From Chryseobacterium gleum (GTDB taxonomy: Bacteria; Bacteroidota; Bacteroidia; Flavobacteriales_F; PHOS-HE28), in assembly GCA_945872795.1 (NCBI GenBank), contig CAMCAZ010000010.1:2135-66134 (forward strand): DNA of 64,000 nt, given 5' to 3'. The notes under the pieces are model-generated. The model made no database searches. It was not told the DNA's origin and saw only the letters and a program-made list of their open reading frames with translations. Below, piece after piece: positions 1-64,000 of this stretch (the first letter of the stretch is position 1; each line of letters begins with the position of its first letter). A program made the translations under genes and the position numbers.

Positions 1-231
1 GTACTGGGTCAGACCTGTTCAAGACGGTCTATTGGACCGCTCCCGACAGGAGCGCGCTTTGTACGTAGTGTAGGAGTTCCCGGATCGTGGCGGTGATCCA
101 CATTGGGTAACGACCTTCATGGGGGAGCACTCGTCCGAGGTGTGACCGTGTCGGATCTCGCGATCTCCGGTCCGCTGACCTCGATCCCCCGGCGGTCTGC
201 GGTGCTGACCGTGGTGTCCCCCTCCGGAATG

Positions 232-270
232 AAAGAACCCCGCTGTTCCGAAGAAGGCGGGGTTCCCGTG
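232..270 (-). terminator. GC-rich hairpin (GAACCCCGC...GCGGGGTTC) just downstream of gap on the minus strand; candidate intrinsic terminator
   Basis: Inverted repeat seen directly in sequence; followed on the minus strand by a short T/A-rich run. Confidence 0.35.
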
Positions 271-283
271 AAGCACAATAGGA

Positions 284-1741
284 TCAGTAGTAGATCAGGC
301 GACGCACCTTGGCGATATGCTTCGCAAGACGGATCACCTGTTTTGTATATCCGAATTCGTTGTCGTACCAAGCATAGAGAACCACCGTCTTCCCGTCGGG
401 AGCGACGATGGTGGCGTTGCTGTCGAACACACTGCAGCAGGTATCGCCGATGATGTCACTGCTCACCAGCTCGGGGTCCATCTGGTAGTGGATCTGGTTC
501 ACCAATTCACCGTTCAAGGCCGCATGACGGATCATGTCGTTCATGGCCGCCAGGTCGGTGATGGGCTTTTTCAGCGTCAGGTTCATGATGGCCAGTGAAC
601 CGTTCGGCGTGGGAACACGCACGGCGTTCGCGGTCAGCTTGTCTTTAAGGCTCGGGATGGCCTTCGCCACGGCAGTGCCGGCCCCGGTGCTGGTGATCAC
701 CATGTTGATGGCTGCACTACGACCACGACGTGGACCCTTGTGATAGTTGTCCAGCAGGTTCTGGTCGTTCGTATAAGCGTGCACCGTTTCGATGTGCCCT
801 TTCTCGATGCCCAGGTTGTCCTCCACCACCTTCAGGATGGGGCAGATGGCGTTCGTGGTGCAGCTCGCAGCACTGAAGATCTTCTCGTTCTCGATGTCCA
901 GGTCATTGTGATTGATCCCGTACACCACGTTCGGGATCTCCTTGCCCGGAGCGGTGAGCAGCACCTTGGCCACGCCCTTGGACTTCAGATGGCGCTCCAG
1001 ATCTGCACGTTTCGTGAATGCACCGGTATTGTCGATGACCAGGGCATTGTGGATGCCATAGGTGGTGTAATCGATATCCTCCGGGTTGCTGGCAGCGATG
1101 AGCTGGATGAGCTGACCGTTGACCCAGATGGCCTTGTTGGGGATATCCTCCACCACGGTGCCTTTGAAGGTCCCGTGCACACTGTCATTGCGGAGCAGCG
1201 CTGCACGTTTCACGATCTCGGCATCGGTGAGCGTACGCGTGACGATGGCCCGCAGCCTGAGCTGTTGCCCTTTGCCGGCCTGCTTGACGAGTTCACGTGC
1301 GGCGATGCGACCGATCCGGCCGAAGCCGTAGAGCACCACATCCTGCGGCTGGAAGGTGTGCTTGTCCTGGCCGATGAAACCGCTCAGGTGGTCCTTCAGG
1401 AAGGCGTGTACGGAGGTGCCGCCACTCAAGGAGTATTCATGGGTCAACCGTCCGATGTCGATCTTGCTGGGGGCCAGATCGAGCTCGAGCAGTCCACGAG
1501 CCACTTCGGCCGTGGTGAACACATCGATCGGTTTCTTCACCACCTGTTCGGCGTAGGAGAAGAGCTTGATGACCTCGGAGATGCTGATATCCAGCAGGTG
1601 GTTCCGGAATAGGACGAGTTCGACGCCCCTGCCATACATCAACTGCCCGACGGAATTGGTCAGGTCGACGGCCGCGCGCTCGCGGTCCACGTACTCCTTC
1701 AGGCCGGCCTCATAGCCGAGCTTGGGTTCTGCGGTCTGCAT
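284..1741 (-). CDS. gap: glyceraldehyde-3-phosphate dehydrogenase, long form (485 aa, ~140-aa N-terminal extension)
   Basis: NAD-binding GFGRIGR motif and catalytic ASCTTN signature in the translation. Confidence 0.9.
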   Translation of the reverse strand: MQTAEPKLGYEAGLKEYVDRERAAVDLTNSVGQLMYGRGVELVLFRNHLLDISISEVIKLFSYAEQVVKKPIDVFTTAEVARGLLELDLAPSKIDIGRLTHEYSLSGGTSVHAFLKDHLSGFIGQDKHTFQPQDVVLYGFGRIGRIAARELVKQAGKGQQLRLRAIVTRTLTDAEIVKRAALLRNDSVHGTFKGTVVEDIPNKAIWVNGQLIQLIAASNPEDIDYTTYGIHNALVIDNTGAFTKRADLERHLKSKGVAKVLLTAPGKEIPNVVYGINHNDLDIENEKIFSAASCTTNAICPILKVVEDNLGIEKGHIETVHAYTNDQNLLDNYHKGPRRGRSAAINMVITSTGAGTAVAKAIPSLKDKLTANAVRVPTPNGSLAIMNLTLKKPITDLAAMNDMIRHAALNGELVNQIHYQMDPELVSSDIIGDTCCSVFDSNATIVAPDGKTVVLYAWYDNEFGYTKQVIRLAKHIAKVRRLIYY

Positions 1742-1784
1742 ATTCGGAAAATGGTGGTTAGGATGCGGTTCTACGAGGAGCGGA

Positions 1785-2660
1785 TCAGCCGAGGTACGCC
1801 TTCAGCAGCTTGCTGCGGCTGGTGTGGCGCAGTCGACGGATGGCCTTCTCCTTGATCTGGCGAACGCGCTCACGGGTCAGGTCGAACTTGGCCCCGATCT
1901 CCTCCAAGGTTAGTCCGTGGTTGATGCCGATGCCGAAGAACAGCTTCACCACATCACGCTCACGCTCGGTGAGGGTGCTCAACGCGCGCTCGATCTCCTT
2001 GGCCAGGGACTCGTTGAGCAGCAGGCGGTCGGCGGGTGCACTGTCGTTGTTCGGCAGCACGTCCAGCAGGCTATTGCTTTCGCCTTCCACGAAGGGGGCG
2101 TCCATGCTGATGTGACGACCGCTCACCTTCATGGTATCAGCCACCTTCTCGGCGGGCAGGTCCAGCAGGGTGGCGAGTTCGTCCGCACTGGGCGGGCGCT
2201 CATACTCCTGTTCGAGCTTTGCGAAGGCCTTGTTGATCTTGTTCAGTGAACCCACTTGGTTCAGAGGAAGGCGCACGATCCGGCTCTGCTCAGCCAGGGC
2301 TTGGAGGATGCTTTGGCGGATCCACCAAACAGCGTAGCTGATGAACTTGAAACCGCGGGTCTCATCGAATCGCTGGGCGGCCTTGATCAGACCGAGGTTA
2401 CCCTCGTTGATCAGATCGGGCAGGCTCAGACCCTGGTTCTGGTACTGCTTGGCAACGGACACGACGAAGCGCAGGTTGGCCTTCACCAATTTCTCCAGCG
2501 CACGTCCGTCACCTTCCTTGATCTTGCGGGCAAGCTCCACTTCCTGGTCCGCGGTGATGAGGCCTTCCTTGCCGATCTCCTGTAGGTACTTGTCCAGCGA
2601 CTGGCTTTCCCGGTTGGTGATCGACTTGGTGATCTTGAGTTGGCGCATCCTTGAAGCCAC
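1785..2660 (-). CDS. rpoD: RNA polymerase primary sigma-70 factor, short Bacteroidetes form
   Basis: Regions 2-4 of sigma-70 ([13 protein letters not shown], 4.2 HTH region); ~290 aa as in Bacteroidetes SigA. Confidence 0.9.
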
Positions 2661-2813
2661 GGTGGTCAGGTTTTATGGTTGATAAAAAGGGAATCCCAGG
2701 AACCCCTTACGCTCCTCTACGGTCGGCAAAGGTACGCCCCCCCGGTTCTACGGGACAAGGGCAAAACGACGGAAGATGGAGGCCTTTTCGCAAGGTCTTC
2801 TGGATCAGTGTTT

Positions 2814-4262
2814 TCAGAGCCCCAGGCCATAGTAGGCACGCACTCCATTGGGATAGATGCCTTCGATCAGCACACCGCCCCGCTTGGCTGCCAGGATGCG
2901 TTCAAGATCGTCCACGGTTCGGATCTGCTCCTGGTCGATGCGGGTGATGATGAAGCCCTCCTTGATCCCGCTGCTGCGCAGTTTGCCGCCGTCCAGGGAC
3001 AACACCTTCACACCATGGTCCAGTTTCAGGGCCTTCAATTCCTCGGGAGATGCTGCGCGCAGGTCTGCGCCCAAGGACGAACGACTGTTGACAGGGCTCT
3101 TTACCGCCACAGTCGTGGTCCCCTCCTTGCCGAGCAGGGTCATGTTCACCACCTGTTCCTTCCCTGTTCGCACATAGGTGACCGGTACGCTCTCGCCGGG
3201 GCGGAAGCGGCCCACCTGCTCCTGGAGCTGGGGCACATTGTCCACGTTCATGGTGCCGACCTTCACGATGACATCGCCTGCGCGCAGTCCGGCCTTCTCG
3301 GCGGCACCGCCCTCGGTGATCCCATTGATATATACCCCGCCGATCCGTCCCAGATCGGCCTCATCGGCGAGTTTCTGGTCCACATCGCGGATGCTGACAC
3401 CCAGATAAGCACGCTGCACACTGCCGAATTCCAGCAGGTCATCCGCCACCTTTTTCACGATGTTCACCGGCACGGCGAAGGAATATCCTGCGTACTGCCC
3501 GGTGGTGCTGGCGATGGCGGTGTTGATGCCGATGAGCTCTCCGGCGGAATTCACCAGCGCTCCGCCACTATTCCCCGGGTTCACGGCCGCATCAGTCTGG
3601 ATGAAGGATTCGATGGGGAAGATATCCCGGCTTGGGTCGTACTGGAGCAGGTTGATGTTGCGGGCCTTTGCACTGACGATGCCGGCGGTCACGGTGCTGG
3701 TGAGGTTCATGGGGTTACCCACGGCGAGCACCCATTCGCCCACGCGCACACCATCGGAATCACCATATCCCAGTACATCCAGATCATCGGCCTCCACTTT
3801 CAGCAGGGCGATGTCGGTGCTGGGGTCGCGCCCGATCACCTCGGCGTCGAACACCCGCCGGTCGTTCAGGTGGACCTTGATCTTGTCGGCGCCCTCGATC
3901 ACATGGTTGTTGGTGACGATGTATCCATCGCGGGACACGATCACCCCGGAACCGGCGCCTTGCCGCTGCTGTTGGGCCGGAGGTCGGTAGCCCCAGAAGA
4001 ACTCCGCAAAGGGATCACGGACGTTCACCGTGGTCTCCGTGGTCACGTGGACCACGGCGTTCACCGTGCGTTCAGCGGCGGCCGTGAAGTCCACCGCCAG
4101 ATCGGGGCCGTTGGGCCCGGGAAGGCTCACATAGCGCACCGGAGCGGCGGAAGGTGTGGAGGTGTCGGCTGCGTAAGGCGAAGTTGGAACGATCCGGCCG
4201 ATGGCCACGGCGAGCAGACCACCGGCCAGTGCAGTGAAGAAATATGCGAAGGTGCGTTTCAT
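2814..4262 (-). CDS. htrA: HtrA/DegP-family periplasmic serine endoprotease with PDZ domains
   Basis: GNSGGAL catalytic serine motif, signal peptide, two PDZ-like C-terminal segments; start placed at MKRTF.. with signal peptide. Confidence 0.88.
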   Translation of the reverse strand: MKRTFAYFFTALAGGLLAVAIGRIVPTSPYAADTSTPSAAPVRYVSLPGPNGPDLAVDFTAAAERTVNAVVHVTTETTVNVRDPFAEFFWGYRPPAQQQRQGAGSGVIVSRDGYIVTNNHVIEGADKIKVHLNDRRVFDAEVIGRDPSTDIALLKVEADDLDVLGYGDSDGVRVGEWVLAVGNPMNLTSTVTAGIVSAKARNINLLQYDPSRDIFPIESFIQTDAAVNPGNSGGALVNSAGELIGINTAIASTTGQYAGYSFAVPVNIVKKVADDLLEFGSVQRAYLGVSIRDVDQKLADEADLGRIGGVYINGITEGGAAEKAGLRAGDVIVKVGTMNVDNVPQLQEQVGRFRPGESVPVTYVRTGKEQVVNMTLLGKEGTTTVAVKSPVNSRSSLGADLRAASPEELKALKLDHGVKVLSLDGGKLRSSGIKEGFIITRIDQEQIRTVDDLERILAAKRGGVLIEGIYPNGVRAYYGLGL

Positions 4263-4420
4263 GGTCATTGATCTAACGGGAACACCAATGATCAAACGGT
4301 GTGCCCCGGTGCTTTCCAGAACGTTCTGTCAGGCCTGAAGTATCCCGGTGTCACGTTAAAAAGTGTTGATCGGACCGAAGGGCGGTCCCGTCGCGCGACA
4401 TGCGATATTTGTTCCCGCAG

Positions 4421-5215
4421 ATGGACATCCGATTCAGCAAGTGGGAGGGTACGGGGAACGACTTCATTCTTTTGGATGATCGGCAGGGAAGGCATGGTGC
4501 AATGGCCGACACCTGGGTGCGGCGCATGTGCGACCGCCATTTCGGCATCGGGTCGGACGGTCTGATCCTGATCCAGGCGCCCAGGGAACCCGGCACCCGT
4601 TACCACATGGAATTCCTCAACCCCGATGGCTCGCGCAGTTTCTGCGGCAACGGCAGCCGCTGTGCCTTTGCGTTCTGGCGGTCGCTGGAGAACGGTGCAC
4701 TGGCCCCGGGTGAGGAGGTGGGGTTCACCGCCATCGATGGATCGCATCGCGCTCGTCTGCTGGCCGATGGACAGATCGGGATCGCCATGCGCCCTCCCCG
4801 CGAGCAGGAGCAACTGGCACCTGAGATGGACCACCTGCACACCGGTTCGCCCCATGTCGTGGTCTGGGTGGAGGATCCGGAAAAGGTCGACCTGTTGAGG
4901 GTCGCCCATGGCATCCGGTACAACAGCCGCTTCAAGCAGGCCGGCGTGAACGTGAACCTCGCAGCATGGATCGATGGGGCCGTTCACATGCGCACCTATG
5001 AACGGGGAGTGGAGGATGAGACCTTGAGCTGCGGAACCGGTGTGACCGCAGCAGCGTGGAGCGCCCGGGAGCGTGGGTTGGCCACGGGGGATGTGATCTC
5101 CGTCCGGACGCGCGGTGGAGCCCTGCGGGTGGACCTTGGCGATGCAGCGCGCAGTGGCGAAGCCCTGCTCTGCGGCCCCGTGCGCGAGGTCTTCACCGGT
5201 ACCTATCTGTTCTGA
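4421..5215 (+). CDS. dapF: diaminopimelate epimerase
   Basis: FSKWEGTGNDFILLD N-terminal motif and two catalytic Cys regions. Confidence 0.85.
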   Translation: MDIRFSKWEGTGNDFILLDDRQGRHGAMADTWVRRMCDRHFGIGSDGLILIQAPREPGTRYHMEFLNPDGSRSFCGNGSRCAFAFWRSLENGALAPGEEVGFTAIDGSHRARLLADGQIGIAMRPPREQEQLAPEMDHLHTGSPHVVVWVEDPEKVDLLRVAHGIRYNSRFKQAGVNVNLAAWIDGAVHMRTYERGVEDETLSCGTGVTAAAWSARERGLATGDVISVRTRGGALRVDLGDAARSGEALLCGPVREVFTGTYLF

Positions 5216-5218
5216 TCG

Positions 5219-6253
5219 ATGCGTAAGGGGCTTCGCATATTTCTGTTCGTTCTGGCCCTTCTGGCGGTCGCGGCCGGTCTGTGGGGTTGGCAGATGTGGC
5301 AGCGCGTGTTCGCCCCGGCGACGGCTGTGGATACGGTGCACTACCTGCACATTCCCACCGGTGCCGATTTCGACCAGGTGATGGACAGCCTGGAGGTCAA
5401 CCGCCTTGTGAAGGACCCCGACGCTTTCCGGTGGACGGCCGAACGGAAGAATTATCCGAACAAGGTCCGACCGGGGCGCTATCGGATTGAACCCGGGCTT
5501 AGTACCAATACTTTGGTGGACCGGCTGCGCAGCGGAGAGCAGGAACCCGTAAGGCTCACGCTGACGAACATCAACTGGATGCATGAGCTGGCGGGCAGGG
5601 TCGCTCAACGGTTGGAGTGCGATTCCATTGAACTTCTGGAACGATTGCGGAGCGAAGAGGTGGCCTCCCGTTACGGGTTCACGCGTGCCACCTTCATCGG
5701 CATGTTCGTGCCCGATACCTATGAGTTCTGGTGGAACACCGATCCGGAGGCTTTCCTGGACCGGATGGCAAAGGAGTACCGGCGCTACTGGACCCCTGAA
5801 CGGCAGGCCAAGGCCAAGGCCCTGGGCCTTACCCAGAGCGAGGTGAGCACGCTGGCCAGCATTGTCCAGGCGGAGACCGGTGTGGCCAGCGATGCACCCT
5901 TGATCGCTGGTGTGTACCTCAACCGCTTGCGCATCGGCATGCCGCTGCAGGCCGACCCCACGCTGAAATACGCCCTCGGGATGGACAGCATCAGCCGCGT
6001 CCTGGACCGGGACAAGTTGGTGGATTCACCTTACAACACCTACCAGCACAAGGGACTTCCTCCGGGGCCCATCAACCTGCCCGAGGCCCGGTTCATCAGC
6101 GCCGTTCTCGATGCCGGGAAACACGACTATTTGTACTTCTGTGCACGATCCGACCTTAGCGGGCATTCCGATTTTTCACGGACCTACGAACAGCATCTGG
6201 TCTATGCTCGGAAGTACCAGAGGGCATTGGACCAACGTCAGATCTACCGCTGA
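5219..6253 (+). CDS. mltG: endolytic murein transglycosylase MltG/YceG
   Basis: N-terminal TM helix and YceG-like domain (YLYFCA motif near the C-terminus). Confidence 0.8.
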   Translation: MRKGLRIFLFVLALLAVAAGLWGWQMWQRVFAPATAVDTVHYLHIPTGADFDQVMDSLEVNRLVKDPDAFRWTAERKNYPNKVRPGRYRIEPGLSTNTLVDRLRSGEQEPVRLTLTNINWMHELAGRVAQRLECDSIELLERLRSEEVASRYGFTRATFIGMFVPDTYEFWWNTDPEAFLDRMAKEYRRYWTPERQAKAKALGLTQSEVSTLASIVQAETGVASDAPLIAGVYLNRLRIGMPLQADPTLKYALGMDSISRVLDRDKLVDSPYNTYQHKGLPPGPINLPEARFISAVLDAGKHDYLYFCARSDLSGHSDFSRTYEQHLVYARKYQRALDQRQIYR

Positions 6254-6320
6254 GCAACAACATCCGCAGTTCCACATAACAAGGGCCTTCTAATTTCGCC
6301 CCCTTCAACGATTTTCTCTC

Positions 6321-7727
6321 ATGACCAAGATCAAGTTCGGTACTGACGGCTGGCGTGCCATCATCGCTGCGGATTTCACTGTGGATAATGTGGCGCGCGT
6401 GAGCGTAGCCGTCGCGGCCTGGGTGAAGCGGAATTATCCCACGGACCCCAACATCGTGTTGGGCCATGATTGCCGCTTCGCCGGTGAGCTCTTCGCCGAG
6501 ACGGCCGCCAAGGTCTTCGTTAACGCAGGGGTCAAGGTGCACCTTGCCAAGGGTTTTGTGAGCACGCCGATGATCTCGCTCGGTGCCTACAATTTGAAGA
6601 GCGCCATGGGCGTGGTGCTCACTGCGAGCCACAATCCGCCCAGCTACAACGGGTACAAGCTGAAGGGCATCCACGGTGGCCCGCTGGTGCCTAGCAAGGT
6701 GCAGGAGGTGGAGGACATGATCCCCGAACAGCACGGTCTGGACCTGGTCTCCATCGACCTTGCCAAGGCAGAGGCGGAGGGGCTGCTGAGCTACATTGAT
6801 CTGGAGAGCATCTATGTGAAGCATGTGGAGGCGAACTTCGACCTGAAGGCCATTCGTTCCAGCGGCATGCGCCTGGGCTACGATGCCATGTACGGTGCCG
6901 GCCAGAGCGTGGTGCGCCGCATCCTTCCCGAGGCCACCCTGCTGCATTGCGAGTACAATCCCTCGTTCCATGGTCAGGCCCCCGAGCCGATCCATAAGAA
7001 CCTGATCGAGTTCAGTGAGCTGATCAAGAACTCGAACATCGATTGTGGGCTGGCCACCGATGGGGATGCCGATCGGATCGGCCTTTACAACGGGAAGGGC
7101 GATTTCATTGATTCGCACCACATCATCCTGCTGCTGATCCACTACCTGGTGAAGTACAAGAAGTTCACGGGCAAGGTGGTGGTGGCCTTCAGTGCCACGC
7201 CCAAGGTGAAGAAGATGTGTGCGCACTATGGCCTCGAGTACCAGGTGACCAAGATCGGTTTCAAGTACATCGCCGAGATCATGATCAGTGAGGACGTTCT
7301 GTTGGGCGGGGAGGAGAGCGGTGGCATCGCCATCAAGGGCCACATCCCGGAGCGCGATGGTATCTGGATGGGCCTTACCATCTGGGAGTTCATGGCCAAG
7401 AGCGGCAAGAGCCTGGATGACCTGATCGAGGAGGTGTACGCCATCGTGGGACCCTTCAAGTACGAGCGGAACGATCTGCACATCAGTGAGGCGCTGAAGC
7501 AGGAGGTGCTGGCACGCTGCCAGGCCGGCACGTTCACTGCTTTCGGTGATCTTGTGGTGCGTCAGGTGGAGACCATCGACGGCTTCAAGTTCCACTTCGA
7601 CAACGACCAGTGGTTGATGATCCGCGCGAGCGGAACGGAGCCTGTGCTGCGCTGCTATGCGGAGTCGGATACCTTGGAGAACGCGAGGGCGATCCTGGCG
7701 GCCTGCCAGGACAGCATAGGCGCCTAG
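6321..7727 (+). CDS. phosphoglucomutase/phosphomannomutase family phospho-sugar mutase
   Basis: Active-site TASHNPPSYNGYK phosphoserine loop; DGDADR metal-binding loop; GEESGG sugar-binding loop. Confidence 0.85.
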   Translation: MTKIKFGTDGWRAIIAADFTVDNVARVSVAVAAWVKRNYPTDPNIVLGHDCRFAGELFAETAAKVFVNAGVKVHLAKGFVSTPMISLGAYNLKSAMGVVLTASHNPPSYNGYKLKGIHGGPLVPSKVQEVEDMIPEQHGLDLVSIDLAKAEAEGLLSYIDLESIYVKHVEANFDLKAIRSSGMRLGYDAMYGAGQSVVRRILPEATLLHCEYNPSFHGQAPEPIHKNLIEFSELIKNSNIDCGLATDGDADRIGLYNGKGDFIDSHHIILLLIHYLVKYKKFTGKVVVAFSATPKVKKMCAHYGLEYQVTKIGFKYIAEIMISEDVLLGGEESGGIAIKGHIPERDGIWMGLTIWEFMAKSGKSLDDLIEEVYAIVGPFKYERNDLHISEALKQEVLARCQAGTFTAFGDLVVRQVETIDGFKFHFDNDQWLMIRASGTEPVLRCYAESDTLENARAILAACQDSIGA

Positions 7728-7962
7728 GCCTGTTCAAGATCTTCTGGTGGTGATGGGTGCTTTGCGGCATGCCAACACAGCCTGGCACGCGCAAGTCCTG
7801 CCAGAGCGACATCAGCCGAGAGGAATTCGAGGTGATCCGTGTGGGCCGTGAGGGACATAAGAAGCGGACATGCCCGCGCCGATCGTGGACCTGGTGGCGT
7901 GATACACTCTTACCGTGGCCTCAAGGCCGGGGCTTCACCGGGAGGCGGATATCTTTGTAAGG

Positions 7963-8889
7963 ATGCCGGCGCATGGAACGGATGGGGTGGTGGTTTACCG
8001 CGAGCTGACGCTACGACTTCTGGCCTTGCTGGTTTCGCTGTTACTGGCTGCGTTGTACGCAGCCGCCCAACCCTTGGATACGCTGGGGGCGGAGCGCTCA
8101 GGTCGCTGTGTGCGCCGCACAGTGATGGGGCTGGGGGCGGGTATGGCCGGGACGTACGTGCTTCTCGACCGGGCCTGGTATGCGGACTATGAGCGTTCGC
8201 CCATGCACGCCTTCAACGATGGCGATGAGTGGATGCAGATGGATAAGGCCGGTCATGTCTTCAGTGCTTACACGCTGGGCAGCTGGGGGCATGCCATGCT
8301 CTCCCGGTGTGGAACGGACCAACGCCTCGCGGTATGGGCAGGTGGCAGCCTGGGGCTGGTCTTCCTCACCGGTGTGGAACTGTTGGACGGCACCTCTGCG
8401 GCTTGGGGATTTTCCTGGTGGGACATGGCGGCGAACGTGGGGGGGGCTGGCCTGTTCATGGGGCAGCAGGCCTGGTGGAAAGAGCAGCGGCTTCAGATGA
8501 AGCTATCGGCCCACCTGACCACTTATGCCGAGCAGCGCCCCGACCTGCTGGGGGAGAGCATCCCGGAGCGCCTGCTCAAGGACTACAATGGCCAGACCAT
8601 CTGGTTGAGCGGGAACATCCGGTCGTTCGCGCCCAAGAGCGGCATCCCCAAGTGGTTGAACCTTGCCGTAGGCATGGGGGCTGAAAGCATGACCACCGCT
8701 TCGCCTGAACCCGGTGACGGCCGCTATCGCCAGATCTACGTGAGCCCCGACATCGACCTCACCCGCATCCCGACGCGCTCACCATTGGTGCGAACGCTGT
8801 TGTTCGTCCTCAATGGCATAAAATTCCCGGCCCCGGCCGTGGAATTCAGGAGCACCGGGCAGGTGGTTGGACACTGGGTCTATTTCTGA
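7963..8889 (+). CDS. DUF2279-like secreted/lipoprotein, function unknown
   Basis: Signal peptide; conserved YADYERSPMHAFNDGDEWMQMDKAGH block typical of DUF2279. Confidence 0.5.
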   Translation: MPAHGTDGVVVYRELTLRLLALLVSLLLAALYAAAQPLDTLGAERSGRCVRRTVMGLGAGMAGTYVLLDRAWYADYERSPMHAFNDGDEWMQMDKAGHVFSAYTLGSWGHAMLSRCGTDQRLAVWAGGSLGLVFLTGVELLDGTSAAWGFSWWDMAANVGGAGLFMGQQAWWKEQRLQMKLSAHLTTYAEQRPDLLGESIPERLLKDYNGQTIWLSGNIRSFAPKSGIPKWLNLAVGMGAESMTTASPEPGDGRYRQIYVSPDIDLTRIPTRSPLVRTLLFVLNGIKFPAPAVEFRSTGQVVGHWVYF

Positions 8890-9452
8890 GCCCGCAGCAG
8901 ACCGTCGTCCAGCAAGCGCTGGACCTTCAGCACGGCGGCCACGGTGAGGCTGTCGCGCAGATCGCCGCTCATCACCCGGTCGAACAGTTCACGGAACGGC
9001 ACCTTGCGCATGGCGAGCTCCTCATTGTGGTCCGGCTCTGGTTCGTGGAAGCTCAGGTCCTGCGCCACGAAGATCACCGCTTCCTCATCACTGGCCGAGT
9101 TGCTGAGGTCCATGCGCAGCACCTCGGTCCAGGTGCCTGCCATGATGCCGACCTCCTCCCGGAGTTCCCGTTTCGCGCTTTCCACGGGGGGGAGGTCGCG
9201 ACTGCCACCGCCTTCGGGGATCTCCCAGCTGTAGGCTTGTATGGGATACCTGTACTGCCCCACGATCCAAGTGTTCAGGTCCTCATCCAACGGAATGACC
9301 CCCACCGCCAGGTTCTTGAAGTGGATGACGCCGTAAATGCCCGGGGCACCGGAGGGGTCGATCACTTCGTGATGGCTCACGGCGATCCATGGCGTGGCGT
9401 AGCGTTCCTCGATGCTCACGGTCTTCCATGGTCCACGTTCCTCCATTGCCAT
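8880..9452 (-). CDS. NUDIX hydrolase (ADP-ribose pyrophosphatase-like)
   Basis: NUDIX box GGGSRDLPPVESAKRELREEVGI; start chosen at MAMEERG... (upstream ORF extension lacks homology). Confidence 0.8.
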   Translation of the reverse strand: MAMEERGPWKTVSIEERYATPWIAVSHHEVIDPSGAPGIYGVIHFKNLAVGVIPLDEDLNTWIVGQYRYPIQAYSWEIPEGGGSRDLPPVESAKRELREEVGIMAGTWTEVLRMDLSNSASDEEAVIFVAQDLSFHEPEPDHNEELAMRKVPFRELFDRVMSGDLRDSLTVAAVLKVQRLLDDGLLRAQK

Positions 9453-9475
9453 TCGTTCGGTGCTTACTGATGTGT

Positions 9476-10240
9476 TCAACGGGTCTCCTTGGGCAGTCTG
9501 AACTGGATGCTCACCTGCATGGTGCTGCGCACGCGCTGACCGTCCAGCACGGCCGGCGCCCAAGGTGTGCGATAGAGCAATCGCATGGCCTCATCGGTGC
9601 AGCCGCCTCCCACGTCCTGCAGGGCGCGCATGTTCGACAGGTTCCCGGAGGTCTCCACCACGAACTCCACCACCACCTCACCCTCCAGGCTGTACCGGTA
9701 GGCTTCGGGCGGGTACTTCAATTCACTGGCCAGGTGGTTGGGCAAGGCCTTGATCCCCCCTTTGATGATCGGCCTGGCCTGCTCTGTCACTTGGCGAGCG
9801 GTGCGGATCGTGAGCGCCGTATCGGCGGGCAGATCGAACACCGGGTCCACGTGCTCCATTCGGTTCTTGAGCCAGCGCTTGTACTTCTTGGGGTCGAAGG
9901 ATATGCGGAAGTGGCGTTCTTCGGCCCGTTTCTCCTCCACGGCGGGTGCCAGTCCCCAGCGGATCAAAGCGCCAAGCCGCAAGGCCTCGGCATCGCACTC
10001 CGGGCTCACGGAGCGCAGCACGCGGATGGTCTTCACAGCACCATCAGGTCCGATCATCAAGGCCAGCGTCACCTCACCGGCGACTCCCGCCTCCAAAGCG
10101 GCGGGCGGGTAACGGAGTTCCTGCTCAAAGAACAGATCGGCGGCGCGCTGGCCTCCGTAGGGCACCCAGGTCTCGAAGCCCTGGGCCTGCAATTGCATTA
10201 GGGTGGCCAGGTAAAGCAGAAGGGAAGTGAATGTTCTCAT
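9476..10240 (-). CDS. TonB C-terminal domain protein (tandem TonB_C-like domains), secreted
   Basis: Signal peptide MRTFTSLLLYLATLMQLQAQ; two TonB_C-like repeats (…RVLRSVSPECDAEALR… and …QDVGGGCTDEAMRLL…). Confidence 0.55.
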   Translation of the reverse strand: MRTFTSLLLYLATLMQLQAQGFETWVPYGGQRAADLFFEQELRYPPAALEAGVAGEVTLALMIGPDGAVKTIRVLRSVSPECDAEALRLGALIRWGLAPAVEEKRAEERHFRISFDPKKYKRWLKNRMEHVDPVFDLPADTALTIRTARQVTEQARPIIKGGIKALPNHLASELKYPPEAYRYSLEGEVVVEFVVETSGNLSNMRALQDVGGGCTDEAMRLLYRTPWAPAVLDGQRVRSTMQVSIQFRLPKETR

Positions 10241-10272
10241 GATCGCGGGTTGCGGCCGTGTAAATTTGCACC

Positions 10273-10857
10273 ATGTCCGCCACATTGCTTCATCCGGGTG
10301 ACCGTGTTTCCTTCGTGGATGAGGTGGGAGGTGGAATCATTCTCCAGGTGCTGGGTCATAATATGGTGCGGGTCCGCACGGACGATGGGTTCGAACTGGA
10401 CCGCGCCGCGCGCGGTCTGGTGCGGGTGAGCAGTGAATTGCGTACGGCCTTGGGCAAAGTGAGCGATCATCAGGCCAAACTGATCGCCGCGAACGATACC
10501 TTGGAGGAGAAGCGGGAGAAGCAAAAAGGGGTGCGTCCCGGAAAGACGCCCAAAAAGCCGGAGGACAACAGCGTGGCCGAGGTGGACCTTCACCTGCACG
10601 AACTGCTGGACGACGAGCGGAACCTGAGCGATGGCGAGAAGTTGGAGTTCCAGCTTCGCTATTTCGAACGGGCCTTGGAGTCGGCCATCCGCAATGGCAA
10701 GCGCAAGCTGATCGTCATTCACGGTGTGGGGGAAGGCGTGCTGAGGGAGGAGGTCCGGCGCATGCTTCAGTACTATGACACGGTGCAGTTCCATGATGCG
10801 GATATGCGTCGCTATGGTGTGGGGGCCACGGAGGTGATCATTCACCGCACGCGTTGA
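10273..10857 (+). CDS. Smr (small MutS-related) domain protein
   Basis: C-terminal Smr domain (EVDLHLHEL…KLIVIHGVGEGVLREEV). Confidence 0.75.
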   Translation: MSATLLHPGDRVSFVDEVGGGIILQVLGHNMVRVRTDDGFELDRAARGLVRVSSELRTALGKVSDHQAKLIAANDTLEEKREKQKGVRPGKTPKKPEDNSVAEVDLHLHELLDDERNLSDGEKLEFQLRYFERALESAIRNGKRKLIVIHGVGEGVLREEVRRMLQYYDTVQFHDADMRRYGVGATEVIIHRTR

Positions 10858-10877
10858 GTTCCAGAACGTTCATTGAC

Positions 10878-11276
10878 ATCCTGTGCATCGCTCCATCGTT
10901 CCGGTCCTTTGGGCCGGGGAGGAAAGTCCGGGCAGCTTAGGGTGCCGTGCTTCCTAACGGGAAGGGGCTTCACTGGTGACGGTGACGCCACGGAAAGTGC
11001 CGCAGAAAGGGAGACCGCCGACCCACCGCAAGGTGGAGGTAAGGATGAAAAGGTGGGGTAAGAGCCCACCAGCATGCCGTGCGAGCGGCGTGGCTTGGTA
11101 AACCCCACGGGCTGAAAGACCATGTATACCGGGGCTTCACCGCAAGGTGGATAAGAACGACCCGTTCGATCCCGGAGGGTAGGTCGCTAGATCGTGCCGG
11201 TGACGGTACGGCCAGATAGATGATGGAGATCCGCCGCAAGGTGGATACAGGACCCGGCTTACAGATGCACAGGCTT
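10878..11276 (+). ncRNA. rnpB: RNase P RNA, bacterial type A
   Basis: Universal GGAAAGTCCGGGC motif, P4-region GATGAAAAGGTGGGGTAAGAGCCCACCAG, ACAGGACCCGGCTTACAG near the 3' end, and a P1 helix pairing CCTGTGCATC (10880-89) with GATGCACAGG (11264-73). Confidence 0.85.
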
Positions 11277-11375
11277 TTCTTGAAGGGCTCCCCACACCAT
11301 GGGGGGCCCTTCCTCATTCCTGCTCCGATCATGGAACGGAACTTGAAGTTCGGGCCAAGTACCTTTGGACCTCCG

Positions 11376-12095
11376 ATGCGCCCAGCGATCCGCGTTGCCC
11401 TTTTCCTCCTCCTGCTCCCCTTCATGGCGCGCGCGCAGGAAATGGTCACCATCCATGGCCAGGTGGTGTCCTCCACGCAGGAACGGACGTACTACGACCT
11501 GATGATCGTGAACAAGCGCACCCGGTCGGGCACCTTCGGGAATGCCGATGGGTCCTTTGCGGTGAGCGCCCTGCGCACCGATACGCTGCTGGTGGGTTCC
11601 GTGGGGCATGTCACCCAGTTCATCTGCATGAAGGACAGTCTGCCGAAACCCAGCTACCACGTGACCGTGTATCTGCGGCAGTTGAACGTGCAATTGCGCG
11701 AGGTGGAGATCCTGAGCCCGCGCACGCTGGCCCAGATCCAGAAGGACATCGACAAGCTGGGTTATCGCGAGAGCGACTACCGCATCAGCCAGGTGGACGC
11801 GCTGCAGAGCCCCATCACCTTCCTTTACCAGGAATTCAGCCGGCGTGAACGCAGCAAGCGGCTGGTGGCCCAACTGGAGAACGAGGACCGCAAGCGGGAG
11901 CTGCTCAAGGAACTGCTCCAGAAGTACGTCGAGTATGACATCATCAACCTGAGCGATGAGTCCTTCGATGATTTCATCGACTTCTGCGCGGTGCCCGATG
12001 AGGTGATCAAGGGCCTTACACAGTACGAGTTTCTGCTGTACGTCAAGAAGAAGTATGAGCTGTACTCCTCGCTGGGCCCCACCCGCAGGCATTGA
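11376..12095 (+). CDS. secreted hypothetical protein with CarboxypepD_reg-like N-terminal domain
   Basis: Signal peptide then MVTIHGQVVSS…GTFGNADGSFAV beta-sandwich motif; start placed at MRPAIRV. Confidence 0.5.
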   Translation: MRPAIRVALFLLLLPFMARAQEMVTIHGQVVSSTQERTYYDLMIVNKRTRSGTFGNADGSFAVSALRTDTLLVGSVGHVTQFICMKDSLPKPSYHVTVYLRQLNVQLREVEILSPRTLAQIQKDIDKLGYRESDYRISQVDALQSPITFLYQEFSRRERSKRLVAQLENEDRKRELLKELLQKYVEYDIINLSDESFDDFIDFCAVPDEVIKGLTQYEFLLYVKKKYELYSSLGPTRRH

Positions 12096-12188
12096 GCCCT
12101 GATGGCAGCCAACCGGATGATCGACGGGTCGGTGCAGGGTGCACAGCATCGTCTACGAGCGACGGCGCAGGACCGTACAGGCTGGTGG

Positions 12189-13100
12189 ATGACCCTTCTG
12201 TTCTGTTCGATCGCGCTCGCTGCCCGCGCCCAGCCCGATACCCTGTTCAAGCACATCCAACTGGATGAGGTGGTGATCAGCGCGCGTTCACAGGGCTTCA
12301 GCGTGGCCGACTTCGTACGGCAGGTGCGCACCGACACCACCTTTCACAAGGCCTTCCTGAACACCCGGTACCACCCACACCGGATGCACAGTGCAGTGCG
12401 GGTGCGCAACAAGGGGGAGAAGGAGACGGCCACCATGCAGCGTTCGGGCCGTCTGGTGCGCGAAGGCGAGCGGGCCCGACTGGAATTGGACAGCGTGCAG
12501 GAGACCGGGCGACTGCGCGACCGCAAGGGCGGATTCCGCTTTCTGACCGTGGAGATGTACGATGATGTGTTCTTCCCCAAGGGCACCTTCACGGCGAACA
12601 ATACCGTGGCGTCGCGCAAGCTGGAGCTGGGCCGGGGCAGTCGCTTCGACAAGTACAAGAGCGAACTGAAGAAGTTCATGTTCGACCCGGGCACGGAGAT
12701 CGCCACGGTCCCGTTCATCGGTGACAAGCTGGCCCTGTTCAGCCCGGAGATGGAGCCGCTCTACGACTTCCGCATCTGGAGCGATACCCGCGAGGGACGC
12801 GACTGCTGGGTGTTCAGCGCCGAGGCCAAGCCGGAGTTCCGTGATGGACGCACCGTGATCAAGACCATGGACACCTGGTTTGATCAAGTGAGCGGTGATG
12901 TGATGGCCCGCAACTACCGCATCGCCAGCAGTTCGGTGGTCCTGGATTTCGACATCACCATCCGGGTGCAGAACACCATGGTGAACGGCGCTTTGGTCCC
13001 GGTGAGGGTGGATTATGACGGCGATTGGGACATCCCCTTCAAGAGCCGCGAACTGGTGCGCTTCTACCTGGCCTACAGCGATTGGGAGGTGATGCCCTGA
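12189..13100 (+). CDS. secreted hypothetical protein
   Basis: Signal peptide (MTLLFCSIALAARAQ); no recognisable catalytic motif. Confidence 0.45.
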   Translation: MTLLFCSIALAARAQPDTLFKHIQLDEVVISARSQGFSVADFVRQVRTDTTFHKAFLNTRYHPHRMHSAVRVRNKGEKETATMQRSGRLVREGERARLELDSVQETGRLRDRKGGFRFLTVEMYDDVFFPKGTFTANNTVASRKLELGRGSRFDKYKSELKKFMFDPGTEIATVPFIGDKLALFSPEMEPLYDFRIWSDTREGRDCWVFSAEAKPEFRDGRTVIKTMDTWFDQVSGDVMARNYRIASSSVVLDFDITIRVQNTMVNGALVPVRVDYDGDWDIPFKSRELVRFYLAYSDWEVMP

Positions 13101-13262
13101 GCACGAAAGTGCCAGCCGCCTGCTGCAGCCGGTTTTCTTGCCGACTTCCCACAGGAAAACACCGATACAGGAGTACTACTGCTCATCGAAGCCTTGGATG
13201 AAGTACTGTTCGGACATGGCTTCTGAGGCAGAGCGGCGACAATGGGCCTCAGGTCACTATGG

Positions 13263-14213
13263 TCAGTGCTTGCCATTGGCGGCCAGCCAACGCTCGGCAT
13301 CCAATGCAGCCATACAGCCGGTGCCAGCGCTGGTCACCGCCTGTCGGTAGACCTTGTCCGCGGCATCACCGGCAACAAAGATCCCGGGCACCTTGGTGCT
13401 GGTCCGATCGGCGTCGTGCTTCAGGTAACCGGCCTCATCCATGTCCAGCCACTGTTTGAATATCTCGGTGGCGGGGGTGTGGCCAATGGCGACGAAGAGC
13501 CCCGTGACATCCAGGGTTCGCTCCTCTCCGGTCCTGTTGTTCACGGCCAGAACACCGGTCACGGTCTGGTCACCGAGCACATCCTTCACTTCAGTATTGA
13601 AGAGCACCTCGATGTTGGAGGTGTTCTCCACGCGGTGCACCATGGCCTTGCTGGCCCTGAACTCGTCCTTGCGCACAAGCATGTACACTTTGGGGCAGAG
13701 CTTGGCCAGGTAGGTAGCCTCCTCGCAGGCGGTGTCTCCAGCACCCACAAGGACCACCTCCTGTCCCTTGTAGAAGAAACCGTCGCATACCGCACAGGCG
13801 GTCACGCCACCACCGATATCGCGAAGACGGATCTCGTTGGGCAGTCCCAGCCACTTGGCACTGGCACCGGTACTGATGATCACGGTGTCGGCATGGATCT
13901 CCGTCTTCTCATCCACCCACACCTTGTGGACAGGACCGCTGAAGTCCACCTTGTTCACCCACCCGTTGCGGATATCGGTCTTGAAGCGGAGCGCCTGTTG
14001 TTTCAGGTCCTCCATCATGTCAGGACCACTTCGGCCCTGGGGATAGCCGGGGTAGTTGTCCACCTCGGTGGTCTGGGTGAGCTGTCCACCGGGCAGGGGG
14101 CCTTCGATCATCAACGGCTTCAGGTCTGCACGGGCGGCATAGATGGCGGCGGAGTATCCGGCAGGTCCCGATCCAATGATCAGGCATTTGACGTGTTCGG
14201 GGGTGGTGCTCAT
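13263..14213 (-). CDS. trxB: thioredoxin-disulfide reductase
   Basis: FAD motif GSGPAGYSAA, redox-active CAVCDG, NADPH motif. Confidence 0.9.
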   Translation of the reverse strand: MSTTPEHVKCLIIGSGPAGYSAAIYAARADLKPLMIEGPLPGGQLTQTTEVDNYPGYPQGRSGPDMMEDLKQQALRFKTDIRNGWVNKVDFSGPVHKVWVDEKTEIHADTVIISTGASAKWLGLPNEIRLRDIGGGVTACAVCDGFFYKGQEVVLVGAGDTACEEATYLAKLCPKVYMLVRKDEFRASKAMVHRVENTSNIEVLFNTEVKDVLGDQTVTGVLAVNNRTGEERTLDVTGLFVAIGHTPATEIFKQWLDMDEAGYLKHDADRTSTKVPGIFVAGDAADKVYRQAVTSAGTGCMAALDAERWLAANGKH

Positions 14214-14319
14214 GGCGTTGTTGGGGGCGTAAAGTTAGCCGTGTGCCACGCACGTGGAAGTGACCATGGTTACGGGATGGTTAATACCCCGTGCACGCAG
14301 AACCGCTCTATGGTGGAGC

Positions 14320-15303
14320 TCAGGGCTGGCACACCACGGTGTCCAACACCGGCACGCCCCAGCCGCTCCATACGCCGAGCCCGCCATCGATGTTGCTCAA
14401 CACATTGGCCGGGTTGCTGAATACATCCCCTTGCGAGGCCACGTTGTTCTGGAAGGAGTTGTAGAACAAGAAGGAGGCCCGGTCAAGGCTCACGAGCTTC
14501 ACCACCACCGTGTCGCCACGCTTGAAGTAGCCCCGTTCCTCGTTCTCATCGTCTTCGGCCTCGCTGTAGGGTTGGACGCCGCGGTTGAAGTTGAAGTCGA
14601 AGGACAGGCCATTGACGAATCGGTCCTCAAAAACGGAGAAGAATGGTGCCACAAAACCATCATCCTTGGGGCTTCCGTCCGGACCGGCGTTTATTCGCCT
14701 GGCCAGCCATCGGTAGTGGTTGCCAAGCGAGTCAGGATCGGAAAGACGCGCCCACACGAAGCCCAGCGAGTCGTCATCGGGCTGTTGTTGGGCAAGCCTG
14801 AACCACAACGAATCCAGTGCCACGGCCTGGGGAATGGTGGTGGTCGCCGATAGATCCTTTCCGTCGGCCTGGATGTTCAGCCGGTAGGAACGGCCGGGTT
14901 CGCCGAGCAGCGTTAGTTTGGTCCAGGCGCAAATGTTGGCGTTGGAGAGCAACGTCGCATCCAGGCCGGTGAGCCCGGCGATCAGCGCGATCTGTTCCTC
15001 GGTCAGCTCACCGCTGCACATGCGGTCCAACGGATGGGTGGTGGTGCCATCGAAAATGGACACCGAGGCCTCGTTGACGAAGCTGGCAGCGATGCTGTTG
15101 AGGTCGGTGGGCGCGAAGTAGCTCTGGGTACGCGTGAGGATCACGATCGGTGGAGCACCGGTCTCGATGGTGCCTTCCACGACGATGCGGGGCTCGGTGA
15201 CCGGGAGGTCAACTGTGATCTCCTTCTCGCAGGCGACAAACGCGAATGTCGATGCCAATAGGAGGATGCTGGCTCGGTGTTGGATGAATGCGGCCATGTG
15301 CAT
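14320..15303 (-). CDS. DUF4249-family lipoprotein, partner of the upstream TonB-dependent receptor
   Basis: Lipoprotein signal (…LASTFAFVAC); Ig-like N-terminal domain; 1-bp stop/start junction with the receptor gene. Confidence 0.6.
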   Translation of the reverse strand: MHMAAFIQHRASILLLASTFAFVACEKEITVDLPVTEPRIVVEGTIETGAPPIVILTRTQSYFAPTDLNSIAASFVNEASVSIFDGTTTHPLDRMCSGELTEEQIALIAGLTGLDATLLSNANICAWTKLTLLGEPGRSYRLNIQADGKDLSATTTIPQAVALDSLWFRLAQQQPDDDSLGFVWARLSDPDSLGNHYRWLARRINAGPDGSPKDDGFVAPFFSVFEDRFVNGLSFDFNFNRGVQPYSEAEDDENEERGYFKRGDTVVVKLVSLDRASFLFYNSFQNNVASQGDVFSNPANVLSNIDGGLGVWSGWGVPVLDTVVCQP

Positions 15304-17711
15304 CAGAATTGGAAGTTCCAGGTAACGGACGGCAGGATGGAGAACAGGGAGACCTGTTTGGCCACCACTTGGAACGTGTTCGTTGCCGGGTTGCCCGAGG
15401 CGTCGAAGTAGATGAAGTAGGGGTTCGCCCGATTGTAGGCGTTATAGATGGAGAAGGTCCAGCTGCTTTTCCATCGGCGTGATATCTCCGTGGTCTCCTG
15501 GGTCACCGGGTCGGTCACGGTGCGGGTGGTCCTGTTGTGCAGTGTGGCAGCAAGGTCCAGGCGGTGGTAGGGGACCATGCGGTAGCCGTTCCGTTGGGTG
15601 TACTCGCTCACGACGCGGCCTTCGTAGAAGTAGCGGTTCACGGGCAGCGTCACGGCCTGCCCGGTGGAATAGACGAAGTTGGCGCCGAAGCTCCAGCGCT
15701 TGTTGGGCTCGTAGGCCAGCACCACCTTCAGGTCGTTGCGGCGGTCCCAGCGACTGGGGAATTCCACACCCTCGTTGATGTCGGGAAAAGTGCGCATGGT
15801 CTTGCTCCAGGTGTAGCCCACCCACCCGTTCATATTACCCAGTCGTTTTTTGATGAACAGTTCTGCACCATAGCTGTACCCCTCGCCGAAGATCAGTTGG
15901 GCGTCATAGTTGGTGTTACCGTTGTTGGCCGGTTCGGCGCCCTCGGCGTATTCGATCAGGTTGTCAAAGTCCTTGTAGTACACCTCCACGCTGGTCTCGA
16001 ACAGGCCCTCCATCAGGTCCCGGAAATAGCCGGCGGCATACTGGGTGCCGATCTGGGGACGAACGTTGGTGCTACTGGGGATCCACACATCGGTGGGCAG
16101 CGGAGTGCTGCCGAAGCTGGCCAGGTGCACGTACTGTTGCCCCCGGTTGAAGGACGCCTTGATGCTCCCCTGACGCAGGCGGTAGCGGACAGAGAACCTG
16201 GGCTCGAGAGCGGCGTAGCTGGAGATGGGGCTACCGGGGGCGAATTCCTCCGGTTCACCGGTCGCGCGGCCCGCCTCATCCAGTTCATACAGTTTGAACG
16301 GCCCCACGTGTGCGAAGGTGGTGAGCCGCACACCTGCGTTCAGCCGAAGTTTGTCGGTCACATCGAAGTCGTCCATGACATAGAGCGCGGTCTCGTGGGC
16401 GTGCAGCTTGGGTGGCGTGTCAATGTCGAAATCGGTGTCACCGCTGCTCACGTTCACCGTGCTGGTGGTGTAGACGTGGTAGATGTATTGTCCGCCGTAT
16501 TTCAGGCGATGACGACCGTTGGGATAGTGGGAGAGGTCCACCTTGAGGCTGTAGTCCTTGATGCCACTGAACAGTTCAAAGGCGAACTGGTCCTGGTCGG
16601 CTTGGAAGGCGAACGAGTAGTCGCTGAAGGTGGCCGTGGTGTTCATGAACAGCTTGGGGCCGAACACATGGTTCCATCGCGCGGCGAGGGTGGCATTGCC
16701 CCAGGGGATGCGGAATTTCGGGTCGCCCTCCTGGCTGCCGGAGAAGTCGAAGACATCGCGGCCGAAGTAGCCGCTCAGGAACACCCGGTCCTTGTCGCTA
16801 AAACGGTAGTTCGCTTTCGCGTTCAGGTCATAGAAGTAGTACCCACTGCCCGAGAACGCACTTTCCGGGTTGATGAAGGGTTTGGTGACCACATCGATGT
16901 AGGTGCGCCTGCCGCTCACGATGAACGAGCTGCGGTCCTTCACAATAGGGCCCTCCAGGGTGAGCCGTGAGGAGATGAGCCCGATTCCACCCTGACCATG
17001 GAAGGACTTGTCGTTTCCGTCCTTCATGGTGATGTCCAGTACGGAGGAAATGCGACCTCCGTAATTGGCCGGCATTCCGCCCTTGATCAGTTCGATGTTC
17101 TTCACGGCATCCGCGTTGAACACACTGAAGAAGCCGAAAAGGTGGCTGGCGTTGTAAACAGTAGCCTCATCCAATAGGATCAGGTTCTGGTCCGGCCCCC
17201 CACCACGCACGTAGAACCCGCTATTGCCTTCCCCGTTGCTGGCCACGCCGGGCAGGAGTTGGATCGTCTTCAGGATGTCCACCTCGCCGAGGAACGCGGG
17301 CAGGGTGTTCAGTTTCTGCACGTCGAGTTCCACGGTCCCCATCTGCGTGCCTTCCGTGTTATCCTTCCGCTCGCCCACCACTTCAAATTCCTTGGATAGG
17401 ATGGCTTTCGGAGCGGCATCGATGTTCATCTTCAGATCTCCCTTCACCTCGATGGTCCGGGTCCAATCCTCGTAGCCCACGTAGCTCATGGCCAGCGTGT
17501 AGGTGCCCGGCGCCAGGCTCAGCACGTAATACCCGTAGACGTTGGTGGCCGTGCCACGCATGGTCTCCTTCACGAAGACGTTGGCACCGACCAGGGTCTC
17601 ACCGGTGCTTGCATCGGCCACATAACCGCTCACACTGAAGACCTGTTGAGCCTGGGAAGCCATGGCAAGCAGGCTTAGGGTCAAGGAAAGGACAAACGAA
17701 AGGTGGCGCAT
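15303..17711 (-). CDS. TonB-dependent outer-membrane receptor with N-terminal CarboxypepD_reg domain
   Basis: Signal peptide, CarbopepD_reg fold, plug motif (DILKTIQLLPGV), beta-barrel ending in aromatic residue F. Confidence 0.85.
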   Translation of the reverse strand: MRHLSFVLSLTLSLLAMASQAQQVFSVSGYVADASTGETLVGANVFVKETMRGTATNVYGYYVLSLAPGTYTLAMSYVGYEDWTRTIEVKGDLKMNIDAAPKAILSKEFEVVGERKDNTEGTQMGTVELDVQKLNTLPAFLGEVDILKTIQLLPGVASNGEGNSGFYVRGGGPDQNLILLDEATVYNASHLFGFFSVFNADAVKNIELIKGGMPANYGGRISSVLDITMKDGNDKSFHGQGGIGLISSRLTLEGPIVKDRSSFIVSGRRTYIDVVTKPFINPESAFSGSGYYFYDLNAKANYRFSDKDRVFLSGYFGRDVFDFSGSQEGDPKFRIPWGNATLAARWNHVFGPKLFMNTTATFSDYSFAFQADQDQFAFELFSGIKDYSLKVDLSHYPNGRHRLKYGGQYIYHVYTTSTVNVSSGDTDFDIDTPPKLHAHETALYVMDDFDVTDKLRLNAGVRLTTFAHVGPFKLYELDEAGRATGEPEEFAPGSPISSYAALEPRFSVRYRLRQGSIKASFNRGQQYVHLASFGSTPLPTDVWIPSSTNVRPQIGTQYAAGYFRDLMEGLFETSVEVYYKDFDNLIEYAEGAEPANNGNTNYDAQLIFGEGYSYGAELFIKKRLGNMNGWVGYTWSKTMRTFPDINEGVEFPSRWDRRNDLKVVLAYEPNKRWSFGANFVYSTGQAVTLPVNRYFYEGRVVSEYTQRNGYRMVPYHRLDLAATLHNRTTRTVTDPVTQETTEISRRWKSSWTFSIYNAYNRANPYFIYFDASGNPATNTFQVVAKQVSLFSILPSVTWNFQF

Positions 17712-18165
17712 GAGGACGGACGGGAAAGGAGGCGCAAAGGTATCCTGAGGGTGGTCGGCGACCCTTCCGTTCATCGTAGCGAACGACCATTGGTCCAATT
17801 GATTCAGGGTGATTTCACATTGCGCTGTTGGCAACTCCACGTCGTTCAACAGTGCGGGAACATTGCGGAAACACCCTGTGGCGGAGCTTTGCAGGCATCA
17901 ATCCCTGAGACCATGAACGCCATTCTCCGGAAGTACAGCGCAGGTATCCTCACCACGGTGGTCTATGCGGTGGTGGTCACGTTCGCCATCTGCTGTACCC
18001 TCGGGCTGATCTGAGATCGCCGGGCGTAACCGATGTGCGCTGCACGGGCCCACAAGGGTCTGGTGTTCGGCGGGTTGTTGGCCGTTCAGCGGCGTTCCGT
18101 AAAACTCTCTTGCCGGATGTTCCCGTTCGATCACATCATTTTCTACATTTGCGGCCCTTACGGGC

Positions 18166-18225
18166 TTAACTCAGCCCGGTAGCGCATCCCGCCAAGGTGG
18201 CGGGATGGTCGCAACGAAATGTGGG
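18166..18225 (+). other. degenerate tRNA-like fragment (D-arm and GC hairpin with 5-nt loop, decayed T-arm)
   Basis: Shares AGCCCGGTAGCGCATCCCGC…GCGGGATGGTCGC with the tRNA fragment at 18605; lacks acceptor stem and canonical anticodon loop. Confidence 0.4.
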
Positions 18226-18235
18226 ACAATTTCCT

Positions 18236-18309
18236 CGGGGTGTAGCGCAGCCCGGTAGCGCACTTGCATGGGGTGCAAGTGGTCGCTGGTTCGAATCCAG
18301 TCACCCCGA
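18236..18309 (+). tRNA. tRNA-Pro (anticodon GGG)
   Basis: Manual fold: acceptor CGGGGTG/CACCCCG, U8, D-arm GCGC-AGCCCGGTA-GCGC, anticodon stem CTTGC/GCAAG with loop ATGGGGT (U33, GGG, G37), T-arm GCTGG-TTCGAAT-CCAGT, discriminator A; no encoded CCA. Confidence 0.8.
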
Positions 18310-18361
18310 CTGGCTGATACAAGAAGGCCGTTCTCCCCGGAGAGCGGCCTTCTGCATTTCC
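18281..18361 (+). repeat. 81-bp direct repeat, copy 1 (tRNA T-arm and 3' acceptor plus downstream terminator-like hairpin)
   Basis: Matches 18641-18721 with a single mismatch; contains hairpin AAGGCCGTTCTCCCCGGAGAGCGGCCTT. Confidence 0.9.
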
Positions 18362-18369
18362 GAACGCTG

Positions 18370-18618
18370 GTGCATTTCTACATCCTTCATTCCGCCATCC
18401 TGGATCGATACTACTTGGGCCACACCAGCGAGGCGTTGGATGAACGGTTGCGCAAGCATTTGAGCGCCCACAGCGGCTGGACGGCCCGGGCCAAGGACTG
18501 GCGCCTGGTCCACCATGAGCTATTTGCCACGAAGAGTGAAGCCTATCGGCGTGAACTGGAGGTGAAGGGCTGGAAGAGCAGACCACGGCTTGAGGCCTTG
18601 ATCGGCGCAGCCCGGTAG
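18370..18618 (+). CDS. GIY-YIG nuclease superfamily protein (small stand-alone URI domain, ~82 aa)
   Basis: GIY-YIG motifs HFYILHS…RYYLGHT…RLRKH…; conserved downstream E in ATKSEAYRRE; GTG start; stop codon lies inside the D-loop of the downstream tRNA fragment. Confidence 0.75.
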   Translation: MHFYILHSAILDRYYLGHTSEALDERLRKHLSAHSGWTARAKDWRLVHHELFATKSEAYRRELEVKGWKSRPRLEALIGAAR

Positions 18619-18721
18619 CGCATCCCGCTTTGGGCGGGATGGTCGCTGGTTCGAATCCAGTCACCCCGACTGGCTGATACAAGAAGGCTGTTCTCCCCGG
18701 AGAGCGGCCTTCTGCATTTCC
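18605..18721 (+). repeat. 5'-truncated tRNA-like 3' fragment plus 81-bp direct repeat copy 2
   Basis: D-arm through 3' acceptor present but no 5' acceptor strand; 18641-18721 duplicates 18281-18361. Confidence 0.85.
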
Positions 18722-18862
18722 AGGCAGCAAGCGACGAACATGATCGACCAACAGGAGCTCATGCTCAGCGCCAAGTGGTAACAGGGGGCCATCGGTGGGA
18801 TAAGTTGTGGGGCCTCCCGAGGGCCACAGTTCTACCTTTGTGCTACCCACGCTCGTGAACTC

Positions 18863-20731
18863 ATGATGAAGTCCTTGACGCCGGTGGCGCTGTTCAGCGC
18901 GATCCTGCTTCTCTCTTGTTCCTCCAAACCGGCCTCCAAAGAGGCCAGTGCCACGACCACCCCGAACGCACCCATGGACAGCCATAGTCACGCGAGCGCT
19001 TCCGCTGCGCGGATCACCCACCTTGACCTCGACATCACCGTGGACATGGCCGCGCGTGCCATCCATGGTGTTGCCAGCTATGACATCGCACCCAACGGGG
19101 CGGATACCATCATCCTGGATGTGGATGGTCTGCTGGTCGATCAAGTGCTTGTGGATGATGCGAAGGCAGCCTTTTCCTTGGGCGACAGTTCGTTCATGGG
19201 GCAGGGTTTGAGGATCCCGATCGGTCCGGACAGCAAACGATTGGCGGTGACCTACCGAACATCCAGCGATGCCAAGGCCCTGCAATGGTTGTCCCCCCAG
19301 CAGACGGCCGACCGCATCCATCCCTTCCTGTTCACCCAAGGCCAGGCGATCCTGACCCGCACATGGATACCGATCCAGGACAGTCCGGGGATCCGGCTCA
19401 CCTACATGGCACGCGTGAAGGTGCCGCAGGAGCTGATGGCCGTGATGAGCGCCTCCAACCCACAGGAGCGTTCGGCGGATGGCACCTACTCGTTCCGGAT
19501 GGACCAGCCCATACCGGCCTACCTGATCGCACTGGCCGTGGGTGATCTCGCCTTCGAGGGCATCGGTGAACGGACGGGGATCTATGCGGAGCGCAGTGTG
19601 GTGAAGAAGGCGGCCTGGGAGTTCGCCGAAATGGAGCGCATGCTGGAAGCAGCGGAAGCCCTCTACGGCCCTTACCGCTGGGAACGGTATGACGTGATCG
19701 TCCTTCCGCCGAGCTTCCCCTTCGGCGGGATGGAGAACCCGCGCCTGACCTTCGCAACGCCCACGATCATCGCCGGCGACCGATCGCTCACGGCGCTCAT
19801 CGCACACGAGATGGCGCACAGCTGGAGCGGCAACCTGGTGACCAATGCCACGTGGGATGACTTCTGGCTGAACGAAGGGTTCACCGTGTACTTCGAGAAC
19901 CGCATCTGTGAAGCGATCTACGGCAAGGACAGGGCCCTGATGTTGCAGGTGCTGGGCCGGCAGGACCTGGAGGGAACGCTGAGCAAACTGGAGAAGAGCG
20001 GCCAAGCGCACGACACCCATCTGCGACTGCTTCTGGAGGGACGCGACCCTGACGACGGCATGACGGATATCGCCTACGAGAAAGGCTTCGCATTCCTGAT
20101 GTTGCTGGAATCGAAAGTGGGTCGGGAGAAGTTCGACGCCTTCCTGCGCACCTACTTCGATCGCTTTGCTTTCCAGAGCATGACCACCGACCGTTTCCTG
20201 GCCTATCTGGACGAGGAGCTCCTGAAGCCCAACAACGTCACGGTGGATGTCGCTGCGTGGGTGGACGGTCCGGGATTGCCCATGGACGCCCTGATCCCGA
20301 GCTACACCGGGTTCACCAGTGTGGAACAGGAGGTGGAACGGTGGCAGAAGGGTGCCGGTGCAAAGGAGCTGAACACGGCGGATTGGAACGCCTTCCAGTG
20401 GATCCACTTCCTGCGCCTTCTTCCACCGGGGATCAGCGAGGACCGTCTGACGGACCTGGACCAAGCCTTCGGCTTCTCAGCGAGCGGTAATGCCGAGATC
20501 CTCGCAGCCTGGTATGAGCAGTGCATCCGCAATGACCATGATGCCGCCTACCCGGGCCTTGACCGTTTCCTCACGAACGTCGGGCGTCGCAAATTCCTGG
20601 TGCCCTTGTACACCGAGCTCGTGAACACCGAGAAGGGAAAGGTGCTGGCGCAGGCCATCTACCAGCATGCCCGGCCGAACTATCATGCGGTATCGGTGCG
20701 TACCCTTGATGAACTGCTGGCCTGGAAGTAG
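18863..20731 (+). CDS. M1-family zinc metallopeptidase (leukotriene-A4-hydrolase-like aminopeptidase), lipoprotein
   Basis: HEMAHSWSGN…(18 aa)…E gluzincin motif; lipoprotein signal LLLSCSS. Confidence 0.85.
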   Translation: MMKSLTPVALFSAILLLSCSSKPASKEASATTTPNAPMDSHSHASASAARITHLDLDITVDMAARAIHGVASYDIAPNGADTIILDVDGLLVDQVLVDDAKAAFSLGDSSFMGQGLRIPIGPDSKRLAVTYRTSSDAKALQWLSPQQTADRIHPFLFTQGQAILTRTWIPIQDSPGIRLTYMARVKVPQELMAVMSASNPQERSADGTYSFRMDQPIPAYLIALAVGDLAFEGIGERTGIYAERSVVKKAAWEFAEMERMLEAAEALYGPYRWERYDVIVLPPSFPFGGMENPRLTFATPTIIAGDRSLTALIAHEMAHSWSGNLVTNATWDDFWLNEGFTVYFENRICEAIYGKDRALMLQVLGRQDLEGTLSKLEKSGQAHDTHLRLLLEGRDPDDGMTDIAYEKGFAFLMLLESKVGREKFDAFLRTYFDRFAFQSMTTDRFLAYLDEELLKPNNVTVDVAAWVDGPGLPMDALIPSYTGFTSVEQEVERWQKGAGAKELNTADWNAFQWIHFLRLLPPGISEDRLTDLDQAFGFSASGNAEILAAWYEQCIRNDHDAAYPGLDRFLTNVGRRKFLVPLYTELVNTEKGKVLAQAIYQHARPNYHAVSVRTLDELLAWK

Positions 20732-20746
20732 AGCAAGCCCACGGTC

Positions 20747-21388
20747 TCATTCTGAGGCCGTCAGCAGGCGCTTCAGCAGGATGGGTTCCAATTTGTGCCC
20801 TCCGGTGAACAGATGCGTCCGATGGGGAATACCCGAGGTGGCCATCCGTTGCGCCATGTGCTGGAGCACCTCCGGCCCGGCGTAGACATCTCCATCACCC
20901 AGCACCAGGTCCACGTGGATGTTCCGCCATGTGCTGAGCATTTCGCGGTCCAGTTCGGCCGGCAATGATCCGGCCCAGAGCACCAAGCGCTTGATCGACG
21001 TGCCGCCCTTCAGCGCCCACCGGGCAACGGTGGCCACGCCTTGTGAAAAGCCCAGAACGTTCACCGTAGTGCCGGTCGGTGCATCGCGCAGCAGTGTGGC
21101 GGTGAGCCGATCGAGGTAGGCGATGTGGTCCTCGATCTCGTGCAGGCGGTCCTCGCGGGTCATCCAGGTGGCGCCCACGCGGCTGTGCTCGGCATCCAGG
21201 TAGAAGCGGCTCAGCCCTTCGGGGGCCACGATGCAACGGCCTTCCTCCATGCCAGTGAAGTTGTTCAGGAAGTAGCGGCCGAGCTGCCCGTATCCGTGGA
21301 CCACGACCCACAGCTCACGGCATGTACGGATATCGCCCAGGACATGGAAGCGTGCCGTACGTTCCACCCGGATGAACCGCTCCTCCAT
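20747..21388 (-). CDS. alpha/beta-hydrolase fold esterase (phospholipase/carboxylesterase family)
   Basis: GFSQG nucleophile elbow and HGYG oxyanion region; only the C-terminal 213 codons of the 448-aa ORF look like a real protein. Confidence 0.7.
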   Translation of the reverse strand: MEERFIRVERTARFHVLGDIRTCRELWVVVHGYGQLGRYFLNNFTGMEEGRCIVAPEGLSRFYLDAEHSRVGATWMTREDRLHEIEDHIAYLDRLTATLLRDAPTGTTVNVLGFSQGVATVARWALKGGTSIKRLVLWAGSLPAELDREMLSTWRNIHVDLVLGDGDVYAGPEVLQHMAQRMATSGIPHRTHLFTGGHKLEPILLKRLLTASE

Positions 21389-21396
21389 GGCAGTGG

Positions 21397-23517
21397 TCAA
21401 TAGTCCAGCAGTTCCTTGAGCACCACACCCACCTTCTCCGCACTGGGGATCATGGTCGCCTCCAGGGTGCTGTTCAGTGGTATTGCAGGCATGTCCGTAG
21501 CACCGATCGTGCGCACGGGTGCGTCGAGGTGTTGGAAGCAGGTGTTGCCGATGCGGCCCGCCAGTGCTTGTGCGAAGCTGTTGGTGATCTGTTCCTCGGT
21601 GACCACCAGGCAGCGACCGTGGCGTTGCACCTGCGCCATCACGGTCTCCTCGTCCAATGGAGCCAGGGTGCGCAGATCGACGATGGTGACCCGGCCGGGG
21701 AAGTCCTTCGCGGCAGCCTTGGCCCAGTATACGCCCATGCCGTAGGTGATGATGACCGCTCCCTTGCCCTTGTCGAGCTGATCGGCAGAAGCCTCCTGCA
21801 CGATGCGCGCCTTGCCGAAGGGGATCACATAATCCGCTGATGGTTCGATGGTCTTCGCGTCCTCCGTGCCCTTGATCTTGCTCCAGTAGAGGCCCTTGTG
21901 TTCGAGCATCACCACGGGATTGGGGTCGTGGTACGCGGCCTTCATCAGGCCCTTGAGGTCCGCACCCGTGCTGGGGTAGGCGATCTTGATCCCCTTGATG
22001 TTGCAGAGCACGCTCTCCACACTGCTGCTGTGGTAGGGACCGCCGCTGCCATAGGCGCCGATGGGCACGCGCAGGATGCAGCTCACGGGCCATTTGCCGT
22101 TGCTGAGGTAGCAGCTGCGGGCCACTTCGGTGAAGAGCTGGTTGAGCCCGGGCCAGATGTAGTCCGCGAACTGCACCTCCACGATGGGTTTGAGCCCGGC
22201 GGCGCTCATCCCCACGGTACTGCCGATGATGAAGGCTTCCTGGATCGGGGTGTTGAACACGCGGTGGTCTCCGAAATCGCGGGCCAGGGTGGCGGCCTCG
22301 CGGAACACGCCGCCGAGGCGACCGCCCACGTCCTGCCCGTACAGCAGGCAGTTGGGGTCCTCCTGCATCAGTTCGCGGATGGCGAAGAGGGCGCTGTCCA
22401 CCATCACGGTGGGCTGGCGGTCGGAGGGTGCCCGTTCGCCGCGCTCCTCGGTGATGGGCGTGGGAGCGAAGACATGGGTCGTGAGGTCCTCCGGTCCTGG
22501 GTCCTCCGCGAGTTTGGCGCGTTCGAAATCGGCCTTCACCCGGGCGATGGCATCCTGCTCGAGTTTCCGCAGGCCGTCGAGTTGGAAGCGACGGTCCTGC
22601 AGCTGCTGCATGAAGCGCGGGAAGGGATCACGCTTGCGGTGCTCGACCAGGTTCTCTTCGCTGCGATAGAACTCCATGCGTACACCGCTGGTGTGATGGT
22701 TCAGCAAGGGCACCTTGGCATGTACCAGAAAGGGCCGGCGTTCCTTGCGCACCAAGGCGATCACTTCCTCCAGGGTGGAGTAGCAGCTAATGAAATCGGT
22801 GCCGTCGATGCTGCGCACCTCGAGCCCTTTGAAGCCCTTGGCGTACTCACTGGCATCGGCCACACGGATCTCGTCGGCGCTGGCGCTGATGTCCCACTCA
22901 TTATCCTGGACGAGGTAGATGATCGGCAGCTTCTTCAGCACCGCCATTTGGAAGGCCTCGGCCACTTCACCCTCGGTGATGGAGGCATCGCCCAGGGAGC
23001 AGACCACGACGGGCATCTCGGAGGGTCCTGGACCCTCCGAGGCGCCCTGATGAGGAATGCCTGCCTTTTCCTTGTACCACATCCCCAGCGCGATGCCCGT
23101 GGTGGGGATCGCCTGCATGCCTGTGGCGCTGCTCTGGTGCGGGATCTTCGGCATGTTGTCCCGCCGCAGGCTGGGATGGCTGTAGTAGGTGCGCCCGCCG
23201 CTGAACGGATCATCGCGCTTGGCCATCAGCTGCAGCATGAGCTCGTAGGGCTCCATGCCGATGCCGAGCAGGATGCTGTCGTCACGGTAGTAGGGCGCCA
23301 CGTAGTCCTGAGGCTTCAGTTGCAGGCCCAGTGCGAGCTGGATGGCTTCATGGCCCCGGCTGGTGGCATGCACGTATTTGGCGGTGAACTTGGCGTTCTC
23401 CTCGTACAGTTCGGTCATCGCCTTGGCAGTGCACATCAGCTCCCAGGCGCGGAGGAGGATCTCGTTCGAAAGTGCGGTGGCGGCTGGTGCCGGGCTGGTC
23501 TTGGTGGAAGGCATCAA
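21397..23517 (-). CDS. 2-oxoacid dehydrogenase E1 component, fused alpha/beta subunits (TPP-dependent)
   Basis: E1 alpha TPP-binding region fused to transketolase-like beta region; ~700-aa fusion as seen in Bacteroidetes. Confidence 0.8.
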
Positions 23518-23622
23518 GGCAGGGCTTGGTCTACAGGAGCGGCCAATTTACGCCTTGGGCGGCGCATGGCGCGTCCTTCGACGTCGATAGCTTTGTGCCA
23601 TTCAATCGAACCACCTGAGCCC

Positions 23623-24423
23623 ATGAGCCGCCAAGCCCACGAACTCGACCACCGCATCGTCGGTGATGACATGCAATGCGTGGAGATCACGCTGGACCCG
23701 ATGGAGACCGTCGTCGCCGAGGCGGGGACCATGATGATGCTGGACGAAGGCATCCAGATGGAGACCATCTTCGGTGATGGCCGCGGGCAGTCACAGGGCT
23801 TCCTGGACAAGATGTTCAGCGCAGGGAAACGGGTGCTTACGGGTGAAAGCCTGTTCATGACCACCTACACGAACATGAGCACCGTGCGCCGTACGGCCTG
23901 GTTCGCTGCGGCCTATCCGGGCAAGATCATGGCCATGGACCTGCGCGACTACCAAGGCAAGTTGGTCTGCCAGAAGAACAGCTTCCTGTGCGCCGCGAAA
24001 GGGGTGAACATCGGCATCGCCTTCCAGAAGCGTATCGGTGCTGGGCTTTTCGGCGGCGAAGGCTTCATCATGCAGAAGCTCGAGGGCGATGGCCAGGTGT
24101 ACATCCATGCGGGTGGCACCACCGTGCAACGCGACCTGAAGCCCGGCGAATCGCTCCGGGTGGACACCGGTTGCCTGGTGGCCATGACGCAGGATGTGGA
24201 GTACGACATCCAATTCGTGGGCGGTATCAAGAACACCCTGTTCGGCGGTGAGGGGCTCTTCTTCGCCACCCTGCGCGGACCCGGTCATGTCTGGATCCAG
24301 TCGCTGCCCTTCAGCCGTCTGGCCGACAACATCATCGCCGCTGCACCGCGCGCGGGAGGACGCGGCAGGGAGGAGGGAAGCGTGCTGGGTGGCTTGGGAC
24401 GCCTTTTGGACGGCGACAACTAA
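23623..24423 (+). CDS. AIM24/TIGR00266 (DUF124) family protein
   Basis: Tandem beta-rich repeats with GEGLFF and GPGxVWIQ motifs characteristic of AIM24. Confidence 0.7.
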
Positions 24424-24479
24424 GCCATTCCGGAAAACTGCAATTGTGAGGGCCGGGTCATTGATCCGGCCTTCGTGCG

Positions 24480-24836
24480 TTAACGCTGGTCATTGTTCGC
24501 AGGCCGGTCCAGCGCTTGCAGGAAGCCCTGCACAATGGAGAGCAGGAGGCTGAAGCCCAGTGCCCACCAGAAGCTTTCCACCACGAAGCCGGGTACGATC
24601 GTGGAGGCCAGGAGCACCATGCCGGCATTGATGACCAACAGGAACAGGCCCAGCGTGACCAAGGTGACCGGAAGGGTCAACAGCACGAGCAAGGGCTTGA
24701 GGAACGTGTTCAATAGGCTGAGCGTGATGGCCACAAGCAGCCCGGTCAGGAAATCCTCCGCATGCACGCCGGGGAGCAACAGGTCCGTGACCAGCACGGC
24801 GATGGTGGAGATGATGAGGCGGATGATCAGTTGCAT
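24480..24836 (-). CDS. DUF360/YvlD-family small membrane protein (holin-like superfamily IV)
   Basis: ~119 aa with 4 predicted TM segments; start placed at MQLIIRL. Confidence 0.5.
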   Translation of the reverse strand: MQLIIRLIISTIAVLVTDLLLPGVHAEDFLTGLLVAITLSLLNTFLKPLLVLLTLPVTLVTLGLFLLVINAGMVLLASTIVPGFVVESFWWALGFSLLLSIVQGFLQALDRPANNDQR

Positions 24837-24931
24837 GGCGTGAAAGTAAGAAAGGCCACGGTGGGAGCCTTTGGTGCCGCAGCCGTTGTCGATCACGCAC
24901 GTGAAGAAGTTTAGAACCCGTCACGCGTGGT

Positions 24932-25297
24932 TCACTCCCTGAACAGGCGGTCCCTGTCCCGGCGATCGCGCTTGGTGGGCCGGCCCTCACCGGTAGGCCG
25001 GTCCTGTGCCTTGGCCAAGCGCAAGAGCTCCAATTTCTCCAGGTCCTCGAGCGACGTGCGCTCAGCGATGAGCCCTGGAACCAGTTTGGCACCCACCCGC
25101 GAACTTGGCATGGCCAGGATCTCCCAGCTTCGCCATACAGGCGGTTCACGCAGGGCCACGGTGTCACCTGGCTTCACTTCCGCAGAAGGCTTCACCAGGC
25201 GGCCGTTCAGTTGCACCTGTTCGCGTCGGAGGGCATCCGTGGCGAGGCTGCGCGTCTTGAAGAGGCGGACACACCAGAGGAATTTATCGATGCGCAT
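24932..25297 (-). CDS. S4-domain RNA-binding protein (Hsp15/HslR-like)
   Basis: S4 domain MRIDKFLWCVRLFKTRSLATDA…; basic C-terminal tail. Confidence 0.75.
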   Translation of the reverse strand: MRIDKFLWCVRLFKTRSLATDALRREQVQLNGRLVKPSAEVKPGDTVALREPPVWRSWEILAMPSSRVGAKLVPGLIAERTSLEDLEKLELLRLAKAQDRPTGEGRPTKRDRRDRDRLFRE

Positions 25298-25368
25298 CAG
25301 AGCAAAGAAAGGGAGAGCCGCACCAAGAGCACATGAAATGGAAAAGCGCCCTTTCGGACGCTCTTCGG

Positions 25369-25442
25369 TGACCCCGGAGGGATTCGAACCCCCAACCAAC
25401 AGAACCGGAATCTGTCATTCTATCCAATTGAACTACGGGGCC
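25369..25442 (-). tRNA. tRNA-Arg (anticodon CCG)
   Basis: Manual fold of the reverse complement: acceptor GGCCCCG/CGGGGTC (one G-U pair), D-arm GTTC-AATTGGATA-GAAT, anticodon stem ACAGA/TCTGT with loop TTCCGGT, T-arm GGGGG-TTCGAAT-CCCTC, discriminator A. Confidence 0.85.
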
Positions 25443-25515
25443 GGATCGCTTCACCAGATGCGAGCAAGCGAGCGCAAAGATACAGCGGCAAGTCGGATCG
25501 CGTTCGGTGGCCGGT

Positions 25516-26106
25516 TCACTCGGACCTGCGCAGTCGCAGGTTCAGGCCGAACTCGTTCGGCTCTTGCAAGAGCAGTGTGGAAGGTCTCATGACGCGGAAC
25601 GTCACTGCGCTATCATCGGTCTTGAGCAGAACACGGTCCCCGTCCTGCGTCCACGCCCCTTCACGGTCGATCCTCGAGCCGTTGCCGGGGGTGAGCGCAA
25701 AGCTGAACCGTCCGTCCTTGCCGATGAGCAATTTGGCCGAGGCTTCACCATCGTTCACGGCGTCCTGGCTATAGAGGCCGGGTAGGTTGAATGGGCAGGG
25801 CGAGTCGGTGCTCATGTCCACCACCCGGCCTTGGGAGTAGGTGGTATCGGTTGCCTCGATCGTGACCCAGTGATCCTTCGCGGGTCCGGCGGTGTTGGCA
25901 CGTGCCACGGCTGTGGCCACGGAGTCGCGCAGGGCGCCCGTCAGTTCCACGAACGTAAGGTCGCATCCGGCCAGGGTCGTACGGCCTAGATTGGTCACCA
26001 ACAGGCCAGTGTAGTTGACGCTGGTCAAAGGCGTTTCGCTGCATCCAGCGAGGAGAAGGAGACAAGTGATACCGGTGAGGACGGCGTGTGCGACTGGCTG
26101 TTTCAT
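25516..26106 (-). CDS. lipoprotein of unknown function
   Basis: Lipoprotein signal LLLLAGCSE; no catalytic motif. Confidence 0.5.
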   Translation of the reverse strand: MKQPVAHAVLTGITCLLLLAGCSETPLTSVNYTGLLVTNLGRTTLAGCDLTFVELTGALRDSVATAVARANTAGPAKDHWVTIEATDTTYSQGRVVDMSTDSPCPFNLPGLYSQDAVNDGEASAKLLIGKDGRFSFALTPGNGSRIDREGAWTQDGDRVLLKTDDSAVTFRVMRPSTLLLQEPNEFGLNLRLRRSE

Positions 26107-26182
26107 ACTGCGAATATGATGCATTCACATTGGATGGCACTATAAGCGCTACCTTTGCAGGCCTTTTTTCGGCCACCAGTCC

Positions 26183-27997
<1,815 letters not shown>

Positions 27998-28003
<6 letters not shown>

Positions 28004-28169
28004 TGTCGCAACCCGTAAGTTCCTTAACCATCTCCGCCCCTCTTTCACCTTCCTGCCGCGTTGGAACATTTTGTCGTAGCGCCCGCTACGCCGTGCATGT
28101 TCCGCCTTGCATGAAGGCGAAATAGTGGCAGACCTTCAGTTAACCAACTTACGGGTTGCGACACTAGGC
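27998..28169. repeat. perfect 24-bp inverted repeat (GCCTAGTGTCGCAACCCGTAAGTT / AACTTACGGGTTGCGACACTAGGC) flanking a 124-bp spacer; left arm overlaps the typA stop codon
   Basis: Reverse complement checked base by base; weaker match continues in the flanks (CTTAACC vs GTTAACC). Confidence 0.8.
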
Positions 28170-28188
28170 TTCTTCGGTCCATGATCCT

Positions 28189-28225
28189 GGAACGCCGATC
28201 TTCGTGGTCGGCGTTCCGCGTTTCC
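28189..28225 (+). terminator. hairpin GGAACGCCGA-(9 nt)-TCGGCGTTCC followed by GCGTTTCC; candidate intrinsic terminator
   Basis: 10-bp perfect stem seen in sequence; weakly T-rich tail. Confidence 0.4.
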
Positions 28226-28286
28226 GGGCGCTCGGCCAAGGCCCTGGATCTTCGGGGACCCTTCGCCTGACCTCGTCCTTTTCCGG

Positions 28287-29228
28287 CTAGTGGAGGATGA
28301 CCGCTTGTATGGGGAGATGATCCCGGATGGTGATCGTGTAGGACCCGTTCGCAAGGTGATGCGTATCCATGCTCCATAAGGAGCTGTTGATCTGTTGTTG
28401 AAGGACGGTCCTGCCCATCGCATCACGCAAAGTCACGGTATGGCCCTGATGTCCGGAAGGCAGCCTGATGTGCAGCCATTCGTTTGCAGGGTTGGGGAAC
28501 AAGGCGGGTCGGGCATCGGTGTTCGCTTCCAAGCCAGTGCTTAGCTCAAGCAACCACTCCAACGCATCGCGCATGTGCACGCGGAACAGGGCGTCACTGG
28601 TGTAGTTCTCCTGCGCGTGGCCCAGTGCTGTATAGAACACGCGGGACCCGACCGCCGGCGTTCGGTACCAGCTCATGGGTCGCGCGGCATCGTAACTGTT
28701 CTCCTGCCCGTTCGGCCCCACCGTCCCCTCCACGCGCAGCACCTCAGTATTGTCCGTTCCGTAGTAGCCTCCCTCCCAATAGTAGTACTCCTCGTTCTTC
28801 AGCCACGGGTCAGGCAGATCGGCCGTGCTGGCGTGCGCACCAATGTGGGACATACTGTACTGCGGCGTGCCATTCACGTGGTTGGGGTTCTCCTGCACAC
28901 TGGCACCGATCAGCTCGGCGTAGAAATCCCATGTCCCCGTGTTGTTTCCGTTGGCCGTACTGTGCCGGTAGGTGTCGCTGGCCGCATGGATGCCCAGCAC
29001 CTGACCGCCGTTCGCCACCCACGCCTCAAAATTGATCCGCTGCTGCGCGTTGAGGATCGCATTCCCACTGGTGTTGCTGAAGACGATCACAGCGTATTGG
29101 TCAAGGGTGCCGGGATCGCTGAACGGGTCCCCCGAGGCATCGTCATCGACCACCACGCCCAGCTCCGCGCCGATGGACTGGAACATGGCGTAGGATACCG
29201 AGCGTGTACCGTGATCATCGACCCTCAT
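28287..29228 (-). pseudogene. ThuA-like (class-I glutamine-amidotransferase-like) protein with T9SS type-A C-terminal sorting domain; 5'-truncated, no signal peptide
   Basis: ThuA core (…VFSNTSGN…GGQVLGIHAASDT…) and CTD (LFPNPANEWLHIRLP…). The first beta-strand and signal peptide are absent, and the ORF extension upstream has no homology. Confidence 0.6.
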
Positions 29229-29316
29229 GCGGTGAGCGCCGATCCGGCCACTACGGCCATGGTGGGCATGGCGTTGCTGCGGCTCGGTAACACGCGGGAC
29301 CAGGGGGGGCAGGCAG

Positions 29317-29781
29317 ATGGGCGTCGATCTTTCGTTGACCCCGTCCCGGCATTTCAGCGGCCGTGGGTTGACCAACCGCTTCAGCACGTTGTGGGGTTCC
29401 TGGGTCCTGGAAGGTGCCGGGAAACGCTTGTACTTCGGTGCCGACTCGGGCCCCTCGACGACCTTCGCAGAGATCGGTCAGCGTTACGGTGCATTCGACC
29501 TGGTGTTGCTCGAATGCGGGGCCTACAATGAGAAGTGGGCGGACATCCACATGCGCCCCGAAGAGACGGCGCAGGCGGCGAAGGACCTGGCGGCGAAGGT
29601 GCTGATGCCGATCCACTGGGCCAAGTTCAACCTGGCCATGCATGCGTGGAAGGAGCCTGTTGAGCGCCTATCCGTCGAGGCGTTGGAACTGGGCATCCCA
29701 CTGCTCACACCGCGGATCGGCCGGATCGTGAACGGCCCGAACATGGCAGTGAGCGAACGCTGGTGGAGCACCGTGGAATGA
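29317..29781 (+). pseudogene. C-terminal ~150 codons of an MBL-fold metallo-hydrolase; N-terminal ~220 codons missing
   Basis: RLYFGADSGPSTTFAEIGQRYGAFDLVLLECGAYNEKWADIHM…PIHWAKF matches the C-terminus of MBL-fold hydrolases; upstream sequence is occupied by the opposite-strand ThuA gene. Confidence 0.6.
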
Positions 29782-29823
29782 AAGAGCGCCGCCCATCGGA
29801 CGGCGCTCCTTCATCATCAGGAC

Positions 29824-30411
29824 CTACCGGCTGATGGCAATCCGTCCGCTGGCCTGAAGGGTCCCGGCTGTATCCCTCAACACCGCCGTATAACTCCCGG
29901 CGGAGAGCTGCGTGATGTTGATGCGGTCGTTGCCCTGCACCGTCCAGTGCAGTACTTCACGCCCCTGCATGTCGATGAGCACAAGCTCTGCGCCCGGCGC
30001 GAGCGTGGTGCTGAGCACCAGTTCGTCACTTGCTGGGTTCGGGTAAAGCGTGAAGCTGCGGTCGAAGGCCTGTTCCGCGAGGCCGGTGCTTGATTCCACC
30101 ACGATGCGCCCCTTCATGCCCATGTTGGCGTGCGGTGAGCAGACATAGTAGTAGGTGCCGGGTATCGTGAGGTTCAGGGTGTTCGTACCAGGACCGAAGT
30201 TGAACCCACCGTTGGAGGTGTTGCCGTTCGCGTTCCACGTGGCCTCGCTCACCTCGGTCATGGTGTGCTGGCCGCCAATGGTCACGGTGATGTCGGTGCC
30301 GGCCTGCACGGTCAGCAGGGCGGGCGAGAATGTGAAGCCCACCGTGCTGATGGATTGGGCGCTCAGCAGGAAGGGTAGGACAGTGGCAAAAAGAGTAAGT
30401 GTATGCTTCAT
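29824..30411 (-). CDS. cupredoxin-like (type-1 blue copper, plastocyanin/azurin family) protein with T9SS C-terminal sorting domain
   Basis: Signal peptide; type-1 copper ligand pattern YYYVCSPHANMGMKG (Cys-x2-His-x4-Met); C-terminal LYPNPASDELVL… T9SS CTD. Confidence 0.7.
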   Translation of the reverse strand: MKHTLTLFATVLPFLLSAQSISTVGFTFSPALLTVQAGTDITVTIGGQHTMTEVSEATWNANGNTSNGGFNFGPGTNTLNLTIPGTYYYVCSPHANMGMKGRIVVESSTGLAEQAFDRSFTLYPNPASDELVLSTTLAPGAELVLIDMQGREVLHWTVQGNDRINITQLSAGSYTAVLRDTAGTLQASGRIAISR

Positions 30412-30474
30412 GGTTTTGGGTTTTGTTTCCTGATGACGCATCGGGGTGTCGTTCCGCTGCCTCTGTAGGGATGG

Positions 30475-33400
30475 TCAGTTCGCCCCATAGCGGGGATCTT
30501 GTTTCCACGGGAGCTTCTCCATGTGTTCCACGCTCAGGGAGCAGTGCCCGAATTCCTCCTCCACCTTGCCCGTGAGGCGATAGACGCCGCGCCCCCGGAA
30601 CGGATACTTCGCCTCCACATTGGGGAACTGCGTGCTGTCCCAGAAATCACCTGCCGGGTCGATGAAACTGCCGAAGCTCATGCGTTCCCCGGTGCCGGTC
30701 CGCGTGGGCTTCACGTGCACCACATAACCCAGCATGGTCACCGTGCGGCCGTTATGGGCAGGCATATCGCGGGCCAATATCACAGGAGGTGTGATGTGTG
30801 AAGTGTTTGGTGTGAACTGTGAAGTGGTCGCATTCCCATCGCGCCTTCGCGAAGCCTTCGGTGAAGCGAGGTCATCCGTTTGTCCGATCACCTGTTCGTC
30901 CGATCCGCCCTTGACCAGTAGGAAGGGATCGCACAGCGGGAAGCCGAGCAGTTCCAGTTCGTCATAGGCATCGCTGAGGTCGAAGTGCTGGAGTTCTGGC
31001 AGCTTCGTTTGCGGAGTTTTGGTGATGAAGAGGTCGACGCTGCGCTCGATGGCCTTCGCGCCGGGATGCAGCAGCGTGAGGTCCCACAGCAGCTCGGGTT
31101 TGCTCTTTCCGGTGAAGCGGAAGGCTCCCACGCGGATCAGCATGCGGGCCTGTTCCACGCCGATGGACACGCGGCGCAACAGGTCGGGGAGGTCGGCGAA
31201 GGGGCCGTGACGGCGGCGGTCCGTGAGGATGCGTTCCACCGTGGCGGAGTCCAGGGATCTGATGTTCCGGAGACCGAGATAGATGCTGGCCTTTAGCCGT
31301 GGGCTACTGGCTTCTGGCCGATCATCGGAACGGCCAGAAGCCAGCGGCCAAGGGCCAGCAGCGTGCAACGTGCAGAGCTCCCCGCTCCGGTCCACGCACG
31401 GTGCCTCGATCACCGCCCCGGCGCGTTTCGCCTCGTGCAGGTAGAACTCCGTGTGGTAGAAGCCGCCGAAGTTGTTCGCCACGGCCACCATGAACTCCAG
31501 CGGGTGGTAGGCCTTCAGGTAGAGGCTCTGATAGCTCTCCACCGCATAGCTGGCGCTGTGGCCCTTCGCGAAGCTGTAGCCGGCGAAGCTCTCGATCTGC
31601 CGCCAGATCTCGGCGCTCTCCTCCGCCGGGTAGCCCTTCTTCATGCAGTTGTCGAAGAAGCGCTCCTTCACGCGTTGGAACTCCTCCCGGCTGCGGTACT
31701 TGCCACTCATGCCGCGACGCAGGATGTCGGCCTCGGCCAGCGTGAGCCCCGCATACAGGTGCGCCACCTTGATCACGTCCTCCTGATAGACCATCACTCC
31801 GTAGGTGTCGGGCATGATCTTCAGCATCGCCGGGTGCGCCTGCTTGCGCCGTTCGGGATCGCGGTGCCGCAGGATGTACTCGCGCATCATGCCGCTCTGC
31901 GACACACCGGGTCGGATGATGCTGCTCGCCGCCACCAAGGTCAGGTAGTCCTGCACGCCCAGCTTCTTCAGCAGCATCCTCATGGCCGGGCTCTCCACAT
32001 AGAAGCAGCCGATGGTGTCGCCGGTGCGAAGGAGTTCGTTGATCTTCGGATCGTGCTTGAAGCGTTCGATGGCGTGAATATCGATCAGGGGTCGACCCAG
32101 TGGGTCGACGGTACGGGTGCTTCGACCATACGTAAGCGCCATCACTGCACCCGTTCCGATCGCCGTTTCAGGTTCCGGCTCGCTGGCCATCTGTGATGAG
32201 GTGCAATTCCCATTTTCTGATCGTCTGATCATCTGATCATCTGATCCGCATTCCACGAGCTCCACCGCATCCCGTATATGCCCCAGGCCCCGCTGGCTGA
32301 GGATGTCGAACTTATACAGCCCCAGGTCCTCGGCCTCGAGCATGCTGAACTGCGTGGTGGCGAAGCCCTTCGGCGGTAGGTGCAGCGCGGTGTAGTGGGT
32401 GAGGGGCTGCTCGCTGATCAGCACGCCGCCGACGTGGATGCTCAGGTGGTGCGGATGCTCATGGAAGTGCTCCGCGTAACGCAGGATGGTGCGGGCGATG
32501 CGTTCGTTGTCGATCTCCACGCTGCCGCCGTTCGAGGCCTTCGCGTTGTCGCCGCGCCCGATCCAGCGCGAGTGACCCGCATCCCCTTCGGCGAGCGCGT
32601 CGATGTCCGCCGGCGGAAGGCCGAAGACCTTGCCCAGTTCGCGCACCACGGCGCGGCGCTGGTACGTGCTGTACGTGGCGAGCAGCGCGACCCTGCGCTG
32701 TGCACCGTAGGTGTCGAAGAGGTACTGCGTTACCTGGTCACGGTCCTTCCAACTGAAGTCCAGGTCGAAGTCGGGCGGGCTGCTCCGGCTGGGGTTGATG
32801 AAGCGCTCAAAGTAGAGGTCGAGCTCGATGGGGTCCACGTCGGTGATGCCCAGGCAATAGGCCACCAAGCTGTTGGCGCCACTGCCGCGCCCCACGTGGA
32901 AGAAGCCCTTGCGCTTCGCGAAGCGGATCAGGTCCCAGTTGATCAGGAAGTAGCTCACGAAGTCCTTCTGGGCGATCACGGTGAGTTCGCGATCCATACG
33001 GTCCATCACCTTCTGCGAAGGTGCGGGATAGCGGCGAAGCAACCCCGCCTGGGTCTCCGTGCGCAGCAGTTCGAGGTCCGCTGAAGCATCATTGCTCCAG
33101 GTCCTCCGGTTCTTGCTCTTGCCATGGGCGAAGTGCACATCGCACTGGTCCATCAGGCGGCGCGTGTTCCACACCAGCTCGGGCACATCGGCGAAGGCGG
33201 TGCACACCTGCTCCTCGCTCAGGAAGCGGTTCTCCGGTACTGAGACATGTGCTGTCGGTGTGGTGCTCAGCAGGGTGTTGGTGTCCACCGCACGTTTCAA
33301 GCGGTGCACGTTGAAGTCGCGTTTGCCCAAGGGCACATCACTGTGGAAGGTGGCTGTGACCAGGGCGAGCAGCTTCTCTTTGCGTGCCATCCACGGCGAG

Positions 33401-33825
33401 AAGCGCAGGCGGTTCACATCGCCCGACCGCACGCCGATGAACTCGTTGGGGCGCAGTTTGGCCGGAATGTTCACGGCACCGTACAGGTAGATGATGAAGG
33501 CGTCCGGAAGTTCCGGTGCTTGTTCAGGAAGCGCGTTGCCGTCCAGCAACCGGTCCGTCAGCAGGGAGGCCAGCTGCTGCACTCCTGCGTTGTTCCGCGC
33601 GATGCCGATGTACAGCGTTCGTGCCCCCACTTTGAACTCGATCCCCGCCAAGGGCCGCACCTTGTATTTGTCCGCCAGCCGGAACAGGTCGCTCCAGCCC
33701 GCCGTGCAGTTGATGTCGGTGAGCGCCACCTGCTGAAGCCCCAGGTCGTGCACCTCCTGCAGCACCTGCTCGGGCGAGAGCACGCCGTGGTTGAGGCTGA
33801 ACCAGCTGTGGACGTTGAGGAGCAC
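30475..33825 (-). CDS. dnaE2: DNA polymerase III alpha-subunit family, error-prone DnaE2-like (1116 aa) with a 53-aa in-frame insertion
   Basis: N-terminal PHP domain, polymerase core motifs (GRGSGANSLVAYCLGITDVDP, FDLDF), OB-fold C-terminus. Length and N-terminus fit DnaE2 better than replicative DnaE. Confidence 0.75.
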   Translation of the reverse strand: MLLNVHSWFSLNHGVLSPEQVLQEVHDLGLQQVALTDINCTAGWSDLFRLADKYKVRPLAGIEFKVGARTLYIGIARNNAGVQQLASLLTDRLLDGNALPEQAPELPDAFIIYLYGAVNIPAKLRPNEFIGVRSGDVNRLRFSPWMARKEKLLALVTATFHSDVPLGKRDFNVHRLKRAVDTNTLLSTTPTAHVSVPENRFLSEEQVCTAFADVPELVWNTRRLMDQCDVHFAHGKSKNRRTWSNDASADLELLRTETQAGLLRRYPAPSQKVMDRMDRELTVIAQKDFVSYFLINWDLIRFAKRKGFFHVGRGSGANSLVAYCLGITDVDPIELDLYFERFINPSRSSPPDFDLDFSWKDRDQVTQYLFDTYGAQRRVALLATYSTYQRRAVVRELGKVFGLPPADIDALAEGDAGHSRWIGRGDNAKASNGGSVEIDNERIARTILRYAEHFHEHPHHLSIHVGGVLISEQPLTHYTALHLPPKGFATTQFSMLEAEDLGLYKFDILSQRGLGHIRDAVELVECGSDDQMIRRSENGNCTSSQMASEPEPETAIGTGAVMALTYGRSTRTVDPLGRPLIDIHAIERFKHDPKINELLRTGDTIGCFYVESPAMRMLLKKLGVQDYLTLVAASSIIRPGVSQSGMMREYILRHRDPERRKQAHPAMLKIMPDTYGVMVYQEDVIKVAHLYAGLTLAEADILRRGMSGKYRSREEFQRVKERFFDNCMKKGYPAEESAEIWRQIESFAGYSFAKGHSASYAVESYQSLYLKAYHPLEFMVAVANNFGGFYHTEFYLHEAKRAGAVIEAPCVDRSGELCTLHAAGPWPLASGRSDDRPEASSPRLKASIYLGLRNIRSLDSATVERILTDRRRHGPFADLPDLLRRVSIGVEQARMLIRVGAFRFTGKSKPELLWDLTLLHPGAKAIERSVDLFITKTPQTKLPELQHFDLSDAYDELELLGFPLCDPFLLVKGGSDEQVIGQTDDLASPKASRRRDGNATTSQFTPNTSHITPPVILARDMPAHNGRTVTMLGYVVHVKPTRTGTGERMSFGSFIDPAGDFWDSTQFPNVEAKYPFRGRGVYRLTGKVEEEFGHCSLSVEHMEKLPWKQDPRYGAN
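32089..32247. repeat. 159-bp interspersed repeat (copy A) inserted in-frame inside dnaE2
   Basis: GGTCGACCCAGTGGGTCGAC palindrome, ACGGGTGCTTCGACC block, CCATTTTCTGATCGTCTGATCATCTGATCATCTGATCC tail. Related copy at 46674-46795 and partial copies at 43408-43559. Confidence 0.8.
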
Positions 33826-33891
33826 GGATCATAGATCGACAGGATATACGTCGATCTGTTGATCATAAGGTAAGCGATCGACACTGCTGGC

Positions 33892-36800
33892 TTACAGCAC
33901 CAATCGATCATCCTCCCCCTCCCGGTCGAAGAACAAGTGGTCCGGGTCGAGCAAGACCTCCAAGGGCTTCAGGGACGTGGTGATGTGAACGTGGTTCTTC
34001 CCGCTGAGCGAACGTACCCGTTGCTTCACCTCTTTACCGCCTTCCACCCGTACACTGACATCGATCCAGTCGTTCATCGGCACCTCCGTTTCCTTTCCCG
34101 AGGGATCGGCATGGAGCTTCGCGCAGGTGATGGAAGCGGTAACGGTCCACGACCCATCCGTATGCTGTACGGCCGAGGCGGAGGACAGTGCGTTCCTGTG
34201 GAAGGTGATCTGCTCCAGACCATCCACCAACAGGTAGTGCAGACTGTCCGGGGTCACGGCCTCCAACGCGCGATACAGGTCAAGCGTGGTGGGGTAGGGG
34301 GCTTCACCGAAAGCGAAGGAATCCACCATCGATCGATAAGCGGAATTCACCTGTTCCTCGCCGATCAGGTCTCGCAGGGCATACATCACCACACTGCCTT
34401 TGTTGTAGTGGATGTACTGCTGGTCCTCCACCCGCATCAGCGGCAATTCCCCAATGCCTTCCTGTCCCCGACCGCGTAGGTAGTTGTCGCGCTCGTACTT
34501 CAGGAAGCGGCGCATCGCCTTGCGACCATACTCCTTCTCCATCACCATGAGCGCGGTGTATTGCGCCATGCTCTCCACGAGCATGGTGGATCCCTGCATG
34601 CGCGGCCCCAGCACCTGGTGGCCCCACCATTGATGGGCCACCTCGTGCGCCACCACGTAGTAGACCATGTCGATGCGGCTGGTGTCGCGCAGGTCGGTGA
34701 TGAAGCCGATGGCCTCGCTGTACGGCATGGTGCCCGGGAAGGATTGCGCGAAGCGGCGGTACCTGGGGAACTCGATGATGCGGGCCACCTCATGCTGATA
34801 GGGGCCGAATTCGGTGGAGGCATAGCTCAGTGCGTCACGCATGGCCTTCAACATGCGCGGAACGTTCGTGCCGTGCTCCGGATGGTGGTACACCTCCAAG
34901 GTGACCGGGCCGGCCTGCTCACGGGCCACTTGATAGCGCGCGCTCAGCACCGCCCAGAAGTTGAAGATGGGTGCCTGGCAGACGTAGCGGTACCAGCGTT
35001 TTCCATCCGCCGTCCAGTCCTTCACCAGGGTCCCCGGTGCGATACCGATCTGGTCCGGTGCGGTGCCGATGGTACAGGCGAAGCGGATGCGGTCGGCATG
35101 GTCCATGGTCTCGTTCGTGGCACGGTCACGCGGATCATCGCTCAAGGGTGCGGTGCGCGGTCGCACCGGTAGGCCGGCCTTTCGACGTTCGCCCGGTTCG
35201 GACAGCTCCACTTGGTCCTGGTAGCCGATCATGGGCAACAGGTCCATCGTGTTCAAGAAGGTCCCGTTCTCCACCAATGACAGGAACTCCACATCGTTCG
35301 TGAAGCCCTTGGGCGCCCATTCCCCGGTGACCACGACCCGTACGGAGTCGCCGGTGCTGAGGGAGCGATCCAAGCGGAACATCCGCTGGAAACGGGCGCT
35401 ATCGTTCAGCACCAAGCGGGCGCTCGGCACCTCGAAGCTCATGTGCATGTGATCGGGCAGGCTGAACCACAACGTATCCACCGGAGCGTCACCCTTGTTG
35501 GTGAGCATCATCTCAGCCGTGTATCGGATGCTGCGTTCCTCGGGCTCAAGCTCCACGGTGATATCCACGGCGGTGAAGTGTGGAAGAGCGGTGTTGGTGA
35601 AGCGCTTGTAGGTCCGTTCGTAGTCGACCTGGAGCGCCTCCGTATCCTGTTCGGTGACCGGTCGGTTCAGGATACGGGTGTTGTAGAAGCCGATGAGCAG
35701 CAACACGACCCACGCGCCGAATGCCAGAGCTCCCGTTCTCCAGGATCGCTTCCATCGGATCCCCGCGATGCGCCAGCGCCAACCCCAAGTGGTCTCACCA
35801 CCGCGCACCACGAAGAGCGAGGCGATGAAGAGCAGGCACACAGCGAAGGCGAGCCAGTAGGCCCGGAAGAACGTCCAGGGCATCATAAATGGACCGAAGC
35901 CGTTCATGTCCGAGTACAGCAGCCGAGGTCCGCCATAGAACACCAGTAGGTTGGACTCCACCTTCAGGAAGCGCCAGATCAGCGTGTTCACAGCGAAGAG
36001 CACGACGAACAGGCCGAAACCGACGTACTTATGGTGAACGAGCGTTTGGATGGTCAAGGCCACCATGGACCAGAACGCGAACGCGATGACGCCGGGCAGG
36101 ATGAAGCCCAGCAGGTAGGTCACGGGCTGGTTGTCGGTGTAGCCCTGCGCCAGTTGACCGATCACCCCGATCACGGCCATGAGTGTGAGGACGAACGCCC
36201 CGACAAGGATGAGCGTGCTGAGCTTGGCCAACAGGGGGAATGAGGTGCGCACAGGAAGCGCGTTCATGATCCCCTCCAGGCCGGCATCGCGATCACGCCA
36301 CAGGAGTTCACCGCTGTAGAAGGTGATCAGCACCATCACGAACAACATGGACATGCCCCGCAGCATCTCGGCCACGTGGTAGGTCACCGGCCAGCTGTGG
36401 TTGCCGAAGGCCGAGGTCACTTCGCTCAGGCTGATGGCGGTCATCAGTAGGCCGAGGCCAGTGATGATCCAGAACACGGGTGAGCCGAGAATGCCACGCA
36501 GATCGGAACCTATCAAAGCAAAGAAGCGCCTCCACTGGGATGTCCACCCATAGTGGAGTTGGATGTTCGGGAGCGTCTTATCCGCTCCGGAGTGCAGCGC
36601 TTCGTCAGCGACCTTGAGGTGACCGGGTCGCCGCCGTTCGGTGAACGTGAAGCGGAGGTACCCCACAAGGAAGATCACCGCTGCGATCCCCAGCCAGAGA
36701 AAGCGATTCCAGATGAGGGCGCCGCTCAATGGGAGCAGGGCGCTGTTCCGTTCATCCACGCTCCAGTAGCGCGTCACTTCATCCAGTGCCTGGTTGGCGA

Positions 36801-37428
36801 AAGGGTCCAAGAGCGCGGCAAGCAGACCATTGTCCACTTCCGTGGAATAGGCCGTGGCGATCACGTTGAGCACGACCAGGGCTATGGACGTGACGAACGC
36901 CGCTGCCGCCGAGCGTACCACGGTGGCCACCGCGAACATCACCGCGCTTTGGAAGAGGATGCTGGTCACCGCGAACAAGAGGAAGGTCTGCGCATGGACC
37001 ATCGGATCGTTCGGACCGAAGCGGATGGGGTCGCCCGAAGGGATCCAACTGCCGACGATGAGGCCCGCGGAGATCCCCAGCGTTGGGATGAGGGCCACCA
37101 CGGTGCTGCCCAGGAAGCGGCCCAGCACGTACTGGCGTTTACTGACCACCGTGCTGAACACGATGTCCGAGGTATGGTGTGCGAAATCGCGGATCGCGGT
37201 GGCGTTCACGAACGCCGTGACCATGGGGAGCCAAAGGAAGGCCAGGTTGGCATAGAGCTCATAGACGTGTGAGGGCGAGTTCACGTGCACCATCCCCGGG
37301 CTACCCTTGCCGCCGCTCTCGAACACCGCCAGTAAGCAGGCGAATGTGAAGGCCATGCCGAGGAAGATCCACAGCTGGGGTTGACGCAGCCAGAAGCGGA
37401 GCTCGAAGTGGATGAGGCGTGTGATCAT
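33892..37428 (-). CDS. fusion protein: N-terminal ABC-2-type permease (multi-TM) and C-terminal M1 zinc aminopeptidase domain (paralog 2)
   Basis: ~550-aa polytopic N-terminus; C-terminal gluzincin motif VVAHEVAHQWWGHQV…E (Glu at +20 rather than the canonical +19) and GxMEN-like region; paralogous to 37599-41210. Confidence 0.75.
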   Translation of the reverse strand: MITRLIHFELRFWLRQPQLWIFLGMAFTFACLLAVFESGGKGSPGMVHVNSPSHVYELYANLAFLWLPMVTAFVNATAIRDFAHHTSDIVFSTVVSKRQYVLGRFLGSTVVALIPTLGISAGLIVGSWIPSGDPIRFGPNDPMVHAQTFLLFAVTSILFQSAVMFAVATVVRSAAAAFVTSIALVVLNVIATAYSTEVDNGLLAALLDPFANQALDEVTRYWSVDERNSALLPLSGALIWNRFLWLGIAAVIFLVGYLRFTFTERRRPGHLKVADEALHSGADKTLPNIQLHYGWTSQWRRFFALIGSDLRGILGSPVFWIITGLGLLMTAISLSEVTSAFGNHSWPVTYHVAEMLRGMSMLFVMVLITFYSGELLWRDRDAGLEGIMNALPVRTSFPLLAKLSTLILVGAFVLTLMAVIGVIGQLAQGYTDNQPVTYLLGFILPGVIAFAFWSMVALTIQTLVHHKYVGFGLFVVLFAVNTLIWRFLKVESNLLVFYGGPRLLYSDMNGFGPFMMPWTFFRAYWLAFAVCLLFIASLFVVRGGETTWGWRWRIAGIRWKRSWRTGALAFGAWVVLLLIGFYNTRILNRPVTEQDTEALQVDYERTYKRFTNTALPHFTAVDITVELEPEERSIRYTAEMMLTNKGDAPVDTLWFSLPDHMHMSFEVPSARLVLNDSARFQRMFRLDRSLSTGDSVRVVVTGEWAPKGFTNDVEFLSLVENGTFLNTMDLLPMIGYQDQVELSEPGERRKAGLPVRPRTAPLSDDPRDRATNETMDHADRIRFACTIGTAPDQIGIAPGTLVKDWTADGKRWYRYVCQAPIFNFWAVLSARYQVAREQAGPVTLEVYHHPEHGTNVPRMLKAMRDALSYASTEFGPYQHEVARIIEFPRYRRFAQSFPGTMPYSEAIGFITDLRDTSRIDMVYYVVAHEVAHQWWGHQVLGPRMQGSTMLVESMAQYTALMVMEKEYGRKAMRRFLKYERDNYLRGRGQEGIGELPLMRVEDQQYIHYNKGSVVMYALRDLIGEEQVNSAYRSMVDSFAFGEAPYPTTLDLYRALEAVTPDSLHYLLVDGLEQITFHRNALSSASAVQHTDGSWTVTASITCAKLHADPSGKETEVPMNDWIDVSVRVEGGKEVKQRVRSLSGKNHVHITTSLKPLEVLLDPDHLFFDREGEDDRLVL

Positions 37429-37598
37429 TCAACGCGTGATGAAGCGAAAGCGACCCAATAACGAACGCGATCGAACAGGGAATGCGCAACGGCCCGTTCC
37501 GTTACGGACGCATCCCCGTTCGACCGATCAAGGCCGCAACCACTGGACGACCGACCTCATTCAACTTCCAATCACCGATCGTTCCGATCGACCGTTCC

Positions 37599-40500
37599 TC
37601 ACTCCACCTCCACCTTCTTCACATTGTCCTGCATCACGCGATCGAAGAACAGGTTGTCGCGGTCGATCACGGCCTGCATGGGTTTCTCCTGTACGATGAA
37701 GGTCAGCTTGTTCACACCCGAGCGCAGGCGCAGCCGTTGGTGTACGAGCGGCACCTCGTTCAGCGACTTGTCCGCCTTCCTTCCCAGCTTTGGGTAGCGC
37801 AGGATGCTGACGTCCATCCAGTCGTTCATGGGAGCTGGTGTCTCGCGACCGAGGGAATCGGCATAGTTCTTCTCACCGAAGAGTTCGAGCGTCACTTCGT
37901 AGGTGCTGTCCGGCAACATGCGGGCGCTGGCCTTGTCCACCCGGTTGTTGTAAAGCGTGATCCGTTTGAAGCCATCGATCAGCAGGTACTCCAGGCTATC
38001 AGGTACCACCTGCTCCAGTTCGCGGTACATGTCCAGCGCGGTGGGGTATGGCGGCTCCGCATAAGCGAAGGTGTCCACCAGCGCCTTGAAGGCCCTGTTC
38101 AGGTTCTCCTCGCCCACGAAGTCGCGCAGGCCGTAGAGCACCACGCTCGCCTTGTTGTAGTGCACGTACGGCTGGTTCTCCACCTCCATCAGGGGCACCT
38201 CCTTCAGCTCCTCGGTGCCGCGTGCACGCTGGTACCGGTCGCTCTCCAGCTTCAGGAACTTGCGCATCTGCGCCCGGCCGTACTCGTCCTCCATCACCAT
38301 CAGGGCACTGTACTGGGACATGCTCTCGCTGAGGAGGGTGCTGCCCTGCATGTCGGCGCCGATCACTTGGTGGGCCCACCACTGGTGCCCCATCTCGTGC
38401 GCCACCACGTAGAACACCATGTCGATGTCGGTGGTGTCGCGCAGGTCGGCGATGAAACCGATGGACTCGCTGTAGGGCATGGTGCCCGGGAAGGCCTGGG
38501 CGAAGCTGAAGTACCGGGGGAACTCGATGATGCGCGCCTGCTTGTGGCGGTAGGGGCCGAAGTTGTCGCTGTAGTACTGGAGCGACTTGCGGATGCTGTT
38601 CGCCATGCGCGGCACGTTCTCGGCGTGGTCCGCGTGGTAATAGACCTCCACGTCCACACTCTGCCCTGAGCCTGTCGAAGGGTGCCACTTCTCACGGTGC
38701 ACCGCGTAGTCGGCGCTCATGAACGAGTAGAAGTTCATGCTCGGATGGTCCACCACGTACTCGAAATAGCGTTTGCCGTTCTCCGTCCACTCGCGCTTCA
38801 GGCTGCCCGGTGCGATGGCGATCTGGTCGGGCGTGGTGCTGATCACGGTGCGCACGGTCACCCAGTCACTGTTCGGCACCAGGTAGGTCTGCATGCGCGC
38901 TGCGCTATCGGCTGAGAGGCGCGGCATGCGCTCCTTCGCAGGAAGCCCGCGGTCCTTACGCTCGCTCTTGTCCTGCAGTTCGCCTCCGGCCGAGTAGCCG
39001 ATGCCGGGCAGCAGGTCCATGTTGTTGAAGAAGGTGCCGTTGTGGTTCAGTTGCGCCACGCGGGGCTCGTTCTCGAAGCCCTTCTCCACGTGGGTGGCGG
39101 TGACGGTGAAGCGTAGGTCCTCGCCGGGCATCAGGGGCCTGGCGAGCTTGTAGATGCGGTAGTTCACGCGCTCGTCGTTCAGCACTAGTTGAGCGCCGGG
39201 CAGGTCCACCTCCTGCTCGATGCCGCCGCCGCCCATGTTCAGGTGCAGCGAGTCGATCGGAGCGTTGCCCTTGTTGTGCACGGTGACCTCCGCCACGGCG
39301 TGCAGGCTGCGCTCGGCGGGTACCAGGTCGATGGTGAAGCGGATGTCGGTGTAGTGCGGCTGCAGCATGCCCTCGTACCGCTTGTAGGTGCGCTCGTAGT
39401 ATTCCAGGTCGTCCTCCATGGTGGAGGCATCGGGCATCTCGTTCAGCACCTTGGTATTGTAGTAACCCCAGGCGCCGAGCAGCACCCAGGCGGAGAGGGC
39501 GGGGATGGCGTATCGCTTGTTGGTGCGCAGGCGGCCCCCGGCGATGGCCAGTCGCTTGCGGAAATGTGTTTCCCGGCCGCGCACCCAGAAGAGCAGCGTG
39601 ATCACGAGCAGCACGGCGGAAAAGGCCCACCAATAGGCCTTGAACCACAGCCAGCCCGTGAGCGCCGTGCCATAAGTGTTCATGTCGCTGTAGCTGAGGT
39701 TCGGCGCGCTGTTGAACTGCACCAGGTGGCTCGTGACCTTGAGCGCCGGCCACAGGATGAGGTTCACGGCCAGCACCACGAGGAACACCGCATAGCCCAC
39801 GTACTTGTTATTCACCAGCACGTGGCAGAGGAACGAGAGCGCGGCCAGCGCCCCGAAGCCCAGCAGGCCGGGCACGATGTAGTAGCCGAGGTAGACACCC
39901 GGCTCGATGCGCGTGTAGCCGTTGATGAGCTGGAAGACCATGCCCCCCAGCGCAGTGACCAGCAATACGGTGAGCAGCAACAGCAGCAATGCCGTGTACT
40001 TCGCCAGCAGCCCGATGCCCAGCGGCAGCGGCGTGGCGTCATGCACCTCGTCCAGCTTGGGCTCGCGCTCTTTCCACACCAGCAGCCCGCTGTAGAAGAC
40101 GATGAGGATGGTGGTGAAGAGACCGAAGCCCCCTTCGATGACGTCGATGACGTTGTAGGTGACCGGGTGTATGGTGTTCTCGTAGAGCGAGGTGCTGAAC
40201 GAGAGGTTGAGGAACATGTTGAGCAGCCCTATGCCGGTGACGAGCAGGAAGGCCACGCCGCGGGTCATGCCGGTATAGTCGTTCCACGCAATGCGGCGGA
40301 ACTGCCGGATGCGCGCCACGGCGCCGTGGCTGCGATCCACCCGGGGCAGGGGCACGGCTGCTGGGGCCGCGACGGGACTCACGGCGGGCTCGGCCAGGGG
40401 CGCACGCTGCCGCCGGTCGGTGAAGCTGAAGCGCCAGTAGCCGAAGGCGAAGATGCCGGCGGCGACCGCGGTCCAAAGGATGCGGTTCCACAGCAGCACA

Positions 40501-41210
40501 CCGCTCATCGGCAGCAGCAGCGTGTTCTTGTCGTCCACGGTCCAGTAGCGGGTGATATAGCTGAATGCGGTGCTGCCGAAGGGGTCCAGGAGCGAGGCCA
40601 GCACCTGGTTCTCCATCTCGGTCATGAGCGAGCCGGCCACGCCGCTGCCCACCATGATGAGCACGGCCGTGATGAAGGCCGCCGCCGTGCTGCGCACCAG
40701 TACGGCCACCGCGAAGATCACGGCAGCGCTGAAGACGATGTTGGGCAGGGTGAGGTATAGGTAGGCCTGCAGGTGCGCGCCCATCAGGTTGGGGCCGATC
40801 TTCTCGGGATCGAGCCACCACATCCAGCTGCCCACCACGATGCCGAGCGACACCCCCAGCATGGGCAGGCTGGCGACGAAGGTGCTACCCAGGAAACGGC
40901 TCAGCAGGTAGTGCCGCTTCTTCAGCGGGGTGCTGAACATGATCTGCTGCGTGTTGTACGTGAAGTCGCGGATGGCGCTCGCGTTCACGAAGGCGGTGAC
41001 CATCAGCAGCCCGAAGAAGGCCAGGGTGGCATAGTAGACGAACACCTTGTAGGGCGCGTTGTACTTCACGTTGGCCAGTTCGGCACCCACCTGCACCTCG
41101 TCGATCACCAGGCTCAGGTAGCTCAGCAGGGCGAAGAGCAGCAGGAAGATGTACGCCATGGGCTGCCTCAGCCAATGGCGCAGTTCGATGAGGAGGAGCC
41201 GCCAGGTCAT
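37599..41210 (-). CDS. fusion protein: N-terminal ABC-2-type permease and C-terminal M1 zinc aminopeptidase domain (paralog 1); start overlaps the ATPase gene stop (ATGA)
   Basis: Same architecture; VVAHEMGHQWWAHQV…E; 4-nt overlap with upstream ABC ATPase gene indicates translational coupling. Confidence 0.75.
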   Translation of the reverse strand: MTWRLLLIELRHWLRQPMAYIFLLLFALLSYLSLVIDEVQVGAELANVKYNAPYKVFVYYATLAFFGLLMVTAFVNASAIRDFTYNTQQIMFSTPLKKRHYLLSRFLGSTFVASLPMLGVSLGIVVGSWMWWLDPEKIGPNLMGAHLQAYLYLTLPNIVFSAAVIFAVAVLVRSTAAAFITAVLIMVGSGVAGSLMTEMENQVLASLLDPFGSTAFSYITRYWTVDDKNTLLLPMSGVLLWNRILWTAVAAGIFAFGYWRFSFTDRRQRAPLAEPAVSPVAAPAAVPLPRVDRSHGAVARIRQFRRIAWNDYTGMTRGVAFLLVTGIGLLNMFLNLSFSTSLYENTIHPVTYNVIDVIEGGFGLFTTILIVFYSGLLVWKEREPKLDEVHDATPLPLGIGLLAKYTALLLLLLTVLLVTALGGMVFQLINGYTRIEPGVYLGYYIVPGLLGFGALAALSFLCHVLVNNKYVGYAVFLVVLAVNLILWPALKVTSHLVQFNSAPNLSYSDMNTYGTALTGWLWFKAYWWAFSAVLLVITLLFWVRGRETHFRKRLAIAGGRLRTNKRYAIPALSAWVLLGAWGYYNTKVLNEMPDASTMEDDLEYYERTYKRYEGMLQPHYTDIRFTIDLVPAERSLHAVAEVTVHNKGNAPIDSLHLNMGGGGIEQEVDLPGAQLVLNDERVNYRIYKLARPLMPGEDLRFTVTATHVEKGFENEPRVAQLNHNGTFFNNMDLLPGIGYSAGGELQDKSERKDRGLPAKERMPRLSADSAARMQTYLVPNSDWVTVRTVISTTPDQIAIAPGSLKREWTENGKRYFEYVVDHPSMNFYSFMSADYAVHREKWHPSTGSGQSVDVEVYYHADHAENVPRMANSIRKSLQYYSDNFGPYRHKQARIIEFPRYFSFAQAFPGTMPYSESIGFIADLRDTTDIDMVFYVVAHEMGHQWWAHQVIGADMQGSTLLSESMSQYSALMVMEDEYGRAQMRKFLKLESDRYQRARGTEELKEVPLMEVENQPYVHYNKASVVLYGLRDFVGEENLNRAFKALVDTFAYAEPPYPTALDMYRELEQVVPDSLEYLLIDGFKRITLYNNRVDKASARMLPDSTYEVTLELFGEKNYADSLGRETPAPMNDWMDVSILRYPKLGRKADKSLNEVPLVHQRLRLRSGVNKLTFIVQEKPMQAVIDRDNLFFDRVMQDNVKKVEVE

Positions 41211-42094
41211 GCCGCCACGGTGTTGGGGGTGTCCAGGATGCGGCTGAAGAAGACGTCCTCCAGCCCGGGCTCGGCCGCAGTGAAGCCGTCGCCCGGGGGC
41301 GTGTCGCTGAGGATGTGGATGGAGGGCCGCCCACTGATGAGCTTGTTGCTGATCACATGGTATCGGGCATGGTGATCCTCCAGCTCGGCCTTGGCGATGC
41401 TCTTCTCCCAGATGCGGCCCTTCACCTCGCGCAGCGCATCGTTCGGCGATCCGGCGAACAGCAGGCGTCCCTTGTTGATGATGGCCATGTTGCGGCAGAG
41501 TTCCTGCACGTCCTGTACGATGTGGGTGCTGAGGATCACCACCACGTTCTCGCCGATCTCCGTGAGCAGGTTGTAGAAGCGGTTTCGCTCGCCGGGGTCG
41601 AGGCCGGCAGTGGGTTCGTCAACGATGATGAGCTTGGGTTCGCCGATCAGCGATTGGGCGATGCCGAAGCGCTGCTTCATGCCTCCACTGAATCCGGCAA
41701 TGCGGCGCTTGCGGTGCTCCCACAGGTTCACCTTCTGCAGCAGCGCCTCCACCAGGTCCTTCCGCTGGCCGTTGTTGATCACCCCCTTCAACAGGGCGAT
41801 GTGGTCGAGCATCTGGTAGGCGCTCACCCGCGGGTACACCCCGAACTCCTGTGGCAGGTAGCCGAGCACCTTCCGCACCTCGTCCTTCTGGCGCAGCACA
41901 TCGATGTTCCCGAGCATCACCGTGCCGGCATCGGCCTCCTGCAGCGTGGCCAGGATCCGCATGAGCGAGCTCTTGCCCGCACCGTTGGGACCCAGCAGGC
42001 CGAACATGCCGGTGGGGATGGTGAGGGTGACGTTGTCCAGCGCCTTCACGCCATTGGCGTAGGTCTTGCTGAGGCCGTTGATGACAAGTTCCAT
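41207..42094 (-). CDS. ABC transporter ATP-binding protein
   Basis: Walker A GPNGAGKSS, Q-loop, signature LSGGMKQR, Walker B IIVDEPTAGLD, H-loop. Confidence 0.9.
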   Translation of the reverse strand: MELVINGLSKTYANGVKALDNVTLTIPTGMFGLLGPNGAGKSSLMRILATLQEADAGTVMLGNIDVLRQKDEVRKVLGYLPQEFGVYPRVSAYQMLDHIALLKGVINNGQRKDLVEALLQKVNLWEHRKRRIAGFSGGMKQRFGIAQSLIGEPKLIIVDEPTAGLDPGERNRFYNLLTEIGENVVVILSTHIVQDVQELCRNMAIINKGRLLFAGSPNDALREVKGRIWEKSIAKAELEDHHARYHVISNKLISGRPSIHILSDTPPGDGFTAAEPGLEDVFFSRILDTPNTVAA

Positions 42095-42248
42095 GTGGGG
42101 TGTCGGAAATTATGCTCGCAAGATGCACAGGGAAGTGCCAACCTGATGCTCGAATACATGAGCGGTCGGGAGGGTCGGACGGGCGGTGGTCGGACAGGTA
42201 GCCTGCCTGTCCGCAGACAAACCGCCGACGCGGGAAACGCGGGGTATA

Positions 42249-43161
42249 TCACTCCTCCCCGAAGAAGTCGCTGTCGATGCGCTTCACAGCGTAGGTGCGC
42301 TGGGTGGTGACGCCGAGATCGTGGTCGATCATCAGTTGGGTGAGCTCCTCACCGTCGAGAAGGACGATCTTGGTCTCGTTGCGGGGTATGTACTCGCGGG
42401 CTTCTTTGCTGAACGAAGAGGTGGTGATGAAGATGCCCTTCTTTGCGCCCTGCCCGGCCAATGCTCCTACGAACTTCTGGATCTCTGGACGGCCCACGGT
42501 GTTGCCGGTATTCCACTTCTTGGCTTGGATGTAGATGATGTCCAGCCCCAGTTTGTCCTCTTTGATGGTGCCGTCGATGCCTTCGTCGCCACCCTTGGTA
42601 AGCGCACGACCTGCGTCCTTCACGGAACCGCCGTATCCCATGCGTACGAGCAGCTGCACCACGAGGCGTTCGAAGTCCATCCAGGTGAGGGATCGGACTT
42701 TTGCGAGGAGTTCTTGGCCGATGGTTTCCCGGATCTGTTCGTATGCACCATCCAGTAATTCTTCCGGTGTGCGCGAGTTGTCCGCGTCGGCGGTCTGGGC
42801 TGAAGGAGTATTATCCCGCTTCATGGTCTGGAACTCCACGAATTCCGGGAAGCGTCTGAGGTAGCCTACGTCGATGCGTTCCGGTTTTTGCTTCAGTATC
42901 TCCAAGCCACGAGGCGTTATCTGCATCATCGCGCGTTTGGGTGAAGCGACCAGACCGGCCTTCTTGAGATACGTACGTGCCCATCCTACGCGGTTGTCGA
43001 ACGCGGCCTGCATACCGCTCTAGCATCTCACGTCGCTCCTCCTCGGTCAGTTTGAACTGTGTGGCCAAGCCCTCCACAACATCACGAAGTGCATGCACCC
43101 TGTTGTCGGATAGATAGCTCAACAAGGGCAACATGATGCTTTGATAATCGGGAACGGCCAT
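42249..43161 (-). pseudogene. mrr: Mrr-family type IV restriction endonuclease, interrupted by a frameshift near 43010
   Basis: Mrr N-terminal winged helix (MAVPDYQSIMLPLLSYLSD…) in one frame (43161-~43010) and Mrr catalytic domain (…NRVGWARTYLKKAGL…GIDG…IYIQAKKW) in another frame (42249-43013). Confidence 0.7.
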
Positions 43162-43407
43162 GATGTGATCGGTTCAGTTGAGAGGGTAAGATCGTTGATC
43201 CATCCGGTTGTTGTGCGTGAGGGATGGTAGCGGCAGCTTGCCGCCGGACCGGCCCAGCAGCGTAAGGAGCGAGGAGGCCCGACGATAGGAGGGACCCCGC
43301 AGCCCGATGCGATGCGGGCCGGGCCAAGGCAACTACAGCGGACAGCCCGACCCCGCGCGCTGGCCGGTGGGAGGAAGGGGGGCACGCCCGAAGGCCAATC
43401 AGACTAT

Positions 43408-43559
43408 GAGAAGATCAGACGATCAGATGATCGCCCGCGCGCATGCCCACCCCAATGCCGATCAAATGGTCACAAGATCCTGGCTGTGGTTCTTCGCTGG
43501 TATGGTCGGCGGCAGGCATTTCCATTTTCTGATCTTCTCATTTTCTGATCGTCTGATCC
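43408..43559. repeat. MITE-like structure: inverted copies of the GATCAGACGATCAGA / TCTGATCGTCTGATC motif flanking ~110 bp
   Basis: 43408-43432 GAGAAGATCAGACGATCAGATGATC and 43523-43559 CATTTTCTGATCTTCTCATTTTCTGATCGTCTGATCC, same motif family as 32208-32247 and 46752-46795. Confidence 0.6.
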
Positions 43560-43564
43560 CCTAT

Positions 43565-43615
43565 GTTCTCCTATTCGCCAACAATACCGGCGCCTGTCCA
43601 TCGAAGGGGCGTTAT
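43565..43615 (-). repeat. orphan copy of the dinB 3' terminus (encodes PFDGQAPVLLANRRT-stop on the minus strand)
   Basis: ~80% identical over ~70 bp to 45391-45460; within the 16 shared codons all 7 nucleotide differences are synonymous. Confidence 0.75.
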
Positions 43616-43740
43616 CACGGCCGCAATGCCGAGCAATAGTTTCGGTTCCGTATTATTGCCATACGAACCAGTGCGGAGGTGCTGTGGCATTAGTCGGGAG
43701 CGCATGGCAGGATTCAGAGCGGTTCGAGAAGCTCTTCGTC

Positions 43741-45381
43741 ATGAAAACCCTTTACACCCTTTTGGCGACCTCGGTGATCCTGAGCACGGATCTCGTGGCA
43801 CAGACGTTCTCGAACACCACAGCAGCTGCCTGCAACACGTGGGATTCGGGGAATGCCTACACGGGTTTTCAACGGACCATCGCAGTGGCCGCCTTGCCTA
43901 CGCCGTTGGGCGCTTCGGGAACGGTCTTGCGCCAAGTGAACCTGCAACTGGGCACTGCGGCGTGCAAAGGCAACCTGTCCACGTACTACGCACGCATCGT
44001 ATCACCTACGGGTACTGTCATCCAGTTGTTCGGGCCGTTCACCACGACGAGCACGAGCCAATGGATGAACATCAAGTTCCGAGATGACATCGCCTTGGAA
44101 CGTGTCCGCGACTACAGCACGACCACGCAACAGGGCTACCACCCGTGGAACGTAGGCTACTGCCGCACGGATGCGGTCAATGCGTTCACCACGGTGAACG
44201 GGGAAGACCCGAACGGCAACTGGACCTTCCAATTGGCTGAGAACACGACATCCGAGGTCTCGTTCCAACGTGTTGAACTCGTCTTCGGGCCACCCATCGT
44301 CGTGACCGATGTGACCGGTGGCTCAGGAAACGATTTCTGCAGCGGGGCCACCTGTATCGATGGATTGTCCGTGATCCGCGGAACGAACCTCGCTTATCCG
44401 CCACTTGATCCCTTTTACCCGGGCGATGTGGTGGGTGGCTGTGGTTGGAACGGTGCGAACAACAATAACGGATGGTACCGCTTCGTCGCATCCGGAACCA
44501 CAGCGAACATCACTGTGAGCGGCATGGTGAACACCACCGGTACAGGCACGGCGGACATGCAACTGGTCGTGGTCCAGCAGACCAACCCCATCTGCTCCGG
44601 TCCTCCGACCCTAGTGCCGACGGGAGGCTGTCCGGACCCCCCCGGTGTGAACAATACATCTTATGCCGCGCCGAACGGTGGTGTTGGTACAATGGCCAAT
44701 GTTTACTTGAACGGGATCACTGCGAATTGCGAGTTCAACCTCTCGGGGCTTACGGCCGGGAACAGCTATTACCTGATCATCGATGGGAACGGTGGTTTGT
44801 CATCCACCTTCTACATCGAGATGCCGAGTGGCGGGATCGACTGCAACATCCTGCTGCCGGTCACGTGGACGGCTTTCAACGTGGAATGCGAGATGGGCAA
44901 CCGGCGGATCTCCTGGACGGTGGCTACCCAGCAGGACAATGATCATTTCGAAGTGGAACGCAGTCTGGACGGCTCCTCTTGGAATGTGTTCGCTACTGTT
45001 CCCGGGGAAGGGACCACGCAAACGACCATGTCCTATGAAGTGCTGGACGACAACAGCGATATGCTCTTCGAACAGCCACTGATCTATTACCGGGTGAAAC
45101 AAGTGGACGTGAACGGGAACTTCAGCTTCACGCCGGTCGAGGCGAGCAGTTGTTCTGTGCTGCTGTACCCCAATCCGGCAAGCGATCACATCATCGTGGC
45201 TGTGCCCTTTGCCGGTGTCGATGTGCAGCTAGTGGATGCCATCGGACGGGTGGTGGAGATGCGCAAGACGCAAGGCACTACCATTCGGATGGACATCGGC
45301 CATCTGGCCTCCGGTTATTATGCGTTGCAGCTCCTCAGTTCTGGTGACCTGCTTGGCTCGGCCGTGGTGGTCAAGTTCTGA
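43741..45381 (+). CDS. secreted protein with proprotein-convertase P-domain-like module and T9SS type-A C-terminal sorting domain
   Basis: Signal peptide MKTLYTLLATSVILS; P-domain-like GEDPNGNWTFQLAENT; C-terminal LLYPNPASDHIIVAVP… CTD. Confidence 0.65.
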   Translation: MKTLYTLLATSVILSTDLVAQTFSNTTAAACNTWDSGNAYTGFQRTIAVAALPTPLGASGTVLRQVNLQLGTAACKGNLSTYYARIVSPTGTVIQLFGPFTTTSTSQWMNIKFRDDIALERVRDYSTTTQQGYHPWNVGYCRTDAVNAFTTVNGEDPNGNWTFQLAENTTSEVSFQRVELVFGPPIVVTDVTGGSGNDFCSGATCIDGLSVIRGTNLAYPPLDPFYPGDVVGGCGWNGANNNNGWYRFVASGTTANITVSGMVNTTGTGTADMQLVVVQQTNPICSGPPTLVPTGGCPDPPGVNNTSYAAPNGGVGTMANVYLNGITANCEFNLSGLTAGNSYYLIIDGNGGLSSTFYIEMPSGGIDCNILLPVTWTAFNVECEMGNRRISWTVATQQDNDHFEVERSLDGSSWNVFATVPGEGTTQTTMSYEVLDDNSDMLFEQPLIYYRVKQVDVNGNFSFTPVEASSCSVLLYPNPASDHIIVAVPFAGVDVQLVDAIGRVVEMRKTQGTTIRMDIGHLASGYYALQLLSSGDLLGSAVVVKF

Positions 45382-45390
45382 ACGGTCAGG

Positions 45391-46638
45391 CTACGTCCTC
45401 CTATTCGCCAACAACACCGGTGCCTGCCCATCAAAAGGGTTGTCCATCCGCCCGATGCTCTTCGCATCCATGCCGGCCGCGCGCATCACGGTGCGGTCGC
45501 CGAAGCGCTTGCGGATCTTGTCCATGGCCTGGTACAGGTCCATGGCCTCCTGCGTGTCGGTGAAGGCATCCATCTGGTGGCCGCCACCCACCAGGTGACT
45601 GAAGCGCACGCCGATCAAGCGGATCCGTTGGCGACGGTCGTACAGCGCGCGGAAGAGGTCGTGTACTGCGGGTAGGATGATGTGGTCGCAGGCCGTGTAG
45701 CCCACGCGCGCTTGTTTGGTGTGCGTGTTGAAATCGGCGTAGCGGATCTTCACCGCGATGCAGCTGGTGAGCTTGTCGCCCTTGCGCAATTGGAAGGCGA
45801 GGCTTTCGGCCATGGCGGTGAGCAGGCCTTTCAGTTTCACCACATCGATGGTATCGCGCTCGAAGGTGCGCTCCGTGCTGATGCTCTTGCGCTCGTGCCA
45901 GGCGATCACCGGACTATCATCGATGCCGTTGGCCTTGCGCCACAGCACAGGCCCGTGCTCGCCCAACAACCGGTGCATCAGGTCCACCTGCAGCTCTTGT
46001 AGCGTGTGGATCTTCGCCACGCCCATGCTGCGCAACAGGTGCGCGGTCTTCTCGCCCACGCCGGGGATGCGTTCTATGGGCATGGGCGCCAGGAAGGGTT
46101 TCTCCGTGCCGCGCTCCACGTACCATTCGCCCGCGCCGTTCTTCGCCTCGCCGGTGGCCACCTTGCTCACCGTCTTGTTGATGCTCAGCCCGAACGAATT
46201 CGGCAGCCCGCTATCCTTGATGATCTTCTGCCGCAGCTCCACCGCCAGCTTCCTGCTGCCGTGGAATTTGTCGGTGCCGCTCAGGTCCACGTAGAATTCG
46301 TCCACGCTGCTCTTCTCGAACAGCGGCACGTTCGCGCGGATGATCTCCGTCACCTCATCGCTCTTCTTCAGGTACGCTCCGCTGTCGCCGCGCAGGATGA
46401 TCGCCTCCGGGCACAACTGCTTGGCCATCTTCATCGGCATCGCGCTGCGCACCCCGAAGGCCCGCGCCTCGTAGCTGCAACTGGCCACCACGCCGCGGTC
46501 GCTGTCGCTCCCGATCAGCACGGGTCTCCCGTTCAGCTTCGGGTTCTCCAGCCGTTCCACGCTCACGAAGAAGGTATTGAGGTCCAGGTGGAGGATGGTT
46601 CGTTCGCCGTTGATCATTCTACATTCTTCATTCATCAT
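45391..46638 (-). CDS. dinB: Y-family DNA polymerase IV
   Basis: Catalytic LDLNTFFVSVE and SVDEFYVD motifs; little-finger domain; 415 aa. Confidence 0.85.
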   Translation of the reverse strand: MMNEECRMINGERTILHLDLNTFFVSVERLENPKLNGRPVLIGSDSDRGVVASCSYEARAFGVRSAMPMKMAKQLCPEAIILRGDSGAYLKKSDEVTEIIRANVPLFEKSSVDEFYVDLSGTDKFHGSRKLAVELRQKIIKDSGLPNSFGLSINKTVSKVATGEAKNGAGEWYVERGTEKPFLAPMPIERIPGVGEKTAHLLRSMGVAKIHTLQELQVDLMHRLLGEHGPVLWRKANGIDDSPVIAWHERKSISTERTFERDTIDVVKLKGLLTAMAESLAFQLRKGDKLTSCIAVKIRYADFNTHTKQARVGYTACDHIILPAVHDLFRALYDRRQRIRLIGVRFSHLVGGGHQMDAFTDTQEAMDLYQAMDKIRKRFGDRTVMRAAGMDAKSIGRMDNPFDGQAPVLLANRRT

Positions 46639-46673
46639 TTTTCATTCCCCCTGCTGCCATCACCACGCTGTTA

Positions 46674-46795
46674 GGTCGACCCAGTGGGCCCGAGGCCTCG
46701 GGCGACACTACGGGTGCTTCGACCCAGATACCTGCATACCATCGTCCACAGGCATTCCCATTATCTGATCGTCTGATCATCTCATTATCTGATCC
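46674..46795. repeat. interspersed repeat copy B (122 bp), 36 bp upstream of the dinB start
   Basis: GGTCGACCCAGTGGG, an added GCCCGAGGCCTCGGGC palindrome, ACGGGTGCTTCGACC, CCCATTATCTGATCGTCTGATCATCTCATTATCTGATCC. Confidence 0.8.
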
Positions 46796-46976
46796 GTAGT
46801 TGGCCGCCTTAACGGGCTGTTCGCTGTAGTCCCGCACGGCCATGCCAGCGGTGGCGGCACTGCGGGGTTCCGCCGTACGGCGGACCTCCTCGTTGCACGC
46901 CCCCACAAGGCCCGGCCGTGCGGGAGCTGCCGCTCCCATCCCTGGCGGAAGATCCCGTCCCACCAACAGTTTCGTG

Positions 46977-47026
46977 TTGACAAAATATCTGTCATGTTGC
47001 AGTCGGTAAATTAGTCATTAGATTTG
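46977..47026 (+). promoter_or_regulatory. candidate operator palindrome TGACA-N7-TGTCA overlapping a Bacteroidetes-type promoter (-7 box TAGATTTG at 47019-47026) for the ORF6N/lexA-like operon
   Basis: Palindrome TTGACAAAATATCTGTCATG at 46977-46996; TAnnTTTG motif ~25 bp before the ORF6N start. Confidence 0.4.
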
Positions 47027-47050
47027 TCCGTCGGATAACTGGTCAACAGA

Positions 47051-47790
47051 ATGATGGGAACCCTGGCAATCAACCTTCGTCCTGCCGAAGCCTCTGGCGT
47101 AGGAGGACTCACCCGCAAGTCCCCGCACACGGACCTGCTGCCCTTGGAGTACCTCGTGGCCGCGGAACCTGCGCCTACCTACACGCCCGTGGCCCCGCCC
47201 GATGCCGCCATCACCGGCCGCATACACATCATCCGTGGGCAAAAGATCATGTTGGATCGCGACCTTGCTGAACTCTACGGCGTGGAGACCAAACACCTCA
47301 AGCGCCAAGTGAGAAGGAACCTGGGTCGCTTTCCGGAGGACTTCATGTTCGAACTTACCGCAGCGGAATGGGCCACTTTGAGGTACCAATTTGGCACTTC
47401 AAAGGACGAAATGCTCTCAGAACGAGGCGGTTCCAGGGTGCTCCCCATGGCCTTCACCGAGCAAGGCGTGGCCATGCTATCCAGCGTCTTGAACAGCGAG
47501 CAGGCCATCCTGGTCAACATCCATATCATTCGTGTCTTCTCACGTACCTGCCTGCCGGCAGGCAGGTGCGCGAAGTGCTCCTTTCGCACCGAGAGATCCT
47601 CCAGAAACTGGAACAACTCGAGGGTCGCCTCACCGGCCACGACGAGGAGGTCCAGGCCATTTTCGATCACCTCACGGAACTGGTCTCCCCAGCGGAGCAA
47701 GCGCGTAAGCCTATCGGCTTCAAACCGGAAGCTTCATCACCTTCTACTTGTCCGCCAGCTCCCAACTCCGGCAACTGTTCACCCGCATAA
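47051..47790 (+). pseudogene. ORF6N/KilA-N-domain protein, frameshifted at a 22-bp palindrome
   Basis: ORF6N domain ([21 protein letters not shown]…FPEDFMF…[25 protein letters not shown]) in frame 1; conserved C-terminal coiled-coil ([21 protein letters not shown]…PIGFKPE) continues in another frame from ~47560. Confidence 0.65.
47546..47567. repeat. perfect 22-bp palindrome ACCTGCCTGCCGGCAGGCAGGT at the ORF6N frameshift point
   Basis: Seen directly in sequence; homology switches reading frame across it. Confidence 0.8.
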
Positions 47791-47847
47791 GACGGTCCTT
47801 CAACCGTCATAGGACATTCCCTTCAACCGTCATAAGACACCCTTCAC
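47781..47847 (+). promoter_or_regulatory. tandem direct repeats (CCTTCAACCGTCATAGGACATTC / CCTTCAACCGTCATAAGACACCC, plus a third CATAAGAC half-site) immediately upstream of the lexA-like start
   Basis: Seen directly in sequence; two ~23-bp units and three CATARGAC cores within 65 bp. Confidence 0.5.
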
Positions 47848-48675
47848 ATGGCAAATCCCGTCTTCGGCTCCAACATCAAGCTCCTGCGCACCCGCCGTGG
47901 CCGCTCGCAAGAAGAGACCGCCATCGCCCTCGAGGTGAAACGTTCCAGCTACAGCGGCTACGAGAACGGTACGGCAGAACCCTCGTTCGAGCTGCTCGTA
48001 CGCATGAGCGAGTACTTCAAGGTGAGCATCGACAAACTGCTGCGCGATGATCTGGGCGCCCTCAGCGACAGCCAGATGGGCGTGCTGGAGCGCGGTGGTG
48101 ACATCGACCTCAGCGGTAGGCGCCTGCGGGTGCTGGCCACCACGGTCGATCGCGAGGACCGCGAGAACGTGGAACTGGTGCCCGAGAAGGCCAAGGCCGG
48201 CTACGCGCTGGGCTACGCCGATCCGGAGTACATCAGCATCCTGCCCACCTTCCAGATGCCCTTCCTGGCGCGTGACCGCAAGTACCGGACCTTCCAGATC
48301 AGCGGCGACAGCATGCCCCCCGTGGCGGACGGTTCCTGGGTCACCGGCGAGTATGTGCAGAACTGGCAGACCGTCCGCGATGGCCAGCCGTACATCGTGG
48401 TCACCAAGGATGATGGCATCGTCTTCAAGGTGGCCTACAACCAACTGAAGGAAAAGGGCACCCTACTGCTGTGCAGCACCAACCCGCTCTACGCGCCCTA
48501 CGAGGTGCAGGTCACCAATGTGCTGGAGATCTGGAAGTTCGTGCACTTCATCAGTGCCGAGCTGCCCGAGCCCAACATGAGCCGGGATGAGCTCGCCCGA
48601 AGCGTGGTGGAGCTTCGAAAGGAGGTGGGGCAGTTGCGCCTGGCCATGGAGCAGCAAGGGAGGCTGTCGTTCTGA
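47848..48675 (+). CDS. LexA-like repressor: XRE-family HTH fused to S24 peptidase (autocleaving) domain
   Basis: N-terminal HTH (IKLLRTRRGRSQEETAIALEV…), C-terminal S24 domain with catalytic Ser (FQISGDSMPP) and Lys region (GQPYIVVTKDDGIVFK). Confidence 0.8.
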   Translation: MANPVFGSNIKLLRTRRGRSQEETAIALEVKRSSYSGYENGTAEPSFELLVRMSEYFKVSIDKLLRDDLGALSDSQMGVLERGGDIDLSGRRLRVLATTVDREDRENVELVPEKAKAGYALGYADPEYISILPTFQMPFLARDRKYRTFQISGDSMPPVADGSWVTGEYVQNWQTVRDGQPYIVVTKDDGIVFKVAYNQLKEKGTLLLCSTNPLYAPYEVQVTNVLEIWKFVHFISAELPEPNMSRDELARSVVELRKEVGQLRLAMEQQGRLSF

Positions 48676-48732
48676 ACCCGGCAGGGGGCTGGGTTATCTT
48701 GTGTCCCCATCCGTCAGTATCCGATCGATCGT

Positions 48733-50034
48733 TTGCATAGGCCCTTCCACGATCTCCTGCGCGATCAATCCACCGGCGGGGTCCTCCTCTTCGTGGTGGC
48801 CGTGATCGCCATGGTCTGGGCCAATTCGCCTTGGAAGGAGAGCCACCATCACCTGTGGGAACATACCATGGCCATCAGCTTCGATGCGTGGAAGGTGGAA
48901 CGCACGCTGAACCATTGGATCAATGATGGTCTCATGGCCATGTTCTTCTTCCTGGTCGACCTCGAACTGAAGCGTGAAATAGTAGGGGGCGAACTGTCCC
49001 GACCACACGATGCGGTGCTTCCCTTAGCGCCCTGATTTGGAGGTATGATCGTGCCAGCGCTCATCTTTCTGCTGTTCAACCCGAGCGGCGAATCCCATGC
49101 GGTATGGGGCATCCCCATGGCCACGGACATTGCCCTCGCTATCGGACTGTTGGCCCTGTTGGGCAGTCGTGCCCCCATCGCCCTCAAGCTCTTCATCACC
49201 ACGTTGGCCATCGCCGATGGCCTGGGTGCGGTGCTGGTCATCGCCATCTTCTACAGGTCGGATATCAGCTTCATCAACCTCGCGATCGGTGCTGGGTTCC
49301 TGCTCATGCTCGTCGCCGGCAAAGTGCTGGGCGTTCGCAGTCCGTGGTACAACGCCCTGTTCGGTGTCGATGGGATGTGGACGGCCTTTCTGCTCAGCGG
49401 CATCCACGCCACGGTGGCCAGGGTGCTGCCGGCCTTCGCCATCCCCGCCGTGACGCGGATTGACGAGGTGACCTACATCAGGCGCATCACCAAGTAAGTG
49501 CGGGAGTTCGCCGCGCTGAAGCCGAACGAGCTTCCCACGCTCACCGAAGAGCAGTTGCACGTGATCGAGAAGATCGATGAGGCCAGCGAGAACGCGGAGA
49601 CCCCGCTCCAGCGCTTGGAGCACAAGCTCCAGCCTCTGGTGATGTTCGGGGTGATGCCGCACCTTGCCATGGCCAATGCGAGGGGGGAACTGCCGGACGA
49701 CATGGGCGCGGCGCGCGCCAGTTCGGTCACCCTGGGCGTAGGTCTGGGCCTGCTGCTGGGCAAGCCGCTGGGGATCCTGCTCACCTGCTGGATCTTCGTT
49801 CGCCTGGGCCCGCATCGGACCGGTGCTCACTTGGAGCCATCTCGTCGGTGCCGCCTTTCTTGCCGGGGTGGGCTTCACCAGGTCGCTGTTCGTGCATGAA
49901 CTGGCCTTTGTTTCCCCCTGCTGCGGCAACAGGCCAAGTTGGGTATTCTCGTGGCTTCCGTGCTGGCGGGCACCATCGGCTTCCTTCTCCTTCGCCGATC
50001 GCCGCCGGTCACAGAAGGGTCGGATGGGGAATGA
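48733..50034 (+). pseudogene. nhaA: Na+/H+ antiporter NhaA, disrupted by two in-frame stops and two frameshifts
   Basis: NhaA homology runs along the whole span (…WINDGLMAMFFFLVDLELKRE…GIPMATDIALAIGLLALLG…SPLQRLEH…). In-frame TGA at 49036 and TAA at 49495. Frame change near 49810, back near 49930. Confidence 0.75.
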
Positions 50035-50129
50035 ACCGTGATCCGTTGAAGAGTTCATGTTAAGCCTATGTTAACATGAAGTGAACATTCGTGTACCTTT
50101 GGACGTACTGAAGGTCGAGACACGAACAC

Positions 50130-50525
50130 ATGCGCATCTTCCTGGTCATCGTATCCCTGTTGTCGCTGGGCACTGTCTCAGCGCAGGAACTGCTTGGTCA
50201 GGAGCGCTGGCCGGATGGCAGCTTGAAGGCGACCCGCTACAGCGAGGGTGACCGTATCCACTTCATCACCTACCACGAGAACGGCAAGGTGAAGGAGATG
50301 GGGACCTTCCTTCAGGGCAAGCGCGACGGCGAATGGAAGCAGTACACAGATAGCGGTGCCCTGGTGGCGCGGGCGGCCTTCAACAAGGGAGTGCGTCAGG
50401 GGGTGTGGGAGTTCCGCAACGGTGCCGATCGGCCGCTGGGCCTTCTGGTCTACAGCAACGGGGCACTGGTCCGTGGGGAGACCTACGACGAGGGCGGTGG
50501 CCTGTTGGCGCAACGCGATTACTGA
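50130..50525 (+). CDS. secreted MORN-variant repeat protein (YwqK-like family)
   Basis: Signal peptide; repeated G-x-W-x-x-Y/F MORN-like units (GKRDGEWKQYTDSG, GVRQGVWEFRNG). Confidence 0.55.
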   Translation: MRIFLVIVSLLSLGTVSAQELLGQERWPDGSLKATRYSEGDRIHFITYHENGKVKEMGTFLQGKRDGEWKQYTDSGALVARAAFNKGVRQGVWEFRNGADRPLGLLVYSNGALVRGETYDEGGGLLAQRDY

Positions 50526-50535
50526 GCGATCACCA

Positions 50536-50578
50536 CGGAATGGAAGAGGGGCGCTGATGAGGCGCCCTTCCTGCTTTC
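50536..50578 (+). terminator. GC hairpin (GGAAGAGGGGCGC…GCGCCCTTCC) followed by TGCTTTCTT; candidate intrinsic terminator
   Basis: Inverted repeat plus T-rich tail right after the stop codon. Confidence 0.5.
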
Positions 50579-50684
50579 TTGGTGCGTTACGCAGCTTCCC
50601 GTGGATGTGGTCGGGACTCCGAACACCGTATCCCCGTCACTGCAGAGGCTGCGACCAACCAAAGGTTGATCGCCGTTCTGGCCG

Positions 50685-51101
50685 TCAGGCCTTCCGGAAC
50701 ACGTCCTCCGGATCGGGGAAGGCCTTGAACTCGATGGCGTGCCCGTCCGGGTCCTCGATGAACATGCTCATCTGTTCACCCACCTCTCCCTTCATCACGG
50801 TGCGGGGCTCGATGAAGAACGGGTGTCCCACCTTCTTCAATTTGTCGCGCAGCTTCTTCCAGTCGGACATGCCGAGCACGATGCCCCAATGGTCGCTGGG
50901 CACATTGGACTTCGGGTTGTAGATCCGCGCGGTCTTGATCAGTTTGGGCACCTGCTGTATGGTCAGTTGGTGCCCGAAGAAATCGTAATCCACCCAGCTG
51001 TCGGCGCTGCGCCCTTCGCGGCAGCCTAGGAATTTGCCATAGAAGGCCTTGATCCGTTTGAGGTCCGTGGTGGCAAAGGCGAGGTGGAAGGTGCCGTGCA
51101 T
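50685..51101 (-). CDS. VOC-family (glyoxalase/bleomycin-resistance/dioxygenase fold) protein
   Basis: Paired beta-alpha-beta-beta-beta modules with HLAF…/…HAIEF metal-ligand-like positions. Confidence 0.7.
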   Translation of the reverse strand: MHGTFHLAFATTDLKRIKAFYGKFLGCREGRSADSWVDYDFFGHQLTIQQVPKLIKTARIYNPKSNVPSDHWGIVLGMSDWKKLRDKLKKVGHPFFIEPRTVMKGEVGEQMSMFIEDPDGHAIEFKAFPDPEDVFRKA

Positions 51102-51196
51102 GGGGTGGGTATCGGATGCCCCAAAGTAGCAACGGCCTTGATCGCCGGGATCAAGGCCGTTGACGTGTTATCAGCAACCAGGGGTGAATGGAGCGG

Positions 51197-51592
51197 TCAG
51201 TCCTCATCATCGTCGCCGCTGTCATCGGCAACGTCATCCGCATCGGTATCCTCGTCCGCATCGTCCTCCGTGGCATCGTCATCGCTTTCTGCGCTGTCGT
51301 CGTCGCCACCGATCTCGCTGGCTTCATCCATGTCATCGCCAACGGGCGCTGCATCCTCCTGGTCCAGGAATTCCTCGATCTCCGCCCGGCTCTCCGGGTT
51401 GATCTTGATGAGGTACATGGCGTCCGGGGTGCGCAGTTCGATGACGCGCAGGATATCCCCCTTGGCCGTGGGGATGGTCTTGATGTGGGTGCTGTCGATA
51501 CCGTCCGGATACTGCTCTTGCAGGGTTTCCTTGAGGGTGTCGGTCAGGGTGTTGAAGGAGCGGATCAGGCGTTGCATGGGGTGGTTGCTCAC
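51197..51592 (-). CDS. hypothetical protein with extremely acidic C-terminal tail (~55 residues, almost all D/E)
   Basis: Globular N-terminus then DDMDEASEIGGDDDSAESDDDATEDDADEDTDADDVADDSGDDDED; start overlaps the stop of the upstream DHS-like gene (ATGA). Confidence 0.45.
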   Translation of the reverse strand: MSNHPMQRLIRSFNTLTDTLKETLQEQYPDGIDSTHIKTIPTAKGDILRVIELRTPDAMYLIKINPESRAEIEEFLDQEDAAPVGDDMDEASEIGGDDDSAESDDDATEDDADEDTDADDVADDSGDDDED

Positions 51593-52566
51593 ATGTCGAG
51601 GACGTATGCAAATATCAGTGGCGCAACGATCGTGGCGTCACTTTCGATGATGAATTTCGGCGTATCAATGTCCAATTTGCCCCAGGTGATCTTCTCGTTG
51701 GGCACGGCACCACTATAGCTTCCATAGCTGGTGGTGCTGTCGCTGATCTGGCAGAAATAGCTCCAGAACGGAATGCTCTCACGCTGGAGGTCCTGGTGTA
51801 GCATGGGCACCACACAGATGGGGAAGTCCCCGGCGATACCTCCACCGATCTGGAAGAAGCCGATGCCGTCGGTCCCGCAGTTGTTGGTGTACCAGTCGGC
51901 GAGGAACATCATGTACTCGATGCCGCTCTTCATCATCCCGGGTTTGCAGTCGCCCACGATGCAATGACCGGCGAAGATGTTGCCCAAGGTGCTGTCCTCC
52001 CATCCGGGACAGATGATGGGCAGGTTGCGCTCGGCAGCGGCCACCATCCAACTGTCCTTGGGGTCGATCTGGTAATACTGCTCCAGGACCCCGGAGCGGA
52101 TCATCTCATAGAAATACTCATGGGGAAAGCGGCGGTTCCCGCTCTTGTCATCGGCCGTCCACAGGTCCACCACGTGCTTCTCCAAGCGCCGGAAGGCCTC
52201 GTGCTCGGGGATGCAGGTGTCCGTCACCCGGTTCATGCCCCGGTCCAGCAGGTCGCGTTCTTGGGCGGGTGTAAGATCCCGGTAGTTGGGTACACGCTCG
52301 TAGTGGTCATGGGCCACCAGGTTCATCACATCCTCCTCCAAGTTGGCGCCGGTGCAGCTGATGATGTCCACCTTGCCCTGACGGATCATCTCAGCGAAGA
52401 TCTTTCCGAGCTCGGCGGTGCTCATGGCGCCGGCAAGGGTCACCATCATTTTGCGGCCTTGGGCCAGGTGGGCTTTGTATCCTTGGGCGGCATCCACGAG
52501 CGCTGCTGCATTGAAGTGCAGGTAGTGCTTTTCCATGAAGGCCGAGAGAGGGCGGTTGGTGCTCAT
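51589..52566 (-). CDS. deoxyhypusine synthase family protein (bacterial DHS-like / homospermidine-synthase-like)
   Basis: DHS family core motifs (ISCTGANLEEDV, FQIGGGIAGDFPI); 325 aa. Confidence 0.8.
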   Translation of the reverse strand: MSTNRPLSAFMEKHYLHFNAAALVDAAQGYKAHLAQGRKMMVTLAGAMSTAELGKIFAEMIRQGKVDIISCTGANLEEDVMNLVAHDHYERVPNYRDLTPAQERDLLDRGMNRVTDTCIPEHEAFRRLEKHVVDLWTADDKSGNRRFPHEYFYEMIRSGVLEQYYQIDPKDSWMVAAAERNLPIICPGWEDSTLGNIFAGHCIVGDCKPGMMKSGIEYMMFLADWYTNNCGTDGIGFFQIGGGIAGDFPICVVPMLHQDLQRESIPFWSYFCQISDSTTSYGSYSGAVPNEKITWGKLDIDTPKFIIESDATIVAPLIFAYVLDM

Positions 52567-52641
52567 CGCAATGATCGGGGTCGAAATATAGATGCGTGAT
52601 GTGAATTGGAAAGCGGGTGCCGTGAAGTTCCTTGAAACGTC

Positions 52642-54039
52642 CTAGGTGGGAAGGTAGCCCAACAACTGGAGCATCCGTTCCGCGGTCTGTTGCTCGGCGA
52701 AGACGCGGTCCACCAAGGTGCCATCGGGAAGTCGGTCCAACAGCACGTGCCTCGGCTTGGGGATCAGGCAATGCTGGATGCCACCGAATCCACCCAAGGT
52801 GTCCTGGTATGCGCCGGTGTTGAAGTAGCCGATGTACTGCTTGCGGTCCTCGCGGTACTTGGGCAGGTAGATTGCGTTGATGTGCTGCTCGCTGTTGTAG
52901 TAGTCATCACTGTCGCAGGTCATACCGCCCAGGAACACGCGCTCATACTCATCATCCCAGTTGTTCACCGGCAGCATGATGAAGCGTTTGCTGATGGCCC
53001 AGGTGTCCGGCAGGGTGGTCATGAACGATCCATCGATCATGTTCCAGCGCTCCTTTTCGTTCTGCTTCTTCTGGTAGAGGATGCTGAAGAAGGTGGCACC
53101 GCTGTCGCTCACGGTGAAACTGCCGAACTCACTGAAGATGTTCGGTTCCTGGACCTTATTCTCCTCGCAGATGTCCTTGATGCGCCCCACGATCTCGCCG
53201 ATCATGTAGTCCAGGTCGAAGCTGAAGTTGAGGCTGTTCTTGATGGGAAGGCCACCGCCGATATCCAGGGTGTCCAGCGTGCGACACAGCTTCCACAGAT
53301 CGCAATAGACGTTCACGCACTTGGTGAGCTCGTTCCAGTAATAGGCCGTGTCCGTGATGCCGGTATTGATGAAGAAGTGCATCAGCTTCAAGCGGAACTT
53401 CTTCTGCTTGCTGATGTTCCGCATGTAAAAGGGGATGATGTCCTTGTACCCGATGCCCAGTCGGCTGGTATAGAACTCGAACTTGGGCGCCTCCTCAGCG
53501 GCGATGCGGATGCCGATGTCGCAGTTCCCTTCGATCACCTCGTCCAGCGCATAGATCTCCGACATGTTGTCGATGATGGGCACGATGTTGTAGCCCCGGT
53601 TGGCGAGCTTGCCGATCCCCTTGATGTAGCGTTCGTCCTTGAAGCCGTTGCAGAGGATCGTGGCGTCCTTGGTGATGCGGCCGCGTTCGATGAGCAGCTC
53701 GATCATCTCCAGGTCATAGGCGCTGCTGGTCTCCAGGTTCACGCCCTTGTCCAGCACCTTGTCGATGACATAGCTGAAGTGATTGCTCTTGGTGCAGTAG
53801 AAGTACTCGTACGAACCACCGTACTGGTGCTCCGTGATGGCCTTGTTGAAGCTGTTCCTGGCCAGATCGATCTTCTCGCCGATCTTGGGCAGGTAGGTGA
53901 TGCGCAGGGGAGTACCGTGCTTTTCCAACAGCTCTGTGAGCGGCAGGTCGTTCCATAGAAGCTTGTCGGCCTCCAACTTGAACTCATCCCGTGGAAAATC
54001 GAAGGTCTGTTCGATCAGGTCGATGTAGCGGGTCTTCAT
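52642..54039 (-). CDS. speA: biosynthetic arginine decarboxylase (PLP-dependent, fold III)
   Basis: Orn/DAP/Arg decarboxylase family 2 motifs (YCTKSNH PLP-lysine region, GGG loop). Confidence 0.85.
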   Translation of the reverse strand: MKTRYIDLIEQTFDFPRDEFKLEADKLLWNDLPLTELLEKHGTPLRITYLPKIGEKIDLARNSFNKAITEHQYGGSYEYFYCTKSNHFSYVIDKVLDKGVNLETSSAYDLEMIELLIERGRITKDATILCNGFKDERYIKGIGKLANRGYNIVPIIDNMSEIYALDEVIEGNCDIGIRIAAEEAPKFEFYTSRLGIGYKDIIPFYMRNISKQKKFRLKLMHFFINTGITDTAYYWNELTKCVNVYCDLWKLCRTLDTLDIGGGLPIKNSLNFSFDLDYMIGEIVGRIKDICEENKVQEPNIFSEFGSFTVSDSGATFFSILYQKKQNEKERWNMIDGSFMTTLPDTWAISKRFIMLPVNNWDDEYERVFLGGMTCDSDDYYNSEQHINAIYLPKYREDRKQYIGYFNTGAYQDTLGGFGGIQHCLIPKPRHVLLDRLPDGTLVDRVFAEQQTAERMLQLLGYLPT

Positions 54040-54377
54040 TGATCGGAAAAGCCGGTGTCAAATGGTGAACAGGGGGCGGACGGTCGGAGGACGGCCGGGG
54101 CCATGCAATTGCTTCGGACCGATCGAGGGAAACTTGCCGTTGGCAGGGCACGGTGGGCTTCAGTTGCCCGGTCACGCTTGGTGCGAACGGCGGGATGCGT
54201 CATCGGAATGCGCTGGACGGCACCCAAGCGGCGCATCCCTCCAATGACCGGCAGATAGCTGCCGCAAGGGTGGTATGGCGTCCGGATGGGTTCATGCTGT
54301 ACGGTGCAAAAGTAGAGGGCTGTGCGGTCCGCCGATCCACCGGGGTGAAATTGTGGTGTTCCGGTCCATCCCCGGTG

Positions 54378-55439
54378 TCACAGCCAGCGTTTCTTCCGGA
54401 ACCAGAGCAGCATCAGGACGGCGATGAGGGTCATGGTGCCCATCACACCGAAATAGCCGTAGCGCCATTCCAGTTCGGGCATGTGATGAAAGTTCATTCC
54501 GTACACGCCCACCACGAAGGTGAGCGGGATGAAGATGGTGCTGATCACCGTCAGCAGCTTCATCACCTGACCCATGCGCATGTTCACGCCCGCATGGTAG
54601 GTGTTCTCCAGGCTGCCCAGCATTTCGCGGAAGGTGGCGATGGTCTCGGCGATGTAGACGGTGTGGTCCTGCAGGTCGTTGATGTAGCGCCGGGTGGGCT
54701 TCTCGATCAGCGGGCTTTGGATGGTGTTCAGGCGGCCCGCCAATTCCCGGGTGGGGGTGACGTAGCGGTTCACGAGAATGAGCATGCTGCGGAGCTCCTG
54801 AATGGTGATCAGGTCCTCGTTCCCGGGGCGGACCAGCACCTTGCGCTCCAGTTCCTCGATGCGCTTGCCCAGGTCCTCCACGATCAGGAAGTAATGGTCG
54901 ACGATCACGTCCAGCAAGGCATAGAGCAGGTAATCCGCACCAGATCGGCGGACCCGCCCCAGGTCCTTTCGGATCCGTTCCCGGATGGGGTCCAGCACAT
55001 CTCCGGGACGCTCCTGGAAGGAGATCACGAGGCTTTTGCGCAGTACGAAACAGATCTGTTCGGTGTGGATACCTCCCGTTTCCTCGTCTAGCTGGAGCAT
55101 CTTGACCACCACGAACAGGGTGTCCTGGTACTCCTCCACCTTGGGGCGATGGTCGGTGTTCAGGATGTCCTCGAGCAGCAGCGGGTGCAGGTTGAACAGT
55201 TCACCTGCCGAGTGGATGGTCCGGTCCGAGGTCAAACCGTCCACGTCCAGCCAGGTGGTGAATTGTTCAGGGTCCGGAATGATCAGGTCGGAAAGCTCGC
55301 TCAAGGGCTGCTCCTTGTATCCGGCGGTGTTGTAGTAGAACAGCCGGATGGAGTTCCGGGCCCCCTCATCCACACCCACGTGGATGAGCGATCCCGGAGG
55401 GAGGCCGATCTTCCCGGCACGGCTTTTCACCTTCTTCAT
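54378..55439 (-). CDS. corA: CorA-family magnesium/cobalt transporter
   Basis: Two C-terminal TM helices with YGMNF (GMN) signature. Confidence 0.85.
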   Translation of the reverse strand: MKKVKSRAGKIGLPPGSLIHVGVDEGARNSIRLFYYNTAGYKEQPLSELSDLIIPDPEQFTTWLDVDGLTSDRTIHSAGELFNLHPLLLEDILNTDHRPKVEEYQDTLFVVVKMLQLDEETGGIHTEQICFVLRKSLVISFQERPGDVLDPIRERIRKDLGRVRRSGADYLLYALLDVIVDHYFLIVEDLGKRIEELERKVLVRPGNEDLITIQELRSMLILVNRYVTPTRELAGRLNTIQSPLIEKPTRRYINDLQDHTVYIAETIATFREMLGSLENTYHAGVNMRMGQVMKLLTVISTIFIPLTFVVGVYGMNFHHMPELEWRYGYFGVMGTMTLIAVLMLLWFRKKRWL

Positions 55440-55504
55440 TGCGTGGACACTTGGTCGTTCACTGGCACTGACCTACTGGATCGGTGGACCGTTGCAGTTG
55501 AGTG

Positions 55505-56218
55505 TCAGGGACGGAGGTCGGTGAGGTCCTTGCGGAAGCTGGTGCCGTCCAGCACGGTCAACGTTGCCTGCCCATGCCTGAACAGTTTCATGTCCCGGCC
55601 TTTCAGGGTCACTTTGCCATCCTGTATGTGCAGAAGCGAGCCTTCACGCAAGCCTGCCACGGGCATCGCTGGGTTCATCGCCAGGAATTCGGCGATGCGT
55701 TGGTCGCGGCTTTCCCCACCGTGGCCGGGAATGCTGGCCTCGGTATAATGCGGATTGATCTGGAAGGGCACGAGATGCATCGCCCGAAGTGATGGTGGTT
55801 CCACCACGGGCATGTCGTTGGTGGTCATGATGGTGGGGCAGGCCACATTGCTCCCTGCGCTCCAGCCCAGGTAGGGCATGCCTTTCCGAACGCGATCGGC
55901 CACGGTGCGCACCAGTCCCGTCCGGTACATCTGACGGAGCAACAGGAAGGAATTGCCCCCTCCGACCGCCACGGCATCCGCACTGTCCAGCGCCGCCGCC
56001 ATGTCCATCTCACCCATCAGGGGCACCAGTTCCACGTTCATTCCCGCGAACACCGCAGCCACCTTTGCCACATAGTCGGCCTGCTGTTCGGGAACAGCGG
56101 CCAAGGGTACGAAAGCCAGACGCTTTTTGCCCTGCAGGAAGTTCGCCACATGGGCGGCCGGCCAATGGAAGAAGGGCTCGCCGGGAAGGGTGGAGTTGGA
56201 GAGGAGGAGCAGTTCCAT
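55505..56218 (-). CDS. pepE: dipeptidase E (peptidase S51, alpha-aspartyl dipeptidase)
   Basis: S51 family nucleophile region GWSAGSNVA and His/Glu region. Confidence 0.8.
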   Translation of the reverse strand: MELLLLSNSTLPGEPFFHWPAAHVANFLQGKKRLAFVPLAAVPEQQADYVAKVAAVFAGMNVELVPLMGEMDMAAALDSADAVAVGGGNSFLLLRQMYRTGLVRTVADRVRKGMPYLGWSAGSNVACPTIMTTNDMPVVEPPSLRAMHLVPFQINPHYTEASIPGHGGESRDQRIAEFLAMNPAMPVAGLREGSLLHIQDGKVTLKGRDMKLFRHGQATLTVLDGTSFRKDLTDLRP

Positions 56219-56223
56219 GTGGG

Positions 56224-58473
56224 CTAAGGTATCACCGTGCCCAGGATGATCAGTTCAACCTTGCTCGGCACGCCATCGGTGGTGATGGTCACCGTGCGCT
56301 TCAGGCTTCCGAGCGGTGCGCGGCCGCTGAAATGGATGGATACCGGAATTTCGGTTCCTGGGCGAATGGCCTGCTGTGGCAGTTCTGCCGTGGTGCAGCC
56401 GCAGTCGGCGGTGCTCTCCAGTAAACGCAAAGGCCGCGAACCTTCGTTCCGGATGGGGAACAGGATGGCGCGTTCCTGGTCCTGTTGGATGTTCCCCAGG
56501 TCCTGGGTTATCTTTATCGTTCCTGTGGTGTTCAACGTGCGTTCCACCAGGTCCACGGCGATCACCTCGATCCGTCGTTCACGCGCAGCCTCCACGCTGT
56601 ACACCGAGCGTTGGAGGTCGCCGATGTCATCACTGACACCCGCGACCGAGCGCTCCTCGCCGAAGGGCAGTTCACGCACCTGCAGCATGGCACCGTTCGT
56701 GGCAGTGTCGTTCAGGTAGGGGGCCAACACTCCATCGTTCACCATGCGGAGGTGCTGCCGCAGGCTCTCGATCCGGCGGCTCGACAGGTTCCGGTTGTAA
56801 TCGTTGCGGGCCAAGGGGCTGGCGTGTCCCCTGACATCGAGCGTGATGCTGGCACCTTGTTCCAATTCCGTGGTCAGGACCTCGACCAGTTCGCCGAGGG
56901 CTTGGAAACCTCCATCGACCTCCTCCCGAAAGAAGTCCTCCAGAGGCTTCGGGTCCTTCTGGTCGCGGAGGTAGTCGGGCACCAGCTTCTTGTACCGTGT
57001 GTAGGTAGTTCCATAATCCTGTGCGGTGGTCACGGCCCACGAGCGGGGCTCCGGTTCGTCGTTATGGAAGTAAAGCTTCAGGGGGAAGCGACGACGGATG
57101 TCGGCGATGTTACTTGCGGCCAACGTTCGTTGAACGACAGAGGTGCTGTCCGGAACCAGCGCGACGGGGCCTGTACGCGGGCCGGAAAGGGTCCAGCGAT
57201 ACAGGTCATTGCAGCAGGTTTCGCCCTTTGCGGCGAATGATCCGACGCGGTTGCTGGTCAGCCAGCCTTCACCACGTTCCGGAAAGATCGCCGGGTACAG
57301 GTCGTTGGCGGGGCTGTTGATCGGGACGCCGGCATTGATGGCCTCGGTGAACACATCATTCTCCAGCGTGGCCGTGAAGATGTCGTAACCGCCGAGGCCG
57401 GGAAGGTGGTCCGAACTGAACCATAGCGCTTGGGAAAGCGTGTCGTACCAAGGGCTGCGTTCGTTGCCTGGGCTGTTCACCGAAGCGCCGAGCGGGTACA
57501 CTTCCACAGCACGACCGTTCTCCAGCCGCGCCTGCCAGATGTCCGTTCCACCCTGCCCGCCCTCACGGTCGCTGACGAATAGCAGCATCTCACGGTCCTC
57601 CCACCTCACCACCATGGGTTGGGTGCTCATGGCCTCTCCCAGGCCTTCCAGCGGTGTGGCGATGATGTCCGTTACATTGAACGGGCTATAGTGGATCCGG
57701 CAGGGCCCATCATCCGGACACAGGGTGAACAGCATCCATTGGGAACTGAGCGTCCAAGTGGGATTCGCAAGGTCTCCCTGTCCGCTGATCGGATCCATGA
57801 TACCAGGCTCGTTCCATTGGTCGCCATCGCCCGTACTCCGGAAGATCCTGGTCCTGTAGGTGGCCGGATCAAGCACTTCTCCCTCGGGGTTCAGCGCTCC
57901 CCGAAGACTCGTGAAATAGAGGGCACTGTCCGGACCGATGCGTGCCCCGAACTCACTGTCGTAGGTATTGATCGGCGCGGTCAGATGTTCAAGTTCCACG
58001 GGCGATGGCTGCACGTTCACCGCACGCGCCAGCTGGATGCCGGCCAGGGCATTGGTCGCCCGTAAGGCCAGCACCGACCGCTTGTCCTTTTCCTTCTGGA
58101 GGACCTTGTTCCAGGTGCGCTCGGCATCGTCGTACGCTCCCATCGACAGCTGCATCTCTCCCAGCCAGCGCAGGGCTTCGGGATAGGTGCGACCCATGTC
58201 CTTGCGTTGCACTTTGTCGTAGAGCGCGGCGGCGCGGTCATATTGGTTGCTCAAGCGACAGGCTTCAGCCTGTTTCCATTGCAGGCTCATGCGTCCGGGT
58301 TCCAACACAAGGGCACCATCATAGAAGCGCGATGCACCGTAATGCTCGCCGCGGGCCATGGAGGCGTCGCCCCAAGTGGTCCACTGCTCCAGTGACTGCC
58401 CTGCGATCGTTCGGGCGGCCAGCAGGAGCGCCAGCAAGGTGAGGGTGCGAAAGGAGAAGGTGGACAAGGCCAT
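56224..58473 (-). CDS. PorE-like T9SS-associated protein: TPR, TolB-like beta-propeller, OmpA_C peptidoglycan-binding domain, plus C-terminal DUF1573-like domain
   Basis: Signal peptide; TPR N-terminus; PD40/WD40-like propeller repeats; OmpA_C (…DVRGHASPLARNDYNRNLSSRRIESL…); C-terminal CGCT-containing DUF1573-like fold. Confidence 0.6.
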   Translation of the reverse strand: MALSTFSFRTLTLLALLLAARTIAGQSLEQWTTWGDASMARGEHYGASRFYDGALVLEPGRMSLQWKQAEACRLSNQYDRAAALYDKVQRKDMGRTYPEALRWLGEMQLSMGAYDDAERTWNKVLQKEKDKRSVLALRATNALAGIQLARAVNVQPSPVELEHLTAPINTYDSEFGARIGPDSALYFTSLRGALNPEGEVLDPATYRTRIFRSTGDGDQWNEPGIMDPISGQGDLANPTWTLSSQWMLFTLCPDDGPCRIHYSPFNVTDIIATPLEGLGEAMSTQPMVVRWEDREMLLFVSDREGGQGGTDIWQARLENGRAVEVYPLGASVNSPGNERSPWYDTLSQALWFSSDHLPGLGGYDIFTATLENDVFTEAINAGVPINSPANDLYPAIFPERGEGWLTSNRVGSFAAKGETCCNDLYRWTLSGPRTGPVALVPDSTSVVQRTLAASNIADIRRRFPLKLYFHNDEPEPRSWAVTTAQDYGTTYTRYKKLVPDYLRDQKDPKPLEDFFREEVDGGFQALGELVEVLTTELEQGASITLDVRGHASPLARNDYNRNLSSRRIESLRQHLRMVNDGVLAPYLNDTATNGAMLQVRELPFGEERSVAGVSDDIGDLQRSVYSVEAARERRIEVIAVDLVERTLNTTGTIKITQDLGNIQQDQERAILFPIRNEGSRPLRLLESTADCGCTTAELPQQAIRPGTEIPVSIHFSGRAPLGSLKRTVTITTDGVPSKVELIILGTVIP

Positions 58474-58476
58474 GGC

Positions 58477-59574
58477 TCAGCGTTGATCGGGACAGGCCTT
58501 GAACTGCACAGGGATCAAGGGGCGCTGCTTGAAGATGCGCACCATGGTGAATTCGATGCCCCCCCGGTTGCGGCTCGCAGGGACCAGGTCACTGGTGTTC
58601 ACATCATAGCTCACGCCAAAGGTCCAATCGTCGTATTCCAGTCCGGCATGCACATACCCGGCATCGGCGGCCCGGTAATGAAGCCCCAGTACGAGGGCTC
58701 TCGTCAGGGCGAAACGGTCCAAGAGGATGTATCGGACGTTGGCGCCGAGGTCCAGTTCGGTGAACGTTCCCTGTGCCATGTACTGTGCCATGGGCAACAG
58801 GTCGATCTTGTTGGCGATGGGGAATTGGGTGATGGCATGCACCCCGAGCCGGCGGTCGAGCGGTGATCCCGGACCACCCAGAAAACCGATCGTGGGAGTG
58901 GTGAGGTTGAACAGCGAGAAACCCAGCTGCAGCAAGCGTCTCGCATCGGGATGGTATCGGTAGACCGCACCCGCATGGACATCGGGGTGGAGGAGTCCAT
59001 CACGGGCAAAGGTCTCGCCGTTGTCGCGCTGCGGGTCGTAGTATAAGCCGTTGTATTGCGCATCGAAGGAGAGGCCTCCGTTGTCCAAGGTCAGGGAGGT
59101 GAAACCGGCCTGCATTCCCGCGGTGATGCTGTGGTCAGCATCGCCGCCGAACCGTTCCGTCCAGCTGGCACCGATGCTCAGGTGGAACTGGTTCAGACGA
59201 CTGTCCCCTGCGCGGTCATTGAAGATCCACGCGCCCACCCCGAGCTGCTCGACCCCTGCGAAGTGTGCCACGTCGCCGCCAAGCCCGAACGTTCGATAGG
59301 GCACAGTGACCGAACGCCATTGTTGCCGGAAGACACCGCTCAAACGCTGGTCTCCATCGAACTGGCCGATGCTCCCCGGACCCAAGGCGAGGGGTGTGTT
59401 GAAGAATTGGGAGAAGTGGATGTCCTGTGCGGCGCTCCTCAGCGAGTTCAGCGCGAACAGCATGACCAGCGAACCGATGAGCCGGTAATGGAGCAAGCGG
59501 GCAGTGCGTGGTGCGTGGGTGCACCCAGCACCCCACTCGCCGATCGTAACCCGGATCACTCGACTTTGCTTCAT
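58477..59574 (-). CDS. PorP/SprF-family T9SS outer-membrane protein
   Basis: Family signature QDIHFSQFFNTPLALGPGSIG…RQQW; start overlaps the upstream cargo gene stop (ATGA). Confidence 0.8.
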   Translation of the reverse strand: MKQSRVIRVTIGEWGAGCTHAPRTARLLHYRLIGSLVMLFALNSLRSAAQDIHFSQFFNTPLALGPGSIGQFDGDQRLSGVFRQQWRSVTVPYRTFGLGGDVAHFAGVEQLGVGAWIFNDRAGDSRLNQFHLSIGASWTERFGGDADHSITAGMQAGFTSLTLDNGGLSFDAQYNGLYYDPQRDNGETFARDGLLHPDVHAGAVYRYHPDARRLLQLGFSLFNLTTPTIGFLGGPGSPLDRRLGVHAITQFPIANKIDLLPMAQYMAQGTFTELDLGANVRYILLDRFALTRALVLGLHYRAADAGYVHAGLEYDDWTFGVSYDVNTSDLVPASRNRGGIEFTMVRIFKQRPLIPVQFKACPDQR

Positions 59575-62500
59575 CGGACCACGGTCACATTTCCCTTGGT
59601 GAAGTAGCGCTGTCCATCCACGCACCAGGCGGTCAGGTGATAGACGAACACGGCCGGGTCCACCGGTCGCCCTTCAAAGGTGCCATCCCAGCCGATGGAG
59701 CGGTCCGTCGTCTCGAAGACCTTCTCGCCCCAGCGGTTGAAGACCATGAACTCCATGCGTTCGATGTGCCTGCCACGGACCAGGAGCTGGTCATTGCTTC
59801 CGTCGCCGTTCGGTGTGAAGGTGTTCGGTACGAAAATGTCCGGACCCGCGCAGAGCAGCTCATATACCTTCACCTCCACGGATGCATTGCGCGTGCAGAT
59901 CCCATCGCTGACGGCCACCGTGAAGAGGGTGGTCGCCTGCACGAGCGCAGTGGGGTCGGCGATGGTGGGGTCGCTGAGCGGAGCAGCGGGGGACCAACTG
60001 TAGGTGACGCCTTCGGACGGAGTGGCCAGCAATTGCACCGTGGTGCCGGGCAACACGATGGCCTGGTCCACGGATGCACTGATGGAACTGGCATTGATCG
60101 GCGAGACGGCCACAGTGAAGGTCGAAGTCCACGTGCAGCCGGATGGAGCGCTGACCGTTACCGAGTACGATGCCGATTCCACGGGAGCGACGATGATCGT
60201 CGTGGTACCCTGGCCACCGAGGATCGCCTCCGTTGGCGACCAGGTGATCGTGCTTCCGGCGTCCGCCCCGATCAGTGCCAGCCGTGCGGTATCGGCCGCG
60301 CAGATCAGCGTATCACCTTCAAGTGCGATGCTCCCGAGGGATATGACGACCGACACGCTGTCCCGTGCCGGGCATCCGTCATTGGTCGTGGCCTGGACGT
60401 AATAGATGCCACTGGCCGCCGGGCTGATCGTGGCCGTGCTGTCAGCGGCGTCCTGGTTCAGCCGGTCCGTGAACTGCGCGTTGGTGCTCCAATGGAAACT
60501 GTCCGCATCACCATTGCTGTTGGCGAACAACGTGAAGGATGCGACCGGCCCACAGACCAGGGTATCGTTCATCGCTTGGAGGAAGGGTGTTGCGCCCGCC
60601 ACCACAATGGTCCGGGTGGCAAGGTCCTGGCCATTGCAGGTGAGTCCGTTCACTACCGTCAGCGTTACGGTGTAGGTTCCGGGTTGGGCGTAGGTGTAGG
60701 TGGGCGAGGTGACCGTGGACGTGCCGATGCCATCACCGAAGTCCCAGGACTGTGAAGCGGCATCATTGCTCAGGTTGGTGAAGGGAATGGGCACGTTCGC
60801 ACAGACCGTATCAGGAGCGGTGAAAGCCGCGATGACCAGCGGTGCATCGAAGTCGAACTTCAGCAGGCCATTGTTGCACCCCGTGCTGTTGTTGGTGGAG
60901 CTCCATGCGCCCGGGGTGGTGGGAAAATCATCGTTGTTCTGGCAGCCCGCGCATACCGATTGGTACACCCGGCCCCGGCGGTCGAAGCGGCTGGTGCCTC
61001 CATCCACATGCTCGGGGCTCACGCTCCCACCGTAGAACGTGGCATAGGAAAGTGCGTCCATGTTGATGTCGAACACGGCGAGGTAGAGGTCATGACCGGT
61101 GGTGGTGCTCTGATGGGCGTCGCTCGTCACGGGAAGACCAGTCGTGGTGAGCGCCCCGCCAAGCCCTCCGGCACTGCTACCCCAACCACTGGTGTAGATC
61201 TTGTCGCAGACATCGACCAGAAAGGCGGTCGGGGAGATGTCTGGCGTACCATCCCCACTGCCGATGCGCGAGCTCAGCAACAGGGTGCTCAACTCACTGT
61301 TGAGCTTGGTGATGAACTGTCCTCCACCGGGCAGGTTGTAGGGTGCGTTGAAGATCAGGGAGCCTGACGGGGCGGAGGTCTGACCGAACAGGTAGATATC
61401 CCCGGGTCCATCGATCTCCACGAAATAGGCTTGATCATAGGCCGGTGATCCCCAATACGACAGTGCATCGATGGCGCTGCCGGTCGTGTTGAAGCGAGCC
61501 ACGAATGCATCCGCCTGTCCTCCATTGAATGTCGTGGATAGGGCGTTGGACGAAGTGGGCAGGTCGGTGCTGGTGGTGCCTCCGCAGACGAACAGTCGAC
61601 CGATAGGGTCCAGTTCGCCGGCATACACCGCATCAGCCCCGGAGCCCCCGATGTAGCTGCCATAGAGCAATTGGCTAAGTCCGGGGTTCAAGAGCGCCAC
61701 ATACCCATCATGACTACCACCCGCGTAGCTGGATTGCGCAGCCCCGGGAGTGACCGACATGTTCGTGCTCTGCGTACAACTCGTGACCCACACGTTCCCA
61801 CTCGGGTCCAACAACACCTCGCCGCGCACTTCGTCGGCATAATTGAACTTCAGGGCGGTCGCGGAGTTCAGGCCATCATTCCCGCTACCCCCCAGGTAGG
61901 TTGATCCGATCAGTGCCGATCCGTTGGCATTGAGACGCGCCACGATCATGTCGGATCCATTGGGGTAGGAGAGGCCAAGACCGGATGGAGTGAACGGCGT
62001 ACCGCCCGCAAAGGAGGCGTCGTAGGCCCCCGCACTGGTCGGGAAGTCAGTGGATGCTGTGGTGCCCAACACGACCAGTTGGTCGTTCTGGTCCACGATG
62101 AGGCTGTGCGGCATTTCAGCGGCCGAGCCCCCGAGATAAGTGCTCCATACCAAGAAGGTGCCCGTGGTATCGTACTTGGTCAGTGCGATGTCCGTGGTCC
62201 CTCCCGCCCACGTGGTCCGGTAGGCGCCCAGTGTGGTGGGATACTGGTTCCCGAATGCGGTGCTGCCCGCATAGAGGAAGCCTGCGGCATCAGAGGTGGC
62301 CGTATAGCCGAAGTTGTTGCTGACCGAACCGGAATAGGTGGCGAAGGAAAGCTCGGGGTCGATCACAAGAGGATGGGCCTTGTCATAGGGGCCCGGTCGG
62401 ACCCCGATGACGCCACGCTTCAGGGTGTAGGAACAGGTCACCGGACGGCGTTCCCCGTTCAGGTCCTGATAGGCGAGTGGGATACGCTCCACCAAGCGGC

Positions 62501-63083
62501 CCAACGATGTCTCCACCAGGAGCGCACCATTACGCAGGCTCAGTGCATCCGCGCCTTCATAGGTGAATTGGATGGCAGCAGGATCTGCGCCCGGAGCCAG
62601 GACGAGGTCGTACTTCAATCCCGATCGACCTTCCCTGAACACGGCATCACAACCGGGTGCCACGGCGACCATCGTGAGCATTGCGAAAGGCCGAGCATTG
62701 ATGGCCCACTTTCCGGGGTCATTGCCGATGAAGTAGTTGTAGTGTCCCGTGAGGAGCGTGGAGGCCTCGTTCCGTGGTGTTACCGGGGCGTTCAGGAACT
62801 TCAACCGAACGGCGTGGTGGTCCAACTGGGAGTTGGCCGGTGCTGTGGGGTCAAAGGCGATGTTCGCGTGGGCACGGTCCAACAGCTCTTGGTCGAATCG
62901 GTCGATGACCACGGCCCCACGTTCGATCCAGAGGGTGGCTCCGGGCATCTCCGCACGGTGGGTCACTTGTCCAGGCCACTGCCCCTTGTTCTCGATGAAG
63001 CGGAAACCTCCTTGCGCGAGCGTAGAGGCGCACGCTGTGAGGCTGAACAGGAGCAGGAGGACAAGGCGGTGGGGTACCGGCAT
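59571..63083 (-). CDS. large secreted SBBP beta-propeller repeat / Ig-like (PKD) protein with T9SS type-B (gliding-motility-associated, CHU_C) C-terminal domain
   Basis: Signal peptide; SBBP repeats (YSGSVSNNFGYTATSDAAGFLYAGST…); C-terminal FVPNTFTPNGDGSNDQL…FNRWGEKVF… type-B CTD. Confidence 0.75.
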   Translation of the reverse strand: MPVPHRLVLLLLFSLTACASTLAQGGFRFIENKGQWPGQVTHRAEMPGATLWIERGAVVIDRFDQELLDRAHANIAFDPTAPANSQLDHHAVRLKFLNAPVTPRNEASTLLTGHYNYFIGNDPGKWAINARPFAMLTMVAVAPGCDAVFREGRSGLKYDLVLAPGADPAAIQFTYEGADALSLRNGALLVETSLGRLVERIPLAYQDLNGERRPVTCSYTLKRGVIGVRPGPYDKAHPLVIDPELSFATYSGSVSNNFGYTATSDAAGFLYAGSTAFGNQYPTTLGAYRTTWAGGTTDIALTKYDTTGTFLVWSTYLGGSAAEMPHSLIVDQNDQLVVLGTTASTDFPTSAGAYDASFAGGTPFTPSGLGLSYPNGSDMIVARLNANGSALIGSTYLGGSGNDGLNSATALKFNYADEVRGEVLLDPSGNVWVTSCTQSTNMSVTPGAAQSSYAGGSHDGYVALLNPGLSQLLYGSYIGGSGADAVYAGELDPIGRLFVCGGTTSTDLPTSSNALSTTFNGGQADAFVARFNTTGSAIDALSYWGSPAYDQAYFVEIDGPGDIYLFGQTSAPSGSLIFNAPYNLPGGGQFITKLNSELSTLLLSSRIGSGDGTPDISPTAFLVDVCDKIYTSGWGSSAGGLGGALTTTGLPVTSDAHQSTTTGHDLYLAVFDINMDALSYATFYGGSVSPEHVDGGTSRFDRRGRVYQSVCAGCQNNDDFPTTPGAWSSTNNSTGCNNGLLKFDFDAPLVIAAFTAPDTVCANVPIPFTNLSNDAASQSWDFGDGIGTSTVTSPTYTYAQPGTYTVTLTVVNGLTCNGQDLATRTIVVAGATPFLQAMNDTLVCGPVASFTLFANSNGDADSFHWSTNAQFTDRLNQDAADSTATISPAASGIYYVQATTNDGCPARDSVSVVISLGSIALEGDTLICAADTARLALIGADAGSTITWSPTEAILGGQGTTTIIVAPVESASYSVTVSAPSGCTWTSTFTVAVSPINASSISASVDQAIVLPGTTVQLLATPSEGVTYSWSPAAPLSDPTIADPTALVQATTLFTVAVSDGICTRNASVEVKVYELLCAGPDIFVPNTFTPNGDGSNDQLLVRGRHIERMEFMVFNRWGEKVFETTDRSIGWDGTFEGRPVDPAVFVYHLTAWCVDGQRYFTKGNVTVVR

Positions 63084-63392
63084 GGCCCACGAAGTTATTC
63101 CATCACGCGGCACCGACGTGCCACCATGCCCCCGGAACCGGGCCTATCAGGTTTTAATTCTTCGCACGCTCTCGCGGAATGCGTCGGAGTAGGATGCGGA
63201 CTTGCGCTTGAGGTTCAGGGTGAGCTTAGGGGTCTGATCACGCATCCTTAAAGCTGGGGATCAAGTACCCACCACGCCGATCGATCAACCGCCCTTCGTG
63301 GATTCAAGACCCGATAGCCCTGGGGGGCGGTGTTCTCGCTCCGGTCGACCGTTACCTTACAGCCCGGTCGGCATTGCGGTCGTTGATAGCAG

Positions 63393-63929
63393 ATGGATCG
63401 GAACGAGGAAGAAGCCCTGATAGCGGAGGCCAAACGCAGGCCGGAGGCCTTTGCGCCCCTCTATGAGCTGCACTTCGGGGCGATCTTCCGTTTCATCCTG
63501 CGTCGTGTCGGTGAACGGGAGCTCACCAATGACCTTACCCAGCAGACCTTCCTGAAGGCCATGCTCGCGCTTCCGGGTTATGAGCCCAGAGGATATCCGT
63601 TCAAAGCCTTTCTCTATCGCATCGCACTGAATGAACTGAAGATGCACTGGCGAAAGCGCAAGGAGGTCACCATGGATATGAGCTATGCCGAGGTCCGTGG
63701 GCTTTCCATGGAGATCGGGCTGGAGGAGCAGGATGCCGACATGCAGCGTCTGGCCCACGCATTGAGCCGACTGCAGGAGGACAAGGCCCGGCTGATCGAA
63801 CTCCGGTACATGGACGGACTGAGCTTTGCCGAGATGGGCCAGGTGCTCGGTCTGGGGGAGGATGCCGCGAAGATGAGGACCCACCGTGTGCTGGCCACCC
63901 TGCGCACCTACCTTTCGCCACGGGTATGA
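63393..63929 (+). CDS. ECF-subfamily RNA polymerase sigma-70 factor
   Basis: Sigma-70 region 2 (…FRFILRRVGERELTNDLTQQTFLKA…) and region 4 HTH (…LSFAEMGQVLGLGEDAAKMRTHR…). Confidence 0.85.
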   Translation: MDRNEEEALIAEAKRRPEAFAPLYELHFGAIFRFILRRVGERELTNDLTQQTFLKAMLALPGYEPRGYPFKAFLYRIALNELKMHWRKRKEVTMDMSYAEVRGLSMEIGLEEQDADMQRLAHALSRLQEDKARLIELRYMDGLSFAEMGQVLGLGEDAAKMRTHRVLATLRTYLSPRV

Positions 63930-64000
63930 GAACACGTTACCGCATATCGCCCGAAGGTCGTCCGGCGGAACCCACGGATGAGGAACTGGCCCGTTACCGC
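63927..64000 (+). CDS. partial ORF (5' end only); possible anti-sigma factor, overlaps the ECF sigma stop (ATGA)
   Basis: Position and ATGA coupling only; too short for homology. Confidence 0.25.

Follow-up and report, generated by a model that had tools for sequence, protein, structure and literature searches.

Gene content of the locus and its repeated dinB end

The window, that is, the whole stretch of 64,000 nucleotides that was analyzed, contains a dinB gene encoding a Y-family DNA polymerase IV, with a convergent gene for a T9SS-secreted protein next to its 3′ end (Table 1). On the other side of this cargo gene lies a second, same-strand copy of the dinB 3′ terminus (here called the orphan), which is followed by an imperfect palindrome, a frameshifted restriction gene, and an ABC transporter ATPase gene. 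Approximately 40 dinB orthologues with identities of 82 to 99% were found in related Flavobacteriales assemblies. The relatives are all uncultured metagenome-assembled genomes, many of them from wastewater and lake metagenomes. An exact look-up of dinB returned only a 2.5-kb contig.

Table 1. Features of the dinB locus, in positions of the window
Feature	Position	Strand	Remarks
ABC transporter ATPase gene	41207..42094	-	Conserved far boundary of the hypervariable region
Mrr-type restriction gene, frameshifted	42249..43161	-	Mrr_N and Mrr_cat split over two overlapping frames
Native dinB downstream flank	43390..43560		~170-base imperfect palindrome of 8-base repeats TCTGATCN; shared with relatives
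Orphan dinB 3′ terminus, now noncoding	43561..43608	-	At the dinB stop-codon position of L018, L016, and L003
T9SS upstream region and orphan junction	43609..43740		132 bases
T9SS-secreted protein gene (cargo), 546 aa	43741..45381	+	Convergent with dinB; Por_Secre_tail, E = 1.7e-8
Functional dinB 3′ terminus	45391..45438	-	PFDGQAPVLLANRRT + TAG; 9-base spacer to the T9SS gene
dinB, DNA polymerase IV, Y family, 415 aa	45391..46638	-	Pfam IMS 3.2e-43, IMS_C 8.2e-26, IMS_HHH
ORF6N gene	47051..47812		With S24, the conserved left-hand neighborhood
HTH + S24 peptidase (LexA-like) gene	47848..48675	+	Pfam; synteny

The two same-strand copies of the dinB end described in the original prediction are real. 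They had been placed at 43565-43615 and 45391-45447, which Table 1 corrects, the orphan start having been off by 4 bases. The copies lie 1,830 bases apart, and each consists, on the minus strand, of 15 codons (PFDGQAPVLLANRRT) followed by TAG. They are identical at 41 of 48 bases, and the seven differences are all synonymous and all at third codon positions, an outcome with a probability of 1.6e-4 if seven differences are placed randomly among 48 sites; the codon comparison over these 48 bases thus bears out the identical peptide and the silent-only divergence claimed earlier. With dN equal to 0 over 15 codons, the dN/dS ratio proposed at the time is meaningless, and a population comparison of dinB ends was used instead. 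The similarity between the copies, which includes an identical core of 17 bases (TTGTTGGCGAATAGGAG), is bounded by exactly the stop codon at one end and the Pro codon at the other, and the pair has a within-window BLAST E value of 2.5e-8. In the window, no third copy was found at up to three mismatches, and no Rfam family overlaps the repeats, the only RNA families elsewhere being RNase P and tRNAs. The same duplicated structure occurs in four further independent assemblies (L082, L083, L084, and L091), and an assembly artifact is therefore ruled out by five independent assemblies in all.

The original prediction had named a lack of in-frame extension of the upstream copy, together with a similarity due to a low-complexity repeat, as grounds against itself. 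The first is the case, as the frame upstream of the window orphan reads P-TGA-TAA-R (CGC at 43609-43611, TAA at 43612-43614, and TGA at 43615-43617), which rules out that the orphan is a piece of an ORF. The second is not, since the repeat sequence is not of low complexity and its degenerate pattern matches exactly two sites in the window and none in 100 shuffles, which also rules out chance. The terminal peptide had further been considered as a possible beta-clamp-binding motif. The consensus of such motifs is of the QL[SD]LF or QxxLxF type, which PFDGQAPVLLANRRT does not match, and other Bacteroidota have E, D, or G in place of Q. The conserved tail reads NPFxGxPPxLLA[NH]R[RK]x. About 55 residues upstream of it lies HQMDAF, which resembles the consensus and is aligned with QINLF or QIDLF in relatives.

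Exactly one gene lies between the repeats, as had been stated, and its product carries a C-terminal T9SS sorting domain. Por_Secre_tail is the sole significant Pfam domain of this cargo protein, and the label "P-domain" given to it previously finds no Pfam support even at E values of ≤1. No other sizeable ORF between the repeats has a coding-like composition (GC3), and the GC3 of the cargo gene is 0.73, versus 0.88 to 0.91 in the adjoining core genes. It has no blastn match in any of 80 dinB loci (L002 to L081), and an exact look-up of the protein in public assemblies returned no record. A homologue with 75% identity is present in an unrelated context in L101, and farther homologues (42 to 75% identity) also have unrelated surroundings, without a dinB end close by; the upstream regions of the distant homologues do not align with the 132 bases of the window. 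All five assemblies with the gene at dinB also have the orphan, and the expected donor arrangement of the window event (dinB, then this T9SS gene, without an orphan) was not found. An ORF scan and Pfam searches detected no recombinase in the 1.83-kb insert or in its immediate neighbors (dinB, Mrr, ORF6N, and S24).

Relatives with and without the insert

In the approximately 24 relatives with contigs that extend to both dinB and the ABC ATPase gene, the gene order is S24, ORF6N, dinB, a variable region, and the ABC ATPase gene, with the dinB-to-ATPase interval ranging from 0.36 to ~7.6 kb and differing in gene content. Variation in the relatives starts exactly at the dinB stop codon, and hypervariability downstream of dinB was found in about 30 related Flavobacteriales assemblies. 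Empty sites, for which the original prediction had suggested a search, exist in L018, L016, and L003, where the dinB end is directly joined to the flank that follows the orphan in the window; orphan and flank are colinear with these loci down to the Mrr start codon. The sequence after the orphan stop (TAG GGGATCAGA) is also present in L003; in L016, L018, and L033, the dinB stop is followed by related arrays of the GATCAG type. The 8-mer palindrome element is situated directly 3′ of the dinB stop in L003, L016, L018, and L033, and L037 and L038 carry a related variant. Mrr is the next native gene past dinB, as in L018 (dinB, repeat element, and Mrr, with no insert). Base differences to the closest relatives were uninformative as to which copy is native (3 to 12 versus 0 to 13 differences), and the flanks decided instead. 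The position of the orphan at the dinB stop and the flank that it shares with insert-free relatives indicate that it is the resident dinB end, displaced by the 1.83-kb segment, and the functional terminus appears to have arrived together with the contiguous T9SS gene.

Comparison among the occupied loci reveals a mosaic, with recombination tracts whose limits fall within dinB and within the orphan. Between the window and L082, identity is 97 to 100% through S24, ORF6N, and the first ~800 bases of dinB (99 to 100% in the dinB part) and 91 to 95% in the last ~400 bases of dinB; beyond this breakpoint near dinB base 800, from which the tract runs through the anchor gene, it is 82 to 100%, then 56 to 67% at the T9SS 5′ region, and again 99 to 100% from the distal third of the orphan onward. 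Between the window and L083, identity is 80 to 90% in dinB and the 3′ half of the T9SS gene and 92 to 99% from the middle of the T9SS gene to the orphan. The 132 bases before the T9SS gene are accordingly 92 to 99% identical to L083 and only 56 to 67% identical to the otherwise near-identical strain L082. The same T9SS segment and the same junction stand before three different host flanks, in the window, L083, and L084, and in L084 the final codons of the orphan and the flank match an L022-type dinB end. The upstream regions fall into two strongly diverged variants, type A (the window, L083, and L084) and type B (L082 and L091), which meet the orphan within 1 to 4 bases of the same position.

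The population comparison covered 41 functional dinB ends, which differ pairwise by a mean of 6.1 in 45 bases and at ≥7 sites in 39% of pairs; in their first 14 codons, 97% of codon differences are synonymous. Since the functional ends of different lineages differ by about six silent changes on average, the silent-only pattern needs no selection on the orphan, and the two copies in the window are an ordinary between-lineage pair.

Origin of the orphan dinB end

An independent event at dinB is provided by a before-and-after pair, with an empty site in L025 and an occupied site in L023 and with flanks that are 94.7% and 93.2% identical. L023 has a 1,657-base insert and a 31-base duplication of the dinB end. 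Its repeat starts 15 to 17 bases later than that of the window (31 versus 48 bases), and only 10 codons are kept in its orphan. The insert is a copy of the native dinB downstream DNA of L002, L010, L011, and L012, which L004 and L014 also match as far as their sequence was examined, and it contains a repeat element, a four-helix-bundle gene, and a lipoprotein gene, a cargo that differs from that of the window. The insert breaks off within the ~28 final codons of a convergent T9SS gene (...LPSGLYLLRAADGSAAHVVKE*), and the truncated C-terminal T9SS domain at this far-end junction points to an illegitimate join and not to a cassette boundary. Gene ends are duplicated at other genes as well: the S24 3′ end (98 to 123 bases) around one Fib_succ_major gene in L004 and L008 and, in L007, the 5′ end of the ABC ATPase gene on both sides of an ECF sigma gene. 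In addition, three copies of the HPPD-like 3′ end are present in L101, and Mrr 3′ stubs occur in L008, L014, and L015.

The displaced dinB tail is probably an already known kind of recombination scar. The locus has the conserved anchor beside a hypervariable region, the colinear orphan flank, and the mosaic tract through dinB that go with such a scar. The orphan probably marks the displacement of the resident dinB end by an imported T9SS gene and a replacement dinB end from a related lineage, and homologous recombination anchored in dinB, combined with an illegitimate or short-homology join, is the best explanation suggested by the sequences. The ancestral order, which is kept in L018 and L016, is S24, ORF6N, dinB with its stop, the 8-mer palindrome, Mrr, further genes, and the ABC transporter. 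DNA of a related lineage, carrying its own dinB 3′ part and the convergent T9SS cargo, would have recombined into the resident chromosome through a homologous crossover inside or upstream of dinB, for which the S24 and ORF6N neighborhood could be a long homologous anchor, and a second join at the resident dinB codon Pro-15. The predicted product is a resident-and-donor dinB, the T9SS gene, the 132 bases, the last 48 bases of the resident dinB, and the native flank. With a complete end supplied by the donor, dinB would stay intact while its resident end became a noncoding stub, and the differences would be silent only because the orthologous ends of two lineages were each under purifying selection while functional. 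The stub may then serve as a 48-base patch of dinB homology and as a boundary for later homologous exchanges, which, as is partly shown, would move the T9SS segment or replace flanks among lineages and refresh the stub. The T9SS gene, with direct repeats on both sides, should also be open to precise loss. Against the recombination model stands the reported rarity of homology-facilitated illegitimate recombination in the species in which it was measured (PMC5361080).

The failure to find the donor arrangement of the window event also counts against the recombination scar. So do the joins of types A and B at nearly the same position, which would be simpler under a fixed site, whereas the recombination scar must assume one old junction and the exchange of diverged alleles. 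A fixed site is part of another explanation, in which a nonautonomous cassette is moved by a trans-acting site-specific recombinase, with the dinB 3′ end as the attachment site and a carried mimic of the dinB end restoring the gene, on the model of e14 or phage 21 at icd or of cis-mobilizable elements without their own integrase. Direct repeats with an identical core around exactly one gene, the identical segment and junction before three host flanks, and the covariation of the orphan's distal part with the host flank, as in a hybrid att site, are all consistent with it. However, it is unlikely given the lack of a recombinase in the insert or its immediate neighbors, the different repeat start in L023, whose insert is a plain copy of donor chromosome ending in a truncated gene, and the recombination tract ends that also lie within the dinB body and in the middle of the T9SS gene; nor can one site-specific system account for the equivalent duplications at unrelated genes, with repeat lengths of 31 to 192 bases. 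The original prediction had proposed, as one option, a conserved recombination or integration site. The dinB 3′ end is indeed the point at which the T9SS gene was acquired, but a dedicated integration site is not supported, given the same missing recombinase, the differing L023 junction, and the end duplications at the S24 repressor, ABC ATPase, and HPPD-like genes.

The flank of the orphan, which is the native downstream flank of the relatives' single dinB, also bears on the other option of the original prediction, namely, that a second, paralogous dinB-like gene once stood next to the T9SS gene and was deleted except for its last 16 codons. No second dinB or longer remnant was found within 10 kb at any locus among the ~40 close relatives, and no dinB similarity is left upstream of the orphan. 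The silent-only divergence does show that the copy once ended a functional dinB, and in this respect the prediction holds, with truncation to 48 bases at integration and later deletion of a longer remnant being indistinguishable in the data; a relic of a lost second Y-family polymerase is nevertheless very improbable.

It is hardly probable at all that the orphan is itself functional and kept by selection, whether as a small DinB-tail peptide or through a regulatory or terminator role at the T9SS gene or Mrr. An ATG-initiated 25-codon ORF (MRKRVSLAPTSFDGQAPVLLANRRT) covers the orphan in L082 and L091, but in-frame stops stand just upstream in the window and L083 (TGA TAA) and in L084 (TAA TGA), and these three have no start codon. 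Despite several base changes, the peptide is intact in the window and L083, and only the first codon is changed (Pro to Ser) in L082 and L091; against this, the L084 orphan has nonsynonymous changes (V to M and L to I), only 10 codons are left in L023, and a silent pattern is just what divergence of functional ends between lineages would produce. The changes in L084 and the two stops before the window orphan leave no evidence of peptide selection on orphans. The intactness of the peptide in the window, L082, and L083, save for the Pro-to-Ser change, counts against the recombination model, which puts it down to a presumed youth or repeated refreshment of the orphans.

Three known kinds of element were also compared with the locus. 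An integron gene cassette does not fit, as there is no integrase among the Pfam-tested ORFs on either side and what is repeated is the end of a coding gene rather than an attC-like palindrome. For a transposon or MITE, the repeat (48 bases with seven mismatches) is not a short exact duplication, and the insert ends share no inverted repeat. An e14/icd-type element would agree with the repeats of the target 3′ end, but there is no integrase inside and the crossover is not shared with L023.

Silent-only gene-end pairs can thus arise without selection on the extra copy, when orthologous ends are joined by recombination. In abundant uncultured Flavobacteriales, the dinB-to-ABC interval is a recombination hot spot with a turnover of T9SS cargo and further accessory genes, and orphan termini are useful as markers, since they record the direction and boundaries of past imports and point to empty-site relatives. 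If orphans are reusable homology patches, they offer a simple route to single-gene gain and loss beside core genes. It is conceivable, although rather doubtful, that short, strongly conserved gene termini (dinB, S24 repressor, and HPPD) act as portable, recombinase-independent cassette boundaries and allow an integron-like flux by homologous recombination alone. In that case, the two direct repeats of an existing displaced terminus would make it possible to gain a single accessory gene, exchange it between lineages that are 15% diverged, stack it (arrays in L083 and L101), and lose it precisely; the accessory genes concerned often encode secreted proteins.

Comparison with known systems

The closest analogues are the Rhs and T6SS orphan arrays and, for topology, icd/icdC at e14. 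Rhs C-terminal displacement (Jackson et al. 2009, as cited in PMC5361080) gives rise to displacement arrays at polymorphic toxin loci, and T6SS clusters of Vibrio cholerae contain orphan effector 3′ ends and immunity genes (Kirchberger et al. 2017, PMC5361080). As in these arrays, a conserved upstream region would anchor homologous recombination, and the incoming segment would bring its own 3′ end and push the resident 3′ end downstream as a same-orientation orphan, by the proposed homology-facilitated illegitimate recombination without an integrase. In contrast, the anchor here is a housekeeping or SOS polymerase gene and not a toxin gene, the displaced piece of 10 to 16 codons encodes the same peptide as the incoming one, with no protein-level diversification, and the cargo is an unrelated neighboring gene and not a new toxin tip with its immunity gene.

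In the icd and icdC arrangement at the e14 prophage (and phage 21) of Escherichia coli (Hill et al. 1989, as described in PMC13626634), the insert within the 3′ end of a conserved gene likewise supplies a surrogate end, and beyond the insert the original end persists as a pseudogene fragment of the C terminus. Most differences between the two icd copies are silent, and the copies recombine on excision. However, e14 is a prophage of 15 kb that has a site-specific integrase of its own and a fixed att site, whereas the insert here is 1.83 kb long, contains a single cargo gene, and lacks a recombinase, and the independent event at the same gene, the dinB of L023, has a different junction from that of the window.

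Homology-facilitated illegitimate recombination is known from naturally transformable bacteria (de Vries & Wackernagel 2002; Prudhomme et al. 2002; Meier & Wackernagel 2003; all as cited in PMC5361080) and also from E. coli conjugation (PMC3240628). There, as proposed here, one-sided homology and an illegitimate or microhomology join add foreign DNA beside a conserved gene. The present event differs from that in transformable bacteria in being read from comparative sequence alone, in uncultured Flavobacteriales, and in that the orphan appears to act as a short second homology after the first event.

The two dinB ends and the gene between them

The prediction of two same-strand copies of the dinB 3' end holds, although the predicted start was off by 4 bases. 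Each copy consists of 15 codons, PFDGQAPVLLANRRT, followed by TAG, and the displaced, noncoding copy (the orphan) lies 1,830 bases from the functional end. The similarity runs from the stop codon, its exact starting point, to a Pro codon, and a degenerate pattern search found these two sites only, with 0 matches in 100 shuffles. As originally noted, the mismatches (7 of 48 bases) are all synonymous, every one being at a third position (P = 1.6e-4 for 7 random differences all at third positions). The frame of the orphan reads TGA, TAA, and CGC on its upstream side, so the copy terminates no ORF.

The bracketed T9SS gene has no recognizable Pfam domain besides the C-terminal sorting domain, and its earlier label as a "P-domain" protein is therefore unsupported. 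It converges on dinB with no terminator in the short gap between the stop codons; thus, transcription of each gene may read through into the other. The DinB terminal peptide, considered in the original prediction as a possible beta-clamp-binding motif, is separate from the canonical pentapeptide [HY]Q[IM][DNS][LAM]F (HQMDAF in the window), which is conserved ~55 residues before the C terminus. The tail itself, NPFxGxPPxLLA[NH]R[RK]x, is conserved across Bacteroidota DinB, and its Q is not conserved. The neighboring Mrr-type restriction gene is probably a frameshifted pseudogene and is unbroken in L018, a relative without the insert.

Coordinates of features in the window and in related loci
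Feature	Location	Strand	Remarks
dinB	window 45391-46638	-	Complete set of Y-family domains
Functional dinB end	window 45391-45438	-	Sequence comparison in window
DinB C-terminal region with tail	window 45391-45560	-	Residues ~360-415
Orphan dinB end	window 43561-43608	-	Sequence comparison in window
T9SS gene	window 43741-45381	+	Bracketed by the copies; T9SS C-terminal sorting domain
Convergent stop codons	window 45379-45393		T9SS gene and dinB, 9 bases apart
Mrr-type restriction gene	window 42249-43161	-	Two overlapping frames: Mrr_N 42811-43161; remaining Mrr_N and Mrr_cat 42249-43013
8-base repeat arrays (TCTGATCN)	window 43390-43560, 46746-46804, 32198-32256, 30865-30907		Last array weak
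23-base tandem repeat	window 47778-47846		3.2 copies, between ORF6N and S24 repressor gene
Tandem paralogous ABC-permease/M1-peptidase genes	window 34270-38520, 37599-41210		Repeat families, 3752-base spacing, 65-77% identity
tRNA gene 3' part and terminator-like hairpin	window 18245-18361, 18605-18721		Second copy 360 bases downstream, partial tRNA in Rfam; 118 bases at 91.5% identity, core 82 bases at 99%
ORF covering orphan	L082 8071-8148 (L091 likewise)		ATG-initiated, 25 codons, MRKRVSLAPTSFDGQAPVLLANRRT; two in-frame stops there in window
S24 repressor gene 3'-end copies	L004 6433-6555, 8219-8341		Around Fib_succ_major gene
S24 repressor gene 3'-end copies	L008 5218-5315, 6900-6997		Around Fib_succ_major gene
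ABC ATPase gene 5'-end copies	L007 11414-11603, 13856-14047
HPPD-like gene 3'-end copies	L101 (GCA_964649165.1) 331-461, 1940-2048, 4070-4267

The orphan and the resident dinB

The region downstream of dinB was compared among 80 dinB loci from species-representative genomes, including ~40 from closely related uncultured Flavobacteriales with dinB identities of 82 to 99%; the relatives are metagenome assemblies throughout. About 24 relatives with contigs spanning both ends share the gene order HTH-S24 repressor, ORF6N, dinB, variable stretch, ABC ATPase, and ABC permease/M1 peptidase. The length of this stretch, which begins precisely at the dinB stop codon and differs in gene content, varies between 0.36 kb (L016) and ~7.6 kb. 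The window's T9SS gene was absent from all 80 dinB loci and was carried by the separately fetched contigs L001, L082, L083, L084, and L091.

In the window, a ~170-base palindrome of 8-base repeats lies between the orphan stop and Mrr. The same palindrome follows the functional dinB stop in the insert-free relatives L018 and L016, with Mrr next in L018. The insert-free L003, which is among the closest relatives, has the sequence TAG GGGATCAGA... in common with the window. Starting in the dinB tail, the alignment of the window with the insert-free relatives remains colinear as far as the start codon of Mrr, which indicates that the window is an L018-like arrangement plus 1,830 inserted bases, comprising a dinB end, a 9-base spacer, the convergent T9SS gene, and the 132 bases upstream of that gene. 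This alignment reveals the ancestral arrangement and insert boundaries. The orphan, for which a lost second polymerase or an integration site had been proposed, is accordingly the end of the resident dinB itself.

The palindrome consists of two inverted arrays predicted to form a hairpin (-69.9 kcal/mol, z = -3.3). Another such array precedes the dinB start by ~110 bases, oriented like the one after the native dinB end, and periodic arrays of several classes (GATCAGAN, AATGGACN, AATGTAGA, and CAAGTNN) directly follow the dinB stop in relatives. Such arrays may be REP- or MITE-like elements or promoter elements.

Over the 15 codons, 41 functional dinB ends differed pairwise by a mean of 6.1 (range, 0 to 14), with at least 7 differing sites in 39% of pairs, and 3,520 of 3,636 codon differences in the first 14 codons were synonymous. 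Given this divergence across the population, the functional ends of two lineages are expected to resemble the window pair exactly, and the silent-only pattern requires no selection on the orphan. The orphan in L084 already has V-to-M and L-to-I changes, and that in L023 has 10 codons left.

Mosaic tracts, a second insertion, and similar scars

The T9SS gene with the orphan behind it occurs in the window, L082, L091, L083, and L084. The window, L083, and L084 have one upstream variant (type A) and an identical junction, followed by three different flanks; the last orphan codons (RRA) and flank in L084 match an L022-type dinB end. L082 and L091 have the window's flank at 99 to 100% identity, and their upstream variant (type B) is strongly diverged. 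Identity between the window and L082 is 97 to 100% over S24, ORF6N, and the first ~800 bases of dinB, 82 to 100% over the dinB 3' part and T9SS gene, 56 to 67% over the T9SS 5' end and upstream region, and 99 to 100% from the distal third of the orphan onward. Identity with L083 is 80 to 90% over dinB and the T9SS 3' half and 92 to 99% from mid-T9SS to the orphan. These mosaic profiles indicate that homologous recombination tracts end within dinB, the T9SS gene, and the orphan, which appears to behave as a short homology patch where exchanges stop.

The near-identical junction of types A and B would also be accounted for by the main rival explanation, a nonautonomous cassette moved by a trans-acting site-specific recombinase, which is weakened by there being no recombinase in the 1.83-kb insert or its immediate neighbors. 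A second event, independent of that in the window, weakens it further. The occupied-site relative L023 and the empty-site relative L025 are 94.7% identical in dinB and 93.2% in the downstream flank, and L023 has 1,657 extra bases, with the final 31 bases of dinB duplicated. Its boundary differs from that in the window, and the insert starts with a different stop codon, TAA. Within the insert are a repeat element and genes for a 4-helix-bundle protein (weak 23S_rRNA_IVP match) and a lipoprotein, which are native downstream of dinB in L002, L010, L011, and L012 and, as far as the sequence was examined, in L004 and L014. Its final segment is a ~28-codon remnant from the 3' end of a convergent T9SS-domain gene (...LPSGLYLLRAADGSAAHVVKE-stop), truncated at the orphan junction, again unlike what the cassette explanation would have. 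The L023 insert is an arbitrary piece of donor chromosome ending within a gene, which indicates an illegitimate junction, unlike a defined cassette boundary.

Duplications of this kind at unrelated genes, with repeats of 31 to 192 bases, also count against a cassette. In 1.49 Mb of fetched sequence, ~7 loci of duplicated gene ends were detected. In L004 and L008, two copies of the final 98 to 123 bases of the S24 gene enclose one Fib_succ_major gene; in L007, an ECF sigma gene and its neighbor lie between two copies of the first ~190 bases of the ABC ATPase gene. L008, L014, and L015 have Mrr 3' stubs. In L101, an HPPD-like gene (...KALFEAIEREQENRGTL-stop) is represented by three 3'-end copies, one functional and two orphans, in the order HPPD, cupin and TetR, orphan, T9SS gene, and orphan; the gene between the two orphans encodes a homologue of the window's T9SS protein with 75% identity.

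Proposed mechanism and known analogues

The best-supported mechanism has three parts. Homologous recombination in dinB or in the conserved neighbors upstream of it would anchor an import, an illegitimate or short-homology join just within the 3' end of the resident gene would finish it, and subsequent homologous exchanges would take the orphan as a boundary. We infer the order of these events, what kind of far junction the window itself has, and the DNA uptake route. Among the assemblies examined, no donor of the insert in the window was found. The 48-base repeats would permit precise loss of the T9SS gene.

A more novel, less probable reading is that this clade may use conserved gene tails as cassette boundaries that are reusable and need no recombinase. 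The scar type is already known; the new instance affects a polymerase gene of an uncultured lineage, and its cargo is a secreted-protein gene. The closest analogue by mechanism is the displacement arrays of Rhs and T6SS effector loci, in which orphaned 3' regions have been attributed to homology-facilitated illegitimate recombination (PMC5361080), and the closest by topology is icd/icdC flanking prophage e14 (PMC13626634).
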